The translations under genes were made by a program, and so were the position numbers. Shown in pieces: positions 1-64,000 of a stretch of 64,000 bases of DNA (the first letter of the stretch is position 1; every line of letters starts with the position of its first letter). The stretch spans positions 96,001 to 160,000 of the forward strand of contig CAWHCF010000044.1 of assembly GCA_963827655.1 (NCBI GenBank), given 5' to 3'. Below the pieces are notes generated by a model. That model did no database searches, was not told where the DNA came from, and was given only the letters and a program-made list of their open reading frames with translations. The stretch is from an uncultured Acidobacteriota bacterium. GTDB lineage: Bacteria; Acidobacteriota; UBA6911.

Positions 1-1
1 C

Positions 2-1657
2 TTTTACGAACAACCGTGGATCAAGTTCGGGCGTCTGATGGAGACCTACCTCGCTTTCGCTCCCCGGGGCTTTCAGTCCTTCCGCCAGGCCGCGCCGGTC
101 TGGGCCCGCCACAAGCTGCGTCTGTCGCAGGAAATAAAATCGCGACTGGGACCGAAGTTCCGAGGCCGCTTCTGTTTTGCCCGGCATCACGAATCCCATG
201 CGGCAAGCGCTTTCTTCCCCTCCCCCTTCGAAGAGGCGACTATCCTCACGCTGGACGCCGTTGGCGAATGGGCGACAAGCTCGATCGGCGTCGGTCGCGG
301 AAACCGACTTACCCTCACCCACGAGCTGCATTTCCCTCACTCGCTGGGAATGCTCTACTCGGCCTTCACTTACTACACGGGCTTCAAGGTCAATTCCGGC
401 GAATACAAGCTGATGGGCCTGGCGCCTTATGGCAAGCCGCAATACGTCGATGTGATTCTCGAGAAAATCGTCCGGATCGCCGATGATGGCTCCCTCTGGC
501 TCGACATGGACTACTTCAACTACTGCCAGGGTCTGACGATGACCTCGGACAAATTTCATAATCTCTTCGGGGGGCCGCCGCGCAAACCGGATAGCATGCT
601 TACTCAGAAGGACATGGACCTGGCCGCGTCCATACAGGTTGTCTGTGAAGAGGTAGTCCTCCGCAACGCCCGGCACGCGCATCAGCTGACGGGGATGCGG
701 AACCTGGTCATGGCGGGCGGCGTAGCGCTGAATTGTGTCGCTAATGGCCGGATTCTACGCGAGGGTCCCTTCGAGAAAATCTGGGTCCAGCCGGCTGCGG
801 GAGATGCGGGAGGAGCCCTCGGCGCGGCCCTGCTGACATGGCACCAACTGCTCGGAAAATCGCGACAACCCAAGCCGCAAGACAGTCAGGGGGGGTCCCT
901 TCTAGGGCCGGCCTTCACCAATGATGAGATCGCCCTTTTTCTTGACTCGGTCGGTGCCCACTACGACTACCTTGGCGACGAAAGCAGCTTGATCGATCGC
1001 GTGGGCCAGCTGTTAGCTCAAGAAAAGATCATCGGCTTCTTCCAGGGACGTATGGAGTTCGGACCTCGCGCCCTGGGATCCCGCAGCATCATAGGCGATG
1101 CTCGCTCCCCCCGGATGCAGCAAGACATGAACTTGAAAATAAAGTTCCGGGAATCGTTCCGGCCGTTTGCTCCGTCGGTGCTGCGTGAATTCGCCGACAC
1201 GCTGTTTACACTCCGTCCGAACGAGGAGAGTCCTTATATGTTGTTCGTCGCACCGGTTCGTGAAGGCGTGAGAAAGCCCCTGAACCCTGAGGACCTCGAG
1301 CGAATGCAGGACCCCGATTTGAGAGTTCGAGTCTCGGTGCCGCGATCGAGCGTCCCGGCGGTAACCCACGTCGACTATTCTGCAAGAATCCAGACCCTCG
1401 ATCCGGAACGTCACGGTCGCTTCTACCGCCTGGTGCGACGGTTTTACGAACTGACCGGGTGTCCTGTAGTCGTCAATACAAGCTTCAACATACGGGGTGA
1501 GCCCATCGTTTGCACGCCCGACCAGGCGTTTCGCTGCTTCATGGCCACAGATATGGACTGCCTGGTTCTGGAGAACTTCGTTCTTATGAAAGACACTCAA
1601 CCCGCAGGCCTGCTGCAGGACGCCGAGGCCTATAAGGCACAGTATTCCCCGGACTAG
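2..1657 (+). CDS. Carbamoyltransferase, NodU/CmcH/SxtI family (5'-truncated by window edge), copy 1
   Basis: Frame is open from base 2 (FYEQPWIKFGRLMETYL...). Motifs HHESHAASAF, DAVGEW, SGEYKLMGLAPYG, AGGVALNC, GRMEFGPRALG, KFRESFRPFAP, NTSFNIRGEPIV. Confidence 0.95.
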   Translation, partial: FYEQPWIKFGRLMETYLAFAPRGFQSFRQAAPVWARHKLRLSQEIKSRLGPKFRGRFCFARHHESHAASAFFPSPFEEATILTLDAVGEWATSSIGVGRGNRLTLTHELHFPHSLGMLYSAFTYYTGFKVNSGEYKLMGLAPYGKPQYVDVILEKIVRIADDGSLWLDMDYFNYCQGLTMTSDKFHNLFGGPPRKPDSMLTQKDMDLAASIQVVCEEVVLRNARHAHQLTGMRNLVMAGGVALNCVANGRILREGPFEKIWVQPAAGDAGGALGAALLTWHQLLGKSRQPKPQDSQGGSLLGPAFTNDEIALFLDSVGAHYDYLGDESSLIDRVGQLLAQEKIIGFFQGRMEFGPRALGSRSIIGDARSPRMQQDMNLKIKFRESFRPFAPSVLREFADTLFTLRPNEESPYMLFVAPVREGVRKPLNPEDLERMQDPDLRVRVSVPRSSVPAVTHVDYSARIQTLDPERHGRFYRLVRRFYELTGCPVVVNTSFNIRGEPIVCTPDQAFRCFMATDMDCLVLENFVLMKDTQPAGLLQDAEAYKAQYSPD

Positions 1658-1661
1658 AGTT

Positions 1662-2228
1662 ATGTTTTCACTCATCCTTCCTCCCGCGCGACGTTATTCC
1701 ATTCTGATCGGTTTCTGGCTCGCTCTCAGTCTTTTCGCTGGAATAACCCTCGGTGCTATTCTGTCGCTGTGGGTATCCCCGACGCTGATGACTCTCGGTC
1801 TGATTGCGGTTCCGGTCCTGGCTCTACCCGGACTGCTGTGGCCGCAGGTGGCGATTCTACCTTACGTGGTCTGGAATAAACTGGCGAGGGAGTTCGGGCG
1901 CTATTCGCGCGCGTGGTTGATGGCCATCTGCTTCTATGTGATTGTGGTGGCTGTAGGGCGAAGCGGAGCGTCACTCCAGCTTGCCCGTCCTGATTCAGGC
2001 CAATCGCTGTGGGTTCGCCGGCAAGATCCCTCTGGAGCCCGCAACGGCTTCGAACGGGTCGTCGCCGCGGATGAATCTTCCAAGAGCTGGATTCGCAACT
2101 TCCTCAAGTGGAGTGCGCGATCGAGCAATCTTTGGGCCTGCGGCGTGCTGCCGTTCTTAGTCCTGATCTCGGCTCTCGACCCCGAACAGGACAACACCGT
2201 CCCCAAAGATATCTACACGCTATTCTAA
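1662..2228 (+). CDS. Membrane protein, apparent SxtJ-SxtK(DUF5989) fusion
   Basis: Hydrophobic N-half resembles the SxtJ-like protein at 49447 (LWPQVAILPYVVWNKLA..FG...FY). C-terminus ends DIYTLF, like the small protein at 49869 (FIYTLF). Directly follows the carbamoyltransferase. Confidence 0.7.
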   Translation: MFSLILPPARRYSILIGFWLALSLFAGITLGAILSLWVSPTLMTLGLIAVPVLALPGLLWPQVAILPYVVWNKLAREFGRYSRAWLMAICFYVIVVAVGRSGASLQLARPDSGQSLWVRRQDPSGARNGFERVVAADESSKSWIRNFLKWSARSSNLWACGVLPFLVLISALDPEQDNTVPKDIYTLF

Positions 2229-2236
2229 GGTTTTCA

Positions 2237-3358
2237 GTGACTTCCATTCGCTCAGTTCTGGCCCTGATCGCCTCCCTGGCCGGTTTGCTTCTGGCGGCTC
2301 CAATTGTCGTGCTTGGTCTCCCCTTCTGGGCGGTAGCCTGGCTGACCAAGCGAATCACCGGATTGCTGGAACCGGAGATCGTGCTCTGGGACCAGCTCAT
2401 AAGATTCGACCCGACCTTCGGCTGGAAGCCGAAGGCGAACCTGAATACTCACTGCGTTTCAGAGTTGGGAGGCGAGGTCTTTCACGTAACGACCGATTCT
2501 GAGGGATGGCCGGGAGCGTCCACGATCGACGAGAGCTCAATCACGGTCTTCGGCGACTCCTTCGCTTTCGGTTACGGAGTGAACGCTGAGGCCTTGTTTT
2601 CCGAGGTCAATCCTAAACTCCGCGTCAAAGCCATCGGAGCTCCCGGCTACAACATGGTTCAGGAAGTGATGTGGATGGATCGATTGTCGTCCCATCTCAG
2701 AGGGAAGCTCGTCGTTTGGTTTATTTATGTTGGCAACGATCTGTACGAGAACCTGCAGCCAAACATGCAGGATTACCGAACGCCTTTTGTGCGCCGTGCC
2801 GGTTCGACCGGTGAGTGGCAGATCGTCACCAGCCATCTCAGCTCGTCGAGGTGGTGGCCGTATCACGTGAATGACAAGTTGAGGTCCGCTCAGAGATTCG
2901 CCGCAATCTTCGGGACATCCTTCTTGTCAGAGCGGGTCTATTCGGCCTGCGAGTTTCTGATCAGAAAAGGAAACAATATCTGTGCGCACGCCGGCGCCTC
3001 GCTGGCAGTCACTACAATACCCATCATAGATCAACTGAGCTTGAATGGCTGGAAACAGCGAATATCTGAGCTGGGATATCCGGAATCTCTCGACCTCAAC
3101 CAGCCGGACCGTAAAATCGCCGAAATCTGCTCGACGTTGGGAGTCCGCTTCGTCGCAGGAAAGGACCACCTCAATGCCCGGCATTTCATTCCGGCAGACG
3201 GTCATTGGAATGAAAAGGGGCATCAAAGAATAGCGGATCTGCTGGCCGAGCTTCATCAACAGCGGCACCCGGCGGCCCGGAACGATACTGATCCGGAACT
3301 GCGTCTCTCACACGCGCAAAAACGCCCGACGGGCACGTTTCAGTGGCGCACCGATTGA
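2237..3358 (+). CDS. SGNH/GDSL-family (AlgJ/AlgX-like) membrane-anchored acyltransferase/esterase
   Basis: N-terminal TM segment, VFGDSFAFGYGV (block I), GAPGY, GND, DGHWNEKGH (DxH). GTG start at 2237 inferred just after the upstream stop. Confidence 0.85.
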   Translation: MTSIRSVLALIASLAGLLLAAPIVVLGLPFWAVAWLTKRITGLLEPEIVLWDQLIRFDPTFGWKPKANLNTHCVSELGGEVFHVTTDSEGWPGASTIDESSITVFGDSFAFGYGVNAEALFSEVNPKLRVKAIGAPGYNMVQEVMWMDRLSSHLRGKLVVWFIYVGNDLYENLQPNMQDYRTPFVRRAGSTGEWQIVTSHLSSSRWWPYHVNDKLRSAQRFAAIFGTSFLSERVYSACEFLIRKGNNICAHAGASLAVTTIPIIDQLSLNGWKQRISELGYPESLDLNQPDRKIAEICSTLGVRFVAGKDHLNARHFIPADGHWNEKGHQRIADLLAELHQQRHPAARNDTDPELRLSHAQKRPTGTFQWRTD

Positions 3359-3697
3359 CTGAGACCAGGGGTTTCCACGTGGCTTCGAGTCTAAGTCACT
3401 GGCTGCATTTAGGCAAGTCGCGGGCATCGGTGTGTCAGGCGTCCTCGAATTTGCTGGCGCTTCATGGATCTTACCCCTGAGAACAAAACTCGAGAAAAAC
3501 AAAGTATGGATCTACGGCCAGAACGATTCGACGCACTGGTCCCACCCTGGCACGGCTTTTGCGGCAGAGACGATGGCGGAAGAACTCGTAAAGGTGATGG
3601 CCCAATAGCACAGGCGCCCCGTTCAGGTTTCACGCAAACGTCCTCCGGGCGCAACGTCTCATTGATTTCGTAATAATAACCATCGCTGGAGCTGATC

Positions 3698-4990
3698 ATG
3701 AACCAGGATAACACAGGGGAATCCGCGTTCGGCCGCTCGATCGGGCGAGGAACCTTCAGGTCTGCAACGCCTGATTCCCTCCAGTCTCTAGTTCTGATTA
3801 ATGTAGGCACATTTTTATTGTGTACATTGCTCGCTTTCCTCGCTGCAGAGCTCATGTTCCGTTGGTTTTCCCCGATGGTCCAAGAAGCCGGAGCTGGGCA
3901 TCGGCCAAGCAGGAACCCCGTCTTATTGCACGAACCCATACCCGGGCATTCAAATACGAATAGCGACGGTTTACCCGATCACGAATACTCGGTTGCGAAG
4001 CCGGCGGGCACAAAGCGAATCCTGGTCCTGGGCGACGACGTGGTCTCTGGATTTGGTGTTTCCCTGCCGGACACTCTTCCGAAAGGCCTTGAAGCCGCTT
4101 ACAAAGCCAATGCCGAGTCTGTCGAGGTGCTTAACTTCGGTGTTTCCGGGTACGATACCCAGCAGGAGATTGAATTCTTCAAAGCCAAGGGAATCAAATA
4201 CCGCCCGGACATCGTCGTCGTGGTCTACGTCATGAACGACAATCGCTATGCCTCTCAGGAGTTGAGAGATTTAAGCGACGTCAAATTTTTGGCCGTTCCC
4301 AGGCCGCCGAGTGCAAATCCCCTCAAACGAGGGGCAGCATCCTTGTTCCATTCTTCACGCTTCCTGCAGTTTCTCGGTGCTCAGTGTCATATTGAGAGAA
4401 AACTCCCATTTCTCCAGGATTACCCTCGGTTGATCGACTACGTGGAGGAAAAGAATCTTCGAGAGCGGGACTCATCCGACAGCAAGTACGCTCAACTGGA
4501 AACCCAGGTTCAAGTCCGCGCCGAAGAGATTGGAACCACGCCGGACGCGCTCGAGTTCTCCATCCACGCGCTGGGGTTCCGGCATAGTGAGACCCTCTAC
4601 CAGTCCCATTGGAATGCCTCCTACCAGGCATTGACCAGACTGAAGGCTTTATCCGACGAGTACTCGTTCCAGGTTGTGGTCGTAGTCTTGCCTATCATGT
4701 ACCAAATGGACCGGTATCCGCTAAAGCCTGCGCATGACTTTTTTCGAAGCAATTTTGAATCACTCGGTTTCCAGACCGTCGACCTGCTCGAAATATGCAA
4801 ACATCTCTACAGCGTCTACGGATACTCGGCGGTCTCGCCGGACGGCATTCATTTAACGCCTTTCGCCGTGAAGAAAGTAGCCGGATACCTGTACAATCGG
4901 ATCCCCCTCGAGCGCCCGTTTCGCCCCGGGCGGGACGAGTCTCTCCTCGTGCACTCCCCCGGGCTCGGCCGCCAGAGCGCATTTCACTGA
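3698..4990 (+). CDS. SGNH/GDSL-fold protein with non-canonical block I (GDD instead of GDS)
   Basis: TM anchor (LAAELMFRWF), RILVLGDDVVSGFGV, VLNFGVSGY, MND, DGIHLT. Confidence 0.8.
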   Translation: MNQDNTGESAFGRSIGRGTFRSATPDSLQSLVLINVGTFLLCTLLAFLAAELMFRWFSPMVQEAGAGHRPSRNPVLLHEPIPGHSNTNSDGLPDHEYSVAKPAGTKRILVLGDDVVSGFGVSLPDTLPKGLEAAYKANAESVEVLNFGVSGYDTQQEIEFFKAKGIKYRPDIVVVVYVMNDNRYASQELRDLSDVKFLAVPRPPSANPLKRGAASLFHSSRFLQFLGAQCHIERKLPFLQDYPRLIDYVEEKNLRERDSSDSKYAQLETQVQVRAEEIGTTPDALEFSIHALGFRHSETLYQSHWNASYQALTRLKALSDEYSFQVVVVVLPIMYQMDRYPLKPAHDFFRSNFESLGFQTVDLLEICKHLYSVYGYSAVSPDGIHLTPFAVKKVAGYLYNRIPLERPFRPGRDESLLVHSPGLGRQSAFH

Positions 4991-5200
4991 GCGATCTCTA
5001 GCGCCGGCCTTCGCTGACCCCCCTTCCCTCGAACAGCAACCTCTGTGAGCTAAATGCCGCTATCAAGAAATCATCCTCGAGCGTCAGGGTAGAGTTCTTG
5101 TTCGGGCCGGGTCTTGCTGGAGATCGCGCCCTGCGACTGCTCGAGCTGTCGGGCGAAATCCATTTCATGCATCCAATGATATGAGCTTTAATTGTCATCT

Positions 5201-6307
5201 ATGCAGAATCATCCTCCGATTAAATTGATCGCCGTTGGTGATATTTGTCCTGGTGATCACAACTGCATGGGTTTTGGCACGGGAACGCTGATGAGGTCCC
5301 GTGGGCCATCATTCCCATTGCAACACGTGACGCACATGTTGCGCGAGGGCGACATCGTTTTCGGCAACTGCGAAGGGGTGCTCTCGAATGTTGGTGCAGA
5401 CCACAGAAACATCGACACCATGGAATTTCGGGGCATGCCAGAATTCGCAACCGCTCTTCGCAATTCTGGTTTTACCGTTCTGACGGTGGCAAATAACCAC
5501 GCTGGCGAACACGGGAGGGAAGCGCTATTTGACACCATCAACAATTTGCAATCGGCTGGTATCAAGGTCATCGGTCTGCGCGACGAGAACCGCACCGCTG
5601 TACCGCTGATACAAGAGATCAACGGCATTCGGATTGGCTGGCTGGCGTATACGTGGATTGTCTCTAAAAATACTAGCCAGGACCGCGCGCTACTATCGTG
5701 GACAAGGGGCAACGAGGTATCTACCGAAATCGCAACACTTCGTCCCAAGGTCGATTTTCTGATCGTTACTGCCCATTGGGGACGTGAGATCATTAGGGTC
5801 CCACCACAGAATGTGATCGATGCCGCTCACGCCATGGCGGAAGCGGGTGCCGACCTGGTGCTCGGACATCATCCGCATATGCTTCAAGGAATCGAACGTC
5901 ATGGCAGGTGTGTCATCGTCTACAGCCTCGGCGACTTTGTATTCGATGACTGGCTATATTGGTTTCGCGAGAGGGCTCTTTTTCGTTGCACGATCGAGGC
6001 GGGCAAGGCCCATAACCCCGAGTTCATCCCGCTGATGAGTAACCGACAGTTTCAGGTCGCTCCCGCTACAAAGGCCCAGAGAACTCGCATCTTAAGAAAA
6101 ATCGACGCGAGTACTCGCGCCATAACCGACCAGAGACTGGCTCACTTGCGAGATGAAGCTAAAGCCAAGCAGCTTGAGGCAAGGCGAAAGCGCCTCTTTT
6201 GGGGAGCCCGAGTCCTGTTCCTTACTGCCAATATTGGACGAATGGGGCCACGCATCGCCTACCAGAAGCTCTGCCGTCATTTCCCGCTGCCTTACGTAGG
6301 TAACTGA
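5201..6307 (+). CDS. CapA/PgsA-family metallophosphoesterase-fold protein, copy 1
   Basis: AVGD, GNCEG, ANNH, HWG, GHHPH and YSLGDF motifs typical of the PGA_cap family. Confidence 0.9.
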   Translation: MQNHPPIKLIAVGDICPGDHNCMGFGTGTLMRSRGPSFPLQHVTHMLREGDIVFGNCEGVLSNVGADHRNIDTMEFRGMPEFATALRNSGFTVLTVANNHAGEHGREALFDTINNLQSAGIKVIGLRDENRTAVPLIQEINGIRIGWLAYTWIVSKNTSQDRALLSWTRGNEVSTEIATLRPKVDFLIVTAHWGREIIRVPPQNVIDAAHAMAEAGADLVLGHHPHMLQGIERHGRCVIVYSLGDFVFDDWLYWFRERALFRCTIEAGKAHNPEFIPLMSNRQFQVAPATKAQRTRILRKIDASTRAITDQRLAHLRDEAKAKQLEARRKRLFWGARVLFLTANIGRMGPRIAYQKLCRHFPLPYVGN

Positions 6308-6461
6308 CTCGGTTAAACATCAAAGGTCTACAGCCGCCATCATTTTTAACCGCTCGGTCTATGACGGCTCAGATGGAGCAGCACAAGATGACTAAGCTGA
6401 AGCCGTGCTGGCGGCGAGACCGGGCCATCCAAGAAGTAATTTAGATGAAAGGAATCATTTG

Positions 6462-7367
6462 ATGAAAAAGGAACTTATTCCAGAGCCGCCCCGCCTGGTC
6501 GCGACGGGTATCAACGGACGACCAAACCGGACGGGGCAGTTGCGTAATCTGTTCTCCACAAAATTACTCACAGACCTGGTTTACGTCCCCCGAAGGTTCT
6601 TGGAGACCGTGCTAATCCAGGTACTGACTACCGACGAAAAGGCTCGTCTAAGCCGCTTCCTGTTCAATGTGTTTCCCAAGGCTCCAGGCGAAGCAGTTCC
6701 CGTTTGGGGAGAGACGCTCGCTCCGTGGGAGGAAACCTGGTTTCGTCGCCGATTGCCCGCTCCACCAGCTCGCGTTCTCCTTGGCGGATGTGGAGCCGGT
6801 AGAGAAGTGGTGGCGCTGATGAAGGAAGGCTTCCACGTTGATGCCTTCGACCCCGCGCCAAATCTCGTCTCCTCAACTAAATCAGCCGTCGGCGACAAGG
6901 CCCGCATCTTAACCTTTGGATATGAGGAACTTTCCGCAGCTGTGCTTGACAACACCTCCGGACCCGCTTCCTCTCTTGAAAAGTACTATGATGCGGTACT
7001 CCTGGGCTGGGGCAGCCTGACGTGCCTGATGGATCCCACGGAGCGGATGCGCCTCCTTCGTGCGCTCGACCTCATATGCCCAAAAGGCCCAATACTGGCT
7101 AGCTTCTGGTGTACGAATGGATATTCCCCAAGGAAACCCAGACGACACCATACTGAACGCCTTGGCCGCGCCCTAGGCGTTGCGCTGGCCAAGCTCCGAG
7201 GCGTGCGGGCGGAGACCGCCTCCCAAGAGCACTTCATGTCTCACAGTGGCTTTGGCCATGTATTTGCTCCAGAAGAAATCGAACAGCTTGGAACCACGAT
7301 ACGGAGAAGCGTCATTTGGGATTGCGATGATACCGATTACTCACACGTGACGTTCGTTGCGCAATGA
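6462..7367 (+). CDS. Class I SAM-dependent methyltransferase
   Basis: RVLLGGCGAGRE motif I, VDAFD, YDAVLLGW. ATG preceded by AAAGGA. Confidence 0.8.
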   Translation: MKKELIPEPPRLVATGINGRPNRTGQLRNLFSTKLLTDLVYVPRRFLETVLIQVLTTDEKARLSRFLFNVFPKAPGEAVPVWGETLAPWEETWFRRRLPAPPARVLLGGCGAGREVVALMKEGFHVDAFDPAPNLVSSTKSAVGDKARILTFGYEELSAAVLDNTSGPASSLEKYYDAVLLGWGSLTCLMDPTERMRLLRALDLICPKGPILASFWCTNGYSPRKPRRHHTERLGRALGVALAKLRGVRAETASQEHFMSHSGFGHVFAPEEIEQLGTTIRRSVIWDCDDTDYSHVTFVAQ

Positions 7368-7520
7368 CGGAACACATGTCTGACTGCAATGGACCTCATT
7401 ACCGCGCTCATTCTCCCAGTCTGCGGCTCCGGTCTAACAGAAACCGGTCCGACGATTTGCCCGACGTTGCATGCTGAACCCCTATCGGTTGATCATCTGC
7501 GACTGAAAGGGAGTCTACCC

Positions 7521-8618
7521 ATGCAGATCACGAATATAACTGCTGACCGACGCGAAGACTGGAATGCATTTGTAGCGCGAGAACCATCTTTTGCTCTCTT
7601 ACAATCTTGGAAATGGGGCGAACTCAAAGAAAAGTTGGGCTGGAAGGTTTTTCGAATTGCAGCAGAGGAGGATGGGCAAATTCTGGCTGGCGCTCAGATG
7701 CTTGTTAGGTCTATGCCGCTAATACCGTTGGCCAGTATAGCCTATATCCCTCGAGGTCCTTTAGGCTGCTGGTTGGATGACACAATCAAACCTCAACTGT
7801 TATCCGAGTTCCATCGCATCGCTAAAAATCATCGAGCCGTCTTTCTAAAAATTGAGCCGTCAATGCCAAATGGTCCGGATGTCAATCAGGCGTTGGAACA
7901 GCACCATTTCCAGCCCAGTTTCTATGGCAATCACTCCCGGGCTACTATCATATTGGATTTGAGGCAAGATCTGGATGATGTGTTGAAGCAAATGCGTAGG
8001 AAGACCCGTCAGTACATCAGGCTAGCAACTCAAAGAGGTGTTGTTGCTCGTGAAGGCACCGCAGAAGACTTGCCGGCTTTTTATGATCTGATGAAAATAA
8101 CTGGTAAACGAGCCTCATTCTCTCCTCGCACCTACGATTCCTATAAACTCGAATGGCAGACATTTAAAGAAAACAACCAAGCCATATTACTCATGGCATA
8201 CAAGGACGATCGGTTGTTGGCTGGGCGCATGATCTTTCGCTTTGGCACTCATGCCGCGGAATTTTACGCCGGTTCGTTAGATGAGTATACCGATTTGCAC
8301 CCAAACTATTTACTCGCTTGGGAAGCCATAAAATGGGCCAAGGCCCAAGGTTGTCATAGTTACGACTTGTGGGGTATTCCTCAGGAAGTTGGTCAGGCAG
8401 TATATGATGGGGGAGACCTCCCTACGTCAAATCGCCGAGATGGTCTATGGGGTGTGTACCAATTCAAACGAGGTCTCGGTAAGCGAGTAGTGTTTTATGC
8501 CAAAACGTGTGATAGCGTATATTCACCACTACTATACTGGATGTTGCATAAAGCATGGCCATTGTTTAAAAGAAATGTCCTCCGAATCCTACTGCGCAAC
8601 CGCTCCAATACGGGGTAG
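7521..8618 (+). CDS. FemABX-family (aminoacyl-tRNA-dependent) peptidyltransferase, tandem GNAT fold
   Basis: LLQSWKWGELK, AYIPRGP, FLKIEP, KTRQYIRLA, PNYLLAWEAIKWAK, YDLWG, GVYQFKRGLG. AAAGGGAG RBS upstream. Confidence 0.9.
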   Translation: MQITNITADRREDWNAFVAREPSFALLQSWKWGELKEKLGWKVFRIAAEEDGQILAGAQMLVRSMPLIPLASIAYIPRGPLGCWLDDTIKPQLLSEFHRIAKNHRAVFLKIEPSMPNGPDVNQALEQHHFQPSFYGNHSRATIILDLRQDLDDVLKQMRRKTRQYIRLATQRGVVAREGTAEDLPAFYDLMKITGKRASFSPRTYDSYKLEWQTFKENNQAILLMAYKDDRLLAGRMIFRFGTHAAEFYAGSLDEYTDLHPNYLLAWEAIKWAKAQGCHSYDLWGIPQEVGQAVYDGGDLPTSNRRDGLWGVYQFKRGLGKRVVFYAKTCDSVYSPLLYWMLHKAWPLFKRNVLRILLRNRSNTG

Positions 8619-8799
8619 ATGATAAAGAAGGTTGATTATTGTTAGCGAGGACAAGATTGGAAACCGTTTGCTGCGAATGTCAGACAGGTTAGGCTATGAC
8701 ACTCGGTCAACCTCTTGCGGCCAGCAGGTCACCCAATATCTAACTTCCCGGCGGCGGTTTCGAGCCGGATTTTCAACAGCCGTCACCGCAACATCCGGA

Positions 8800-9006
8800 C
8801 ATGCCAGACGGCATGCCTGGACTTTCCTCGATTTGACGGAACCCCTCCGAAGCAAACTCAAGACGACCAAAGCGTGGATTTACGGCCGCCACGACGGAGC
8901 TCATTGGTCCGGGGCTGGCAGTCTAATTTTCGCAGACGTGCTGGCCACAGAACTCCTTCGGGTTATCGGTCCGACGACACCGCCAAAGCGCCTGAAAAAA
9001 ACCTGA
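8800..9006 (+). pseudogene. 3' relic of an SGNH/AlgJ-like gene
   Basis: Translates as FLDLTEPLR...IYGRHDGAHWSGAGSLIFADVLA, the typical SGNH C-terminal block. No upstream GDS block or TM anchor. Confidence 0.5.
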
Positions 9007-9171
9007 TAAACCGGCAGCCGACTCTAAACTCTTCTTGTCTACCGAGAAGCCGTCAGACCGCGCGGCACGTTCAAGTAGTTGCAACTAAGGGCGGGTTATC
9101 GTCTCTTATGGAAGTGCTGAACGTCGTTGATCTGAGCTGCACCGTGACGCGTACGACCCGATGTTGATACT

Positions 9172-10068
9172 ATGTCCGACCGAAAACCATTGATAAGCAT
9201 AGGAATGCCGGTATACAACGGCGAAACCCATTTGTGCCAGGCTCTGGATTCCCTGCTCGCCCAGAGCTATGAAGACTTCGAGATACATATCTCCGACAAT
9301 GCTTCGACCGATCGCACGGGCGAAATCTGTCGTTCCTACCGATCGATCGACAAGCGCGTTCACTACCACTATGATCCCAATCACGTCGGAGTACTCGCTA
9401 ACTACCACCGCGCTTTGAATCTGACGTCGAGCGAATACTTCATGTGGGCGGCGGCCGATGACTGCTGGTCGGCCAACTACGTCGAGACCCTGATGGAATG
9501 CCTGCTGGCGCGACCGGAGGCAGCGCTGGCGGCAGGCCGCACCCTCTATATCGACGGAAAAGGCAACCGGCGCACGTCCGACCCGGACGACGCTCCGGCC
9601 CGTAATCCCGGCAACGGAATCAGCACGGCCAGGCAGCTGCTTGAACAACATGCCGCAGGATGGTTGCACGGCGTATACCGACGTGACCCATTGCTGAAGT
9701 CTCTCCCCACGTTTCTTACGACACATCCATGGGGGAGCGACGTCGTCTTTTTATTGGAGCTGTGTCTTACCAGCGAAGTCACCGGCTCCGACACCGCAGT
9801 CATGTACAAACGCGTCTCGGATCTCAATAACAGCCATGTCACCTTACCCAAGACGCCACGACAGATTGTCGGATGGCAATGCGGGTACGCAGCCGCTCTG
9901 ATGCGGGTCATCCTCAATAGCCCGATCTCTGCGAAGGAAAAACAGGATCTGATCAAGACATACTTCTTTTATCTAAAGAGGCTCTACTTCTGGAGTGGTA
10001 TGACAACGTGGCTCAAGACGTGGATCAGAGCCGGGGGTCACTGGCTGATTCGAATCGATCGAACCTGA
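9172..10068 (+). CDS. Glycosyltransferase family 2
   Basis: ISIGMPVYNGE, ISDNASTD, YFMWAAADD. Confidence 0.93.
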   Translation: MSDRKPLISIGMPVYNGETHLCQALDSLLAQSYEDFEIHISDNASTDRTGEICRSYRSIDKRVHYHYDPNHVGVLANYHRALNLTSSEYFMWAAADDCWSANYVETLMECLLARPEAALAAGRTLYIDGKGNRRTSDPDDAPARNPGNGISTARQLLEQHAAGWLHGVYRRDPLLKSLPTFLTTHPWGSDVVFLLELCLTSEVTGSDTAVMYKRVSDLNNSHVTLPKTPRQIVGWQCGYAAALMRVILNSPISAKEKQDLIKTYFFYLKRLYFWSGMTTWLKTWIRAGGHWLIRIDRT

Positions 10069-10086
10069 CATTTTATAGAGAACAGA

Positions 10087-11082
10087 ATGCCAAGCAATCC
10101 TTCACTAACCGTAGTGTTGCCCGCCCACAACGCAGAAGCGACGATTGCTCCTGCGATCGCGAGTACTCTGAATCAGAGCTACTCGGATTTTGAATTGTGG
10201 GTGCTCGAAAACGGGTCCACTGACGCCACGGCGGAAGTAGCAAAGTCGTTCTCAGACCCGAGGGTGCGGGTTTTTGAGCTCGGTCCCGTAGGATTCCAAG
10301 GGGCGCTGCAATACGCCATCGAGAATTCAGAGTCGGAGTGGCTGGCGCGCATGGACGCCGACGATCTGATGTTTCCCCACCGGCTGAAAGTGCAGATGCA
10401 GGTCATCGCGCAGCATCCGGAGCTCGTCTTCGTCGCCAGCCACTATGCCCTCCTGACGCCTTTTGGCAGCATGTTCGAGCGGCTCTTAACGGTTCCGTCG
10501 AGCGAGGTCGATAGTTCGAGACTGAGCAAAGGCCGCTTTTTCGCCGATCCGTCCACGATCTTTCGGCGCCAGATAGCGCTGGATGCTGGCGGTGTCGACC
10601 CGGAATTTACCTCGGGCGACGTTCCGCTGTTGTTTCGTCTGTTAAGCGTATGGGAAAGGGTTTGAAATCGCTGAACCGCTTTACCTCTATCGCATCCAGC
10701 CGAATTCGATGTGCCGAAGCACAGACTTTCGGCGCCAGGGACTTCGAGCGCGCGCCAAGTATGCCCCTGAAACCGTCGATCCTTCGGCACAAGCCAGGGA
10801 CGAAGTCAGCGCCTGGGCTTTTATTCTAGGGCTGGAGCTCTTGGCCCGGAATGGACCGGGTGTCCGCCAGGCGGCGGACTACCTCGAAGCAAACAGGAAC
10901 AAAGGCGAATTGGGCCAGATGGCTGAGCTACTTCCCGACGGCTGGGCTATCAATACTACAGATTGTGGGACTGCTCCGGGTTCCGGTACCGGCACAGGCC
11001 CGATTGGGAAACTCTTTTCAAGCCTCTTATGGAACCGGAGCCGCGCGAAATCCCCGGACGTACGCTCGTTGAAACTTGTTAG
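10087..11082 (+). CDS. Glycosyltransferase family 2 (frameshifted near 10650 and again near 10890-10950)
   Basis: VVLPAHNAE, ENGSTD, ARMDADD. Continues in other frames as EPLYLYRIQPNS...YRHRPDWETLF to a TAG at 11082. Confidence 0.8.
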
Positions 11083-11083
11083 T

Positions 11084-12169
11084 ATGAAAAGTGCTTCGGG
11101 CGAAATCTCCTCATTCGTCGGATCAAAAGTGAACACCAATAGCAATCAACCCATAGAGAACCAGGACACTTCGTGCCTGATCGTCGCAGAGGTGGCTCAG
11201 GCACACGACGGCAGCCTCGGCATGGCCCACGCCTATATAGATGCGGCAGCAAACGCCGGAGCCGACGCAATCAAGTTCCAGACCCATATCGCCGCGGCGG
11301 AATCGACTCCAGGAGAGCCGTGGCGCGTAAAGTTCAGCCCGCAGGACGCGACCCGCTACGACTACTGGAAGCGAATGCAGTTTACCGAAGACCAGTGGCG
11401 AGGTCTCAAGCGCCACGCTTCGGAGCGCGGCTTGAAGTTTCTCAGCTCCCCTTTTTCTCTCGAGGCTGTACAGCTCCTCAATCGTGTAGGAGTCACAGCC
11501 TGGAAGGTGGCTTCCGGCGAGGTTAACAACACCTCGATGTTGCAGTGTATGGCTGCCACGGGTCTGCCCATACTTCTGTCGACCGGGATGAGTCCTCTGC
11601 CCGAAATCGATTTCGCTGTAGATCGAGTGAAGCAATATGGCCTGCCCCTTACGCTGCTGCAGTGCACCACGGCCTACCCCTGTCCGCCGGAAAAGGTCGG
11701 GCTGAACCTGATACCGTTTTTCCGGGCGCGTTATGGCTGCCAGGTCGGCCTGTCGGATCACTCGGGAACCATCTACGCCGGTCTTGCGGGCGCCGTTCTT
11801 GGGATCGCTGTTCTGGAAGTGCACGTCACTCTCAGCCGGGAGATGTTCGGACCCGACGTTCCGGCCTCGATTACGACCACCGAGCTGCGCCAACTGGTCG
11901 CCGGCATCCGCTTCATAGAGAAGATGATGGCGAATCCGGTCGACAAGGATGCCATGGCAGTGGAGATGGCGCCTTTGCGGAACCTCTTTACCAAGAGCAT
12001 TGTTCTCTCATCGGACTTGCCTGCGGGCACCGTGCTGCGAAAAGAACACTTGACCATCAAGAAGCCAGGAACCGGCATTCCCGCCGACAGGCTACCCGAA
12101 CTCGTAAGCCGCACGCTAAAACGAGCGGTAACCGCTAACAGCTTGCTTTCGGAAGACGACCTTGCCTAA
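11084..12169 (+). CDS. neuB: N-acetylneuraminate/nonulosonate synthase with C-terminal SAF/AFP domain
   Basis: IVAEVAQAHDGS, GADAIKFQTH, KVASGE, LSTGMS, CTTAYP, GLSDH, EVHVT, KKPGTGI. The true start is about 11084-11129; the longer track ORF is a frameshift chimera. Confidence 0.93.
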   Translation: MKSASGEISSFVGSKVNTNSNQPIENQDTSCLIVAEVAQAHDGSLGMAHAYIDAAANAGADAIKFQTHIAAAESTPGEPWRVKFSPQDATRYDYWKRMQFTEDQWRGLKRHASERGLKFLSSPFSLEAVQLLNRVGVTAWKVASGEVNNTSMLQCMAATGLPILLSTGMSPLPEIDFAVDRVKQYGLPLTLLQCTTAYPCPPEKVGLNLIPFFRARYGCQVGLSDHSGTIYAGLAGAVLGIAVLEVHVTLSREMFGPDVPASITTTELRQLVAGIRFIEKMMANPVDKDAMAVEMAPLRNLFTKSIVLSSDLPAGTVLRKEHLTIKKPGTGIPADRLPELVSRTLKRAVTANSLLSEDDLA

Positions 12170-13421
12170 TTCGCTACGCCGTAAAATATGTGTTGTTCTG
12201 GTTGACCGGGCTAACTATGGCCGCCTGAAGCCGGTCATGAAGGCTATCGCAGACCGGCCAGAGCTTGAACTCCAGGTTCTTGCCGCCGGAACGATGGTCC
12301 TGGAACGCTTTCAGCAGCCTGTGCACGTTGTGAAACAGGACGGCTTCTCTGTGGACGGCGAGATCTACATTGAACTGGAAGGCTCCACCCCGGCCACCAT
12401 GGCAAAATCCGTCGGTTTCGGCGTCGTGGAGTTCGCAAGCGAGTTCCAGCGGCTCAAACCGGATCTGGTGCTGGTCATCGGCGATCGATACGAGGCGCTG
12501 GCGGCCGCTATCGCTGCTGCGTATATGAACATCTGTATCGCCCACATACAGGGTGGCGAGGTTTCCGGATCGATTGACGAAAGCGCGCGCCATGCGATCA
12601 CACGATTTGCGCATTTCCATTTTCCGAGCACGAGGCGTTCCGCGGAGTATCTGGTTCGCATGGGAGAAAATCCGAAGACGATTCTCGCCCTAGGGTGCCC
12701 CAGCAGCGATATCGCTCGCGACCTCGATCGAACGCTTCCGCCCTCAGCGATCAATGCCCTGGGCAGCGGCGCGGCGATCGATCTCTCCGATGCGTTTCTC
12801 CTGGTGGTCTTTCATCCCACGACCACGGAATACGGAGGAGAGCGCCGGCAGATGGAGGAGGTTCTCGAGGCCCTCGATAACATCCAGCGTCAGACCGTTC
12901 TCCTCTGGCCGAACATTGATGCCGGAGCCGATCACATCAGCAAGGCGATTCGAACCTTTCGCGACCGGGTGAAACCAGCCTGGCTCCATGTCATAACGAA
13001 CCTGAGCCCGGAGGATTATCTGAAGGTGCTGGCCCATGCCTCCTGCGCCGTCGGGAACTCCAGCAGCTTTGTGCGCGATGCCAGCTATTTCGGAACGCCG
13101 GTGGTTTTAGTGGGAAACCGGCAGGATGGACGCGAGACCGACCAGCACGTCATGCCCGTGCCTCCTCTGGCCGCGGAGATCACTGCCGCAATACGCGAGC
13201 AACTTGCGCATGGACCCTATGCTCCCAGCAGCCTTTACGGAGATGGACATGTCTCCGAACGAATTGCCGAGGCGCTCAGCCGCCTCACTCCCTATGTTCA
13301 GAAGCGCCTGAGCTACATGGGGCAAGGTAAAGCCGAGTTTGTCGAGCGCGCTTCCCAAACCACGGATCTCAAATCGAGCGACGATCTTGCCTCAAGCTGG
13401 GCGCTGCATTCTTCGGATTAG
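12162..13421 (+). CDS. neuC: UDP-N-acetylglucosamine 2-epimerase (hydrolysing)
   Basis: RANYG, GDRYE, HIQGGEVSGSIDESARHAI, FHP, GNSSS, VGNRQDGRE, YGDG. Overlaps neuB. Confidence 0.92.
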   Translation: MPNSLRRKICVVLVDRANYGRLKPVMKAIADRPELELQVLAAGTMVLERFQQPVHVVKQDGFSVDGEIYIELEGSTPATMAKSVGFGVVEFASEFQRLKPDLVLVIGDRYEALAAAIAAAYMNICIAHIQGGEVSGSIDESARHAITRFAHFHFPSTRRSAEYLVRMGENPKTILALGCPSSDIARDLDRTLPPSAINALGSGAAIDLSDAFLLVVFHPTTTEYGGERRQMEEVLEALDNIQRQTVLLWPNIDAGADHISKAIRTFRDRVKPAWLHVITNLSPEDYLKVLAHASCAVGNSSSFVRDASYFGTPVVLVGNRQDGRETDQHVMPVPPLAAEITAAIREQLAHGPYAPSSLYGDGHVSERIAEALSRLTPYVQKRLSYMGQGKAEFVERASQTTDLKSSDDLASSWALHSSD

Positions 13422-13433
13422 CGGGATCGCGCC

Positions 13434-13484
13434 TTTGGAGTGCGCAAGCTTGCTTGCGCCTTGTGCAACGGCAGCTTGCTGCCG
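13434..13484 (+). repeat. REP-like double-hairpin element, copy A
   Basis: TTTGGAGT-GCGCAAGC-TT-GCTTGCGC...CGGCAGC-TT-GCTGCCG between neuC and neuA. A related inverted copy lies at 20555-20613. Confidence 0.7.
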
Positions 13485-13515
13485 GTTGTAAGAAATGAAT
13501 GGGATCAGCGCTCGA

Positions 13516-14223
13516 ATGAAGGTTCTGGCAATTGTACCTGCGCGCGGCGGATCGAAAGGGATTCCGCGCAAGAATATCGCGCCCCTCATGGGAAAGCCGC
13601 TCCTGGCCTATACGGCCGAAGCGGCCCGGGCCGCCGGGCGTTTGACCCGGGCGCTTCTCTCAACTGAGGACGAAGAGATCGCTCGCGTAGGACGACAGTA
13701 TGGTCTGGACGTGCCGTTTCTGCGGCCGCCGGAACTGGCGCGCGACGATACTCCGACGATCCCCGTATTACAGGACGTGGTTCGGAAGCTTGAAGCCGTG
13801 GGGGATCGTTACGATGCAATCTTCGTGCTCCAGCCGACCAACCCGCTCCGGCGAGCGCAAGACATCGACGGCGCCATTGAGCTCCTGGAACGCACAGGCG
13901 CAGATTCAGTGATCTCGTTCGTTGATGTAGGGGAAAAGCATCCGGCCCGAATGAAGATCGTTACTGCCGAGGGCAGGGTCATGAATCCGTCTTTCGCCGA
14001 GCAATTCGAGGGTCAGCCCAGGCAGGCTCTCTCGAAGCTTTATCTGCGCGAGGGCTCGATCTACCTTACCCGCAGGTCCGTACTCATGGATCAAAGCTCG
14101 ATTCAGGGATGCGACTGCCGGGCCTGGCTCATCCCCGAGGAACGAGCGTGCAACATTGATAACCCGTTTGACCTTTTTCTGGCTGAACAGATCATGAGGT
14201 ACCATGCCGTCCAAGCGACCTAG
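13516..14223 (+). CDS. neuA: Acylneuraminate cytidylyltransferase (CMP-nonulosonate synthetase)
   Basis: AIVPARGGSKGIPRKNI, RPPELARD, LQPTNPLR, NIDNPFD. Confidence 0.93.
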   Translation: MKVLAIVPARGGSKGIPRKNIAPLMGKPLLAYTAEAARAAGRLTRALLSTEDEEIARVGRQYGLDVPFLRPPELARDDTPTIPVLQDVVRKLEAVGDRYDAIFVLQPTNPLRRAQDIDGAIELLERTGADSVISFVDVGEKHPARMKIVTAEGRVMNPSFAEQFEGQPRQALSKLYLREGSIYLTRRSVLMDQSSIQGCDCRAWLIPEERACNIDNPFDLFLAEQIMRYHAVQAT

Positions 14224-15199
14224 AATCCTCGTCGCAGAATCGAGCGGATTCTGTCCGAGGGCGGCAGAACTGCTGCGCGAGGCCGGTGACCTGACCCTGG
14301 CCGACCTCGACCGCAACGGTCTCCTGGCGGCTGTCCGCGACATCGATATTCTGTGGGTCCGCCTTCGGCATCGGATCGACCGCCAGCTTCTCGACGCGGC
14401 GCCCGAGCTGAAGATTATTGCGACGCCCACAACCGGCCTCAATCACATAGATCTGAACGAGAGCAGCGACCGCGGCATCCAGGTCCTGTCTCTTTCGGGA
14501 GAGACCGCCTTTTTGAACGACATCCGCGGCACTGCCGAGCACACCCTTGCGTTGATGCTTGGCCTGATCCGTCACCTCCCGGCAGCCGCGACCCACGCCC
14601 GATTCGGCGGCTGGAATCGAGATCGGTTCAAGGGCCGCGAATTGCATGGCAAGACAGTTGGAGTCGTCGGTTATGGCCGGCTCGGGCGTATCGTGAGCCG
14701 ATACTTGAGAGCGTTTGATACGGTCGTCCTGACCGCGGACCCGGATATCACCCCGGCATCGGTCGAGCCGCCGGTCATGCTGGTTCCGCTCGCCCGATTG
14801 CTTGGCGAATCGAACCTGGTGACACTGCACGTGAACCTCTCGGAGAAGACACGCGGGTTCTTCGGGCGCGAGCAATTCTCGGCCATGAAAGAGGGCGCCT
14901 GGTTTATCAATACCTCCCGCGGAGAATTGGTCGATGAGACGGCGCTGCTCGATGCCCTGAAATCGGGGCATCTGGCCGGGGCCGCCCTGGATGTGATTTC
15001 CGGCGAGGGTTCGGAGCGGATGGAGAATCATCCAGTCGTGGCCTATGCCCTTGAACACGAGAACCTCATCCTGACGCCGCATATTGGCGGCTGCACCGAA
15101 GAGTCGATGGCGCAGACCGAAGTGTTCCTGGCAGAAAAAGTCCTGATGTTTTCAAAATCCTTCGCCTTTGCTTGGCGACTTCGACACGACGCCCCATAG
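14204..15199 (+). CDS. D-isomer 2-hydroxyacid dehydrogenase (phosphoglycerate/glyoxylate reductase-like)
   Basis: GLNHID, TAEH, GVVGYGRLG, INTSRG, AALDV, LTPHIGG. Confidence 0.9.
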   Translation: MPSKRPRILVAESSGFCPRAAELLREAGDLTLADLDRNGLLAAVRDIDILWVRLRHRIDRQLLDAAPELKIIATPTTGLNHIDLNESSDRGIQVLSLSGETAFLNDIRGTAEHTLALMLGLIRHLPAAATHARFGGWNRDRFKGRELHGKTVGVVGYGRLGRIVSRYLRAFDTVVLTADPDITPASVEPPVMLVPLARLLGESNLVTLHVNLSEKTRGFFGREQFSAMKEGAWFINTSRGELVDETALLDALKSGHLAGAALDVISGEGSERMENHPVVAYALEHENLILTPHIGGCTEESMAQTEVFLAEKVLMFSKSFAFAWRLRHDAP

Positions 15200-15234
15200 A
15201 AACGTGAAGTGATGAATCCCGGAGCTTCTCCCTT

Positions 15235-16703
15235 ATGAGTTTATCTTTGCAGACTGATTCTGACGCGGCTACTGCTGAAGTCGCGGCTGCCCGCGGCACC
15301 AACCCTAACCCCAGGGTCCTCGTTTCGATTCCCAGCGGTTTCCAACTGCGCCAGTTTGTTCACTCCGGCGTCCTCGATCTGCTGCTAAAGCGCGGTTTCC
15401 AGGCTCTGATCGTGAGCCCGAACGGGATCGGACGAGGGCTTTGCCGAGCAAGTTGATGAGCGCGGCGTCGAAGTCTGCGCGGTAAATCTTAATAATCAGG
15501 GACCGCTGAGCTGGCGCTACTGGCTGGCACGTCACCAGATATTGCTGAATGGCCAACCAACCGAAACCATGCGCCAGGCAATGGTGGATTTCCGGAAGCG
15601 TCATTTCGGGCTCGCCCTTGACGGCCGATATCTGCAACGCCCTGATGCGCCTTTTTCCCGGATTGCGAAAAAAAGCTCTTCAATGGGAATACCTGCTTCT
15701 TCGGCGCGCAGACCTGGAAACCCTCCTGTCGACGAAGCCAGTCGACCTGATCCTTTTAGGAAGTCCGGGGTTCATGGAGCAGGACGCGCTCCTGCTGCAT
15801 GCCGGCGTCCGGCGAGGAATTCCGGTGGCGGCCGCGATCATGAGCTGGGACAATCTTTCCTCAAAAGGCCTGATTAACCCTCACCCGGATCGCCTCCTGG
15901 TCTGGAGCGATTACATGAAGCGCGAGGCGGTGGATCTTCAAGGATTTTCAGCGGAACGCGTGGTCGAGACCGGCGCGCCGCTCTACGATATCTTCGCCAA
16001 CGCCCGCAGGTTTGGTACGCGCCGCGAGAATCTGGAGGGTCTCGGGCTCGATCCAGAACGGCGGTTGATTTTCTACGGCACCAATCACGCCGCGTTCTTT
16101 CCCGATGAGATCGAGGTGGTCAAGCGCGTGGCGCAATGGGTCGAAGAGGATAGCCTGGGAAAGCCTTGCCAGCTCGTAATCCGGCTTCATCCGCAGGCAA
16201 TCACGGGTCCATACAAACTTCAAACCGACCCCTACCTCAGCCTGGCATCGAACCGGGTCAAGGTCGAGTTTCCACCGGTTCGCAATAGCAGCCTTCCCTG
16301 GGAGCTTCCGAAGAGCGATATCGAGCACCTCGTGAGGCTGTTACGGGACGCTGACGTGGTCATTAACACGGCTTCGACCATCTCGATAGATGCAGCGGTC
16401 CTCGACCGTCCGGTGGTCTGCGTCGCTTACGACCCGGCCGGCGATCTGCCCTACGAGAAGTCTGTGCGTCGTTATTACGACTTCACCCACATGGCGAACG
16501 TCGTTCGGGCCGGAGCAGCACAGCTCGCCAAATCGCCCGAAGGGCTGCGCGAAAAGATTGTTAACTATCTCGAAAAACCCGACTTGGATCGCCCTGGAAG
16601 GCAACGCATCGTCAAGCAGCAGTTCGGGCGCGTAGACGGGCTGAGCGCGGCGCGCCTGGTCGAGCAAGCCGCGGCATTGATCTCGAAGGGAAAAACGAAA
16701 TGA
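15235..16703 (+). CDS. GT-B fold transferase of the TagF/EpsJ-like type, candidate nonulosonate (sialyl) transferase (frameshifted near 15430 and 15600)
   Basis: SWDNLSSKG, LLVWS, TGAPLYD, IRLHP, DVVINTASTISIDAA..DRPVV. Directly follows neuBCA. Confidence 0.7.
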
Positions 16704-17815
16704 AGGTGCTGGTAACGGGAGGAGCCGGGTTTATAGGTTCGCACCTCGTGGACGGGCTGCTTGAGCGCGGATACGACGTTCGGATTCTCGATGCCCTGGT
16801 TCCGCAAGTACACGGGACAGAAAGAAAGCGGCCGGCCTATCTCGATCCCCGGGCGGAGCTTCTGGTCGGCAGCATCGAGGATGCCGCTTCAGTATCGCAG
16901 GCCCTGCAGGGCGTCGAACGCGTGATACACCTGGCTTCCGCCGTCGGGGTCGGGCAATCGATGTACCAGATCGTCGACTATTGCAGAACCAACGTCATGG
17001 GCACTGCGACGTTGTTGCAGGCCATCGTCGATTCCAAGATACCTCTCAAGAGCCTGGTAGTAGCGTCTTCAATGTCGGTCTACGGGGAGGGGCGGTATCG
17101 CGCCGGCGACGGGGAGCTCGTCAATCCGGAACTTCGCAGTGAGGCACAGCTGGCAGCAAGCGACTGGGAAATGCGCGACCAGGCCGGAAATGCGCTTCAG
17201 CCGGTTCCCACGGATGAAGCAAAACCGCTGGCGCCGGCATCGGTTTACGCGATCAACAAGAGGGATCAGGAAGAGATGTGCCTGAAAGTTGGCACGGCCT
17301 ACGGCATCCCGACTACGGCCTTGCGTTTTTTTAATGTCTATGGTTCCCGCCAGGCGCTCTCGAACCCCTACACTGGAGTGGCGGCAATTTTCTGCGCCCG
17401 GCTCCTGAACGATCGACCTCCGCTGGTATTCGAAGATGGTTTGCAAAGACGGGATTTCGTCCACGTGCAGGACGTCGCGCAAGCGATTATTTCGGCGGCC
17501 GAGAAACCTTTACCAGGCGAGGCCATCAATATCGGCTCGGGAACGGCGGTCTCGGTGATCGAGATCGCTGAGATGCTGTCGTCCGAAATGAAGAAAGATA
17601 TCAGCTCCCGCATCCTTGGGAAGTACCGCAACGGCGATATCCGTCACTGCTTTGCGGATATTTCGAAGGCGCGGCAACTGTTAGGCTGGATCCCTTCCAG
17701 GGCGTTCCGCGACGGGATTCCGGAGCTGGTGGAATGGGTGCAATCGCAGCGGGATGCGCGCGACGGCGCTGAAAGCGCCTGGGGCGAATTGCAACAACGC
17801 GGGTTGTTGTCGTAA
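16700..17815 (+). CDS. NAD-dependent nucleotide-sugar epimerase/dehydratase
   Basis: VLVTGGAGFIG, ASSMSVYG, YAINK (YxxxK), RFFNVYG, RDFVHV. Confidence 0.92.
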   Translation: MKVLVTGGAGFIGSHLVDGLLERGYDVRILDALVPQVHGTERKRPAYLDPRAELLVGSIEDAASVSQALQGVERVIHLASAVGVGQSMYQIVDYCRTNVMGTATLLQAIVDSKIPLKSLVVASSMSVYGEGRYRAGDGELVNPELRSEAQLAASDWEMRDQAGNALQPVPTDEAKPLAPASVYAINKRDQEEMCLKVGTAYGIPTTALRFFNVYGSRQALSNPYTGVAAIFCARLLNDRPPLVFEDGLQRRDFVHVQDVAQAIISAAEKPLPGEAINIGSGTAVSVIEIAEMLSSEMKKDISSRILGKYRNGDIRHCFADISKARQLLGWIPSRAFRDGIPELVEWVQSQRDARDGAESAWGELQQRGLLS

Positions 17816-17845
17816 GCAGTTTTTGGGCAAGAGAAAGGCCTGTTT

Positions 17846-19054
17846 GTGCTCACGGTGGTCTCAAAGAGTTTCGCTCCTCAGGTGTCAGGGACGTCTATTC
17901 TGTTGGCGAACCTTCTGTCGGGCTATCCAGGCACGCTGAGCGCAGTTGCTGGATCTAACCTGTATGGCAAATCCGATCCTTCGTTCCTGCCCCCCTGTCC
18001 AACGAAGTATCTTGCTTTGCCCCGGATTCTAGCCGGCGTGTACGATCGCCTGAGAATAAAATCTCCAGCGACAACCTGCCGCGCCCTTCGACCATCCGTT
18101 CGAAGAGTGTTGAGAAAACTTGGCACAAGCGTCGTTTTCGGCGCGTACCCCTGCGATGACTACTTTGTGGCGACCTTTCTTGCCGCGCGCGATCTGGGCC
18201 TCCCTTTTTACGCCCATATGCACGATCTCTGGATAGAGAACCTGACTCCCGGCTCGCCTCTAGCTCGCTTCGCCGAAAAATGGGAGCCCATCATAATCCG
18301 AGAGGCCCGGCGGGTGCTGTGCATGACCGAAGCCATGCAGAAGTACTACGAAAACAAGTACGGGATACGAACAGATCTGCTGCCTCACACTATTCGAGAA
18401 CAGGACTATTTGAACGTCACTCCGAATGCGCCGCCGGCAATGCCCGCACCGACAGTCCTGTTTGTCGGGGCGGTGAGCCCGCCGATGAACCTCGACGCGC
18501 TCAAGGTGCTGGCCGCCGCATCCGAGCTCCTGCCTTCGGGGTACGAACTGCTGTTTTGCACATCCATGGACCTTCAAGCTCTGAAACAACAAGGTATCCA
18601 ATCGAGTCGTTTGCGGGCCCAGTATGTCTCTCGAGCGGAGGTGCAACGTCTTCAGTCCGGAGCCCATGTTCTGATTGCGCCTCTGTCCCACAAGAATGGT
18701 TCCATCGAGGAAGTTCGCACCGTTTTCTCCACCAAACTGTGCGAGTACCTGGTTTCGGGACGTCCCATTATTGTGTTTGCGCCGGAGGATTCGTACCACG
18801 CCGAATCCGCAAGAAAGAATGGCTGGGCTTACGTCGTCACGGAAGATTCACCTGCCGCGCTTGCGGAAGCCATCGTGAAAGTAGTGACGAAGGAAGACCT
18901 GGCCGCCGGCCTGGTTCGCGGAGCACTGCAAGAGGCTTACTCCAGGAGCGCAAGGCGGCATGCGGAGCGCCTGCATGAATGGGTTCTTGAAGACACTCGC
19001 ACTGCATGGTCACTCGAAGGCCAGCGGTCGGGGAAACAATTGGTTGCTTCCTGA
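17846..19054 (+). CDS. Glycosyltransferase, GT4-like
   Basis: HMHDLW, VLFVG, STKLCEYLVSGRPII, EDSPAALAEAI. Confidence 0.8.
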   Translation: MLTVVSKSFAPQVSGTSILLANLLSGYPGTLSAVAGSNLYGKSDPSFLPPCPTKYLALPRILAGVYDRLRIKSPATTCRALRPSVRRVLRKLGTSVVFGAYPCDDYFVATFLAARDLGLPFYAHMHDLWIENLTPGSPLARFAEKWEPIIIREARRVLCMTEAMQKYYENKYGIRTDLLPHTIREQDYLNVTPNAPPAMPAPTVLFVGAVSPPMNLDALKVLAAASELLPSGYELLFCTSMDLQALKQQGIQSSRLRAQYVSRAEVQRLQSGAHVLIAPLSHKNGSIEEVRTVFSTKLCEYLVSGRPIIVFAPEDSYHAESARKNGWAYVVTEDSPAALAEAIVKVVTKEDLAAGLVRGALQEAYSRSARRHAERLHEWVLEDTRTAWSLEGQRSGKQLVAS

Positions 19055-19089
19055 AGTGGCAGGAAGTTTCCGGCACCGAGCAAGGCCAC

Positions 19090-20506
19090 ATGATACGCCC
19101 ACAGAATAGATTCGCCGCCCCCAGGAACATGGCAGGAAGAGCCTGGTGGATTGCACCAACCAGAACGGCTTCAATTATCGGAAGTCCGGTGAGGATCGTT
19201 TCTGAAAAGAGCATTCCCACCAGCGTGCGCTGGCTTTTGCTGCTGTTCGTTTTCTCGATGCCGTTCGAGATGTATCCCTCGAGATTCACATCAGGCTCGC
19301 TCTCCCTGGCGAAAATTGCCGGCGCCTTGTTTATCGCCGTTTACCTTACCCACTACAACCCCTTCTCTCGGACTCGATCCCTCCCCCGTTTTCTCGGGCC
19401 ATGTGGTGGTTCGCCGGATATCTCGCCGTTTTCGCACTGAACGGCTTCTTTCTCGCGCCGGGATTGTTTGACAGTCTTTCTTTCGCGTTTTCTCACAATG
19501 GTGCAGCTGGTGGTCTTCTTCTGGATCGCTTCCGATCTGCTGAGAGACGAAGGCCTGGCAAGAAAAGCCTTTCAAACTTATGCGCTAGCCACATCTGCCG
19601 TGGCGCTCGGAATGCTTGTTGGTCTTACCGGATTATCCGTGACATACAAGACCAACGTCGGAGCAAGAATGTCATCGATGGGGTTCAACCCGAATACCCT
19701 GTCGGTCATAATAGTTCTGGCTGTGCTTGATACTGATGGGTTTGTACCTCATCTCGCCTCCGCTGCGATTACAGGAAGGTCTGGCTCGTGGCCTTGGCCC
19801 TGCCTCTACTTCCGGCTCTTGTAAGCACCGGGCTCCCGCAACGGAATCGTGATTTTCGTCTTAGGATTCCTGGTCTATCTGCTGCCCTCACGCCGCTATA
19901 GAGGCAAGCCGACGGTGCCGATCCTGGCCATGCTGGCGATAGCCGCCATCGTCTACTTCATTTCCCAGAATTCGACGACATTAACCCGCTTCCAGCAGAC
20001 TTACGAAAGAGGGGACTTCTCGGGACGGCTGGGTATTTACACCGAAGCAATCGAAATGATCTCCGAGCAACCCCTTTTCGGTTGGCGGCCCGTGGAGTTC
20101 TGGTATGAGTTTGGAAGACGTGTGTACGGGTTTTGGCGGATAAGGGATGCTCACAACACCTTATCTGCATCTGTTGCTGGAAGTCGGCTTCGCCGGGGCT
20201 ATTCCTTTCATGATTGGACTCTGGTTCTGCGCCCGCGCAGCGTGGAGAGGGCGCAACGGCACTTTTGGCCTTCTTCCTCTCGCGCTGGTGCTGGCGGTGC
20301 TCGCTGGCAGCATGTCAGGCACAGATATCGCGCGCAAGCATCTATGGTTTGTCCTGGCAATTGCGGTGGCTACTGAACCCGTCGTTGCCAGGCGCCGGGC
20401 AACCGAGTGGAGTCCCGCTAAAGCCCCGGCCTTGCGGACATACCCGGCGGGCACACTCCCGCAACACCCTCCCCATGTGCGGGATCGCGGGAAGCGTACA
20501 TTTTGA
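19090..20506 (+). CDS. O-antigen ligase/polymerase (Wzy/WaaL) family polytopic membrane protein (several frameshifts)
   Basis: Hydrophobic pieces in successive frames, with FNPNTL, STGSR, SGRLGIY...QPLFGW and DAHN-(T)YLHLLLEVG. Confidence 0.8.
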
Positions 20507-20520
20507 CCAGGAGTTTGCTC
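20475..20520 (+). pseudogene. N-terminal scar of an asparagine-synthase-type amidotransferase
   Basis: ATG TGC GGG ATC GCG GGA AGC GTA CAT TTT GAC = MCGIAGSVHFD overlaps the wzy stop, then similarity is lost. Confidence 0.5.
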
Positions 20521-20554
20521 ACGATTCAGAGTCGGCCGAACCGGCTTCTTACGA

Positions 20555-20613
20555 GCGGCAGCAAGCTGCCGCAACACAAGTGACGCAACGCAACGGCTTG
20601 CGACACTCCAAAG
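20555..20613 (-). repeat. REP-like element, copy B (inverted relative to 13434-13484)
   Basis: GCGGCAGCAAGCTGCCGC...GCTTGCGACACTCCAAAG. Its reverse complement aligns with copy A. Confidence 0.65.
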
Positions 20614-20673
20614 CGGGCTCGCTTGCGCAGTGCTGTAGCAGCATCGTAGAGCCAATTGCAACTGCTTCAAGAG

Positions 20674-22133
20674 ATGATTTACGACTGGAAAATGGAGCTC
20701 TACTGGCGCCTGCCGGTTTACCTGCAGGAGGCAGGAATGAGCCTTTATGCAGGCCGCCTCGAGCGGCTCTACTACGGCCCCGGATTCGAAGAGTGGCGCC
20801 GGCAGTGCCAGAAGTGGCAGAACTGGTCCCGCACGGACGCGGAAACCTGGCAGAGCGACCAACTTCGTTCGGTCGTGGCACTCGCTGCGACTCGCGTCCC
20901 CTACTACCGCGAACAATGGAAGAACCTGGATTACAAATCGGTACGGTCGGCAGCCGACCTCCGCATCTTGCCGCGTTTGGACAAACAGTCGATACGTCTG
21001 AACGAGCAGGCATTCCTGGTCGAGGGACTGAATCCAAAATCGCTCTGGATGGAGAAGACCAGCGGCACCACCGGGACTTCTCTGCGAATTTACTGGCCTA
21101 TGTCCATGCTGCCAAAGTTCTGGGCCGTGATGGAAGTGATGGTCCGAAATATCGCCGGCGTAGGACAGGATATTCCACGCGCCGTAATGGGGGGCCGGCC
21201 CATTGTTCGAGGCAGCGCCGGGCAACCCCCTTTCTGGCGCTTCAACCGCCGATGGCGGCAACTGTACCTGTCGAGCTATCACGTGTCTCCGGACACCGCC
21301 CAGGGCTACATCGGGGCCCTTCACCAATACGGTTCCCAATGGATGACCGGGTACGGCTCGGCCATTGCCGCCCTCGACAGAAAGCGCTCTGGGTGCGGCC
21401 ATTCAACCTTTTCGACTTGGTAACGTGATTGTGAGCGGTGACACGCTTCTTCCCGGGATGCGCCTCAGCATCGAACGCTTCTTTCAGTCGAAGTGTTTCG
21501 ACCACTATGGGCAGTGCGAGGGAGTCGCCATGGCTATGGAGTGTCCCAACGGCCAAATGCATGTCATTCCTGCCATCGGCATCCTGGAGATTTTGCGAGA
21601 GGATGGCACGCCCTGTGTTGCCGGCGAGACCGGCGAAATGGTCGCCACCGGTCTTCTGAACGACGCGATGCCTCTGATTCGCTACCGGCTGGGAGATTAT
21701 GCCGCCTGGGCCGAGACTCAGAACTGCGAGTGCGGCAATCCCCAACCCATCATCACGAATCTGGAAGGACGAGTGGATGATTATCTCGTCGCGCGCGATG
21801 GACGGAAAATCGGACGGCTGTCGACGGCGGTGAAACGAAGTCCCACGATCCATTCGGCCCAGATCGTGCAGGACGAACCAGGGCATGCGTTCCTGCTGGT
21901 GCGCCCGGGAGAAGGCTATCGGTCCGCAGATGCCGTTGCCGTTCGTGATGACATTCAGGAAAGGATTGGCGCGTTCTCCATCGAGATCGTGGAAGTTTCT
22001 GAAATTCCCAAGACGCGCCAGGGTAAGACTTCTCTGGTCGTGCGTCTTGCAGATCGGCCGGGAACACGGGAAATCTACGAGCCAAGTGCTCAACCGCGCG
22101 ACGAGCGACGCCGGATGGTCCACGCCGTGCTAA
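20674..22133 (+). CDS. Phenylacetate-CoA ligase-like / CapK-family adenylating enzyme (frameshifted near 21380 and 22080)
   Basis: VPYYR, LPRLDK, KTSGTTG P-loop, DHYGQCE, MPLIRYRLGD, EGRVDD, IPKTRQGK. Confidence 0.87.
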
Positions 22134-23299
22134 CGACCAACCCGTCATCCCGTACAGCTGAGGCCCCGTCAAAGCGTCGATACCGTGTTCTGGTCTTTTC
22201 GGTAATTGCGCTGGTCTTCGGTACTTCGGTTTCCCTGCTCCTGGCAGAGTTTGCGGTTCGCCTTTTCAATCCTCAAACACTGACGTCGGACGTTGTCGAG
22301 TGGGATCCCGACGTCGACTACCGCTTGCGGCCGAACGCGCGGGGGCGGATGGTCTCGCCGGAATTCTCGGCAGAAATCCGCGTGAATTCTCTGGGATTTC
22401 GGGGTCCGGAAATCTCTCCGGTGAAGAAACCGGGGGTTCGCAGGGTTCTGTTCCTGGGCGATTCCTTCATGTTCGGGGCCGGACTCAAGGAGCACGAAAC
22501 GCTACCCTATGCGGTCAGCCGCGAGTTGGAGCGGAGACACGCCGGCGATTTTGAGGCCATCAATGGCGGGCGTATACGGCTACCAAACCGCCAATGAGTT
22601 AGAATTCTTCACGAAGTTCGGAGTTCCACTCCACCCCGATATTGTCGTGATTCTGGTCATGACCCACGACATGGTTCAGAACACAGACTGGTATGAGTGG
22701 ACCGGCGACGGGCAGCTGAAGAGAAGACCCTTTACCAGCCAATACACGCAAAGCCGGGCTATAACGCGTTATTTGCCCGGGGCTTCCTGGCTCCGAGAAC
22801 ATAGCCACCTGTTCAAATTCGTCGGCACGAGGGTTCTCCCAACAGTCACTGCGGGCGAAAACCCTAAATCGGAACTCGCCGGTGGTTCCCCGCGAGCCAA
22901 GCCCGCAACCGGTCAAACACGACCAATTCTCGCCTGAGTTCTACCAGGAGGAGAGCGGGGCTTTTCGGGTTACCACCGAGTTGCTGGCCAGGCTTGTCGA
23001 CGTCTGCAAGGAGAACGGCGCCAAGTGCATTCTCTTGACACTTGGGGGGACAGCGGACGAAAACATGGCGGGAGGGCTTTCGCCCAGGGAAATGCTGCCG
23101 CACGAGCAGCTGATTGCAGCCGGATTCAAAGTGGGCTTTTCGGACGCCCTGGCCCTGCCTACGATTCTCGCCGGTTACAGGGGAAATGAAAATCTGTTCT
23201 TCCCGAAGGATCTCCATTGGACGGCGCACAGCGACGAGTTTCGTCGCTCCCGCGGTTGCGGACGCAATCCTCCGGGTCTCCGGTCAGGATCATCCATGA
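22115..23299 (+). CDS. SGNH/GDSL-family membrane-anchored protein (frameshifted)
   Basis: TM LLLAEFAVRLF, RVNSLGFRG, FLGDSFMFG, INGG-VYGY, FFPKDLHWT, spread over several frames. Confidence 0.82.
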
Positions 23300-24345
23300 A
23301 CAGCGGTGCCTGTTGTTTCGATTGTTATCCCATGCCGGAACGAGGCGGAGCATATCGGAACCTGTGTACGATCGCTCCTGGCGCAGGACTTCCCTGCCGC
23401 GCAGCTCGAGGTGATCGTCGCCGACGGCATGTCCGAGGATGGAACGCGCGACGTGGTAGGACGGCTCTCGCAGGAAGACGCGCGCGTCACGATGGTCGAA
23501 AACCAGGGCCGCATCGTCTCAACCGGCTTGAATGCCGCTATTGGCGCAGCTCGCGGCCGGATCGTTATCCGCGCGGATGCGCATACCGAGTATGCTGCCT
23601 GACTATGTGAGCCAGTGCGTGGCTGTCCTCCGGGAGACCGGCGCCGACAACGTAGGCGGACCCTGGGTGGCTAAAGGGAAGGGTCTGATGGGTCGGGCGA
23701 TTGCAGCCGCATTTCAGTCGAGCTTTGCCGTGGGCGGAGCTCGCGGGCACGACGCCAATTATGAAGGAAGCCTCGACACGGTCTATCTCGGATGCTGGCC
23801 TCGCGAGGTCTTCGACCGGATCGGTCTCTTTGACGAAGAACTGGTCCGCAACCAGGACGATGAATTCAACCTGCGTCTGGCCAGGGCCGGGGGCAAGATC
23901 TGGCAATCACCCCGCATAAGGAGCTGGTACACCCCGCGCGGGTCGCTGGCAGAGCTGTTCCGCCAGCAGATGCAGTATGGATACTGGAAAGTCCGGGTCA
24001 TCCAGAAGCACCGGATGCCCGCCTCAATCCGGCACCTGATTCCGGCGTTGTTTGTGATGTCGGTGTTCCTGCTTCCAGTCTTATTCCCCTGGTCGGCTCT
24101 TGCGGGTTGGACCTGGCTTGCATTGGCAGGAACTTATTCCGATTTCTAACATTGCAGCTTCAACGATGGCGGCTGCGCGGCATGGGTGGGACCTCCTTCC
24201 TCTCCTTCCTCCCGTGTTCGCCTGCTACCATTTCGGCTATGGCTGGGGCTTCCTGCGGGGAATCTGGGATTTCGCGATTGTTCGGCGCGGACCCGGGTTC
24301 AGCCAGACCAAACTGACGCGTCGACTGCACACGTCCCGCGGGTGA
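23296..24345 (+). CDS. Glycosyltransferase family 2, ExoA-like (frameshifted)
   Basis: VSIVIPCRNE, VADGMSEDGT, RADAH, FDEELVRNQDDEFNLR, C-terminal TM helices. Confidence 0.88.
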
Positions 24346-24355
24346 TTCGCAAAAG

Positions 24356-25266
24356 ATGGAAACTACACCAATGAAAGTCCAGGAAACCGAGCTGAGAGTG
24401 CCGGGGCTGGAAGCAGCTGCCGCCCGGCACGCAAGCCGGACCCGATATTCCGCCCATCCGCATCGAAGCGCGCCAAGGTTGGGTATCGCTCAAGCTGCGT
24501 GAGGTCTGGGAGTATCGCGAGCTGTTGTTTTTCCTCACCTGGCGAAACATCCAGGTACGATACAAGCAAACGGCGCTGGGCGTGACCTGGGCCATCATCC
24601 AGCCTCTCTTCACGATGGCGGTGTTCAGCCTGTTTTTCGGCCGGCTGGCCAAGGTCCCGTCCGATGGCATTCCTTATCCGATCTTTGCCTTCGCCGCCCT
24701 GGTGCCGTGGACGTTCTTTTCCAACGGATTGAGCCAGTCCTCCAACAGCCTGGTGGGCAACTCCAATCTGATAAAGAAGGTGTACTTTCCTCGCCTCACT
24801 ATCCCGGTATCCACGGTGCTCTCAGGGGTGGTGGATTTCATGCTGGCATTCGTCATGGTGCTGGGGATGATGTTCTACTACCGCATCGTACCCACGGCCA
24901 ATGTGCTCTGGATTCCACTGTTGCTGCTGCTCGCGCTGGTGACCTCCCTCGGTGTCGGGCTATGGCTGTCGGCGCTGAACGTGCAGTACCGCGACGTCCA
25001 GCACGCCGTCCCCTTCCTGACCCAGTTCTGGATGTTCAGCACGCCTATCGCTTACCCCAGCAGCCTGCTGTCCGAACCCTGGCGCACTATATACGCGACT
25101 GAATCCGATGGTCGGCGTGGTGGAAGGCTTCCGGTGGGCGCTCCTGGGAACCCAACCCGCTCCCGGAGCGATCCTTGTCGCCTCGTCCCTGGTGGCGGTG
25201 CTGGTCCTCGTCGGCGGCGCGTTTTATTTCCGCCGCATGGAAAAGACCTTTGCGGACGTTATTTGA
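24356..25266 (+). CDS. wzm: Polysaccharide ABC transporter permease (frameshifted)
   Basis: VWEYRELLFFLTWRNIQVRYKQTALG, LIKKVYFPR, NPM...FRW, FRRMEKTFADVI. Confidence 0.92.
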
Positions 25267-25302
25267 GTCTTCGCGCTCAACCATTTCAACGGATCAATAA
25301 TC

Positions 25303-26574
25303 ATGAGTGATGCTGTTATTCGCATGGAAGGACTGGGAAAGGTCTTCCGCATCGGCGCCCGGCACGAAGGTTACAAGACGCTGCGCGACACGCTGTCCAA
25401 TGCCTGCACTGCGCCTTTCCGCCGGATCCGCACGACGCTCCAGGGTTCGAGAATCAAGCCCTCCAGTGACGAAAACACGATCTGGGCCTTGAAAGACCTC
25501 TCGTGCGAGGTGAAGCGCGGGGAGGTGGTAGGAATCATCGGGCGCAATGGAGCGGGCAAGAGCACGTTGTTGAAAATCCTTTCTCGCATCACGGAGCCGA
25601 CCGTCGGATTTGCCGAGATTCGCGGCCGAGTGAGGTCGCTGCTCGAGGTCGGCACCGGCTTTCACCAGGAGCTGACCGGCCGGGAAAACGTCTACCTCAA
25701 TGGCGCGATCCTGGGCATGAAAAAGTCGGAGACCGACCGAAAATTCGACGAGATCGTGGCCTTCTCCGAGATAGAAAAGTTCATTGATACGCCCGTGAAG
25801 CATTACTCCAGCGGCATGTACCTGCGACTGGCTTTTGCCGTCGCCGCCCACCTGGAGCCGGAGATTCTGCTGGTGGACGAGGTCCTGGCCGTCGGCGATG
25901 CAGCGTTCCGGAACAAGTGCGTGGGGAAAATGGGAGAGGTGGCGCAGAAAGGGCGAACCGTGATCTTCGTGAGTCACAACATGGGGGTGATTCAGTCTCT
26001 TTGCAACACGGGAATCCTCCTGGAAGACGGTAAGATCACTTTTAAAGGACCGACCCAGCAGGCTGTAACGAAGTATCTCGGATCGGTCGAGCAACTGCGA
26101 ACCAAGCCGATCGAGACGCGGCAAGATCGCATTGGCGGCAATACCTTCAGGTTCAAACGCGTCCAGTTTCTCAATCCTGAAACCATGGCGCCCTGGAGGA
26201 CCCTGGTCTCGGGTCAACGCGTGATTGTCCGGCTCGAATATGAATGCTTATCCAGCCAGACCCTCGAAGATGTTGGGATCGGTATCGCATTTCATACCGC
26301 CAACAACATCCACCTCTTTGCCTGCAGGAACCGAGCCGTTGGAGTAACACTTAAGGTTCACCCGGGAGAGGGTTACACGGATTGCATCATTCCAAAGTGG
26401 CCGCTCAAAGCCGGGCGCTACTCCTACCATCTCTATGCCGACCGAAGGGATACGCCGCTGGATTACGTCACCGACGCGGGTTCTCTGGATATAGAAGCCA
26501 ACGACTACTATGGCACGGGGTATCTTCCGGCTCCGGGCCAACCCGGAGTTCTGATCGACTATGCCTGGGAATAA
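25303..26574 (+). CDS. wzt: Polysaccharide ABC transporter ATP-binding protein with C-terminal Wzt_C domain
   Basis: GRNGAGKST, YSSGM, LLVDEVLAVGD, VSH, and a C-terminal beta-rich extension (PLKAGRY). Confidence 0.95.
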   Translation: MSDAVIRMEGLGKVFRIGARHEGYKTLRDTLSNACTAPFRRIRTTLQGSRIKPSSDENTIWALKDLSCEVKRGEVVGIIGRNGAGKSTLLKILSRITEPTVGFAEIRGRVRSLLEVGTGFHQELTGRENVYLNGAILGMKKSETDRKFDEIVAFSEIEKFIDTPVKHYSSGMYLRLAFAVAAHLEPEILLVDEVLAVGDAAFRNKCVGKMGEVAQKGRTVIFVSHNMGVIQSLCNTGILLEDGKITFKGPTQQAVTKYLGSVEQLRTKPIETRQDRIGGNTFRFKRVQFLNPETMAPWRTLVSGQRVIVRLEYECLSSQTLEDVGIGIAFHTANNIHLFACRNRAVGVTLKVHPGEGYTDCIIPKWPLKAGRYSYHLYADRRDTPLDYVTDAGSLDIEANDYYGTGYLPAPGQPGVLIDYAWE

Positions 26575-26609
26575 ACACCCCCGGCCCGTTACTCAATGAG
26601 GCAATATCG

Positions 26610-27572
26610 ATGCAAGCAGGTTTGAGGAGAGGCGGTCTGAAAGTAGAAGAGCCGCTTGTCCTCCAAGAAAGAATCCAGGTGCGATCCAGCCAATTCAAGC
26701 AGGCGCGAAGCCTGGCGAAAGAGCTGCGGCCCCAGCAATGGGTCAAGAATCTCTTTGTGCTCGCTCCGCTGCTTTTCTCGCAGAACCTTTTTACGCCAGG
26801 CGCCGTCGGACGTGCTCTAACGGCCTTCGTGCTCTTTTGTCTCGCCAGCAGCTCGGTCTACTTGTTGAACGATATCAGAGACCGCGAACAGGACCGGCTG
26901 CACCCGAGAAAGCGACACCGCCCGCTTGCCAGCGGTGAACTGAGCGTGTCGCTTGCCGCAGGAGTAATGATAGCGCTCTTGCTGTCGGCTCTGGCAGGGG
27001 CGTGGATGATTAGCAAGCCGTTGGCTCTCGTGCTTTTGGGCTACTGGCTGATCAACCTCCTGTACTCCACCTGGCTCAAACACCAGGTTATTCTCGATGT
27101 CTTTGCCATTGCCTCCGGTTTCGTTCTCCGCGTGGCTGGTGGAGGCCTGGCCATTCAGGTGGAAATCAGTCATTGGTTGTTTCTCTGTACCACTCTGCTC
27201 GCCCTTTTCCTTGGCTTCAGCAAGCGGCGTCATGAACTCGGGCTTCTAAAAGCAGGGGCGCAGGCCCATCGAGAGGTGCTGGCGGACTACAATCCTGGCT
27301 TTCTCGATATGATGATCGCCATTGTGACCGCGTCCACGGTGATGAGCTACGCCCTTTACACGGTCAGCGAGGACACGGTGCGCCGCTTTCACACACACGC
27401 GCTCATGCTGACACTGCCCTTCGTGCTCTACGGCATTTTCCGTTACCTTTATCTGATCCATCATAAAAACGAGGGAGGCGATCCCACGCAAAGCTTGTTG
27501 ACGGACATCCCGATGCTCGCCAACCTTTGCCTGTGGGCGCTGACCGCGGGCGTAATTGTATACTGGCGCTGA
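26610..27572 (+). CDS. UbiA-family polyprenyl-phosphate phosphoribosyltransferase (Rv3806c/NoeC-like)
   Basis: LRPQQWVKNL, YLLNDIRDREQDRLHPRKRHRPLASG, YSTWLK, KRRHE, YGIFRYLY, DPT. Confidence 0.9.
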   Translation: MQAGLRRGGLKVEEPLVLQERIQVRSSQFKQARSLAKELRPQQWVKNLFVLAPLLFSQNLFTPGAVGRALTAFVLFCLASSSVYLLNDIRDREQDRLHPRKRHRPLASGELSVSLAAGVMIALLLSALAGAWMISKPLALVLLGYWLINLLYSTWLKHQVILDVFAIASGFVLRVAGGGLAIQVEISHWLFLCTTLLALFLGFSKRRHELGLLKAGAQAHREVLADYNPGFLDMMIAIVTASTVMSYALYTVSEDTVRRFHTHALMLTLPFVLYGIFRYLYLIHHKNEGGDPTQSLLTDIPMLANLCLWALTAGVIVYWR

Positions 27573-27611
27573 GCGTTACTCCCTTTATCGATCGCATTAC
27601 CAACATCTACT

Positions 27612-29531
27612 ATGAAGCTCGAACAAAAAAGAGTCCTGATTACCGCACTCCTGGCGCTCTCCATCGCCATCATTGGATACCTGGCTTACCGGGATATGCT
27701 GGGTTATTTCTTCACTGCCCAGGACAGCACCACGTTGATCGACACCGGCCGGGTCCGATCCTTTCGAGATGTGCTGCGTATATTCAATGAACCCTTGATG
27801 AACGGCACAACTCTCACGAAACTGTCGCTCTTTTATCGCCCCATCGCGACGCTCTCGTACAGTCTTGACTACTCCATCTGGGGATTAAACCCATTTGGCT
27901 ATCACTTGACCGATCTGATACTGCACATTCTGGTTTCTCTCTCTGTTTTCCTGGTCCTGCTCCGCTTGACCGAGGGCAAGCCGGCTGTCGCCTGGCTCGG
28001 CGCCGTCATCTTTACCGTTCACCCAATCCTGGTTGAAAGCGTCCCCGCAATTCCGCGCCGGCACGATACTATTGCAGTGCTATTCCTGCTCGTCTCTCTG
28101 TTACTTTTTATCAAGCACCTCTCCGGCCAAAAGCGCCGGCGAGTTTACCTGTTCGGCTCTCTCGTCTGTTATCTTCTGGCATTGGGCGCCAAGGAGATTG
28201 CGGTGATATTTCCCGCGCTGATTCTCGGCTATCTGGTTATCTTTTCGCCCAACCGAAAGTCAATCTTCGCCCGGATAGGTGGCGCGTTGAAATCGTCACT
28301 TCCCTTTCTGGTCGTCACACCGCTATTTCTCGGCTTTAGAGCTTATATCGTACGCGGAGTTGGAGGATATGATCCCACCCTGGTCCCATCGTCCGACAAG
28401 TTAAACTTCTTCACCGGTACGCTCACCGACTATGCGGCGGATCTGGTTTATCCGGTATCGTTCGCGGTAACCTTCTTTCAACCCTTTCCGACCTTACTGC
28501 AGAGAGTGGGCTCGCAAGTCGCGCTCCTTCTCTTCTTTGTTCTCCTTTGCCTTTACCGACGGGCGCTTTTCAAAATAATCGGTTACCCCAGACGGCAGGC
28601 GCTACGGACGGCAATGATAGGACTGGCAGGCGTTGCGGTTTTTTGCCTGATCGCAATCCTCGCCTACCCATCCCTCGCCCCTTTTGTCAACGGCGCGATC
28701 AAACGAGCTTACCAGGACCAAGGACCTGCCTTTCTGAGCGCTGCCATGACGAATCGTCATGAGGTTCCGGTCGAAGCTTACTTTTACCGGGCGGGAGAAT
28801 TACTCAGTTCCGGGTTTTCGAAGTTATTCTTTCTAGCCGCAATTTCCTTCGGCATCCTGATTGGCTTTGACAAGCGGGAAAAGATAAAGCGGTTTCTATC
28901 CGAATCTCATACCGGGATGACTTTGAGCTTCCTGGTGATCTGGCTGCTTGTTCCTCTCGGTGTCTACTTGCTAACGTTCACCTTCACTCATCGTTACATG
29001 TATCTTTCAGTGATCCCTTTCAGCGGTATTGTGGCAATCCTGATTTCCCAGTCCGTTGACTCGACCCGATCATTGATCAGAAGGGGCAACTCCAACGGTT
29101 TCTCGCTGTCGTTCGCGCTTACGGAGCCCCCCGCCTTCGCTTTCCTGATGCTCTCGACGGTGACCTTCTCGCTCCTGGCCTATTCGCCTCTGGTACGCAC
29201 GTACGGCGAGTGGAAGGACAGCGCAGCGATATCATCGACGATTCTGCACCGGTTGACTCAGGTTGTGGATGAACTTCCCAATGATGCCGTGGTTGAGGTG
29301 TTCAATCTTCCTGAGCGTATTGCTTCGTACGAGACCACGATTCCGCACGTCAAGACACCTTCATACCTGGCGGACTACAGCATCAAGTCCTGGTTAGACT
29401 TGCATCGTCCGGCTAACAGAATCACCGTTCTGGTCAGCAGTCGATCGAAGCCCGAGTCCTTTCCCCGGGGGCTAGACCTCGAAGTGAAAAAAGGGGGAAA
29501 CAAGAAGCGTAGAAGTCACTATCTCATTTGA
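27612..29531 (+). CDS. GT-C fold polytopic membrane glycosyltransferase (TMTC-like N-terminus)
   Basis: FYRPI...DYSIWGLNPFGYHL...LH, FTVHPILVESV, AKE, RYMYL, many TM helices. Confidence 0.75.
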   Translation: MKLEQKRVLITALLALSIAIIGYLAYRDMLGYFFTAQDSTTLIDTGRVRSFRDVLRIFNEPLMNGTTLTKLSLFYRPIATLSYSLDYSIWGLNPFGYHLTDLILHILVSLSVFLVLLRLTEGKPAVAWLGAVIFTVHPILVESVPAIPRRHDTIAVLFLLVSLLLFIKHLSGQKRRRVYLFGSLVCYLLALGAKEIAVIFPALILGYLVIFSPNRKSIFARIGGALKSSLPFLVVTPLFLGFRAYIVRGVGGYDPTLVPSSDKLNFFTGTLTDYAADLVYPVSFAVTFFQPFPTLLQRVGSQVALLLFFVLLCLYRRALFKIIGYPRRQALRTAMIGLAGVAVFCLIAILAYPSLAPFVNGAIKRAYQDQGPAFLSAAMTNRHEVPVEAYFYRAGELLSSGFSKLFFLAAISFGILIGFDKREKIKRFLSESHTGMTLSFLVIWLLVPLGVYLLTFTFTHRYMYLSVIPFSGIVAILISQSVDSTRSLIRRGNSNGFSLSFALTEPPAFAFLMLSTVTFSLLAYSPLVRTYGEWKDSAAISSTILHRLTQVVDELPNDAVVEVFNLPERIASYETTIPHVKTPSYLADYSIKSWLDLHRPANRITVLVSSRSKPESFPRGLDLEVKKGGNKKRRSHYLI

Positions 29532-29738
29532 GGGCAATACCTCAAAAAACGTCGAAAAGGGCTTCATTTCAAAGAATTAGATGCGATTGCTTAAAAGCTG
29601 AGTGGCGGTCACCGATTTTTACTCAGCGTGCCGCAACAAAACCGGCCTTTGCGCATCTTCGCAGCAGTTGGAGCGTTAGGACCAAAGACTGCCGCCGAGA
29701 CTCTAAGCAACACGAAGAAAAAAGGAGAGTTTGAACCG

Positions 29739-30356
29739 ATGAAGGAAAACGTCGTGTGCGAAGCTAAACAACTTGCGGCTGACTATCTTCAAGCCTTCGA
29801 GAAGCTCCTGCATCGAGTGGATCTGGATGCCGTCGAAAGGATTGTCGATCTTTTGCGCGCGGCCCGTGACAGAGCGGGAACGATATATGTCGCCGGGAAT
29901 GGCGGCAGCGCCGCCACCGCTTCTCACTGGGTCAACGATCTGGGAAAAGCGACCAAATGCGAGGGCCGGAGGCCGATGCGAGTCATGAGCCTCAGCGACA
30001 ACATCTCATGGTTGACCGCGCTGGCGAACGACGAGGGGTACGAACGGGTCTTTTCAGGGCAGATGGAAAACTTTGCTCAACCTGGCGATGTTCTGATTGT
30101 GATTTCGGCAAGCGGGAATTCGCCCAATCTGCTCAGGGCCGTCGAGCTAGCCCGCGCGCGCGGCGTCGTGACCATAGGGATGCTGGGTTTCGATGGCGGT
30201 GCGTTAAAGGATCAGGTGGATGACTGCCTGTGGCTGCCGACCGAGCGGGGAGCCTATGGCCTGGTGGAGAGCGGTCATTCACTGCTTTGCCACGTCCTGA
30301 CGACCTGTCTGGTACAAGACCGGACGGAAACGAGCACACTCGAGCTAACCACGTGA
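29739..30356 (+). CDS. gmhA: Phosphoheptose (sedoheptulose-7-P) isomerase, SIS domain
   Basis: AGNGGSAA.ASH, TALAND.GY..VF, ISASGNSPN, GFDGG, VE..H. Confidence 0.9.
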   Translation: MKENVVCEAKQLAADYLQAFEKLLHRVDLDAVERIVDLLRAARDRAGTIYVAGNGGSAATASHWVNDLGKATKCEGRRPMRVMSLSDNISWLTALANDEGYERVFSGQMENFAQPGDVLIVISASGNSPNLLRAVELARARGVVTIGMLGFDGGALKDQVDDCLWLPTERGAYGLVESGHSLLCHVLTTCLVQDRTETSTLELTT

Positions 30357-31555
30357 GATCCGCGTTACAACGTCCCACTCAAGCAGTGATCCTGGCTGGC
30401 GGCCGGGGGACGCGTCTGGGCAACCTGACTGCGGCCCGACCAAAGCCTATGGTGGAAATCCACGGTAAGCCCTTCCTGTCTTACCAGATCGAACAGCTCA
30501 GGGATCAAGGCTTCAAACGTATTCTGTTATTGCTGGGGTATCTGCCCGAGGTCGTTCAAGACTACTGCGGTGACGGCAGCCGGTGGGGCGTGAAGGTCGA
30601 GTATTCTGTTTCTGCTGTCGAGGATGATACCGGACGCCGGCTCAAGCTGGCCGCACCTCATCTCGACTCACACTTCCTCTTGCTCTATTGCGACAACTAT
30701 TGGCCGATGCAAATGGAACGCATGTGGCAGAGGTTCACCGCGGCTGACGTCCCGGCCATGATAACGGTGTACAGCAACAAGGATGGTTACACCCGCAACA
30801 GCGTTCGGGTAGATGACGAAGGATATGTGGTTGCATACGATAAGACCTGCGCAAGCGCCGGCCTGGCGGGCGTAGAGATCAGCTACGCGATACTCAACCG
30901 GTCCGTTGTCGACCTGCTCCCCGAGACGAATGTGTCGCTCGAGGAGACTTTATATCCCCTGCTGGTCCAGCGCCGCGAGTTACTGGGCTATGTGACCGAC
31001 CATCGTTACTACAGCATAGGCGCGCAGCACCGGCTGCCGCTCACCGAGAGCTTCCTGGCGCGGCGGCCCGCCGTGATTCTCGATCGCGACGGCGTCTTGA
31101 ACAAGCGGCCGCCGAAGGCACAGTATGTCCGGGCATGGGGGGAATTCGAATGGCTCCCGGGTGCCAGGGAAGCGCTGCGCCTTTTTAACCAGGCTCGATA
31201 CCAGGTGATCGTGGTTTCCAATCAGGCCGGCGTCGGCCGTGGAGCCATGACCGAGTCCGACTTGCGGCAGATCCATGAGAGGATGGCGGTTGAGGTAGAG
31301 GACGCCGGGGGAAGGATTGATGCCCTCTATTACTGCCCGCACGACTGGAATTTCGGTTGTGAGTGCCGCAAGCCAAAACCGGGGCTCCTTTTTCAAGCCC
31401 AGCGCGAACTCAGTCTCGATCTGACCCGGACGCTTTTCATCGGTGACGACGAGCGCGACGCGCAAGCCGCCGCAGCCGCGGGCTGTCCTTCGGCGCTGGT
31501 ATCACCCGAGGAATCTTTAATCGACATTACACGCAAGGTGATAAGCAATGCATGA
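30353..31555 (+). CDS. gmhB: Fused heptose-1-phosphate guanylyltransferase (HddC-like) / heptose-1,7-bisphosphate phosphatase (GmhB)
   Basis: N-terminal ILAGGRGTRL..PKPM. C-terminal DRDGVLN, VSNQAG, YYCPH..CECRKPKPG, IGD. Confidence 0.88.
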   Translation: MRSALQRPTQAVILAGGRGTRLGNLTAARPKPMVEIHGKPFLSYQIEQLRDQGFKRILLLLGYLPEVVQDYCGDGSRWGVKVEYSVSAVEDDTGRRLKLAAPHLDSHFLLLYCDNYWPMQMERMWQRFTAADVPAMITVYSNKDGYTRNSVRVDDEGYVVAYDKTCASAGLAGVEISYAILNRSVVDLLPETNVSLEETLYPLLVQRRELLGYVTDHRYYSIGAQHRLPLTESFLARRPAVILDRDGVLNKRPPKAQYVRAWGEFEWLPGAREALRLFNQARYQVIVVSNQAGVGRGAMTESDLRQIHERMAVEVEDAGGRIDALYYCPHDWNFGCECRKPKPGLLFQAQRELSLDLTRTLFIGDDERDAQAAAAAGCPSALVSPEESLIDITRKVISNA

Positions 31556-31559
31556 CAAC

Positions 31560-32627
31560 ATGAAAACTGAAACTCCGATCAAGCGTCTTCTGGTGACAGG
31601 GCACAACGGATACGTCGGCTCAGTCATGGCGCCGCACTTGCTGCAGTCGGGATACGAGGTAGTCGGCCTGGATACGGGCTATTTCGGGCAGTGCACGTTC
31701 GTGCCCGACGTAGCGAACATCCCGGTGGTGCGTAAAGACATTCGAGAACTGGAGTCCTCAGACCTGGAAGGATTCGACGCCGTGGTTCATCTGGCGGCTC
31801 TGAGCAACGACCCGATCGGCAATCTCGACGCCGGCTGGACGGATGACATTAATTTTCGAGCTTCCGTGCGCCTGGCTCAACTCGCCAGGGCGGCGGGGGT
31901 GCGACGCTTCCTGTTTTCTTCCTCGTGCATCATGTACGGTATGGCGGATGCGTCGACCGTGACCGAGGATTCTCCGCTTGCGCCGCAGACCGAGTACGCA
32001 CGTTCCAAGGTCAAGAGCGAGCGAGCCCTCAGCGAACTGGCACAGGAAGGGTTTTCGCCTGTTTTTCTGCGCAACGGCACTATCTATGGCGTATCGCCTC
32101 GAATGCGCTTCGACACGGTTTTCAATGACCTCGTGGGATCGGCGGTGACCACAGGTAAGGTCGTGGTATACAGCGACGGCAAGCCCTGGCGGCCGGTGCT
32201 GCACGTCGCGGATGTCGCGCGCGCCTTCGAAGCGGTCCTCAAAGCGCCCACCGCGGCGGTCCACAACCAGGCATTTAACGTCGGCGCCAATCATCTAAAT
32301 CATCAGATTATTGAGCTGGCCGAGATTGCCGTCGCGACCGTGCCCGGCTGCCGGCTGGAGGTATTGGCTCAGCCCGGCGCCGATCAGCGCACCTATAAAA
32401 CCGACTTCGGCAAGTTTGCCAGGGTGATTCCCGGTTTTGAGTTCCAATGGACCGCGCGAACCGGGGCTCAACAGCTCTACGACGCATTCAAGACAGCCGG
32501 GCTGGTACGCGACACTTTCGTTGACAAGCGGTTCACACGGCTGAAGTGGTTGCGCCATCTGTTGGACACGGGACAGCTCGACGCCAATCTGCGATGGAAA
32601 AACGGCGCACGAGGAGAGCAGCAATGA
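31560..32627 (+). CDS. NAD-dependent nucleotide-sugar oxidoreductase, probable GDP-heptose C4-dehydrogenase (Cj1427-like)
   Basis: LVTGHNGYVG, YARSK, YGVSPRMRFD...ND, DQRTY. Sits inside the heptose cassette. Confidence 0.8.
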   Translation: MKTETPIKRLLVTGHNGYVGSVMAPHLLQSGYEVVGLDTGYFGQCTFVPDVANIPVVRKDIRELESSDLEGFDAVVHLAALSNDPIGNLDAGWTDDINFRASVRLAQLARAAGVRRFLFSSSCIMYGMADASTVTEDSPLAPQTEYARSKVKSERALSELAQEGFSPVFLRNGTIYGVSPRMRFDTVFNDLVGSAVTTGKVVVYSDGKPWRPVLHVADVARAFEAVLKAPTAAVHNQAFNVGANHLNHQIIELAEIAVATVPGCRLEVLAQPGADQRTYKTDFGKFARVIPGFEFQWTARTGAQQLYDAFKTAGLVRDTFVDKRFTRLKWLRHLLDTGQLDANLRWKNGARGEQQ

Positions 32628-33073
32628 TTGATGGAGTGAAGATCGTTCCTTTGCGGCAGATCGTCGACGAACGTGGGAAGATCATGCATATGCTGAAGGC
32701 GACCGACCCTCATTTCCTCGGCTTTGGCGAAATCTATTTCTCGTGCGCGTGGCCGGGTACGATCAAGGCCTGGCATATCCATCAGACGATGACGGTAAAT
32801 AACGCCGTTCTTTCCGGCCGAGCCAAGCTGGTGATGTATGACCTGCGCAAGAATTCGGCTACGCAGGGCAAACTTCAGGAGGTCTTCCTGGGCGAGGATA
32901 ACTACTGCCTGGTCCAGATTCCCCCGGGTATTGCCAACGGATACAAAGCCTATGGAGACAAGATGGTGATCCTGGCCAACTGCGGCACCGAGGCGCACGA
33001 TCCCAAAGAGATGCTGCGGCTCGATCCCTTTACCCCGGAAATACCGTATGATTGGGCGGTCAAACATGGCTAA
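32624..33073 (+). CDS. RmlC-like cupin NDP-4-keto-sugar 3,5-epimerase
   Basis: MIDGV...DERG, KAWHIH, YDLR..S.T.G, IPPGIANG. Confidence 0.88.
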   Translation: MIDGVKIVPLRQIVDERGKIMHMLKATDPHFLGFGEIYFSCAWPGTIKAWHIHQTMTVNNAVLSGRAKLVMYDLRKNSATQGKLQEVFLGEDNYCLVQIPPGIANGYKAYGDKMVILANCGTEAHDPKEMLRLDPFTPEIPYDWAVKHG

Positions 33074-34083
33074 GAGCCCAAGATTCTCGACTCCCAGACT
33101 GGTGGTTTCCAGCACACCCTTGCGAGTGAGCTTCGCGGGCGGCGGAACCGACCTGGCAGCGTTCTACGAACACGAGCGCGGTGCGGTGTTCAGCACTGCC
33201 ATCAACAAATACATCTACGTGACCGTGAAGCGGCACGGAGAGGTATTCAACGAGCGCATTCGTCTGAACTACTCCAGGAGCGAGCAGGTTCAGGGTGTCG
33301 ACGAGATCGAGAACAACATTGCGCGCGAGTGCCTGAGGTTCCTTCAAGTCGAACCGCCCCTCTACATCAGCACGGTCGGGGATCTGCCGGCCTCGACAGG
33401 ATTGGGCGGGTCCAGCAGTTTTGCGGTCGGCTTGCTGAACGCGCTGCATGCCTTTCGCGGCGAACGTGTGTCCGCCGGACAGCTTGCCGAGGAAGCCTCC
33501 TACATCGAGATTGACGTACTCAAGGAGCCTATCGGCAAACAAGATCAGTATGCGGCGGCCTTCGGCGGCTTGAACCTGTTCTGTTTCAAACCCGAACGGC
33601 GCCGTGACCGTCGAGCCGCACCGGCTGAACAATGGCGCGCTGGCCGCCCTGTTTGAGCAGATGATGATGTTCTGGACCGGGCACCAGAGGGATTCGAGCT
33701 CGGTCCTGGCGGAACAGAGAGCGAATACCGCTCAAAAGATGGACTCGCTGAGAATGCTGCGCGATCACGCCTACCACCTGCAGGGAATTCTGAGCAACGG
33801 CCATAGCAATTTGCAGGCGCTAGGGCAGATTCTCGACCAGGGTTGGGAGCTGAAACGCGGTCTGGCAAGTACGATTACAACTAACCAAATTGATAACTGG
33901 TACCGTCTGGCGCGTGAGGCGGGCGCCCTCGGAGGAAAGCTTTGCGGCGCGGGCGGCGGAGGCTTCCTGCTCTTCGTCGTGCCTGAGGAGGCTCAGGACA
34001 CCGTACGCAAGGCGTTGACTACCCTGAAGGAAGTGCCTGTGGGTCCTGCGGCGCACGGGTCTCAAATTCTGTTCGTGGAATAA
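33066..34083 (+). CDS. hddA: D-glycero-D-manno-heptose-7-phosphate kinase, GHMP family (frameshift near 33597)
   Basis: TPLRVSFAGGGTD, P..TGLGGSS, GKQDQYAAAFGG, GGKLCGAGGGGF. Confidence 0.9.
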
Positions 34084-34088
34084 TACAA

Positions 34089-35369
34089 ATGGGAGATAAC
34101 GGTAAATTGAACTCGACAAAGAATGAATCCGTGCGTTGTATCGTGTGCGGTTTGCAGACGGTGGAGCGGTTCCTGCACCTCGGCGATACGGCGCTCGCCA
34201 ACAAGTTTCTGACCAGGGACGAACTGACCATCCCGGAGCCGACCTTTCCGCTGACGGTTGGCTTCTGCCATACCTGCGGCCATGTGCAGCTAACCGAAAG
34301 AGTGCCTCCGGTCGCCATGTTTCAGGACTATCTCTACGTATCCTCAGCTTCCGATACACTCAAGGATCATTTGTATGATTTGAGTGACACGCTCGTACAA
34401 CGATATTCCCTCGGCGCTGATGATCTGGTCATCGATATCGGATGCAATGACGGCACTCTCTTGAGCGGGTTTGCGCGTCATGGCGTGAAGACCCTGGGTG
34501 TGGATCCTGCCGAGAACCTGGCCGCCCTGGCGGGTAGTCGGGGAACCGAACGCTATGTCGGGTTCTTTACCTCAGCCTCGTCCGAGGAAATAATCCGGAG
34601 GTGGGGTCAGGCCTCGCTTATTACCGCGACCAATACTTTCCCCCACATCCCGGAGTTGCGTGATTTTGTCGCCGGAATCAAGAAGGTGCTCGAACCAGGG
34701 GGCGTGTTTGTCATCGAAGCACATTACCTGGTCGACATGCTGGAACAAGCCGCCTTTGATACCATCTATCACGAGCACGTTTCTTACTGGGCGTTAGGTC
34801 CGATGGTCCACCTCTTCGCTCAAGAAGGCATGGAAATCGTCAATGTCGAACGCCTGCCCCTCCATCATGGCCAGTTGCGGGTTGCGGTCCAGCGCAAAGG
34901 AGAGGGACGCGTGCAGCGAAGCGTCGTCGAATTGCTCGCATTGGAGCGGGAGCTAGGGATCGATCGGTTTGAAACCTACCAGCGCTTTGCCGAGCAAACC
35001 CAACAGCTCAAGCGCGATTTGCACTATACCCTGAGGGAACTGCGACGCCAGGGAAAACGAGTCGCCGGTTACGGAGCGCCGGCGAAGGGCAACACACTGC
35101 TGAGCTTTCTGGAGCTCGGTCCCGATACGGTCAACTACATCGCTGATCGCAGTCTGCTGAAACAAGGGCGCTATACGCCCGGTTCACACATTCCGGTCGT
35201 GCCTCCCGATCGACTGTTAGCCGACCAGCCTGATTACGTCTTGCTGCTCGCCTGGAACTTTACCGACGAAGTGCTGGGGCAGCAGGCGGAGTACCGAAAA
35301 CGGGGCGGCAAGTTCATCGTCCCGGTTCCGAACGTCAAGATAATAGAGCCTGCGCCATCCAGGAATTGA
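34089..35369 (+). CDS. NDP-sugar C-methyltransferase (Zn-binding, TcaB9/NovU-like)
   Basis: CIVCG...CHTCGHVQL Zn motif, DIGCNDG, FDTIYHEH, HHGQLR, YGAPAKGNT, LLAWNF. Confidence 0.9.
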   Translation: MGDNGKLNSTKNESVRCIVCGLQTVERFLHLGDTALANKFLTRDELTIPEPTFPLTVGFCHTCGHVQLTERVPPVAMFQDYLYVSSASDTLKDHLYDLSDTLVQRYSLGADDLVIDIGCNDGTLLSGFARHGVKTLGVDPAENLAALAGSRGTERYVGFFTSASSEEIIRRWGQASLITATNTFPHIPELRDFVAGIKKVLEPGGVFVIEAHYLVDMLEQAAFDTIYHEHVSYWALGPMVHLFAQEGMEIVNVERLPLHHGQLRVAVQRKGEGRVQRSVVELLALERELGIDRFETYQRFAEQTQQLKRDLHYTLRELRRQGKRVAGYGAPAKGNTLLSFLELGPDTVNYIADRSLLKQGRYTPGSHIPVVPPDRLLADQPDYVLLLAWNFTDEVLGQQAEYRKRGGKFIVPVPNVKIIEPAPSRN

Positions 35370-35398
35370 ACCTCGCAGTCCCATGAAGGTAGTGGGGC

Positions 35399-36280
35399 AT
35401 GGACCGAAAAAATCCGGCAAGTTGGGCTGTGGCCGCCGTCGCCTGGCGTCTTCATCACGTCAGGCGACTGACTAAATCGTACTTGCTGAAAAGGTGCAAG
35501 TCATACTTCGAGCGCCAGGGCTACGGGACTTACCTGGTGGCCAAGAAAGATTGCCTGGCTGCTTTGACCGTGAAAGAAGCGCAATACTACACTCAGTGGT
35601 GCGCCCCCTGCCCCCTCTTTACCCCATGGGCAGGGCATCCGGACTTTCAGAAGGTATATGAAGGTATCGAGCCTCACACGCTGGTTTCTCCCGAGCGATG
35701 CTACATGCTGGTGAGTCTGGCCCGTCACAGTCTGCATCTCGCCGGGGATTTTGCCGAATGCGGAGTTTATAGAGGCGGGACGGCGCTCTTGCTTTCTCGT
35801 GTTCTTGACGACGATCGGTTCGTAACCAGTCAGGCTAAGACCTTGTATCTGTTCGATAGTTTCGAGGGGTTACCCCGTAAAAACGGAAGTCACGATAATG
35901 TATACGGCGAAGGAACCTTCGCGATCGACTCGGTAGAATCGGTGAAGAGTCTCTTGAGCAGTTTCCGAAATTTTACCGACTTTCGCAAGGGTTGGATTCC
36001 CGATACTTTCCAGGGACTTGATGACAGGCGTTACGCCTTTGCCCACATCGATGTGGACCTCTATCAGTCTGCTCTGGATTGCTGCCGGTATTTTTATCCG
36101 CGCCTGGTCCCCGGTGGAGTGCTGGTCTTCGACGACTATGGATTCCCGGCGGCCCGTGGCGAAAAAGATGCTGTCGACGAGTTTTTTGCCGACAAGCCGG
36201 AATCTCCCATAACGCTCCTGACCGGACAATCCCTCGTCATAAAACTACCCGGATCAGCGGAACTAATCGCCGGAAAATGA
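35399..36280 (+). CDS. TylF/MycF/NovP-family sugar O-methyltransferase
   Basis: GDFAECGVYRGG, FDSFEGLP, KGWIPDT, HIDVDLY, VFDDYG. Confidence 0.92.
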   Translation: MDRKNPASWAVAAVAWRLHHVRRLTKSYLLKRCKSYFERQGYGTYLVAKKDCLAALTVKEAQYYTQWCAPCPLFTPWAGHPDFQKVYEGIEPHTLVSPERCYMLVSLARHSLHLAGDFAECGVYRGGTALLLSRVLDDDRFVTSQAKTLYLFDSFEGLPRKNGSHDNVYGEGTFAIDSVESVKSLLSSFRNFTDFRKGWIPDTFQGLDDRRYAFAHIDVDLYQSALDCCRYFYPRLVPGGVLVFDDYGFPAARGEKDAVDEFFADKPESPITLLTGQSLVIKLPGSAELIAGK

Positions 36281-37616
36281 ATTCAGCCGATTTAACCACC
36301 GGTCTCAATTTGGTTGACGCCGGGACAGAGATGTACGCCCTGGTTTCGGAGTTATATCCCATTTGCCGAAGCATCACGGGCGGCGGAGTGCGAGAGACCC
36401 TTCGTATCCTTCAAAGCCGGATTCCGCTCACAATCCATGAGATCCCCAGCGGCACACCCGTATTCGACTGGAATATTCCCAGAGAGTGGAACATCAGAGA
36501 TGCCTGCGTAAAGAATGCGCAAGGGGAGCGAGTCATAGATTTCAGGAAATCCAACCTGCACGTGGTCAGCTACAGCGTGCCGGTCAGAACCAGGATTCCG
36601 CTTGACGAGTTGAAAGAGCATCTGTTTACGCTCCCCGATCACCCGGACTGGATTCCGTATCGAACTTCATACTATGCGGAAAACTGGGGATTCTGCCTGA
36701 GCCACAATGAATTGATGCGGTTGAAGGATGGCGAATACGAGGTACTGGATCGATGCGTCTCTGGAAAAAGGTCACCTTACCTACGGCGAATACTATCTCG
36801 CAGGAGAGAGCGCCGAAGAGGTCCTGATATCCTGTCATGTCTGCCATCCGTCGCTGTGCAACGATAACCTTTCCGGCATTGCCCTGGCGGTGTCTCTGGC
36901 GCAGCGACTGGGGCAGGTCAAGCGCAGATATTCCTATCGATTTCTTTTTACCCCCGGAACCATCGGTTCCATAACCTGGCTCTCCTTGAACGAAGCGCAG
37001 CTTTCCCGAATCAAACACGGGCTGGTTTTAGCTTGTGTCGGGCGACTCGGGCAAGTTTACCTACAAAAAAACTCGCCGCGGCAATGCAGAGATTGACCGG
37101 GCCGTCGCCTATGTCTTCCAGCATGCGGGCAACGACTACGAGATCCTGAATTTTTCCCCCTACGGCTATGACGAGCGCCAGTTCTGCTCGCCGGCGTTCA
37201 ATCTTCCGGTTGGATGTTTTATGCGAACGCCGCACGGCCGCTTCCCGGAGTATCACACGTCCGCCGACAATCTTGATCTGGTGCGCCCTCAAAACCTTTC
37301 GGACTCGTTCGCCCGGTGTTTATCGGTTCTGCAGATCCTGGAGGAGAACAAGGCTTACCTGAACCAGAATCCAAAGTGCGAGCCGCAACTGGGCAAGCGA
37401 GGGCTCTATCGAACCATGGGAGGGGAAACCGATGGAAAAAGTCGTGAACTGGCAATGTTGTGGCTTTTGAATCTATCGGACGGCAGCCATACTTTGTTGG
37501 ACATCGCGGAGGAATCCGGGCTGGAGTTCGGTCTTATCAGTAGCGCCCGAGACGCGCTGGTGCAACACGGCCTGTTGAAGGAGCGTCCCGAAGAAGCGCA
37601 GCCGACCTGCAGGTAG
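36277..37616 (+). CDS. DUF4910/DUF2172 aminopeptidase-like glycan-modification protein with C-terminal winged helix (frameshifts near 36745 and 37040)
   Basis: LYPICRSITG.GVR, DWNIP.EWNI, IPYRTSYY..NWGFC, HVCHPS.CNDN.SG, GYDERQF.SP, EYHTSAD, EPQLGKRGLY. Confidence 0.9.
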
Positions 37617-37644
37617 CCAACGACAACCGGTCACACTTTCAATC

Positions 37645-38367
37645 ATGGCAGACTTCACCAATCAGATAGCGGTTGTAACGGGCGCCAGCAGCGGCGTCGG
37701 CAGGGCCATTGCCCTTGCCCTCGCCGAGCAGGGGGCTACCGTCTGCCTTGTGGGGCGCAAGCTGGAAGCGCTTCAATCGGTTTCAGGCAGCGCCGGTTCC
37801 TCTCGCTTTTTCAGTTATCAGGCCGATCTCACGAACGACGAGGAAATCCATGAACTGGCGGCGCGCCTGCAGCGAGACGTCGGCTTTATCGACCTGCTGG
37901 TTCACAGCGCGGGCGTTATCGCGTTGGGACCGATCGAAGAGGCTCCGGTCGAAGACTTCGATCGCCAGTACCGCACTAATGTGCGCGGCCCTTACGTCCT
38001 TACCCAGGCACTGCTGCCTATGTTCCGCGGATCTCGAGGCGAGGTTGTATTTGTCAATTCCAGTATCGGTCTGAGCGCCAGAGCCGGCACGGGACAGTAC
38101 GCGGCAACCAAGCTCGCGCTCAAGGCCATCGCGGACAGCCTGCGCGCGGAAGTAAACGCGGATGGGCGGCGGGTACTCAGCGTATTTCTTGGACGAACCG
38201 CGACTCCGATGCAGCAGACTATTCACGATCGGGAAGGCCGGGACTATCATCCGGAGCTGCTGCTTCAGCCGGAAGACGTGGCCGCCGTGGTGTTGAACGC
38301 CGTCAGCTTGCCGCGGACCGCCGAAGTTACCGACATTAATATCAGGCCGATGATCAAGACGGCCTAG
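37645..38367 (+). CDS. Short-chain dehydrogenase/reductase
   Basis: VTGASSGVG, HSAG, NSS, YAATK. Confidence 0.92.
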   Translation: MADFTNQIAVVTGASSGVGRAIALALAEQGATVCLVGRKLEALQSVSGSAGSSRFFSYQADLTNDEEIHELAARLQRDVGFIDLLVHSAGVIALGPIEEAPVEDFDRQYRTNVRGPYVLTQALLPMFRGSRGEVVFVNSSIGLSARAGTGQYAATKLALKAIADSLRAEVNADGRRVLSVFLGRTATPMQQTIHDREGRDYHPELLLQPEDVAAVVLNAVSLPRTAEVTDINIRPMIKTA

Positions 38368-38435
38368 GGAAGCGCCCTCCATACTGTGAGACATTAGCCG
38401 AAGGCGGCAACCTGTCGCGCATTTGAGAGGAAATC

Positions 38436-39895
38436 ATGGATACTTCATTCTTGAAGTTGCTGCGCTGCCCTTTTTGTGCGGGGACTCTGAGCGCAAGCGG
38501 GCCTGAACCGGTTTCACCCGAACCGGAATACGGTGTGCTGAGCTGCTATTGCGGCCGGTACCCCATCGTGGCCGGCATTCCCGTTCTCAAAAAGGGAAAC
38601 ATCGGCAGCGCCGGACAAAGCAGCGAAGAGGTCATCGCCTTGATTGAGAATGGCCGGCGAGTCCGAGGCGCTGTTTTCTCTTTTGACACCGCCCGGCTTG
38701 CCGCCGTCGCCGTCCTGGATCCGTTCCTTGCCTTCGGTCACGGGAATCAATCGGGTCAAGAGCCTCGCGTCGGAGCGGTCGGCGCGCCAGTGGCAAGAGC
38801 AGGCGGCCCCGCTCCTGGCAGATGAAGAAGCGACGGCCTGTAACCTCCTGGATCTCTATTTCAGCAGGAATAAGAACAAGCTTGTCCGCGACTATTTCGC
38901 CTTCCGTTTCGGCAACGGGCGCTATCTGGTGGGCCTGTCTTTTGCTGCCAGCCTGGCAACCAGCCCGATCGAGCCCTGTTGGATTTGGCTTGCGGATGCG
39001 GCCACCTGACCAGCGGCCTGGTGCAGCAAGCGGAAGGCCGGCCCGGTGGTGGGAATGGACGATTCCTTTTTCGGACTCTATGTGGCCAAGCGTTGGACTG
39101 CGCCTCAGGCAGAATATGTCTGTTGCGCGGCCGATGGGTCCCTCCCTTTCCCGGATGGCGCCTTTTCGGCCGCATTCTGCTCCGATGCCTTTCACTATTT
39201 CTCTGCCAAGGCAACGAGCGCTCGGGAACTGAAACGCCTGACGCGGGACCACGGGATCATCGTCTTGTTCTGGGTGCGCAACGGGCTCTTGGAACATCCC
39301 TACGCCGGCTTGCCGCTGCCGCCGGCGGGTTATCAGGCTTTGGTCGCCGACATGCCCCACCGCCTGGTCGCGGACTCTGAAGTCCTGGCCGGTACCTGCG
39401 AAAGCAAGGCCCGCCGCTGGCTCGCTCCGCCGAGATCGAGAGTCTGGCCCAGTGAGCCCGTGCTCTCGATCGTGGCGTCGCATCGGCAAGAAGCACTCGT
39501 CGATTATGGTACCTTCGAGGATTGGCCGCACGCTCGAGGGCGCCTGGACTTGAACCCTCTGTATGTGAAAGAACCCAGGAACGGCGACGGAAGTGTGTCT
39601 TTGCGCCGTCGCTTTCCTTCCCCGCTCTACGAACAGCTGAACGAGGAGTGCAAGTCGTACCTGCCGGCATCCGTGGATGTGAACGAAACGATATGGACCG
39701 ATCTCGCGAACGGGAAAGCAAACTCAAGAGATCGAAACGTTGGTAGAGCAGTGCGTCTTGCTGGCTATCCCTGAGCGCTATGGGAATCCCAATGCCTCTC
39801 GTCTTCAAAGCATGGCGAGTGTCATCGGTTATCCTATGCTGTATTCGCTTGGTATCGAACTGTGTGAGAGCTTTGTTTGGGACGTACCCATATAA
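38436..39895 (+). CDS. Class I methyltransferase with Trm112-like N-terminal Zn ribbon (several frameshifts)
   Basis: LLRCPFC...CYCGRYPIVAGIPVL, LDLACGCGH, LPFPDGAF, DAFHY. Confidence 0.75.
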
Positions 39896-39931
39896 GCCAG
39901 CGGACACAAGGTTGTCCGGGAGATTGAGTCA

Positions 39932-40980
39932 ATGACCCTCGAAAAACAATTTCTGTTTATCATAGGCGCCCCGAGAAGCGGAACTACGTGGCTGCAGGCC
40001 ATGGTGGGCGCGCATCCTTCAATCTGTACCACGGACGAGCTTAAAATCTTTGATTTTTTCACCGGTCCGTGGGGAAAGTCCTGGCAACAGCTCCTCAAGT
40101 TGCAAAAAGACGGCCGAGGGGCCCGGCGACATGGTTTGACTGGTGTCTGGTCGGAAGATGAATTCCGTGATTTCTTGAGGGAGTTTCTGGAGCGCGTATA
40201 TGCCCGTGTTCTGCAGAAGAAACCGGAGGCAACCGTCATCCTCGACAAGACTCCTGGATACTCTGACTACGTGGAGCACATCAACTGGCTCATCCCTCAG
40301 GCTAAGTTCATTCACCTGATCCGCGACGGACGGGATGTTGTTGTATCACTCCAGGCGGCGTCCCAGGGCTGGGGAAAAATGTGGGCACCCAAGAAAACCG
40401 AATCGGCCGCGCCCTTGTGGAAGTCAACGCTCCTGGCAGCCCGAAAGGGTCAGCAGTACGGGGATCGGTATCTGGAGGTGCGGTACGAGGATCTCTTGAC
40501 CAACGGCGCCCAGATACTCTCCTCGATATTCGAGTTTGTCGGCGTACCAATGAAGCCTGTGGATGCGGCCGCGATTTTTCAAGAGCATCAGTTCCAGAAG
40601 ATGAAAAAAGAACGGAGCCGGCGTTCAAAACTTTGGATTGCCGGAGGGCTTCTTCCGTAAAGGTCAGGCCGGAGACTGGCAAAATTCGCTGAAACCCAAC
40701 CAGCGTTATTCCATCCATGATACGGCGGGCGATCTGTTGTGCGAACTCGGGATATGCCCGCGATTCATGGTGGGTCGAGCGTTGGCACCAGCGTTTTACG
40801 CTGCCCTTGCTCGCCATGCTCCATAGCCGGAAGCGGATGCGGTTAAAGACCTTGTATGCAATCAAGCGCGCTCTGGGTCCGGTCTGGATCGAACGGATCC
40901 GGACCGCGCGGACGCGGGTGAGACCGCGCCAGATGGGTAGTGAACAGTACAAAGCGGGAGGGCGCGCAGCAACGCCGTAG
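39932..40980 (+). CDS. PAPS-dependent sulfotransferase (frameshifted near 40620 and 40755)
   Basis: FIIGAPRSGTTWL (5'PSB), DKTP, IRDGRDVVVS (3'PB), VRYEDL, FFRKGQAGDW. Confidence 0.92.
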
Positions 40981-40988
40981 AGGACGGA

Positions 40989-41859
40989 TTGACCAAGTTA
41001 AGTATCATCATCCCCTGCTTCAATGCATCCGAGGCTATCGCAGCGCAACTCGAAGCCCTGGCCGGACAAGAATGGTCCGAGTCCTGGGAGGTCATTGTCG
41101 CGGATAACGGTTCAACCGATCAGTCACTCGCAATAGTCGAGCGCTATCGCGAGACTTTTACCGAATCTCCGTGTTGTCGATGCATCCGGCCGACGGGGCG
41201 CCGCTCACGCGCGCAACGAGGGGGCAAAGGTGGCTGAAGGAGAGTCGATCGCTTTCTGCGACGCGGACGATGTGGTGGCTCCGGGGTGGTTGGCCGCCAT
41301 AGGCGAGGCCCTTTCCAGGTACGATTTCGTCGCCAGCCGTTTTGATACTGAGAAGCTGAATGACCCCTGGGTCCAGGCAAGTCAGGCAAACCCGCAACAA
41401 GATGGGGTGCAAAAGGCCTGGTATCCTCCCTATCTGGCGCATTCGGGCGCGAGCGGTCTCGCAGTCAAAAGGGGATTCCATGAAGCTGTCGGCGGCTTCG
41501 ATGAAACCTTGCCCGTATTGGAAGATACCGACTATTGCTTCAGAGTCCAGCTGGCCGGGCCCGAGCTTCATTTCGTACCCGAAGCCACGGTGTACGTCCG
41601 GTACCGTAACGAATTAGGGAACATGTTCCGCCAGGCGCGCCTGTGGGCCGAGTACAACGTCCTGATGTACAAAAAATACCGGCCGTCGGGGATAAGAATG
41701 GCACATCCCTGGAAGCGATATATGAAGGCCTGGAAGATTTTTCTCCTCTGTCACCTCAAGATTCATCGGCGGGGGGGGCGTGCTGAATGGGTGTGGCGTC
41801 TTGGATGGCAACTGGGCCGGTCGCAGGGTAGCTTGAAATACCGGGTCCATCCAATCTGA
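40989..41859 (+). CDS. Glycosyltransferase family 2 (frameshift near 41158)
   Basis: SIIIPCFNA, ADNGSTD, ARNEG, FCDADD, GGFDE...EDTD. Confidence 0.9.
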
Positions 41860-41870
41860 CCGGCCTAGAT

Positions 41871-41906
41871 TCTTAGTGTTTCTTCGTGCTTTCGTGTCTT
41901 AGTGGT
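41871..41906 (-). repeat. Short intergenic repeat family (CACTAAGACACGAAG-like)
   Basis: Reverse complement reads ACCACTAAGACACGAAAGCACGAAGAAACACTAAGA. Related to 51020-51042 and to the arms at 47448-47501. Confidence 0.55.
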
Positions 41907-41914
41907 ATTTGTTG

Positions 41915-42725
41915 ATGTCCAAAGTCGAAAGAGAAGCTTCGATTCTCCACACGAACCTCGCCCGGGGGAAACGCGCCCTCAGCTGGTACGGCAGCGCCAT
42001 CCTTCAGCGATTGTTCGGTCCCCCGGGGCAGGCCCTTCTCGGTACGATCACGCATGTGGCGACGCGAGAGAACGTAGCGGCACTGACGTTCGACGATGGG
42101 CCGCATCCTGACTACACCGTCCGGCTTCTGGATATTCTGGAGACGGCATAATGCGCGCGGGACCTTCTTCATGCTGGGCGAGTCGGTCCAGAAGTATCCG
42201 GAAATCGTCCGGCGAGTAGCGCAGGGCGGACACGCCATCGGCAATCATTCGTGGGATCACCCGTCGTTTCCGCTGATCAGCAGCCGGGAACGGCGCCGTC
42301 AGATGCGCGCCTGGGAACGGGCCGCGGCCCCTTACGCCAGCCGAATTTTTCGTCCTCCCTACGGTGAGCAGAGCCTGGCATCACGTCTTGATGCGCTGTG
42401 GCTTCGGTATGAAGTCATTGCCTGGAACGTGGACGTCGGCGACTGGTGGGATCGCGACGCGCAGCGAATGGCCAACCTTCTGGTGAATCGAGTGAAACCG
42501 GGGAGTGTGATTACCATGCACGATGTTCTCCATCAACGCACCGATGCAGAGAAAAGGCCCAAGCTTACGCGCGAACCTTGTAGTGACAGAGAACCCATGC
42601 TGGCAGCTGTAAGTTCGTTCCTCGAACAGACGGCGGGCCAGTATCGTTTTGTAACAGTTCCGGAGCTGCTCCAGTATGGCCGTCCAAAACGGGAAAACTG
42701 GTACAGGACAACGCCGGCAAGTTGA
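41915..42725 (+). CDS. Polysaccharide deacetylase, CE4/NodB family (frameshift near 42143)
   Basis: LTFDDGP, GTFF, GNHSWDH, FRPPYG, MHD. Confidence 0.92.
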
Positions 42726-42786
42726 ATACGCAGTGTCAGGCCATGGAACTAGACAATCCGGCCTGGCTTAAAAGGAGACAATACGG

Positions 42787-43735
42787 ATGAGTGATCGTAC
42801 AGCCCTTGAAACCGCAACGGGTCAGCTCTTTGGCGGTCTGTGGGGCCCTTACAATGAACAGCTGTTCGAAGAGTCGGTCCAACTCTTCTTCAAGCGCCTC
42901 GAACTGGTACCCTTCCCGGAAGGCTGGTTCGAGAACAAGGTTTGCCTGGATGCCGGATGCGGCGGTGGACGCAACAGCCTTGCGATGGCGCGATTGGGCG
43001 CAAAAGACGTCGTCGGAATCGACCTGGGCGAAGAAGGACTGGCTGACGCCCGGCGCCGGGCGCAGCGAAATGGGCAAACGTGAAATTTCAGCATGCGTCC
43101 ATCATGGACATTCCTTTTGCCGATGGGACCTTTGACATGGTCTGGTGCGCCGGCGTCCTCATGATCACGGCCGACGAAAACCGGGCCTTGGATGAACTGG
43201 CTCGCGTGGTCAAGAAGGGGGGCTACCTTTATTTGCTTGTGTATGCCACCGAAGGCCTCCGCTGGCCCCTCATTGAGTGGCTGCGACCTTTGGCCGCTCA
43301 GATCGGCAAACCGGCCGTCGAGAATGCGATCAAGCTGGGAGGCCTGGCGGCGAACAAGCGGCGCACTTTCCTCGACGACCTCTTTTGTCCCAAACTCGAC
43401 TTCTATCACTGGGAACGCCTGCAGCGAATGCTGAAGAAGCGCGGTTTTCAAGAGATCGATCGGTGGGGCCCTCAGTGCCGCCTCGACCACGAGGCCGACC
43501 TGGAAAGCTACAGGAACGACTTGGAAGCGCTGCTGGCGATCTTCCAGGCCGGAGATCATGAAGATTTCGGGAAACTCCGCCCTCTCTTTCAAGCGGGCCG
43601 CGCCGGCGTTCAGGCCACAATTGATGGCATTCGGTGGTTTGAAGATTCCGTCGCGCGGGGCGAGATTTCCCTGAAGCAGCGATGAATCATGTGATCGGAC
43701 AGGGTCACCATCGCGTGCTGGCGGTGAAAGGGTAA
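42787..43735 (+). CDS. Class I SAM-dependent methyltransferase (frameshifted)
   Basis: CLDAGCGGGR, VGID, IPFADGTFD, ARVVKKGG. Confidence 0.88.
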
Positions 43736-43753
43736 GCAGGACAGAGGCTCCGT

Positions 43754-45527
43754 ATGTGCGGAATTTCCGGCATCGTGGGTCAGGGCTGGGAGCGATCGCA
43801 GCTCGCGGCCATGGTAGCGATCCAGCATCATCGCGGCCCGGACGAGAGTGATCTCTACGTGGATCCGTCCGCCCAGGCGGGTCTGGGTCACAACCGCCTG
43901 AGTATCATTGACCTCTCTTCGGCCGGGCATCAGCCGATGCCGAACCAGGACGGTACCCGGTGGATCGTTTTCAACGGCGAAGTCTATAACTATCTCGAAC
44001 TGCGCGCCGAACTGAGCGACTACCCGTACCGCAGCCAGACCGATACGGAGGTCGTGCTCGCCGCCTATGAACGCTGGGGTGAGAAATGTCTTGATCACCT
44101 CCTGGGCATGTTCGCGTTCTTGATCTGGGACAGCCGCGCACAGAGACTCTTCGTCGCGCGCGACCGATTCGGAGTCAAACCACTCTACTACCACCGGTCT
44201 GCGGATGGGTCGTTGCGGCTCGCGAGCGAGATCAAGGCTCTTCATTCAGCGGGCGTACCCGCGGAGCCTGATCTCGCAACGTGGGCCACATACCTTACCT
44301 ATGGCCTCTACGACCATTCGGAGCGGACTTTCTGGAATGGGGTCTCGCGCCTTACCGGCCGGTCACGCCATGACCTGGCAGGACGGCAGGCTGCGAATCT
44401 GGCGCTGGTACGATCTGGCGGAACAAGTCGGTCCCGAGCTGGACTCGCGGCCGACCGAGGTCGTCCACGAGGAATACCTGGCCCTGATGGCTGACAGCGT
44501 AAGACTCCGTTTCCGCTCAGACGTACCGGTTGGTATCAACCTCAGTGGCGGGTTGGATTCATCGATCCTGCTGGGCCTGGTACAGGCTGTTCAGGGGCGC
44601 GACAGCGAAGTCAAGGCCTTCACGTTCATCACGGGCGATCCCGAATACGACGAGCTGCCGTGGGTGCAACAGATGCTCGCCCGCACTCGCCACCCGTTGG
44701 AGGTCTGCCCGTTGAGATGGGAGGCCGTACCGGAGCTTGCGTGTTCGGTTCAGTACCACCAGGACGAGCCGTTTGGCGGTCTGCCAACGCTCGCCTATGC
44801 CTGTGTTTTCGAAGAGGCGCGCCGGCAAGGCGTGATTGTGCTGCTCGATGGCCAGGGGCTCGATGAGCAGTGGGCCGGCTACGAGTATTACCGTCGATTC
44901 CTTTCCAACGGCCAATCGCCTGCCGCCGAGTCTGTCGTAGGACCCGTCCAGGGAAGCCAAGACCGGTCGGTGCGGCCCGATTGCCTGACCGTCGAGTTTC
45001 GCGCGCAAGCGCGTCCTCTGGCGGAACCTGCACCATTCCCTGACCGGTTGCGGAACCGTCAGTACTTGGACGCGCACCTTACCAAGATTCCACGGGCACT
45101 CCGGTTTAACGACCGCATCTCCATGCGTTCCTCGACCGAGCTCCGCGAGCCTTTTCTGGATCACCGCATGTTCGAACTTGCCCTGCGCCAGCCGCCCGGG
45201 CGAAAGATCGCCAACGGCGTGCATAAGAGCTCCCTGCGCCAGATGACACAGGCGCTGCTACCCGAGAACATCGCTCAGGCGCCGAAGCGTCCGTTGCAGA
45301 CCCCTCAACGAGAATGGCTGCGAGGGGTGTTGAAGGACTGGGCCGGTGAATGCATCGACGCAGCCCTGGGCGCCTACGGAAACAGCTGGCTGAACCAGGC
45401 CGGAGTTCAAAGGTCCTGGAAGGAATACTGTGCGGGTATCAGCGACAACAGTTTTTACGTCTGGCAGTGGATCAATCTGGCGTTAATGAATTCCAAGGTT
45501 CCCGTCAAGATGCTCGGAGTTTCCTAG
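43754..45527 (+). CDS. asnB: Asparagine-synthase-like glutamine amidotransferase (frameshift near 44350)
   Basis: MCGISG, HRGPD, RLSIID, FNGEVYN, RDRFGVKPL, LSGGLDSS, DGQGLDE, DRISM, REPFLD. Confidence 0.92.
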
Positions 45528-45657
45528 CATCCTCCCACCTTCGTGGTCAGGAACCTTGTCGAAAAAAAACCGAAAGTACAGATTCAGTGAAACAACTCCT
45601 GCTCTCTTATATCTTTGTTGATGCTCAGAAACCTATTCCTCTTGGAGTGTGACATAA

Positions 45658-47427
<1,770 letters not shown>

Positions 47428-47447
47428 AATCAGGGACGTGATTTCGA

Positions 47448-47501
47448 GTCTTTGCGCCTTTGTGGTGGCTTTTGTTTCCCATACCGCAAAGGCGCGAAGA
47501 C
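47448..47501. repeat. 19-bp inverted repeat hairpin (REP-like, possible terminator or mRNA stabiliser)
   Basis: GTCTTTGCGCCTTTGTGGT...ACCGCAAAGGCGCGAAGAC, with two G-U-compatible mismatches, just after the sat stop. Confidence 0.7.
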
Positions 47502-47574
47502 ATGAGAGAGTTCTCCCGGCCCCTCCCCGTTTTAGGAACTTCCGATAAGATCGTCGAATTGTCATAATACTGCT

Positions 47575-49426
47575 ATGTCAACTTACATCCTGGGTATTTC
47601 GGCCTATTACCATGATAGCGCCGCGTGCCTGGTGCAAGACGGCCGGATCGTGGCGGCCGCGCAGGAAGAGCGGTTTACACGGAAGAAACACGACTCGCGG
47701 TTCCCGCATCAGGCATTGAGTTATTGCCTGCGCGAGGGTGGTGTTTCGCTGACGGATCTGCGCTACGTCGTTTTTTATGACAAGCCGCTGCTCAAATTCG
47801 ATCGTCTCCTGGAAACCTATGTGGCTTTCTCTCCGCGGGGGATTCGTTCTTACCTGGCGGCCATGCCGGTATGGATCAAGGAGAAGATGTTGCTGAAGAG
47901 CCTGCTGCAGAAGGAGCTCGCGGCGGTCTCCGGGGGCTTGAAAAAGTCCGCGCTTCCACCCATGTTGTTCACCGAGCACCACGAATCTCATGCGGCGTCT
48001 GCCTTCTACCCGTCACCCTTCGACCAGGCCGCGGTTCTTTGCATGGATGGAGTCGGAGAGTGGGCTACCACGTCTGCCTGGCTCGGTGACAAGAACCGCC
48101 TGACGCCTCTGTGGGAGATTTCCTTCCCTCATTCGCTGGGACTTCTGTATTCCGCCTTTACTTACTATACCGGGTTCAAAGTGAACTCGGGTGAGTACAA
48201 AGTAATGGGTCTCGCTCCCTACGGGAAGCCGAAGTATGTCCAGGCCATTTATGATCATCTACTCGACCTGAAGCCCGATGGAACGTTCCGGCTGAACATG
48301 GGCTACTTCAATTACTGCACCGGGCTGACCATGACGAACGGTAAGTTTGATGCTCTGTTCGATGGTCCTCCTCGCCGTCCCGAGAGCCCCTTGACGCAGC
48401 GCGAAATGGATCTCGCTCGCTCGATCCAGGAGATCACCGAGGAGGTCATGCTTCGCCTGGCCCGGACCCTCCAGCGCGAGACGGGCGCGAAAAACCTGTG
48501 CATGGCGGGGGGTGTGGCGCTCAACTGCGTCGGAAACGGCAGAATCCTGCGCGAAGGTCCGTTCAAAGGGCTATGGATCCAGGCGGCGGCCGGCGATGCG
48601 GGAGGGGCCGTGGGCGCTGCCCTCGCTGCATGGCACGAATACGATGGGAATTCCCAGAAACCCCGGCGATTCCATAGACGCGATGCAGGGAAGCTTCCTG
48701 GGCCCATCCTACACCAACGAAGAGATTGAACAGTTCCTTCGAAAAAAGGACGCTCCGTACGAACGGTTGAATGACGACGCGCTCTTCGAGCGGGTGGCGG
48801 ATGAGCTGGCCTCAGGCAAAGTCGTGGGTTGGCTTCAAGGCCGCATGGAGTTCGGTCCTCGCGCCCTGGGTGGACGCAGCATTCTGGGCGATGCTCGCAA
48901 CACCAAGATGCAATCGGTGATGAACCTCAAGATAAAATATCGCGAATCTTTCCGGCCGTTTGCTCCCTCGGTTCTACGGGAGCGGGTGTCGAAATATTTC
49001 GACCTCGACACCGACAGCCCCTACATGCTTCTGGTTGCCCCGGTGCTGGAGCAGCGCCGGACCTCAATGACCGAGGAACAAAAGACCCGGTGGGGAATCG
49101 AGCTATTGAATGTGCCTAAATCGGATATTCCCGCCGTCACACATGTGGATTATTCGGCGCGCATTCAAACCGTTCATGAGGAGACCAATCCGCGTTATTA
49201 CCGGTTGATCAAAGCGTTTGAGGCGAAGACCGGTTGCGGCGTCATAGTCAATACCTCATTCAACGTCCGGGGAGAACCTATCGTTTGCTCGCCTGAAGAT
49301 GCCTATCGCTGTTTCATGCGCACAGAGATGGACGTTCTTGTCCTCGAGAACTGTGTTCTGCGCAAGGCCGACCAAAAGCCTCTGGCCGGAGACACCGACT
49401 GGAAAAAAGAGTTCGAGCTTGATTAG
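47575..49426 (+). CDS. Carbamoyltransferase, NodU/CmcH/SxtI family, copy 2 (frameshift near 48650)
   Basis: ILGISAYYHDSAA, AQEERF.R.KH, HHESHAAS, SGEYK.MGLAPYG, MEFGPRALG, NTSFNVRGEP. Confidence 0.95.
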
Positions 49427-49446
49427 CGGTAAGCGAGGGTAGCGGA

Positions 49447-49842
49447 TTGCAGGAAAAAGTAAGCAATAAACAATTACGCCAGTTCGGCTTGCTGGTAGGC
49501 GGCATTTTTGCGGTCATCGGCCTGTGGCCTATGGTGCTGCGCGGACAGAATCCGCGGTTGTGGTCCCTCGTTCCGGCGGTGCTGCTGATACTTCCGGCTC
49601 TGGTGTATCCTCGCAGTCTGCGATTCGTACACCGCGGTTGGATGGTTATCGGCGAGGTACTGGGATGGATCAATACCAGAATCATCCTGGGTACAATCTT
49701 TTACACCCTGGTGACGGCGACGGGGCTGATAATGCGCCTTTCCGGGAAGGATCCGATGAATCGGAGATTAGATCCCCGGACCGACTCGTATCGGCACACG
49801 CGCGAACCGCGTCCCGCGTCACACATGAAACATCAATTCTAA
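49447..49842 (+). CDS. SxtJ-family membrane protein
   Basis: LRQFG, W..IG..LG.IN..IIL..IFY, GKDPM, ends QF. Follows the carbamoyltransferase. Confidence 0.88.
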   Translation: MQEKVSNKQLRQFGLLVGGIFAVIGLWPMVLRGQNPRLWSLVPAVLLILPALVYPRSLRFVHRGWMVIGEVLGWINTRIILGTIFYTLVTATGLIMRLSGKDPMNRRLDPRTDSYRHTREPRPASHMKHQF

Positions 49843-49868
49843 ACGAACTGTTGAAGGAGTGCCTGATA

Positions 49869-50021
49869 ATGGGCGAATTCATTCTGGAACTGTGGAGCTT
49901 CATGAAAGAGCGGAAGAAATTCTGGCTCCTGCCGATCATCATCTGCCTGATGCTGTTGGGTGGATTGATATTCTTTACCTCAGGTTCCGCCGTAGCTCCT
50001 TTTATCTATACGCTTTTTTAG
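49869..50021 (+). CDS. DUF5989/SxtK small membrane protein (50 aa)
   Basis: MGEFILELWSFMKERKKFWLLPII...GSAVAPFIYTLF. AAGGAG RBS upstream. Confidence 0.92.
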   Translation: MGEFILELWSFMKERKKFWLLPIIICLMLLGGLIFFTSGSAVAPFIYTLF

Positions 50022-50089
50022 TGACTCGAGGGGACTGCGGCCTCGACCGAGTGCCGGCAGTTCCTCCTCGCGTCTTCGTGGTTAGTGCT

Positions 50090-51025
50090 GTGAATTGGAA
50101 GTACAAGGCGCTGCTGCAAGGTTGTTTTTCCACCATACCGCTGGGCGAACCCCTGAACTATTTTTTCCAGAAACACGTTACCAAGACCCTGCCCCACCCG
50201 GATGCTAAGTTCGCCAGTATGGTATCGGTGGCCAAAACCCACCTTGATTTCCTCCGGCAGTACTGGCCGCGGCCGCTCAGCCAGGCCACGTTCTACGAGT
50301 TCGGCGCCGGGTGGGACATGGCCGTCCCGCTGACCTTTTATGCGCTCGGTGTGGACCGGCAGATCCTGGTCGATATCCGGAGGTTGCTGCGGCTCGAACT
50401 CGTTAACGATACCGTGGCGAAGTACCAGCGCCTCACCCTCGACGAGGAGATTGCGCGAAAACCTGGCTTCTACGTGAATGGCGGCCAGCGCGACCCTTCC
50501 GCTGTCCTGAAGGAACACTACGGCATTGAATACAAGGCCCCCTGTGACGCGCGCCACACCGGCCTTCCGACGGCTTCAATCGACTGTATTACATCGACCG
50601 ATACTCTGGAGCACATACCGCTGCCGAGTCTCCGGGCCATCCTGAAGGAATGCCATCGGCTGCTGCGTGATGACGGGGCGATGAGCTTTCAGATTGATTA
50701 TCAGGACCACTACTCCTATTTCGACAAGAACATTTCCGTCTATAATTTTCTCCAGTATTCTGACAGCGCCTGGAGGCTCTTCAGTCCGCCCTTGCAGTAC
50801 CAGAACCGCCTCCGCCATCGCGACTACGTGAGCCTCCTGGACCAGGCCGGCTTTGAAATTCTCGAGGAGCGCCGCCAGGATGGAACCGAATCCGATTGCA
50901 GGATCATTGAGCGGCTTCGGGTGAATCGAAGATTCAAAAACTATAGCGGGTCAGAGCTCGCCGTTCGTAAGGCCCTCCTGGTTGCGAGGAAGCGAAGCGG
51001 CGTCTCTGAAAGCAAAAGTCACTAA
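50090..51025 (+). CDS. Class I SAM-dependent methyltransferase
   Basis: YEFGAGWD, DTLEHIP, IDYQDHY, QNRLR. Confidence 0.82.
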   Translation: MNWKYKALLQGCFSTIPLGEPLNYFFQKHVTKTLPHPDAKFASMVSVAKTHLDFLRQYWPRPLSQATFYEFGAGWDMAVPLTFYALGVDRQILVDIRRLLRLELVNDTVAKYQRLTLDEEIARKPGFYVNGGQRDPSAVLKEHYGIEYKAPCDARHTGLPTASIDCITSTDTLEHIPLPSLRAILKECHRLLRDDGAMSFQIDYQDHYSYFDKNISVYNFLQYSDSAWRLFSPPLQYQNRLRHRDYVSLLDQAGFEILEERRQDGTESDCRIIERLRVNRRFKNYSGSELAVRKALLVARKRSGVSESKSH

Positions 51026-51042
51026 GACTCAAAGACACGAAG

Positions 51043-51918
51043 ATGGAAACCCTGGTCGACGCAAACGTGACAGTCCCCTGCCCGATCTGCGGCTCGGTAT
51101 CGGATTCGACTCTGATGTTGTTCAAGGGCTACAGAATCGCACGCTGCCTCAATTGCGACTTCATTTTTCTCAATCCGAGACCGGCGGAGGATCGACTGGT
51201 CGGACTCTACGCCAACCATCGGCAGAACCCTTATTTCGCAGAAGGTTACGAACCGGTTGAGTACGAGCTGCCCGTTCTGGCAAAGATTGTTCGCCAGATT
51301 GAAACTTACGTTCGGCAAGGACATCTCTTGGAAATCGGATGCGGACGTGGAGATTTCCTGAAGCTGGCGCAGACGCGAGGTTTCTCAGTCACCGGGTGCG
51401 ACATCTTTGGCGGCCAGAAACCCGCTTTGGACGGTATCTCGTTCTTTGACGGCACGTTGAAGGAAGCAGGATTCGGCGCCGAGTCGTTTGATGTTGTGGT
51501 GATTCGCAATGTTCTGGAGCATCTGTTCGATCCCAACTCGGAGATCAGGGAAATCAGAAGGATTCTGAAGCCGAACGGTCACCTGTATTTGAAAGTTCCC
51601 AACGTGGAATTTGAACACGGTTTTAATTGCCGGTTGGTCTTTGGGAAGGAACACGCATTTGAACCCCCGTACCATCTCAACTATTTCAGCCCGGCCTCCC
51701 TGCTGGCGTTTCTTGGAAAAGCCGGGTTCAGTTTCCGGTCCTGGTATCTGGAACAGCCAACTTTGACTCCTAAGTGGACCTCGAACTTGATCAGACAGAC
51801 CGGTTACAGAGTAATCCAGACTGTTTCGCTTCTGACCGGCGGCAAGAGTTTTCCCAAGATTCTCCTGTCGTGCGTGGCCCAGAAGAGAGAACCGGCAACC
51901 GGCTCAACTATCGGCTGA
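51043..51918 (+). CDS. Class I SAM-dependent methyltransferase with N-terminal Zn ribbon
   Basis: CPICGS...CLNC, LLEIGCGRG, VLEHL.DP, LKPNG, VPN, PYHLNYF. Confidence 0.9.
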   Translation: METLVDANVTVPCPICGSVSDSTLMLFKGYRIARCLNCDFIFLNPRPAEDRLVGLYANHRQNPYFAEGYEPVEYELPVLAKIVRQIETYVRQGHLLEIGCGRGDFLKLAQTRGFSVTGCDIFGGQKPALDGISFFDGTLKEAGFGAESFDVVVIRNVLEHLFDPNSEIREIRRILKPNGHLYLKVPNVEFEHGFNCRLVFGKEHAFEPPYHLNYFSPASLLAFLGKAGFSFRSWYLEQPTLTPKWTSNLIRQTGYRVIQTVSLLTGGKSFPKILLSCVAQKREPATGSTIG

Positions 51919-51943
51919 GTTCCATCACCGCTCGAGGCTCATT

Positions 51944-53266
51944 GTGCGCGTCACCTATTTGGGTCAGGCCTGCACCCTGATCGAAGTGGCAGGCAAGAAG
52001 ATCCTTACCGACCCCTGGCTTACCGAGGGCGCCTACTCCGGGACCTGGTTTCACACCCATCTTCTGGCGGAAGCCGGCGTCACTCCCGAGAGTTTCCCGA
52101 AGGACATCGACTACCTGTTCCTGTCCCATGAGCATGAGGATCACCTGGACCCCGAATCGCTCCGTCACTTTTCGGCCGATATTCCGGTGCTCATTTGCAA
52201 GTTCGCGACTCCGAAATTCCGGCATTACCTCGATAGCCTGGGTCTGAAAAGGATCCTGGAAATGCCGGCGGGCGAGAAGTTTGACCTGGGGGATGGCGCG
52301 TCGGCTACAGTTCTCGCCACCGCCGAATACACGAATGACGCGGCGCTTCTGGTCGAGGGCGAGGGATTCCGCGTGCTGAACGAAACCGATTGCAAGCTGG
52401 GCTACGCAGACTTGCAGCGGATCGGACAAAAGGGAATCGACATTGGCTTCTACATGTTTTCAGGCGCCAACTGGTATCCGATGATGTACGACTATCCGGA
52501 TCAGGTTCAGGTCGAGCTGGTTCGCCGGCGTCGGCAATCCCTGCTCCGGAGCCTGGTCCAGCGCGTGAAGCTGACGCGGCCCCGCGTCGTGGTTCCGGCC
52601 GCGGGACCGTGCACGGTGCTTGACCCCGAGCAGTTATGGCTCAATTCCGAGGACCGAGGCATTTTCATTGATCCGGAGGAGGCAGTCGCGGAATTGAAGG
52701 CGGCTGGTCTCCCAACGGAACCTGTTTATATGGCGGCAACCGATGTTTGGGACAGCGGTTCCGGGATCGAAAGGCATGCGCCGGAGGAGTTTCGCCGGCC
52801 CCGTCAAGATTACATTTACGCGGCATCAGAAAGGATGGCGCCGGAGATTCGCGCCCGTCGCGCTGCGGAAGCTCCCGCAGGAAGTGACCTGCCTGAGCGC
52901 CTGGTGCAGCACTTCAACGATCTGGTGGCTGCCCAGACCGAAGCGACCCGTTGCCGCGTTAACTCCAAACTCTTGCTGGAGATAACCGGTGACCATGGCG
53001 GAAGCTGGACCGTGGATTTCAAGTCCCGGGGGCCGGAATTCGTTCGCGAAGGCGCAGCGCCGGACTGGACTTACAAGATCGAGGTTGAGGACAAGCTGAT
53101 CTATCCTTTCCTGACCGGCCGCGCGTCTTTCTTTGAGCATCTTCTCTTGTCGCTACGCGCCCGCCTCGCGCGCCGCCCGGATGAATACAGTGAACCGCTC
53201 TACCATTTCCTTTACGAACCTGATCCTGAGAAATTGCACAACTGGTATGCCGCACATCGACATTAG
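51944..53266 (+). CDS. MBL-fold hydroxylase of the NamH(Rv3818)/CMAH family
   Basis: LGQA, LTDPW...AY.GTW, SHEHEDH, FSGANWYPMMYD, VVPAAGP...L.PE...LN, LLS.R..L.R...Y.E.LY.F. These blocks match mycobacterial NamH as I recall its sequence. Confidence 0.8.
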   Translation: MRVTYLGQACTLIEVAGKKILTDPWLTEGAYSGTWFHTHLLAEAGVTPESFPKDIDYLFLSHEHEDHLDPESLRHFSADIPVLICKFATPKFRHYLDSLGLKRILEMPAGEKFDLGDGASATVLATAEYTNDAALLVEGEGFRVLNETDCKLGYADLQRIGQKGIDIGFYMFSGANWYPMMYDYPDQVQVELVRRRRQSLLRSLVQRVKLTRPRVVVPAAGPCTVLDPEQLWLNSEDRGIFIDPEEAVAELKAAGLPTEPVYMAATDVWDSGSGIERHAPEEFRRPRQDYIYAASERMAPEIRARRAAEAPAGSDLPERLVQHFNDLVAAQTEATRCRVNSKLLLEITGDHGGSWTVDFKSRGPEFVREGAAPDWTYKIEVEDKLIYPFLTGRASFFEHLLLSLRARLARRPDEYSEPLYHFLYEPDPEKLHNWYAAHRH

Positions 53267-53591
53267 AGTAGATCAAATCCCTATCGACCGGCCGCTTCGG
53301 GTGGAACACGCGGGAACGGCCATCGTCGTCGTTCGAACCCAGGAAAGCGTCACTGCATTCCATGACCGCTGTCCTCACGCCCAGTGGCCGCTTTCCGGGG
53401 GAGAGTTGACCAATGGCATTCTTCAGTGCCCTGGCCATGGGTGGCAATTCGATATCGGCACCGGACGCTGCGTCGACTCACCGGTCTATTGCCTCAAGCC
53501 GGTTTCGGTTGTGGTGACCGACGACCGGGTCCGGTTGGAGTGGGACGCTCCGGCGTCGGAGCATGAAAGCGTCAATGAAGCGATTGTTTGA
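53247..53591 (+). CDS. Rieske [2Fe-2S] protein
   Basis: RCPHAQWPL...QCPGHGWQFD (CxH...CxxH). Overlaps the upstream hydroxylase by 20 nt. Confidence 0.93.
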   Translation: MPHIDIRVDQIPIDRPLRVEHAGTAIVVVRTQESVTAFHDRCPHAQWPLSGGELTNGILQCPGHGWQFDIGTGRCVDSPVYCLKPVSVVVTDDRVRLEWDAPASEHESVNEAIV

Positions 53592-54219
53592 TATTGTCAT
53601 ATCGGCGACCGGCCTGTCGCTCCTGGCCGTTCCCTTCGCGGTTATTGCCCTGGCCATCAAGGTCTCCTCTCCCGGCACGGTGTTCTATCGTCAGAAGAGG
53701 ATGGGACGTGGCGGCCGGCCATTCTGGCTGTACAAGTTCCGCTCCATGAGGAATGCGGAAGGCGGCGCGCAGGTCACGGTAGACGGAGACCCGAGGATTA
53801 CCGCGGTAGGGCGCGTGCTGCGCCGTTGGAAGCTTGATGAGCTGCCGCAACTGTATAACATTTTACGCGGTGACATGAGCGTGGTCGGCCCGCGTCCCGA
53901 AGTCGAGCGATTCGTGCGCAGCTATACGGCCGAACAGCGACTTGTGCTCGAGCAGACTCCGGGGCTGGCGGGACTCGCCCAGCTCGTCTACCCGCACGAA
54001 GCGGATTTACTTCGGGGATGCGACGATCCCGAAGAGGCTTACGTGCGCTATCTGTTGCCGAAAAAAGTTGCCGTCGATCTGCAATATGAACAGAAGCGAA
54101 CCTTTTGGTCCGATATGCGCCTCCTCGGGGAACTAGCGCTGCTGGTCCTGGGCAAGAGTTATCGCACCGACCGAAACTTTCAGAATACCTCATGCGGAAA
54201 CACGAACCGATTAGACTGA
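53563..54219 (+). CDS. Initiating polyprenyl-phosphate phosphoglycosyl transferase (bacterial sugar transferase)
   Basis: KRLFD, KFRSM, DPRIT.VG, KLDELPQL.N, GDMSVVGPRPE, PGL.G.AQ. Confidence 0.93.
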   Translation: MKASMKRLFDIVISATGLSLLAVPFAVIALAIKVSSPGTVFYRQKRMGRGGRPFWLYKFRSMRNAEGGAQVTVDGDPRITAVGRVLRRWKLDELPQLYNILRGDMSVVGPRPEVERFVRSYTAEQRLVLEQTPGLAGLAQLVYPHEADLLRGCDDPEEAYVRYLLPKKVAVDLQYEQKRTFWSDMRLLGELALLVLGKSYRTDRNFQNTSCGNTNRLD

Positions 54220-55316
54220 TAGCGGTGGGCGACATCTGTCCGGGCGACCTTGTCTGCCTGGGTTTTGGCACCGGTACGCTCATGCGGTCCCGCGGACCGC
54301 ATTTCGCGTTAGAGCGGGCGCGGGCTCTCCTGCGCGAAGGCGACATTGTGCTGGGCAACCTCGAGGGTGTGCTCTCGAATCACGGGGCTGACCCCAGCAA
54401 CATTGACAGCATGGAATTCCGAGGCCTGCCCGAGTTTGGCCAGGCTCTCCGCGATGCCGGGTTTAATGTGATGACAGTGGCCAACAACCATGTGGGCGAC
54501 TACGGTCCGGAGGGAATGTGGGAGACGGTGAACAACCTGAAATCGGCCGGGGTCCACGTGCTCGGCCTGCGTGACAAGAACCGCACCGCCACACCCTTGA
54601 TCCAGGAAATCAAAGGCCTGCGGATCGGCTGGCTGGCTTATACCTGGCACTTCTCGAGAAACAGGGCTCAGGACACCGAGTTGTTATCGCTGACCAAGGG
54701 ACACGAGGTGCCGGCTGAAATCGCGGCCCTTCGCCCCGAGGTGGATTTCCTCATCGTTACACCGCACTGGGGTGCCGAGCTGGTTTCTGTTCCGCCTCAG
54801 AGCGTCTTCAAGCACGCTCACGCCATGGCGGACGCCGGCGCCGACCTGGTACTCGGTCATCACCCGCACGTCCTGCAGGGTACGGAGCGGCGAGGCAAGT
54901 GTCTGATTGTCTATAGCCTGGGAGACTTCTTGTTCGACGACTGGCTTCCATGGCTGACCGAGACAGCCCTGTTCCGTTGTACCATCGAGGAGGGAGAGGT
55001 CAGAAACCCCGAGTTCGTCCCGCTGAAGATCAACCGAAATTTCCAGCCGGAGCCGGCCACGAGGGCACAGTCCGCGCGCATTCTTCGGCGTATCGAACGG
55101 AGTACCCGCGCAATTAACGACCCCAAGCTAGCCTGGCTTCGCGACGAAGCTCGAACCTGGAAACGCGAAGCGAAAATGAAACGCCGTCTGGTTGCGAGCC
55201 AGATCCTGTTCCTCGCAGCCAACATCGGACGTTTAGGGCCGCGCTTCGCCTACCAGAAGCTCGCTCGCCGGCTGCCGGTTCTTCCCAGCTGGCCCAAGAA
55301 ACAACAAGCGCAATGA
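54192..55316 (+). CDS. CapA/PgsA-family metallophosphoesterase-fold protein, copy 2
   Basis: Same motifs as 5201-6307 and long identical stretches with it. Confidence 0.9.
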   Translation: MRKHEPIRLIAVGDICPGDLVCLGFGTGTLMRSRGPHFALERARALLREGDIVLGNLEGVLSNHGADPSNIDSMEFRGLPEFGQALRDAGFNVMTVANNHVGDYGPEGMWETVNNLKSAGVHVLGLRDKNRTATPLIQEIKGLRIGWLAYTWHFSRNRAQDTELLSLTKGHEVPAEIAALRPEVDFLIVTPHWGAELVSVPPQSVFKHAHAMADAGADLVLGHHPHVLQGTERRGKCLIVYSLGDFLFDDWLPWLTETALFRCTIEEGEVRNPEFVPLKINRNFQPEPATRAQSARILRRIERSTRAINDPKLAWLRDEARTWKREAKMKRRLVASQILFLAANIGRLGPRFAYQKLARRLPVLPSWPKKQQAQ

Positions 55317-57272
55317 GCCTGATATCGACCGAGAACGTCGCATCCGACGACTTGCTGCCGTCACCCGACAACCAGACCCCGCTCCTGACGCTGGTCTGGC
55401 TCAAAGGCGGCCGCCGGGAGCTCGATGCCTCCAAGATTGTCGAGAACATGTTCCGGCATTCGACCGGTCCTTATGGGCTGACGGCAATCACGGGCGGTGA
55501 CGCCACCCTCGCCTGGGGGATATTGTTACCGAAAAGTTACACGCCCTTAACCGCCTGGTCCGTATACTCGGACGGCTCAGAGTTGTGCCTCTTCGAAGGC
55601 GATCTGTACGATGATCTTCCGGGATTGAGGGTGGTGCCTGGCGAGAATCCGAGAATCGCCGAGCGAATCGCCGTCCATATGCGGAAACAACCAGACGCGC
55701 GATTTTCCGACCTGGTCGGAATATACAGCGGCGTATATGTCAATCGCGAACGTTCCTGCGCCTATGTTTTCGGAGACGTTACCGGCACGCGGCCTGTCTT
55801 CTGGCATTCCAATGAGAAACGCCTGGTAGTTACCGGCAATCTCTGGGCGTTTCGAGGTTGCCAGGGTTTCGAAAGATCCTGGGACAGAATGGCGCTGGCG
55901 CAAGTGCTTACGATGGGCTTCCCCATGGCCGGGCGAACCTGGCTTGACGGAGTGAGGCTGCTGCAGCGCGGCCGGCAGGTCCGTTCCTTCGCGGACGGCC
56001 GCACAGAAGTCCGGATGACGCTGGAGCCGGTAGCGCGCGCATCCTGGTCGCTCGAGCAATCGGTGCATGCCCTGCGCGACAGCCTGGACGAAACCGTCGC
56101 ACGGATCTGCCGCCGTCTAGATGGTCCGGTCGCGCTTGGATTGAGCGGCGGGCTGGATTCCCGGACGCTGCTGGCATCGCTTCATACCCAAAAACTCGAT
56201 CACCGTAACTTTACGTTCTGTCTTTCCCCGGATGAGGCCGACAACCGGATTGCGAAATCCTCAGCCGAACTTCTGGGGGAGGAGCACAACACAGTCATCG
56301 CGCACATACCGGGCCTCGGCGCATTCCACCGAGACATACTCCTGATGAACGAAGGAGAATCGTCCGGATTTGGCTTCCTGGTCCTGGCGGCCCGGGTCCA
56401 ACAAGAAAGCAATGCGCTGTTAATAGGCAGCGAAGCCGTCCGTGAGACTCCGGGATCACTTCAACCGATCGCGCTCAAGAGCAAGCGCGAACTTGCGCGG
56501 CATATGCTCCGAGAGTACTCGACGTCCTTTCCGCGTTGATCATGCTCATAAATTGCTCGTGCCCGCATTCAGGGTACCGTGGCAGGATGTGCTGGACGAA
56601 TGGTTCGACTCATTCGAGCAGATAAATCACGACTCTATCCTGGAGGTTTTTTTGGATCATGTGGCGGACTACAGGGTACAACGTCGCACGCGTGCCCGTC
56701 TCGACCAGGTCCGCTGGTTCTGTCTTCCGGTCTATCCTTATATGGATGACCGGCTGTACGGCACCTACCGTCGTCTTCCCCTCTCGCAGGTGCACGGCGA
56801 ACAAGCTTCCATCGCCCTGCTGTGCAGCTATAATACGGGCCTGGAGAAGCTGCCGTCCCCGGCCGTGCGCTTTGGTATGCCGATGGACAAGGCGTACCGT
56901 TACCGCCATCTCCTCCATGCGGGTCGCATCCTGCGCGACAACCTTGTGCACCCGTTGAAACGGAAGTGGCGTGAGACTAAGGGCGCCTGGGGATTCGGCC
57001 GGAGCGTGCTGAGCCCGGTACGGCAGACCGAGCTGCCGCGGCTGGAGCAGTGCCGGTTGTTCCATTGGCCGGAGGTAAAGAGCCTCATCGACCAAGCCGC
57101 GCGCGGCAGCTTTTCGAACATAACAGCATTGCACGCTTTGATTAACGCGGGAATCATCGACGAGTTCGTATTCGGCGCCGGTCTTTCCGGATCCCGCGCG
57201 CTCCGGTTCATGAAGTCAACGCGAGAGGTTCAATTGGTGCGCAATTCGGCGCAAGCGGAAATCAGGACCTGA
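55313..57272 (+). CDS. Asparagine-synthase-related ATP-dependent amide ligase lacking the N-terminal Cys (frameshift near 56530)
   Basis: Degenerate Ntn domain (EGDLY, D..GTRPVF), LGLSGGLDSR PP-loop, YPYMDDRL. No MCG start. Confidence 0.7.
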
Positions 57273-57375
57273 TTTCGCGTTCTCGTCTCCGTCATAAGTG
57301 TGTGCAAACAGAATCCGCGGAGACGATCGACGCTTTACAACTTTGGATTCAACTTTGCCTTCGAGGATAAAAGAA

Positions 57376-58128
57376 ATGGCTGCTGAACTGACACATCTGC
57401 TCAAGATCGCCCGGACCTCGCTCAACGAGCGCGGCGTTTTGGGAACCATGAAACAGGGGCCGCACTATCTCAAGACCTACCTGAAACGCCGCAAGGCCTG
57501 GAGGGATTTTGAGGAGCAAGATGGCTTCGACCGGCGATACGGTACCGACACGACCGCCATGCTGGGGCCTGCGGATTTTGGCCACACCTCTGAAAACGTC
57601 CGGTACGCCTCTCTCTATCGGGCGACTCTGCCCCGCACATTCGAGCGCATCATCGGGACTATGAAGATCCGGCACGAAGACTTTATCTTCGTGGACTTTG
57701 GATCGGGTAAGGGCCGGACCCTCCTGCTGGCATCGGAGTTCCCTTTCAAGAGGGTCATCGGCGTGGAGTTTTCGCCCAAGCTTCACGAGACAGCGCAGAA
57801 AAATGTGCGCATTTACCGATCGGCAACTCAGAAATGCAAGCAATTCGAGCTCGAATGCCTCGATGCCGCATCGTATGAGCTGCCCGTCGAAAACACGGTG
57901 TTCTATTTCTTTGATCCGTTCGAACTTCCCGTCATGAGTCCGGTCATAGACAACATGAAGAAGTCTCTGGAAAAGCATCCGCGTAAAGTATTCATTGCGT
58001 ACGTGAATCCGACCTATTGCGCGGTTATGGAGAACTCCGGATTTCTCCATAGGATCGCGAAATTCGAAGGGGGTCCGCCGGAGATGGGCTTGGAGTATCC
58101 CTGGCATATTTACACGAACCAGCAATGA
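57376..58128 (+). CDS. Class I SAM-dependent methyltransferase
   Basis: FDRRYGTDT, FVDFGSGKGR, IGVEFS, YFFDPF, YVNP. Confidence 0.87.
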   Translation: MAAELTHLLKIARTSLNERGVLGTMKQGPHYLKTYLKRRKAWRDFEEQDGFDRRYGTDTTAMLGPADFGHTSENVRYASLYRATLPRTFERIIGTMKIRHEDFIFVDFGSGKGRTLLLASEFPFKRVIGVEFSPKLHETAQKNVRIYRSATQKCKQFELECLDAASYELPVENTVFYFFDPFELPVMSPVIDNMKKSLEKHPRKVFIAYVNPTYCAVMENSGFLHRIAKFEGGPPEMGLEYPWHIYTNQQ

Positions 58129-58212
58129 CAGGTCGTCACAGACTCGATCCCGGCGTCTTAAGGGGTTTATTTTGTTCCGCCTCATCGAGAATCTTGTAGA
58201 GTTCAACCGGAT

Positions 58213-60208
58213 ATGAAAAGATTTCTGTTTGCTTTCCAGAGTTCCTTCCGCCGACTCCTGCTGGTGTTGTTCCACGTTGGACTCATTGCACTATCACTCC
58301 GCGTCGCATTTCTTCTCAGGTTCGATTTTGAGCTGTCGGGAGACCCGACAGCATTCTTCGCAGAAAAGCATCTGGATCGCGGTCGTCGCGAAAACCGCGG
58401 TGTTTCTTCTGGCCGGGCTCCACCGTGGCTGGTGGCGCTTCGTCGGCATCAATGACCTCCTCCGGGTCTTCTTCGCCAATCTGGTCGCTTCCGCCGTTTT
58501 CACGGCGGCTGTTTTGTTAACGACAGGTCCCGGCCCTGGAGCTCCCCGCGACTCTGGATCTTTTCCGCGCTCGATCTACGTCATCGATTTCGTGCTCTGT
58601 TTTCTGATGACGGCCGGCGCGCGCTTTGCCGTCCGGCTCTATATCGAAGGGATAAGGGGCACGTCCTCGAAGACTGGCGGCAAAGGGTTGCTGATTTACG
58701 GGGCCGGTGGAGCCGGAAGGATGTTGCTGCAGGGAAATTCGCTCGAATCCCACGCTCGGCTACGAGGTAATCGGGTTCATGGACGACGACCCGAAACTGC
58801 GGGCCGCCCATCTGATGAATGTTCGAGTGCTTGGAGACAGGCAGGGACGCTGCCACGCATCGTGGATCGGCACAATAAAAGAAAGCGCTCTCGCAAGATT
58901 GAAGAGATCGTCATCGCCATGCCATCCGCGTCCGGACGTCAAATGGGCGAAGCCTTGGCGAATTGCCGAGCCGCCGGCGTCGCCTGCAAGACAATTCCCG
59001 GAATCGGAGAGCTTTTGAATGGAAAGGTCCTCAGCGCTCAAATCCGCAACCCCACCCTGGACGACCTGATTGGGCGGGAGCAGGTCCCGCTGGAGGAAGA
59101 TCGCATCCAGGAAAGTATCGCCGGCCGCTCGGTCCTGATCACAGGAGCTGGTGGATCGATCGGGTCCGAACTGTGCCGTCAAGCCGCCCGGTTCAACCCC
59201 GCAAAACTGATCGCTTTTGATCAGGGTGAAACCGAGTTGTTCAGAATCGATCTCGAATTGCGTGAGAAATACCCGTCGCTTGATGTAGTTCCGGAAGTCG
59301 GTGACATTCGCGATGCGGAGCGGGTTGAGGAGGTAATTCGCCGGCATTCCGTCGATTCAATCTTCCACGCCGCCGCGTATAAACACGTCCCCATGATGGA
59401 AGCTCATGTCATCGAGGCGGTGAAGAACAACGTGGTGGGAACCTGGAACCTGGTGAAGGCTGCTTGCGAGTTTCAGGTTTCGAATTTCCTGATGATTTCC
59501 TCCGATAAGGCGGTGAATCCCACGAGCATTATGGGAGTGACGAAGCGGATCGCCGAGTTGATCGTATCGGCTGAGTCGGATGCAGCTCCTCAGACGACCA
59601 AGTTCGTCTCGGTGCGTTTCGGCAACGTACTGGGAAGCAATGGCAGCGTCGTTCCACTGTTCCAGGCGCAGATCGCGGCTGGAGGGCCGGTCACGGTAAC
59701 TCATCCCGGAGTGAAACGCTACTTCATGAGCGTGCGAGAAGCGGTGCAGCTGGTGCTTCAGGCCTCGACCATGGGAAAAGGGTCGGAGATCTTCGTGCTG
59801 GACATGGGTGAGATGGTGCGGATCGTCGACCTGGCTAAAAACCTGATCACGTTTGCCGGGCTAGACCCGGAGAAAATCCAAATCCGTTTCATTGGGCTGC
59901 GCCCCGGAGAAAAGCTCTACGAAGAACTGATGACCGAGGGAGAGAATATCCGTCCGACGCATCATGAAAAGATCAAGATCTTCAGAGGTCCCCAAATCAA
60001 GCGAGGCCTGCTGGAAGCCTGGCTGTTGCAACTCGAGCTGTTGCTGGAAAAGAGAAACCCTGACCTGGTAATAAACCATTTAAAAGAGCTTGTCCCCGAA
60101 TACCAGGATCCCCGAACTCTGGCGAGTCCTCCAGAGAAGAAACACGCACCGAGGTTGCCGGGGCCTTCGCTGACCTCCCCAAACGCCAATGAGTCCCTGA
60201 ATCGGTGA
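58213..60208 (+). CDS. CapD/PglF-family membrane-bound NDP-sugar 4,6-dehydratase (frameshifts in 5' half)
   Basis: N-terminal TMs, IYGAG.AG, ITGAGGSIGSEL, HAAAYKHVP, ISSDKAVNP, RFGNVLGS.GSV, GLRPGEKLYEEL. Confidence 0.93.
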
Positions 60209-60283
60209 CAGGCTACGCTTTTCCCAATTTCATGAATAGGATGACTTTGGCGGTCTATCGTAAAGGATAGCCTGTCACCGATT
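60200..60283. repeat. Perfect 16-bp inverted repeat enclosing 52 nt (MITE/REP-like)
   Basis: AATCGGTGACAGGCTA ... TAGCCTGTCACCGATT. The left arm supplies the capD stop codon. Confidence 0.75.
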
Positions 60284-60307
60284 TTTCGTATAGCCCCTGA
60301 GGCAAAC

Positions 60308-61562
60308 ATGAAGATTCTGATTATCGCTTCCAACTATCCGTACTCCGGCCATCCCGCATCCGGAATCTTCAACGAGCGGTGCGCAATGGTCTTGCGAGAA
60401 CTTTGCGACCATATTGAAGTCGTGTCTCCAAGACCCTATGTCCCACCCCTGTTGTCGTCTTTGGTGCCGCGTTGGAAGGCCTATTCGTCCATTAAAGAAT
60501 ATGAGCGTAGGAACGAGATCTCAGTCCATCGACCGGCTTCTCCTGTGATTCCCTACGTGGCCGGCTCTTTTTGGTTCGACCGTGGGGCGTTTTTCCGGTG
60601 CCGGCAACGGATTCGAGAGCTCAATGACAAGGTCCACTTCGATGCGATCATCTCTTTCGATCTACTGGGAGCAGGCGGAATCGCGTGGAGAGCCGGGCAG
60701 GATTTGGGAATTCCAACTTGCGGCTGGGCTACGGGTGATGATGTTCTTATTCCACCATCTCCAGCCTATGCCCGAGTCGTCATTCGGGCATTGGAACGCT
60801 TGGATCTGGTCTTCTACCAAAGCCAGGAGCTCATGGCCAAAGCTGCCGGCCTCCTGGGAACCACGCTGGATCGCTTGTCGAACAAGCGACACATGGTACT
60901 TCCTCGAGGTATTCCGGCTCCCCCTCTACTGGCTCGAAGCGCGATCCGCAGTCGAGTCCGTGCGGAACTTGGCTTAAGCGAAGACCAGGTGCTCGTCGTC
61001 AACATCGGCAGAATCTCGCGAGAAAAAGCTGTGTTAGAGCTGGTCGATGCTTTTTCTATGGCCATCGCCCGAAATCCCCGCGTGGTCTGCCTGCTCATAG
61101 GTTCACTTCCAGCTTTTGACGACAGCAACGCCGTAAGGGAAAAATTGGAAAAGACTCCAGGCACGCGGGAAAGAGTAAAGCTTCTCCCGGCTTGCAGTAG
61201 CGATAAGGTTGCGGAGTATCTGTGCGCGGCCGACATATTTGCCTTCGCGAGTTATCACGAGGGGATGCCAAACAGCTTGCTCGAAGCAATGGCGATGGGA
61301 GTGCCCTCGGTCGCGTTTGCGCATACCCCCTGTTCTTGAGCTTGAAGGCGGGACTGGAGCCCTGGTTGCGGTGCCGCCGTTCAATTCGGCACTGTTTTCA
61401 CAGGCTATTCTGCATGTGGCCGAATCCCCTGCAAACCGGACTGACATGGAGAAAAAAGGCAAAGCTCGCGTCATGGAACGCTACATGATGAGGAAAAACA
61501 TGGCCAGCGCTCTCGACCGGCTCGCCCCCTTGACCGGTCTACAAAAGTGCGAAGCAGGATAA
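60308..61562 (+). CDS. Glycosyltransferase family 4 (frameshift near 61320)
   Basis: IGRISREK, ADIF..ASYHEGMPNSLLEAMAMG.P (EX7E). Confidence 0.92.
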
Positions 61563-61681
61563 CCGACTTGGCGTTTTCTTGGCTGGGACTTCAGGTCTTT
61601 GGTTAAACTGCCAGTTTGCCAAATTAAGTTTTTGCCCAATCGCAGCGGTACTACTTCAGAACTCCACCCGGAGAGATTCAA

Positions 61682-63541
61682 ATGTGCGGCATAGCAGGGT
61701 TCCTCAGTCTCAAGGCTTGCGTCGGGCCAGCACTTATTGAGACGATGACTCGCACGATAAAGTATCGGGGTCCGGATGACGAAGGGTATCTCGCGGTCGA
61801 TACTCAAGCCGACTCGATTGAGGGAATACCACTTATAGGATCGGACAGTGCGACCCGCACTCAAAGGCCTCTGGAAATGTTCACAGGACCGGCTCGACTA
61901 TACCTGGGTCACCGGCGGCTCTCAATCCTGGATCTTTCCACAGCCGGTCATCAGCCGATGCGTTATCGCGATAGATGGATCGTATACAATGGCGAGGTTT
62001 ACAACTACCTGGAACTCCGTCAGGAGCTGAAGGCTGAAGGGTATGAATTCGCTACTAATACCGACACCGAAGTAATCCTCGCGGCCTATGACCGGTGGGG
62101 CGAGAAGTGCGTTACACGCTTCAACGGCGAATGGGCTCTTTGTATTTTCGACCCTCGGCGCCGGACTCTTTTTCTCTCCCGCGATCGATACGGCATTAAA
62201 CCGCTCTATTTCTTTAGAAACCAGGAGTTTTTCGCGTTTGCCTCAGAAATCAAAGCGATCTTATCCCTTCCGTTTGTACCGCGATCTCTCAATAGAGAAA
62301 AAGCGTTTCATTATCTCGCACTCTTCTGCAGAGATCACACGGAGGAAACCCTATACGACGGCATCTATCAGCTCATGCCGGGACACAACTTGTCGGTCAA
62401 TATCGAGACCGGGGAGACGAGAACATTCCAGTATTACACGCTCTCCTATTGTTCCGAGTTGGGAGAATACGACCATCGGCTAGCTCTGGCGTATGCCGCG
62501 GATATCCGCGATCTTCTCTTTGACTCAATTCGGCTGCGGCTGCGCGCCGATGTGCCCGTCGGCACCTGCCTATCCGGGGGACTCGATAGTTCAGCGGTGG
62601 TAACCATTGTGGCGAAACTACGTGGCATCGAGACTACCCCACAAGATCAGAACACGTTCACGGCATCCTTTCCCGGAGAACCGGTGGACGAAAGTTCGTA
62701 CGCCAGGTCTGTGGTTGAAGACACCGGTGCGACAAGTCATTTCAGTTATCCCTCAAAGGAGGGGTATTGGTCCGAACTTCCGGCAATTCTGCATCATCAG
62801 GACGAGCCCTTCGGAGGACCTTCCGTTTACGCACAGTGGGAAGTAATGCGCCAGGCTTCCAAGCATGTCAAAGTAGTACTGGACGGTCAGGGGGGAGATG
62901 AGGTCTTCGCCGGATACAGGGATTATCGAATGTCTTTCCTGGCCAACCTGTTCGTAAAACGAAGGATCGGCGCGCTTGTTACGGAGCTCTGGTCGACGAT
63001 CAGGCTTACCAATGGATTCAGAAAGGCTGCTGCTGAGTTGAAACCTTTTCCCTTCTTTGCTCTCAACAGTTCTTGGAAAAGGCGGGTGCACGGGCTCCGC
63101 TATCGTGAGGAACTCAGGCGATCCAAGGAAATCCTCGTCCAGGCAAATGCGAACGGAATAGATTATGACGGCTCGGAGCATATCGATCGACGGTACAGTC
63201 AGAATATCAATGAGTTACTCGCCAACTACATGACGAAGTACAGCCTTCCCCACTTATTGAAGGCCGAGGACAGAAACAGCATGGCGCATTCGGTCGAAGC
63301 CAGAGTACCCTTTACCGACTATCGTCTCGTCGATTACGTCTTCTCGATTCCTGGAATATATAAGATTCACAACGGGTGGACGAAGTGGTTGTTAAGGCTG
63401 GCGACCAAGGATCTTCTCCCTGAAGCTATTGTATGGCGCAGAGACAAACTTGGTTTTGCGACACCTGCCTGGGCTTCGCGGCAGGAGGAGTGGAAATTCT
63501 GGATTGAACACAACTTCAACCCTTTGACTGGCTCCTCCTGA
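61682..63541 (+). CDS. asnB: Asparagine-synthase-like glutamine amidotransferase (glycan amidation type)
   Basis: MCGIAG, RGPDDEG, GHRRLSILD, LSGGLDSS, DGQGGDE, DRNSMAHSVEARVPF, KLGF. Confidence 0.93.
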   Translation: MCGIAGFLSLKACVGPALIETMTRTIKYRGPDDEGYLAVDTQADSIEGIPLIGSDSATRTQRPLEMFTGPARLYLGHRRLSILDLSTAGHQPMRYRDRWIVYNGEVYNYLELRQELKAEGYEFATNTDTEVILAAYDRWGEKCVTRFNGEWALCIFDPRRRTLFLSRDRYGIKPLYFFRNQEFFAFASEIKAILSLPFVPRSLNREKAFHYLALFCRDHTEETLYDGIYQLMPGHNLSVNIETGETRTFQYYTLSYCSELGEYDHRLALAYAADIRDLLFDSIRLRLRADVPVGTCLSGGLDSSAVVTIVAKLRGIETTPQDQNTFTASFPGEPVDESSYARSVVEDTGATSHFSYPSKEGYWSELPAILHHQDEPFGGPSVYAQWEVMRQASKHVKVVLDGQGGDEVFAGYRDYRMSFLANLFVKRRIGALVTELWSTIRLTNGFRKAAAELKPFPFFALNSSWKRRVHGLRYREELRRSKEILVQANANGIDYDGSEHIDRRYSQNINELLANYMTKYSLPHLLKAEDRNSMAHSVEARVPFTDYRLVDYVFSIPGIYKIHNGWTKWLLRLATKDLLPEAIVWRRDKLGFATPAWASRQEEWKFWIEHNFNPLTGSS

Positions 63542-63652
63542 GTCTCGCTTAATCTTTCAACTGCCACGCCTCCCGCCTACAGAATAGACAAGGGTCTCGG
63601 TGCTGAACCCCTAGGCGGGCAATTTAAGACCAAAGGATAAAGAGAACTAACC

Positions 63653-64000
63653 ATGAATGTCTTAGGTATACATGACGGACACAACGCGTCCGCGGTGATC
63701 CTGAAAAATGGACGCATAGTGGCCGGTGTGCAGGAAGAACGGCCCCGCGGCCTTAAGAATGCAATGGGGATGCCGCGTGCCGCCATCGCGGATGTCCTGT
63801 CACAGGCGGGGTTGAAGCCGGGCGACATAGACCTAGTTGCTCTCGCCGGACTGCACAATAGTGAATACATAGATATTGATCCATCCGCCAAACCCTCGGA
63901 ACAGGTCCTGCGTCAGCATCTTGCTGCCTACGAAGGGAACTCAATCAACGTGAAGGGATTCGTGCGGCGTTTCGTCCCGGATAGTGTCTACGAATCACTA
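63653..64000 (+). CDS. Carbamoyltransferase, copy 3 (3'-truncated by window edge; absent from the ORF track)
   Basis: Manual translation MNVLGIHDGHNASAVILKNGRIVAGVQEERPRGLKN...P..AI..VL, open to the end of the window. Confidence 0.85.
   Translation, partial: MNVLGIHDGHNASAVILKNGRIVAGVQEERPRGLKNAMGMPRAAIADVLSQAGLKPGDIDLVALAGLHNSEYIDIDPSAKPSEQVLRQHLAAYEGNSINVKGFVRRFVPDSVYESL

What the first reader, a model, noticed from the sequence alone, without database searches (positions are those of the whole stretch)
2..4990. Candidate new system: MBOAT-free, tyrosine-peptide shuttle for carbamoylating a surface glycan
Seen: carbamoyltransferase, then a membrane protein ending in DIYTLF, then two membrane-anchored SGNH proteins. 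A second module at 47575-50021 ends in a 50-aa peptide terminating in FIYTLF. Established: in Dlt/Alg/Pat envelope acylation pathways a C-terminal hexapeptide of roughly F-I-Y-x-x-F (DltX, or the tail of AlgI/PatA-type MBOATs) carries the acyl group on its Tyr to an SGNH-fold transferase (DltD/AlgJ/PatB). SxtJ and SxtK/DUF5989 have no assigned function that I know of. Inference: here a cytoplasmic NodU-type enzyme replaces the MBOAT, the SxtK Tyr carries the carbamoyl group (with SxtJ as membrane partner), and an SGNH protein deposits it on exported glycan. No MBOAT gene is present in the window.
Basis: partly seen in the sequence, partly recalled or inferred. Interest (0 to 1): 0.88.

Follow-up and report, generated by a model that had tools for sequence, protein, structure and literature searches.

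The report
Tyrosine-tailed microprotein in carbamoylation module
Two gene sets in a large surface-sugar gene cluster pair a carbamoyl-adding enzyme with a small membrane protein whose unchanging tyrosine tail matches the acyl-carrying tail of known cell-wall acylation systems, which suggests an undescribed route for decorating sugars outside the cell.

Summary
Module 1 has a TobZ/NodU-type carbamoyltransferase (2-1657), a 188-aa membrane protein ending in DIYTLF (1662-2228) and two membrane-anchored SGNH proteins. Module 2 has a carbamoyltransferase, SxtJ and a 50-aa DUF5989 peptide ending in FIYTLF. IYTLF occurs only twice in the six-frame translation of the 8.2-Mb genome, both times before a stop codon. 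The 188-aa protein is a rare natural SxtJ + SxtK-like fusion. The Tyr is kept in 146 of 150 DUF5989 cluster representatives and in 24 of 24 fusion-family members. The triad carbamoyltransferase-SxtJ-DUF5989 is near-obligate (74 and 78 of 82 loci). One SGNH family lies within 6 kb in 48 of 82 loci. It also tracks DUF5989 genome-wide: 116 of 123 genomes with DUF5989 against 11 of 178 without. MBOAT does not track it (65 of 123 against 55 of 178; none in this genome). One member of this SGNH family is fused to an MBOAT ending in FIYFQF. A DltX/PatA-like tyrosine relay carrying carbamoyl is therefore the best reading (about 0.5). No covalent intermediate is shown, and nothing explains how a cytoplasmic enzyme would load a tail predicted to be periplasmic. 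I found no paper that makes this link.

The parts
2..1657 (+). CT1, an ATP/carbamoyl-phosphate O-carbamoyltransferase of the TobZ/NodU/GdmN type. Its 5' end lies 197 nt upstream of the window (617 aa in all). It ends in YKAQYSPD, which fits the C-terminal tail motif of SxtJ/K-linked carbamoyltransferases.
   Evidence: Pfam Carbam_trans_N and _C. PDB relatives GdmN 3e-88 and TobZ 7e-71. Tail motif.
1662..2228 (+). JK*, a 188-aa natural fusion of a divergent SxtJ-like part (three long helices) with an SxtK-like part: an amphipathic helix, one membrane helix and a flexible tail ending in DIYTLF.
   Evidence: BLASTP to window SxtJ: 25% over 114 aa, E 2e-4. Local SxtJ profile. The A3 profile hits canonical SxtJ next to DUF5989 in two other genomes at 3e-9 and 3e-7. 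There are 23 homologues, all ending [IT]YTL[FY]. AF2 model: helices 10-37, 40-59, 61-100, 143-153, 157-172; tail pLDDT below 50.
2211..2225 (+). C-terminal pentapeptide IYTLF of JK* (Tyr185 codon at 2214-2216), the proposed carrier tyrosine.
   Evidence: Y185, T186 and L187 are invariant in 24 of 24 family members, while the 15 residues before them vary. One of only two IYTLF in the genome.
2237..3358 (+). SG1, a membrane-anchored SGNH protein (numbering from the longest ORF, 2108). It has Ser151 (GDS), Asp211 and Asp364/His366. The probable GTG start lies 9 nt after the JK* stop. The N-terminus MTSIRS plus a hydrophobic stretch looks like a signal anchor.
3698..4990 (+). SG2, a paralogue of the same SGNH family with one N-terminal membrane helix. 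Asp114 replaces the nucleophile Ser (GDD); the block V Asp/His pair is present. It may not be catalytic.
21365..22597 (+). Third member of the same SGNH family in the window (no Pfam hit), with a fragment at 22509-22937.
   Evidence: Local family profile: 1e-21 and 1.5e-9. No Pfam hit.
47575..49426 (+). CT2, a carbamoyltransferase of module 2, read in two frames (47575-48729 and 48512-49426). The frame changes in the run cagaaaccccgg near 48653. It ends in DWKKEFELD.
   Evidence: Contigs of four public runs (about 97% alike) all lack one base at 48653, so the frame is whole in relatives.
49447..49842 (+). SxtJ-family membrane protein (131 aa).
   Evidence: PF19588, 71 bits against cut-off 24.4.
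49869..50021 (+). DUF5989/SxtK microprotein (50 aa). It has an amphipathic N-terminus with RKK, one membrane helix and the tail APFIYTLF (Tyr47 codon at 50007-50009).
   Evidence: PF19451, 90.5 bits against 27. Invariant W9 R15 K16 W19 P22 A43 P44 F45 Y47 T48 F50 in 26 diverse members.

Best explanation
The window carries two copies of a conserved, MBOAT-independent module for carbamoylating envelope polymers, and I think it works as a tyrosine relay. Step 1: the cytoplasmic TobZ/NodU-type enzyme makes carbamoyl-AMP from carbamoyl phosphate and ATP. This follows from homology; the chemistry of the TobZ family is recalled, not tested here. Step 2: the enzyme sits on the membrane on SxtJ plus SxtK (here also fused as JK*), probably through its conserved C-terminal octapeptide. 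This is inferred from gene linkage and the conserved tail. Step 3: the carbamoyl group is placed on the hydroxyl of the invariant Tyr in the SxtK tail (A-P-F-I-Y-T-L-F). This is inferred, and how the group crosses the membrane is unknown. Step 4: the flexible tail presents O-carbamoyl-Tyr to the Ser nucleophile of a membrane-anchored SGNH protein (SG1 Ser151), as DltX does for DltD and the PatA tail does for PatB. This is inferred by analogy. Step 5: the SGNH protein passes the carbamoyl group to a hydroxyl of the exported polysaccharide made by the surrounding Wza/Wzc and Wzm/Wzt cluster. This is inferred from context. SG2, which lacks the Ser, would be a non-catalytic or acceptor-binding paralogue.
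For: (a) The motif and its place. Both tails end at the exact C-terminus, after a membrane helix preceded by positive charges (RKK). This is the layout described for DltX and for the FXYXXF tail of PatA-type MBOATs, and FIYANF is the Neisseria PatA hexapeptide (PMC12148441, passages read).
(b) Invariance of the Tyr. It is kept in 146 of 150 best 50%-identity representatives. Of these, 119 end in the motif and 27 carry it followed by unconserved read-through. The other 4 lose it in what look like frameshifts. It is kept in 24 of 24 JK* family members. It is kept in 11 of the 12 most divergent HMM-found copies of the phylum sample.
(c) The triad. A carbamoyltransferase lies within 6 kb of DUF5989 in 74 of 82 places and SxtJ in 78 of 82, across many phyla. 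64 of 69 full-length linked carbamoyltransferases end in [WY]xxx[FYLVI]x[LPA]D. The SxtJ/K-less CT3 of this genome does not.
(d) The SGNH link. The same SGNH family lies within 6 kb in 48 of 82 places (30 of 47 with full flanks). In 301 genomes of the phylum it is present (E<=1e-17) in 116 of 123 genomes with DUF5989 and in 11 of 178 without. MBOAT, used as a comparison, is in 65 of 123 against 55 of 178.
(e) A natural fusion. One protein joins a membrane helix, an SGNH domain of this family and an MBOAT ending in FIYFQF (L083:4088-6640). This ties the family to tyrosine-tail donors and argues for a periplasmic SGNH domain. The SGNH next to DUF5989 in G117 passes Pfam's AlgX model (41.3 bits against 26.5).
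(f) Family catalytic residues. Ser is present in 73 of 82 members and His in 74 of 82.
(g) Published clusters. sxtI-sxtJ-sxtK-sxtL (sxtL a GDSL lipase) stand together in the table of PMC2679770. [quoted passage not shown]
(h) Co-fold of SG1 (41-405) with JK*: weak support only. The median ipSAE was 0.52 (runs 0.52, 0.65, 0.02) and the best of 3 controls was 0.00. The mark was reached by 116 of 157 solved complexes and 2 of 215 mismatched pairs. At 0.60 or under, however, it was reached by only 18 of those 157 and by both mismatches that passed. The runs agree in at least 0% of contacts, and the partner's pLDDT is at least 57.
(i) Recalled chemistry: O-aryl carbamates carbamoylate serine hydrolases, so an O-carbamoyl-Tyr is a plausible donor.
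Against: No covalent intermediate has been seen. By the positive-inside rule the tail is periplasmic, while the enzyme has no export signal and needs ATP. SxtJ plus SxtK give about four membrane helices, with no MBOAT-like tunnel and no carrier arm known.

SGNH is missing beside the triad in 34 of 82 places. The 109 flanking proteins of those 33 loci show no other consistent partner.

In the phylum sample most strong SGNH matches lie far from DUF5989: only 9 to 12 of the 150 listed are within 3 to 20 kb. The family has many copies per genome, so part of the co-occurrence could reflect a shared envelope-rich lifestyle and shared descent. The E<=1e-17 cut was chosen after seeing the scores; at 1e-10 the contrast is 119 of 123 against 54 of 178. 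The SGNH profile was itself built from genes found near DUF5989.

Positive-inside counts do not settle the side of the SGNH domain: 24 N>C, 10 equal and 29 N<C among 63 single-helix members. SG2 lacks the nucleophile. DUF5989 shows no sequence match to any other Pfam family, DltX included, even at E<=10.

In toxin and peptide clusters the acceptor is a small molecule presumed to be cytoplasmic. The closest solved relative of the SGNH family is a hydrolase (CgnD), not a transferase.
Confidence: 0.5

Rival explanations
1. Membrane tether only. SxtJ and SxtK/JK* anchor or regulate the carbamoyltransferase at the inner face of the membrane. There it carbamoylates lipid-linked sugar intermediates directly (or, in toxin and peptide clusters, small molecules). 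The conserved tail serves folding, partner binding or sorting and never carries the group. The SGNH proteins are separate esterases, O-acetyl handlers or decarbamoylases, as was proposed for SxtL.
For: TobZ-family enzymes act directly on their acceptors without carriers; GdmN, TobZ and a novobiocin enzyme are close solved relatives. The enzyme and the tail are predicted on opposite sides of the membrane. SGNH is absent beside 34 of 82 triads. SxtL is annotated as a decarbamoylase candidate (PMC2679770). The nearest solved SGNH relatives are hydrolases.
Against: It does not explain why the last eight residues are the most conserved part of the microprotein across phyla. It does not explain why they match the acyl-carrier motif of MBOAT tails in the same phylum, such as SPFIYFRF and FIYFQF. 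It does not explain the genome-wide tie to one SGNH family, nor that family's fusion to a tyrosine-tailed MBOAT. The same genome also has carbamoyltransferases that do without SxtJ/K.
Confidence: 0.3
2. Peptide precursor. DUF5989 is the substrate rather than a carrier. Its C-terminal residues are carbamoylated and cut off by the SGNH-fold protein, giving a small peptide-derived product or cofactor.
For: The closest solved relative of the SGNH family over its full length is CgnD (Foldseek E 1.7e-9, TM 0.61 by target length; profile E 4e-13). CgnD releases a C-terminal core peptide in the crocagin pathway, whose cluster also has a carbamoyltransferase (PMC10070186, passages). Small peptides with an invariant C-terminal Tyr serve as cofactor precursors elsewhere (PqqA and MftA; recalled).
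Against: The whole 50-aa protein, membrane helix included, is conserved at 60-90% identity across phyla. It is fused to SxtJ in JK*. It sits in polysaccharide clusters. Several SGNH paralogues occur per genome. The tail equals the MBOAT carrier motif. No peptide exporter or further tailoring genes recur beside it.
Confidence: 0.07
3. Relic or artefact. Module 2 is a decaying copy (broken carbamoyltransferase), and the shared tail reflects common descent of two paralogous modules, with no present function.
For: CT2 is split into two frames in the window. Several other genes of the window are also split.
Against: Contigs from four public runs, about 97% alike, lack the extra base at 48653, so the gene is whole in close relatives. 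The families are under strong purifying selection in thousands of clusters.
Confidence: 0.03

Closest known systems
DltX-DltB-DltD and PatA-PatB (MBOAT-SGNH acyl-tyrosine shuttles; PMC12148441)
   Same: Both have a C-terminal hexapeptide with an invariant Tyr at -4 and an aromatic last residue, placed at the exact C-terminus after a membrane helix. The carrier is a microprotein (DltX) or is fused to its membrane partner (PatA-type tail), and both forms occur here (SxtK alone; the JK* fusion). Both have a membrane-anchored SGNH partner with a Ser nucleophile.
   Different: There is no MBOAT: none in this genome, and none in 58 of 123 genomes with DUF5989. The donor enzyme is a soluble ATP-dependent carbamoyltransferase and the group is carbamoyl, not acyl. 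There is no detectable sequence relation to DltX. The membrane partner SxtJ is small and unrelated to MBOAT.
SxtI/SxtJ/SxtK/SxtL of saxitoxin clusters and the sxtJ,K,L-like genes of the suomilide cluster (PMC2679770, PMC10157211)
   Same: The Pfam families are the same (SxtJ PF19588; DUF5989 is the SxtK family). The gene set is also the same: carbamoyltransferase, SxtJ, SxtK and a GDSL/SGNH protein of about 420 aa.
   Different: Here the set sits in a polysaccharide export cluster rather than a natural-product cluster. Module 1 has SxtJ and SxtK fused and two SGNH genes. Whether SxtL belongs to the SGNH family defined here was not tested, because I had no SxtL sequence in hand.
TobZ, GdmN, NovN-type and NodU O-carbamoyltransferases
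   Same: Both domains are present over the full length (E 3e-88 to 7e-71 against solved structures).
   Different: Those enzymes act alone on soluble acceptors. CT1 and CT2 belong to the subgroup that is always next to SxtJ/K and ends in a conserved C-terminal octapeptide (64 of 69).
CgnD, crocagin pathway hydrolase (PDB 8a2n; PMC10070186)
   Same: It is the closest solved structure to SG1 and to the family profile over the full length, and it comes from a cluster that also has a carbamoyltransferase.
   Different: CgnD is soluble, was characterised as a slow leader peptidase, and shares 15-17% identity with SG1. No SxtJ/K is mentioned in that paper (0 occurrences of CgnJ/CgnK).
OatA (AT3-SGNH peptidoglycan O-acetyltransferase)
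   Same: It is another relay in which a membrane domain loads an invariant Tyr that then donates to an SGNH domain (discussion of PMC12148441). This shows the Tyr-to-SGNH step is not tied to MBOAT.
   Different: It uses an AT3 membrane domain and acetyl-CoA. I saw no AT3 domain among the window genes scanned.

Membership tests
DUF5989 / SxtK (PF19451) | Match to the Pfam model above its curated cut-off, over the full length to the last residue | tested here: met
   Window 49869-50021: 90.5 bits against 27, profile positions 2-49 of 49. The JK* tail region (2096-2228) gives no Pfam hit even at E<=10, so JK* is not a member by this test.
SxtJ (PF19588) | Match to the Pfam model above its cut-off | tested here: met
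   Window 49447-49842: 71 bits against 24.4. JK* has no Pfam hit. It is related by BLASTP (E 2e-4). A profile of its own family also finds canonical SxtJ next to DUF5989 (3e-9 and 3e-7). JK* is a distant relative, not a member by Pfam's cut-off.
TobZ/NodU/CmcH-type O-carbamoyltransferase | Kae1-like N-terminal and YrdC-like C-terminal domains in one chain | tested here: met
   CT1 has PF02543 at 330.9 bits and PF16861 at 228.5 bits, with full-length matches to GdmN and TobZ. CT2 has both domains but in two frames.
TobZ/NodU/CmcH-type O-carbamoyltransferase | Metal- and nucleotide-binding catalytic residues intact | not tested
   I did not map the catalytic residues onto CT1 or CT2.
SGNH hydrolase/transferase superfamily | SGNH fold | tested here: met
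   SG1 model pLDDT 81.9. Foldseek finds CgnD at 1.7e-9, then many SGNH esterases, with PatB at rank 10 (1.5e-5). The family profile against the PDB finds 1yzf at 3e-20. SG2 was not modelled.
SGNH hydrolase/transferase superfamily | Block I Ser nucleophile and block V Asp-x-x-His | tested here: met
   SG1 has Ser151 and Asp364/His366. In the family, Ser is present in 73 of 82 and His in 74 of 82. SG2 does not meet the Ser criterion (Asp114, GDD).
MBOAT-SGNH acyl-tyrosine shuttle (Dlt/Pat/Alg type) | C-terminal FXYXXF with invariant Tyr, at the exact C-terminus after a membrane helix | tested here: met
   The module 2 peptide ends in FIYTLF. Tyr is kept in 146 of 150 representatives. JK* has DIYTLF, so the first F is not kept, but Y, T and L are invariant in 24 of 24.
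MBOAT-SGNH acyl-tyrosine shuttle (Dlt/Pat/Alg type) | An MBOAT protein that loads the tyrosine | tested here: not met
   No PF03062 match in the whole genome (90% complete). 58 of 123 genomes with DUF5989 have none. Only 1 of 139 DUF5989 places lies within 20 kb of a listed MBOAT match.
MBOAT-SGNH acyl-tyrosine shuttle (Dlt/Pat/Alg type) | A membrane-anchored SGNH partner encoded with the carrier | tested here: met
   SG1 starts 9 nt after JK*. The family lies within 6 kb in 48 of 82 places. Genome-level association: 116 of 123 against 11 of 178.
MBOAT-SGNH acyl-tyrosine shuttle (Dlt/Pat/Alg type) | Covalent acyl-Tyr intermediate and transfer to the SGNH Ser | not testable with these tools
   This needs mass spectrometry and enzyme assays.
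DltX family | Sequence homology to DltX | tested here: not met
   hmmscan of five DUF5989 members, the JK* tail and one further copy at E<=10 gave no DltX model. The language-model atlas gave no usable hit. I had no DltX sequence for a profile-profile comparison.

The most novel reading that the evidence does not exclude
Carbamoyltransferase + SxtJ + SxtK + SGNH is a widespread fourth kind of tyrosine relay, beside DltB/DltX, MBOAT tails and AT3. It carries a carbamoyl group rather than an acyl group across the cytoplasmic membrane without any MBOAT. O-carbamoyl-Tyr on a 50-aa microprotein is the mobile intermediate. One donor triad may serve several acceptor-specific SGNH paralogues per genome. 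The same logic would give SxtJ/SxtK, and the GDSL gene that travels with them in published natural-product clusters, a role that has been open since 2008.
Probability: 0.45. Interest if true: 0.9.

Novelty: new variant of a known kind. Interest (0 to 1): 0.8.

Why it matters
DUF5989 is very common. It has more than 8,000 clusters at 90% identity and is found in 123 of 301 genomes sampled from this phylum. It also occurs in Nitrospira, Pelagibacteraceae, Trichodesmium, Microcoleus, Gemmatimonadota, Acidobacteriota and Bacteroidota. Yet it and SxtJ have no assigned function. The papers I read still say only that SxtI, J and K are 'hypothesised to work in conjunction' (2026 preprint).

If the relay reading is right, it explains how carbamoyl groups reach polymers outside the cytoplasm. 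It extends the acyl-tyrosine principle to a new chemistry and a new donor enzyme, and it shows that the Tyr-to-SGNH hand-off does not need an MBOAT. It also yields a simple, testable prediction: +43 Da on one tyrosine.

Tried and rejected
- I looked for natural fusions of DUF5989 with SxtJ or with the carbamoyltransferase. The long proteins and long open frames that hold DUF5989 are overlapping-frame artefacts or frameshifted reads. Only the divergent JK* family is a true fusion.
- A search for longer fused forms of the SGNH family gave 1 protein (YfhO + AlgX domains). It could not see the 850-aa fusion because of its length window.
- Positive-inside counting for the SGNH anchor was inconclusive.
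- The JK* model's tail is disordered, so it gives no geometry.
- The atlas search with the microprotein gave no usable hit.
- Five genomes with the SGNH family but without DUF5989 were searched for the JK* type, and nothing rang. That search has no positive control and so shows nothing.
- The tail tally of the 81 genome loci (81 of 81 with Tyr) is set aside as circular, because those loci were found with the motif as a search pattern.
- I considered that the two IYTLF tails might be chance or low-complexity matches. I rejected this.

Full report
**What is there**

The window is G000:C44:96001-160000 of an 8.18-Mb, 53-contig genome that is 90% complete. Almost all genes lie on the + strand and form one very large polysaccharide locus.

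Upstream of the window are a NusG-like factor, a Wza-type exporter and a Wzc-type co-polymerase/kinase. Inside the window are:
- glycosyltransferases;
- NeuB/CMP-sugar genes;
- a Wzm/Wzt ABC exporter (24525-26574);
- methyltransferases;
- a sulfotransferase and a PAPS synthase;
- three AsnB-like amidotransferases;
- two CapA-like proteins;
- a FemAB-like protein.

The finding's genes open this locus directly after Wzc.

**Module 1**

CT1 (window 2-1657; 617 aa counting the 197 nt upstream) has both carbamoyltransferase domains. It matches solved GdmN, a novobiocin carbamoyltransferase and TobZ over its full length (3e-88 to 7e-71).

Four bases after its stop begins a 188-aa ORF (1662-2228) ending in ...DIYTLF. 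Pfam sees nothing in it. Three results show that its N-terminal two thirds are a divergent SxtJ:
- It aligns with the window's own SxtJ (25% over 114 aa, E 2e-4).
- It is found by a local SxtJ profile.
- A profile of its own 24-member family finds canonical SxtJ genes next to DUF5989 in two other genomes (3e-9 and 3e-7).

Its last 45 residues repeat the build of SxtK: an amphipathic helix, one membrane helix and a tail (AF2 helices 143-153 and 157-172; tail pLDDT below 50). So it is a natural SxtJ-SxtK fusion, which I call JK*.

This fused form is rare. I found 23 homologues among 5.8 billion proteins, and only this genome among 301 of its phylum. All 24 members end in [IT]-Y-T-L-[FY] at the exact C-terminus. 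Y, T and L are invariant, while the 15 residues before them vary freely.

**The two SGNH proteins**

SG1 probably starts at GTG 2237, nine bases after the JK* stop. That gives MTSIRS followed by a long hydrophobic helix, which looks like a signal anchor.
- Its model (pLDDT 81.9) has one long N-terminal helix and an SGNH fold.
- It carries Ser151, Asp211 and Asp364/His366.

SG2 (3698-4990) is a paralogue with one membrane helix. It has Asp where the nucleophile Ser should be.

A third family member lies at 21365-22597.

**Module 2**

CT2 (47575-49426) is 52% identical to CT1 in its C-terminal half. It changes frame in the run cagaaaccccgg near 48653. Contigs of four public runs, about 97% alike, all lack one base there. 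The gene is therefore whole in close relatives, and the break is an assembly error or a very recent change.

SxtJ (49447-49842) and DUF5989 (49869-50021, ending APFIYTLF) follow. Methyltransferases and a metallo-beta-lactamase-fold protein come next, with no SGNH.

**Is the tail more than chance?**

IYTLF occurs exactly twice in the six-frame translation of the whole genome, both times directly before a stop and both beside a carbamoyltransferase.

**How conserved is the tyrosine?**

An exhaustive HMMER search found 3,155 cluster representatives at E<=0.001. Of the best 150:
- 119 end in the motif;
- 27 carry it followed by unconserved read-through;
- 4 lose it in what look like frameshifts.

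In 26 diverse members the invariant residues are W9, R15, K16, W19, P22, A43, P44, F45, Y47, T48 and F50.

The loci were found with the motif as a pattern, so I set their tally aside. Instead I took the 12 weakest HMM-found copies of the phylum sample. Of these, 11 keep the Tyr and 10 end in F, although their N-terminal parts differ widely. The exception is a degenerate second copy in a genome that also has a normal one.

**Neighbourhoods**

I examined 80 genome loci from many phyla plus the two window modules. Within 6 kb of DUF5989:
- a carbamoyltransferase lies in 74 of 82 places;
- SxtJ lies in 78 of 82 places;
- a member of the SG1/SG2 family lies in 48 of 82 places (30 of 47 with at least 6 kb on both sides).

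The SGNH genes often stand as tandem arrays directly after the microprotein.

The 33 loci without SGNH have mixed neighbours, with no MBOAT and no other recurrent partner (109 proteins).

Of 69 full-length linked carbamoyltransferases, 64 end in [WY]xxx[FYLVI]x[LPA]D, typically DWKKEFELD. CT1's YKAQYSPD fits this pattern. The third carbamoyltransferase of this genome (window 63653 onward) has no SxtJ/K and lacks it. I read this tail as a likely docking peptide, but that is inference.

**Genome-level association**

The same 301 genomes of the phylum were searched three times.
- DUF5989 is in 123 of them, and in 0 of 14 control genomes.
- The SGNH family profile matches at E<=1e-17 in 116 of the 123 genomes with DUF5989 and in 11 of the 178 without. 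At 1e-10 the figures are 119 and 54, and at 1e-30 they are 103 and 10.
- Four of the seven exceptions with DUF5989 are 55-88% complete.
- MBOAT is in 65 of 123 and 55 of 178, so 58 genomes with DUF5989 have none.

Four caveats apply:
- Related genomes are not independent.
- I chose the 1e-17 cut after seeing the bimodal scores.
- The SGNH profile came from genes near DUF5989.
- The tallies include three unpublished genomes (G152, G049, G024), which I use only as counts.

Most strong SGNH matches are not next to DUF5989 (9-12 of the 150 listed), and many genomes hold several paralogues.

**A link to the known shuttles**

In G218 one 850-aa protein joins an N-terminal membrane helix, an SGNH domain of this family (1e-50; 9e-42 locally) and an MBOAT (76 bits) that ends in FIYFQF. 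Other MBOATs of the phylum end in SPFIYFRF, PFFYQGF and PYYYFQF. The microprotein's APFIYTLF therefore matches them back to the proline.

PatA's N-terminus is described as periplasmic (PMC12148441), so an SGNH domain fused before an MBOAT should also be periplasmic. The SGNH gene next to DUF5989 in G117 passes Pfam's AlgX model.

Against the PDB, the family profile matches generic SGNH esterases best. CgnD matches over the full length. AlgJ, AlgX and PatB match only around the His block.

**Mechanism**

I commit to the tyrosine relay at about 0.5. Its steps are marked as inferred in the Best explanation section.

The weakest step is loading. The enzyme needs ATP in the cytoplasm, while the tail should be outside: RKK precedes the helix in SxtK, and JK* has an arginine-rich linker before the helix and an acidic tail after it. 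I see no tunnel.

The co-fold of SG1 with JK* gave weak support only. The median ipSAE was 0.52 and the best of three controls was 0.00. The runs (0.52, 0.65, 0.02) agree in at least 0% of contacts, and the partner's pLDDT is at least 57. Passes at 0.60 or under were reached by only 18 of 157 solved complexes and by both mismatched pairs that passed.

**Literature**

I read passages, not whole papers, in every case.

| Paper | What the passages say |
|---|---|
| PMC12148441 | Sets out the FXYXXF acyl-tyrosine shuttle |
| PMC2679770 | Lists sxtI, sxtJ (unknown), sxtK (unknown) and sxtL (GDSL lipase, proposed decarbamoylation) one after another |
| PMC12300590 and a 2026 preprint | Still treat SxtI/J/K as a presumed complex |
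| PMC10070186 | Describes CgnD |

Four searches looked for a paper that joins SxtJ/SxtK/DUF5989 with DltX, MBOAT or a tyrosine carrier, and none turned up:
- 'DUF5989' gave 0 papers.
- carbamoyltransferase/SGNH/tyrosine/microprotein gave nothing relevant.
- 'acyl shuttle' + carbamoyl gave 0 papers.
- For SxtK/DltX/SxtJ/MBOAT/acyl-tyrosine, no paper held terms from both sides.

The library lacks most subscription papers, including the original DltX mechanism paper, which I did not see.

**Verdict**

The module is a widespread, conserved unit. The system works like an MBOAT-SGNH shuttle but is not a member of that system, because the defining MBOAT is absent.

Noticed in passing
window 48640-48670 (CT2); also 43754-44494/44205-45527 (AsnB-like), 36079-36867/37035-37616 (DUF4910), 50049: Several genes are split between frames. 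At 48653 and at 50049, contigs of four public runs (about 97% alike) lack one base relative to the window. This suggests single-base insertion errors in this assembly, or very recent mutations.
   Followed up: partly
window 63653-64000 (runs off the 3' end; L091:1653-3416): A third, more divergent carbamoyltransferase (587 aa) has no SxtJ/K beside it and lacks the C-terminal octapeptide. A fourth copy on contig C3 is broken into three frames. So the genome holds both carrier-linked and stand-alone carbamoyltransferases.
   Followed up: partly
C-termini of carbamoyltransferases in L003-L082; window 1634-1654 and 49400-49423: Carbamoyltransferases linked to SxtJ/K end in a conserved octapeptide, [WY]xxx[FYLVI]x[LPA]D (64 of 69; typically DWKKEFELD). 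It may be a docking tail for the membrane partners.
   Followed up: partly
L083:4088-6640 (G218:C4): An 850-aa natural fusion of a membrane helix, an SGNH domain of the SG1/SG2 family and an MBOAT ending in FIYFQF.
   Followed up: yes
window 3698-4990 (SG2), residue 114: SG2 has GDD instead of GDS at block I. The nucleophile Ser is replaced by Asp, whereas 73 of 82 family members have Ser. It may be a pseudo-enzyme paralogue.
   Followed up: partly
window 21365-22597 and 22509-22937: A third member of the SGNH family, 19 kb from module 1, is invisible to Pfam. The own genome has at least 6 scored matches to the family profile out of 36 candidates.
   Followed up: no
SG1 model against PDB 8a2n: The closest solved structure to this SGNH family is CgnD of the crocagin pathway, a slow 'leader peptidase' from a cluster that also encodes a carbamoyltransferase. 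Whether CgnD has a carbamoyl-related role is an open thought.
   Followed up: no
window 45658-47427, 39932-40660, 5192-6307, 54105-55316, 7389-8618: The cluster also encodes a fused ATP-sulfurylase/APS-kinase, a sulfotransferase, two CapA-like proteins and a FemAB-like aminoacyl transferase. The polymer is therefore probably sulfated, methylated and aminoacylated as well as carbamoylated.
   Followed up: no
L066 (Trichodesmium erythraeum IMS101), L038, L043, L054, L055, L061, L078: In cyanobacteria, DUF5989 is followed by tandem arrays of three to five SGNH paralogues.
   Followed up: no
L096 (G250:C12:1161000-1161800): A degenerate second DUF5989-like copy ends in PFICTLV (Tyr replaced by Cys), in a genome that also has a canonical copy.
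   Followed up: no

Follow-up and report, generated by a model that had tools for sequence, protein, structure and literature searches.

A nine-gene acidobacterial operon that may encode a route to a C-methyl-branched heptose

INTRODUCTION

What sugar is made by an operon in which genes that would activate a heptose are interleaved with genes that would tailor a keto sugar, a C-methyltransferase among them? The question is posed by a locus in an uncultured soil bacterium of the Acidobacteriota, lying within a stretch of 64 000 nucleotides (contig CAWHCF010000044.1, positions 96 001 to 160 000) that we call the window. A preliminary description of this DNA suggested a C-methyl-branched, O-methylated heptose. 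If the C-methyl heptose is correct the operon would build an activated sugar of a kind for which our literature search found no report, and the soil bacterium has this operon in common with bacteria of several other phyla.

RESULTS

Organization of the locus

The ORF list and Pfam matches place nine genes, all on the + strand, between 29739 and 38367, as in the preliminary description. The first encodes a GmhA-like SIS protein, the predicted sedoheptulose-7-phosphate isomerase (29739–30356; SIS_2, 74.6 bits), and is followed by a fusion of an HddC-like NTP_transferase domain with a GmhB-like HAD domain, the putative heptose-1,7-bisphosphate phosphatase (30353–31555). There follow an extended, GalE-like SDR that we term SDR1 and propose to be an NDP-heptose C4-dehydrogenase (31548–32627; Epimerase, 156 bits), a cupin of the RmlC superfamily, the proposed C5 (and/or C3) epimerase of a 4-keto sugar (32624–33073; dTDP_sugar_isom, 52.9 bits), and an HddA-like GHMP kinase, the putative heptose-7-phosphate 1-kinase, whose gene (33066–34083) is split, with GHMP_kinases_N and GHMP_kinases_C in two ORFs. 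The C-methyltransferase gene (34089–35369) is intact. The last three genes encode a TylF-family methyltransferase (35399–36280; 91.2 bits), a DUF2172/DUF4910/HTH_47 protein of the metallopeptidase-like CA_C2195 family, split such that its Pfam matches fall across three ORFs (36277–37616), and SDR2, a classical SDR and candidate 4-ketoreductase (37645–38367; adh_short, 148 bits).

The coupling is as tight as had been claimed. There are GTGA or ATGA overlaps between gmhA and the fusion (whose GTG start codon overlaps the gmhA stop), between SDR1 and the cupin, and between tylF and the DUF4910 gene; eight-base overlaps join the fusion to SDR1 and the cupin to hddA; and the remaining intergenic gaps are just 5 to 29 bases. 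SDR1 and the cupin are placed between the fusion and hddA, and thus tailoring genes are interleaved with those of activation.

Predicted heptose activation

To judge by sequence similarity all four heptose-activation functions are encoded, each with enzymes of heptose pathways as its nearest matches. GmhA has its best NCBIfam match in TIGR00441, at about 104.5–104.7 bits (cut-off 209). The phosphatase part of the fusion scores 162.9 bits with GmhB (PRK08942, cut-off 178), and the nucleotidyltransferase part 75 with HddC (cut-off 300) and 97 with the Rv-type mannose-1-phosphate guanylyltransferase (cut-off 440). In the PDB the top four matches of the fusion are all GmhB (4pnh, 3.2e-29), while the best nucleotidyltransferase matches are 6jq8 and 5xhw, described as '6-deoxy-D-mannoheptose pathway protein' (3e-16). 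HddA is the best NCBIfam match of both kinase halves (69 and 67.5 bits, cut-off 600); the intact 338-residue orthologue in locus L095 reaches 170.8 bits against the same cut-off, over positions 2–314 of 338. A set of isomerase, kinase, phosphatase and nucleotidyltransferase is the signature of the heptose-1-phosphate route. Our best guess for the nucleotide is GDP, though it could be CDP.

Proposed keto formation, C-methylation and epimerization

SDR1 lacks the acid/base residues of the 4,6-dehydratases: seven of seven aligned homologues keep the SSC...YxxSK pattern unchanged and have neither Asp nor Glu after the catalytic Ser. It aligns over its full length (residues 12–317) with PDB 6vo6 (1.3e-25), which we take to be Cj1427, the GDP-heptose C4-dehydrogenase, and the two have the distinctive motif SPRMR(F/L)D..ND in common. 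PelX, a C4-epimerase, matches SDR1 as well as 6vo6 does, over a shorter stretch. SDR1 has the look of an enzyme that forms a keto sugar without dehydration, like its counterpart in the Campylobacter route. Homologues with 47–54% identity lie between RfbF and a C-methyltransferase in hexose-type loci. In two loci (L085 and L082) the SDR1-like enzyme is the sole oxidoreductase among the scanned ORFs beside the C-methyltransferase, and it is thus probably this enzyme that forms the keto group.

The product of 34089–35369 is of the TcaB9/TylC3 type, a predicted NDP-sugar 3-C-methyltransferase. It has three domains (PF08421, 69.9 bits; a class I methyltransferase; PF08484, 192.9 bits), and matches MtmC 4rv9 (2.6e-95), 5t64 (1.5e-92) and TcaB9 3ndi (2.8e-85) over its full length. 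The four cysteines of the zinc domain and the stretch FDTIYHEH are conserved in the alignment.

The cupin scores 34 bits with the NCBIfam rmlC model, far below its cut-off of 155.75; its closest solved structure is the uncharacterized 3ejk (5.8e-30), and true RmlCs match at 1e-9 or weaker. It is 78–88% identical in L091, L092, L095, L012 and L180–L188. SDR2 scores 217.8 with PRK08219 (cut-off 218), and follows the DUF4910 gene in L091, L093 and L095, with 51–63% identity.

Hexose nucleotides in the window and the genome

PF00483 has a single match in the window, the fusion itself, and the only other nucleotidyltransferase seen there is of the CMP-sugar type (13495–14223); the window thus has no rmlA or rfbF, as the preliminary description said. 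Neither RmlA nor RfbF is found among the seven other NTP_transferase genes of the assembled genome (90% complete), where no 4,6-dehydratase rises above its cut-off either (dTDP-glucose 174.9/365, GDP-mannose 58.8/415, CDP-glucose 67.7/278). A dTDP- or CDP-hexose route was not found in this 90% complete genome.

Conservation of the linkage

Is the coupling peculiar to this bacterium? A survey of co-occurrence, as the preliminary description had advised, finds 17 other loci, spread over several phyla, in which hddA immediately precedes the C-methyltransferase gene; they are not independent, nine being from one genus. The arrangement is present in 16 of the 16 loci whose C-methyltransferase is at least 56% identical and whose upstream DNA could be inspected, and in one further with 48% identity. 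Among 160 loci from two collections it occurs in L011, L012, L013 and L091–L095. In a 401-genome sample of the phylum the nine best matches, all from one genus and 62–64% identical, are each preceded by cupin-hddA, and none of 20 other loci inspected there is. Linked loci with a named source come from a Nitrospiraceae, an Alphaproteobacteria and a Chloroflexota MAG. A FastTree phylogeny of 162 C-methyltransferases unites the window enzyme with the eight other hddA-linked sequences known at that stage in one clade (SH-like support 100); the linkage label changes once on this tree, against a mean of 8.8 on shuffling, and none of 500 shuffles was as low. Thus the coupling of heptose activation to the C-methyltransferase is conserved.

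Accessory genes

None of the 17 other hddA-linked loci has a TylF match, and in a near-identical contig from metagenome run X2 position 35437 is joined directly to 36173, with the 735 bases between them missing. The gene is a local addition, placed between those for the C-methyltransferase and the DUF4910 protein. The O-methylation suggested earlier is a putative step.

The DUF4910 gene adjoins a C-methyltransferase gene in the window, as it does in some dozen other loci, in several of which a classical SDR adjoins it too; L095 has an intact 442-residue orthologue, with 356.9 bits for DUF4910. DUF4910 and SDR2 form an accessory module. Both this module and the three frameshifts discussed below had escaped the preliminary description.

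DISCUSSION

A pathway can be proposed in which an NDP-heptose, probably GDP-linked, is oxidized at C4, C-methylated at C3, epimerized and reduced; we give this reading a probability of about 0.6. The GmhA-, HddA-, GmhB- and HddC-like enzymes would convert sedoheptulose-7-phosphate into NDP-D-glycero-D-manno-heptose, with GDP as the most likely nucleotide. SDR1 would oxidize C4 without dehydration, and the TcaB9/TylC3-type enzyme would use SAM to methylate C3 of the 4-keto sugar. The cupin would then epimerize, likely at C5 because C3 is quaternary once methylated, and the keto group would be reduced by SDR2, or by SDR1 with its own NADH. O-methylation by the TylF-type enzyme may follow in this strain. 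The expected 3-C-methyl-heptose would become part of a glycan that leaves the cell through the Wzm/Wzt transporter, whose genes lie upstream of the operon. The gene content, order and coupling, the conserved linkage, the family assignments and the absence of the breaks from independent contigs are observed; from these we infer the chemistry of each step, which nucleotide is used, the site of methylation and the stereochemistry. The C-methyl heptose of the preliminary description is strengthened by the conserved hddA linkage, by the apparently keto-forming type of SDR1 and by the want of a dTDP- or CDP-hexose route in the 90% complete genome; its GDP is still a best guess, and the enzymes score below equivalog cut-offs.

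Polysaccharide loci often combine the pathways of several sugars, and this operon might house two: a plain NDP-heptose destined for the glycan, and a hexose nucleotide made elsewhere on which SDR1, the C-methyltransferase, the cupin and SDR2 would act. The two ManC-like genes of the genome make GDP-mannose available as such a substrate, and the product might be a 3-C-methyl-hexose like the 3-C-methyl-D-mannose reported in the O-chains of some Helicobacter pylori strains (PMC4205683). Moreover, SDR1-like and C-methyltransferase genes are paired beside a true glucose-1-phosphate cytidylyltransferase, with no heptose genes, in L085, L048 and L082 (TIGR02623, 359–365 bits, cut-off 300), and are adjacent in about ten further loci; thus nothing intrinsic ties the pair to heptoses, and CDP is a possible nucleotide. 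Yet the hddA-linked C-methyltransferases are a clade of their own, and adjacency as strict as theirs, across several phyla, is not expected from mere co-residence. The heptose genes also enclose SDR1 and the cupin, with start and stop codons overlapping, and the window lacks a hexose nucleotidyltransferase. We therefore consider two separate pathways unlikely, and a single heptose pathway preferable. It is less likely again that the SIS, GHMP-kinase, HAD and nucleotidyltransferase proteins activate some other sugar, derived for example from a ketose phosphate, that is then C-methylated. All four lie well below their curated equivalog cut-offs, so the activated sugar could differ from D-glycero-D-manno-heptose; the cassette gmhA is far more divergent than a second, more canonical copy on contig C23 of the genome (104.7 versus 205.4 bits), and contig C14 carries a further HddA-like gene (114 bits). 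Against this, the best-scoring NCBIfam families are still those of heptose enzymes (gmhA, GmhB, HddA), the structural matches of both parts of the fusion point the same way, and the combination of four functions is itself that of the heptose-1-phosphate route.

Could the pathway be dead in this strain? A single frameshift splits hddA into ORFs 33048–33656 and 33604–34083, and two split the DUF4910 gene into ORFs 36079–36867, 36728–37096 and 37035–37616. Three breaks within 8.6 kb might denote true pseudogenes, and other genes in the window are split, encoding an AsnB-like protein (43754–45527) and a carbamoyltransferase (47575–49426). Errors of assembly are the most likely cause, however, because independent contigs lack exactly these three single bases. 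These contigs are from soil metagenomes of different studies (runs X1, X2 and X3), and being 90–99% alike to the window may represent other strains. The extra bases near 33591 in hddA and near 36745 in the DUF4910 gene are missing from contigs of all three runs, and those of X2 and X3 are without one base at 37040 or 37043, where the second extra base of the DUF4910 gene lies (near 37040). Their removal restores frames of 338 and 445 residues, respectively. No further break was seen in the split genes, the DUF4910 pieces still match Pfam strongly (74, 157 and 144 bits), and eight megabases in 53 contigs with many split genes would fit an error-prone long-read assembly. A dead pathway is thus quite improbable. 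Methylation of oxygen or nitrogen by the enzyme of 34089–35369 seems the remotest alternative. In L085, L082 and L048 the C-methyltransferase is followed by two or three paralogues that have no zinc domain, which shows that the fold serves diverse methylations, and C-methylation by the window enzyme is a prediction. But its three-domain architecture, E-values between 1e-85 and 1e-95 with three sugar 3-C-methyltransferases of solved structure, the retained zinc cysteines and YHEH stretch, and the constant company of a keto-forming SDR candidate all argue for carbon.

How does the proposed heptose pathway compare with known systems? The capsular heptoses of Campylobacter jejuni are made by GmhA, HddA, GmhB and HddC, followed by the C4-dehydrogenase Cj1427, C3/C5-epimerases such as Cj1430 and C4-reductases such as Cj1428. 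The window operon has the same four activation functions, a non-dehydrating extended SDR resembling 6vo6 (presumably Cj1427), a cupin of the RmlC superfamily and another candidate reductase. It differs in that the route gains a TcaB9-type C-methyltransferase, a single protein combines the nucleotidyltransferase with the phosphatase, the enzymes are all distant and below equivalog cut-offs, the reductase candidate is a classical rather than an extended SDR, and a DUF4910 protein accompanies the cassette. The logic of C4 oxidation, epimerization and reduction, set out in PMC10680097, is that proposed here; the terms 'C-methyl' and 'methyltransferase' occur nowhere in the text of that paper.

With TcaB9, TylC3, MtmC and KijD1, the NDP-hexose 3-C-methyltransferases of antibiotic deoxysugars, the window enzyme shares the three domains, zinc site and active-site stretch. 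Characterized members act on dTDP-4-keto-2,6- or 6-deoxyhexoses; the window enzyme falls in a separate clade, and its partner genes would make a heptose and include no 4,6-dehydratase.

The O-antigen region of Coxiella burnetii (PMC5843353, PMC3539893) encodes a phosphoheptose isomerase (CBU0674), SDRs (CBU0676/0677), a heptose kinase/nucleotidyltransferase (CBU0678) and a TylCIII-like methyltransferase (CBU0691), and its glycan contains the C-branched sugars virenose and dihydrohydroxystreptose. By description this surface-glycan region too holds both a TylC3-like C-methyltransferase and a second gene set dedicated to heptose activation. By locus tag, however, the heptose and methyltransferase genes are more than 10 genes apart, where those of the window are adjacent; the kinase/nucleotidyltransferase is HldE-like (ADP type), unlike that of the window; and a published in-silico model derives virenose from hexose nucleotides.

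The DUF4910 protein has the three-domain architecture of the CA_C2195 family (Das et al. 2014), which is reported to be associated with sugar-modification operons in ten bacterial clades, including nitrospirae (PMC4000134); here its gene adjoins that of the C-methyltransferase.

The cassette and its surroundings

The cassette contains nine genes between 29739 and 38367 of the window, all on the + strand, as the gene list and coordinates of the preliminary description correctly had it. From open reading frames and Pfam matches the order is a GmhA-like SIS protein, an HddC-like nucleotidyltransferase fused to a GmhB-like HAD phosphatase (30353-31555), an extended SDR termed SDR1 (31548-32627), a cupin of the RmlC superfamily (32624-33073), an HddA-like GHMP kinase, a C-methyltransferase of the TcaB9 type (34089-35369), TylF (35399-36280), a DUF2172/DUF4910/HTH_47 protein (36277-37616) and a classical SDR, SDR2 (37645-38367). 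Five of the junctions have overlapping start and stop codons, and the remaining gaps are 5 to 29 bases.

The entire window is a single + strand polysaccharide array. Wzm/Wzt export genes are found at 24525-26574 (+), and the array further contains a NeuB/CMP-sugar module, sulfation genes, carbamoyltransferases and glycosyltransferases. The nonulosonic-acid module (10709-14223) comprises NeuB with an N-terminal extension of ~175 aa, a UDP-GlcNAc 2-epimerase and a CMP-sugar transferase. A sulfotransferase (39932-40660) and a fused ATP sulfurylase/APS kinase (45658-47427) are encoded in the same array, which makes sulfation of the glycan probable; a carbamoyltransferase is followed by an SxtJ-like gene (49447-49842). 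Directly upstream of the cassette, at 26382-29531, is a UbiA-family protein scoring above the decaprenyl-phosphate phosphoribosyltransferase cut-off (NF008977, 321 bits vs 234), followed by a 639-aa protein that is membrane-like by sequence and matches no family. The pair suggests that this soil bacterium has a route to a lipid-linked pentofuranose donor like that of mycobacteria.

No C-methyltransferase of more than 39% identity is present in any of 40 close relatives. The cassette is thus not passed on vertically within the family, and the relatives offer no synteny for comparison. It is common in soil metagenomes, with near-identical DNA in 20 runs from 16 studies and at least 68% identity in all of the best 120 metagenomic protein clusters, so that uncultured soil bacteria may often display its product as a surface epitope.

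Predicted heptose activation

All four heptose-activation functions are encoded together, in the Pfam domains SIS_2, GHMP_kinases_N and _C, HAD and NTP_transferase. The top NCBIfam models for three of the parts are gmhA, GmhB and HddA, respectively, with scores below the equivalog cut-offs throughout (gmhA 104.5/209, GmhB 162.9/178, HddC 75.2/300, HddA 69 + 67.5/600); the intact HddA of L095, a homologous locus, is also under its cut-off (170.8/600). Two guanylyltransferase models lead for the nucleotidyltransferase domain, both far below cut-off (an Rv-type model at 96.8 bits, HddC at 75.2 bits). When the fusion is compared with the PDB, the four best matches are heptose-1,7-bisphosphate phosphatases (GmhB) and the best nucleotidyltransferase match is a '6-deoxy-D-mannoheptose pathway protein'. 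The heptose assignment is thus based on best matches and not on cut-offs passed. Another contig of the same genome has a further gmhA of more canonical type (205 bits), which points to the cassette gmhA as a dedicated copy. This genome also has a further HddA-like kinase (114 bits) at G000:C14:17903-18883, and a second sugar-nucleotide cluster at G000:C49:71981-79548 with ManC-like, GalU-like and GHMP kinase-like genes and an SDR for which LegB is the best NCBIfam match.

The C-methyltransferase and its partners

The C-methyltransferase has three Pfam domains, PF08421 (69.9 bits), Methyltransf_23 (57.9 bits) and PF08484 (192.9 bits), and its full-length homologues in the PDB are MtmC (4rv9, E = 2.6e-95), 5t64 and TcaB9, with E values from 2.6e-95 to 2.8e-85. 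The zinc cysteines C17, C20, C60 and C63 and an FDTIYHEH stretch are identical in the alignment with MtmC; the roles of the four zinc cysteines and of the Y-H-E-H active-site stretch reportedly come from work on TcaB9. In the loci surveyed a candidate for the keto-forming SDR always adjoins the C-methyltransferase, and the predicted activity of the enzyme is most likely on C3 of an NDP-4-keto sugar. The cupin belongs to the RmlC group at the level of the superfamily only (PF00908, 52.9 bits), scoring 34.1 bits with the rmlC equivalog TIGR01221 against a cut-off of 155.75, and its closest structure is the uncharacterised 3ejk.

When SDR1 is aligned with six homologues, S125-S126-C127...Y150-x-x-S153-K154 is invariant in 7/7, with Cys, Ile or Ser after the catalytic Ser. 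The 4,6-dehydratases carry an Asp or Glu acid/base at this point, and its lack here argues against a dehydratase; judged by these residues, SDR1 is an extended SDR and not a 4,6-dehydratase. It matches PDB 6vo6, which we take to be the GDP-heptose C4-dehydrogenase Cj1427, over residues 12-317 (E = 1.3e-25) with a common SPRMR(F/L)D..ND stretch; an equally high score, over residues 12-248, goes to the UDP-GlcNAc C4-epimerase PelX (6wjb). Cj1427 is described as having a tightly bound NADH that alpha-ketoglutarate recycles in a ping-pong mechanism (PMC10680097).

Conservation of the linkage to hddA

How widely is this C-methyltransferase linked to heptose activation? We surveyed 80 loci from species-representative genomes and 80 from metagenomes by tblastn with the window proteins. 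The hddA gene is directly upstream of the C-methyltransferase in loci from a Nitrospiraceae MAG (L011, enzyme 73% identical), an Alphaproteobacteria MAG (L012, 56%) and a Chloroflexota MAG (L013, 48%), and in L091-L095 (63-73%). The order in L095 is complete: gmhA, fusion, SDR1, cupin, hddA, C-methyltransferase, DUF4910 and SDR2, followed by a Wzt gene. There is no hddA in L096 (50%) within the 658 bases available upstream, or in L097 (49%) within 10 kb, and L101 (67%) and L107 (63%) were left out of the score as these loci end inside the methyltransferase. Among 401 sampled genomes of the phylum, 69 encode a homologue with an E value of 1e-60 or better. The cupin-hddA pair is upstream in 9/9 of the best of these (62-64% identity), which all belong to one genus and are therefore kin and not independent cases, and in 0/20 of the other phylum loci fetched.

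Taken together, homologues of at least 56% identity with upstream DNA available are hddA-linked in 16/16. A FastTree phylogeny of 162 C-methyltransferases, built from + strand rows in which 330 residues or more are matched, groups the nine hddA-linked rows known at that stage in a single clade (SH-like support 100). This is the co-occurrence survey that the preliminary description had proposed as a check, and in it the linkage is conserved.

At the contig start of L198 (23-1647) a SIS gene (GmhA-like, 41% identical) is directly upstream of a more distant C-methyltransferase (43%), possibly a further heptose-linked variant that lies outside the main clade. In the alphaproteobacterial cassette (L012:9070-13411) the C-methyltransferase is flanked by a DegT-type aminotransferase and two additional extended SDRs, which replace DUF4910 and SDR2; this may be an amino, C-methyl heptose variant.

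Accessory genes and frameshifts

TylF is found in 0/17 of the other hddA-linked loci. One contig from X2, a soil or rhizosphere metagenome run, joins 35437 to 36173 with in-frame loss of 735 bases (35438-36172), most of the TylF gene. Parts of 35476-36119 are uncovered in X2 and in two further such runs (X3 and X4), and the absence is taken from the joining contig only, not from missing coverage. TylF is a local insertion, and near-identical populations thus differ in having the O-methyltransferase. DUF4910 and SDR2 come after the methyltransferase in L091, L093, L095 and L101, but are missing from this position in L092, L094, L012 and L013 and from the 1.5 kb available for the nine same-genus loci L180-L188. 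In about a dozen loci DUF4910 is also found close to more distantly related C-methyltransferases. The intact L095 orthologue (442 aa) carries DUF2172, DUF4910 and HTH_47 together; in the window these are spread over three split ORFs, which become one 445-aa frame without two extra bases. Das et al. 2014 (PMC4000134) describe the CA_C2195 family, to which this protein belongs, as peptidase-like without peptidase residues, and as tied to sugar-modification operons.

In this assembly (8.18 Mb, 53 contigs, 90% complete) hddA is likewise broken, into two ORFs, while in other loci the orthologues are single frames of 338 aa for the kinase and 442 aa for the DUF4910 protein. We aligned contigs of four metagenome runs (X1-X4), from soil or rhizosphere and each of a different study, to 32900-37700. 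One base at 33591 and one at 36745 are absent from X1, X2 and X3 contigs, and one at 37040 or 37043 from X2 and X3 contigs; the X4 pieces end at 33592, short of the other two sites, and have none of the three losses. Deletion of the extra bases by script restores frames of 338 aa (hddA) and 445 aa (DUF4910). Given independent contigs lacking the bases and frames restored without them, the three frameshifts are most likely errors of this assembly. It could be that the copy in this strain is truly broken, as the contigs reading intact frames are only 90-99% alike to the window; yet the same extra bases are missing from independent contigs, and we regard a dead copy in this strain as very improbable.

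More split or fragmentary genes lie downstream at 38400-49500. These are AsnB-like (43754-44494 and 44205-45527), a carbamoyltransferase (47575-48729 and 48512-49426), methyltransferase pieces (39046-39774 and 43080-43685) and a GT2 piece (41230-41859), and are probably further single-base assembly errors like the three in the cassette.

Hexose-type relatives and the nature of the sugar

Three loci have a true glucose-1-P cytidylyltransferase (TIGR02623, 359-365 bits, cut-off 300), followed by an SDR1-like gene (47-54% identical), the C-methyltransferase, one or two paralogues lacking the zinc domain, and a GT2. This order recurs at L085:8167-15210, L082:8088-14723 and L048:8107-14492. An SDR1-like gene adjoins the C-methyltransferase in about ten further loci. 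In L085 and L082 it is the sole oxidoreductase among the ORFs scanned, which supports the SDR1 family as the maker of the keto group needed by the C-methyltransferase. Beside a cytidylyltransferase, such pairs show that the partnership is tied neither to heptose nor to GDP. The three loci suggest the formation of branched non-deoxy hexoses from CDP-glucose without a 4,6-dehydratase, and the pairs beside CDP-glucose enzymes suggest a general, undescribed route to branched non-deoxy sugars of this kind.

Could the methylated sugar of the window then be a hexose? Besides the pairs next to a CDP-glucose enzyme, GDP-mannose is probably available in this genome. Of its eight NTP_transferase genes only the fusion falls in the window, where the preliminary description had likewise seen no hexose nucleotidyltransferase; the other seven are two GlgC, two GalU-like, GlmU and two ManC-like genes (below cut-off). 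In the 90% complete genome we find no 4,6-dehydratase for dTDP-glucose, GDP-mannose or CDP-glucose over cut-off, and no dTDP- or CDP-deoxyhexose donor route. An SDR at 16700-17815 was considered as Gmd and rejected; it matches Pfam GDP_Man_Dehyd, but scores only 33 bits with the gmd model and 141/365 with that for dTDP-glucose dehydratase. Against a hexose, the hddA-linked C-methyltransferases form their own clade, with hddA upstream in every homologue of at least 56% identity for which this could be read, and we consider a hexose unlikely. An activated sugar other than this heptose would accommodate the sub-threshold scores of every heptose enzyme, but the top models and PDB matches are still enzymes of heptose pathways, and such a sugar is improbable. 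With the full three-domain architecture, the zinc cysteines and FDTIYHEH all retained, it is hardly credible that the enzyme at 34089-35369 is not a C-methylase.

The proposed pathway

We favor a C-methyl-heptose, with a probability of about 0.6 for the following pathway. An NDP-heptose, probably GDP-heptose, would be oxidised at C4 by SDR1, and the TcaB9-type enzyme would then methylate C3. The cupin would epimerise the methylated keto sugar and SDR2 or SDR1 would reduce the keto group, giving a 3-C-methyl-heptose for the Wzm/Wzt glycan that may be O-methylated in this strain. The preliminary description had proposed a C-methyl-branched, O-methylated heptose. Conserved gene linkage and enzyme families lend partial support to the branched heptose, of which we infer every chemical step; the O-methylation would not extend to the 17 other linked loci, where TylF is absent.

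A wider proposal, which we make tentatively and at slightly less than even odds, is that a dedicated C-methyltransferase clade in soil Acidobacteriota, Nitrospirota, Alphaproteobacteria and Chloroflexota makes NDP-3-C-methyl-heptose, a branched sugar of eight carbons. SDR1 would then be the type of a broader family of NDP-sugar C4-dehydrogenases, feeding non-deoxy 4-keto sugars from CDP-glucose and NDP-heptose to C-methyltransferases and possibly taking the hydride back afterwards. A C-methylated heptose, if true, would be a new monosaccharide class for bacterial glycans, and the substrates of the TcaB9 family would then include non-deoxy sugars of seven carbons. With small, soluble enzymes and known substrates, the proposal is directly testable in vitro.

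Comparison with known systems

The component families are known, and by analogy the logic mirrors the heptose routes of Campylobacter. It is mainly there that heptose tailoring has been worked out, ending at oxidation, epimerisation, dehydration, reduction and O-methylation. To our knowledge, all characterised sugar C-methyltransferases of the TcaB9 family act on dTDP-deoxyhexoses of antibiotics. What is new is the joining of a C-methyltransferase to a heptose pathway; a full-text literature search, with most subscription journals outside it, found neither a report of a C-methyl heptose nor a link between heptose and TcaB9. The 3-C-methyl sugars that the search turned up are virenose, 3-C-methyl-mannose and 3-C-methyl-rhamnose. 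The O-antigen region of Coxiella burnetii carries, besides a second set of heptose-activation genes (CBU0674-0678), the TylCIII-like CBU0691 (PMC5843353, PMC3539893). The published model takes the branched sugar from hexoses, whereas for the cassette we propose a heptose.
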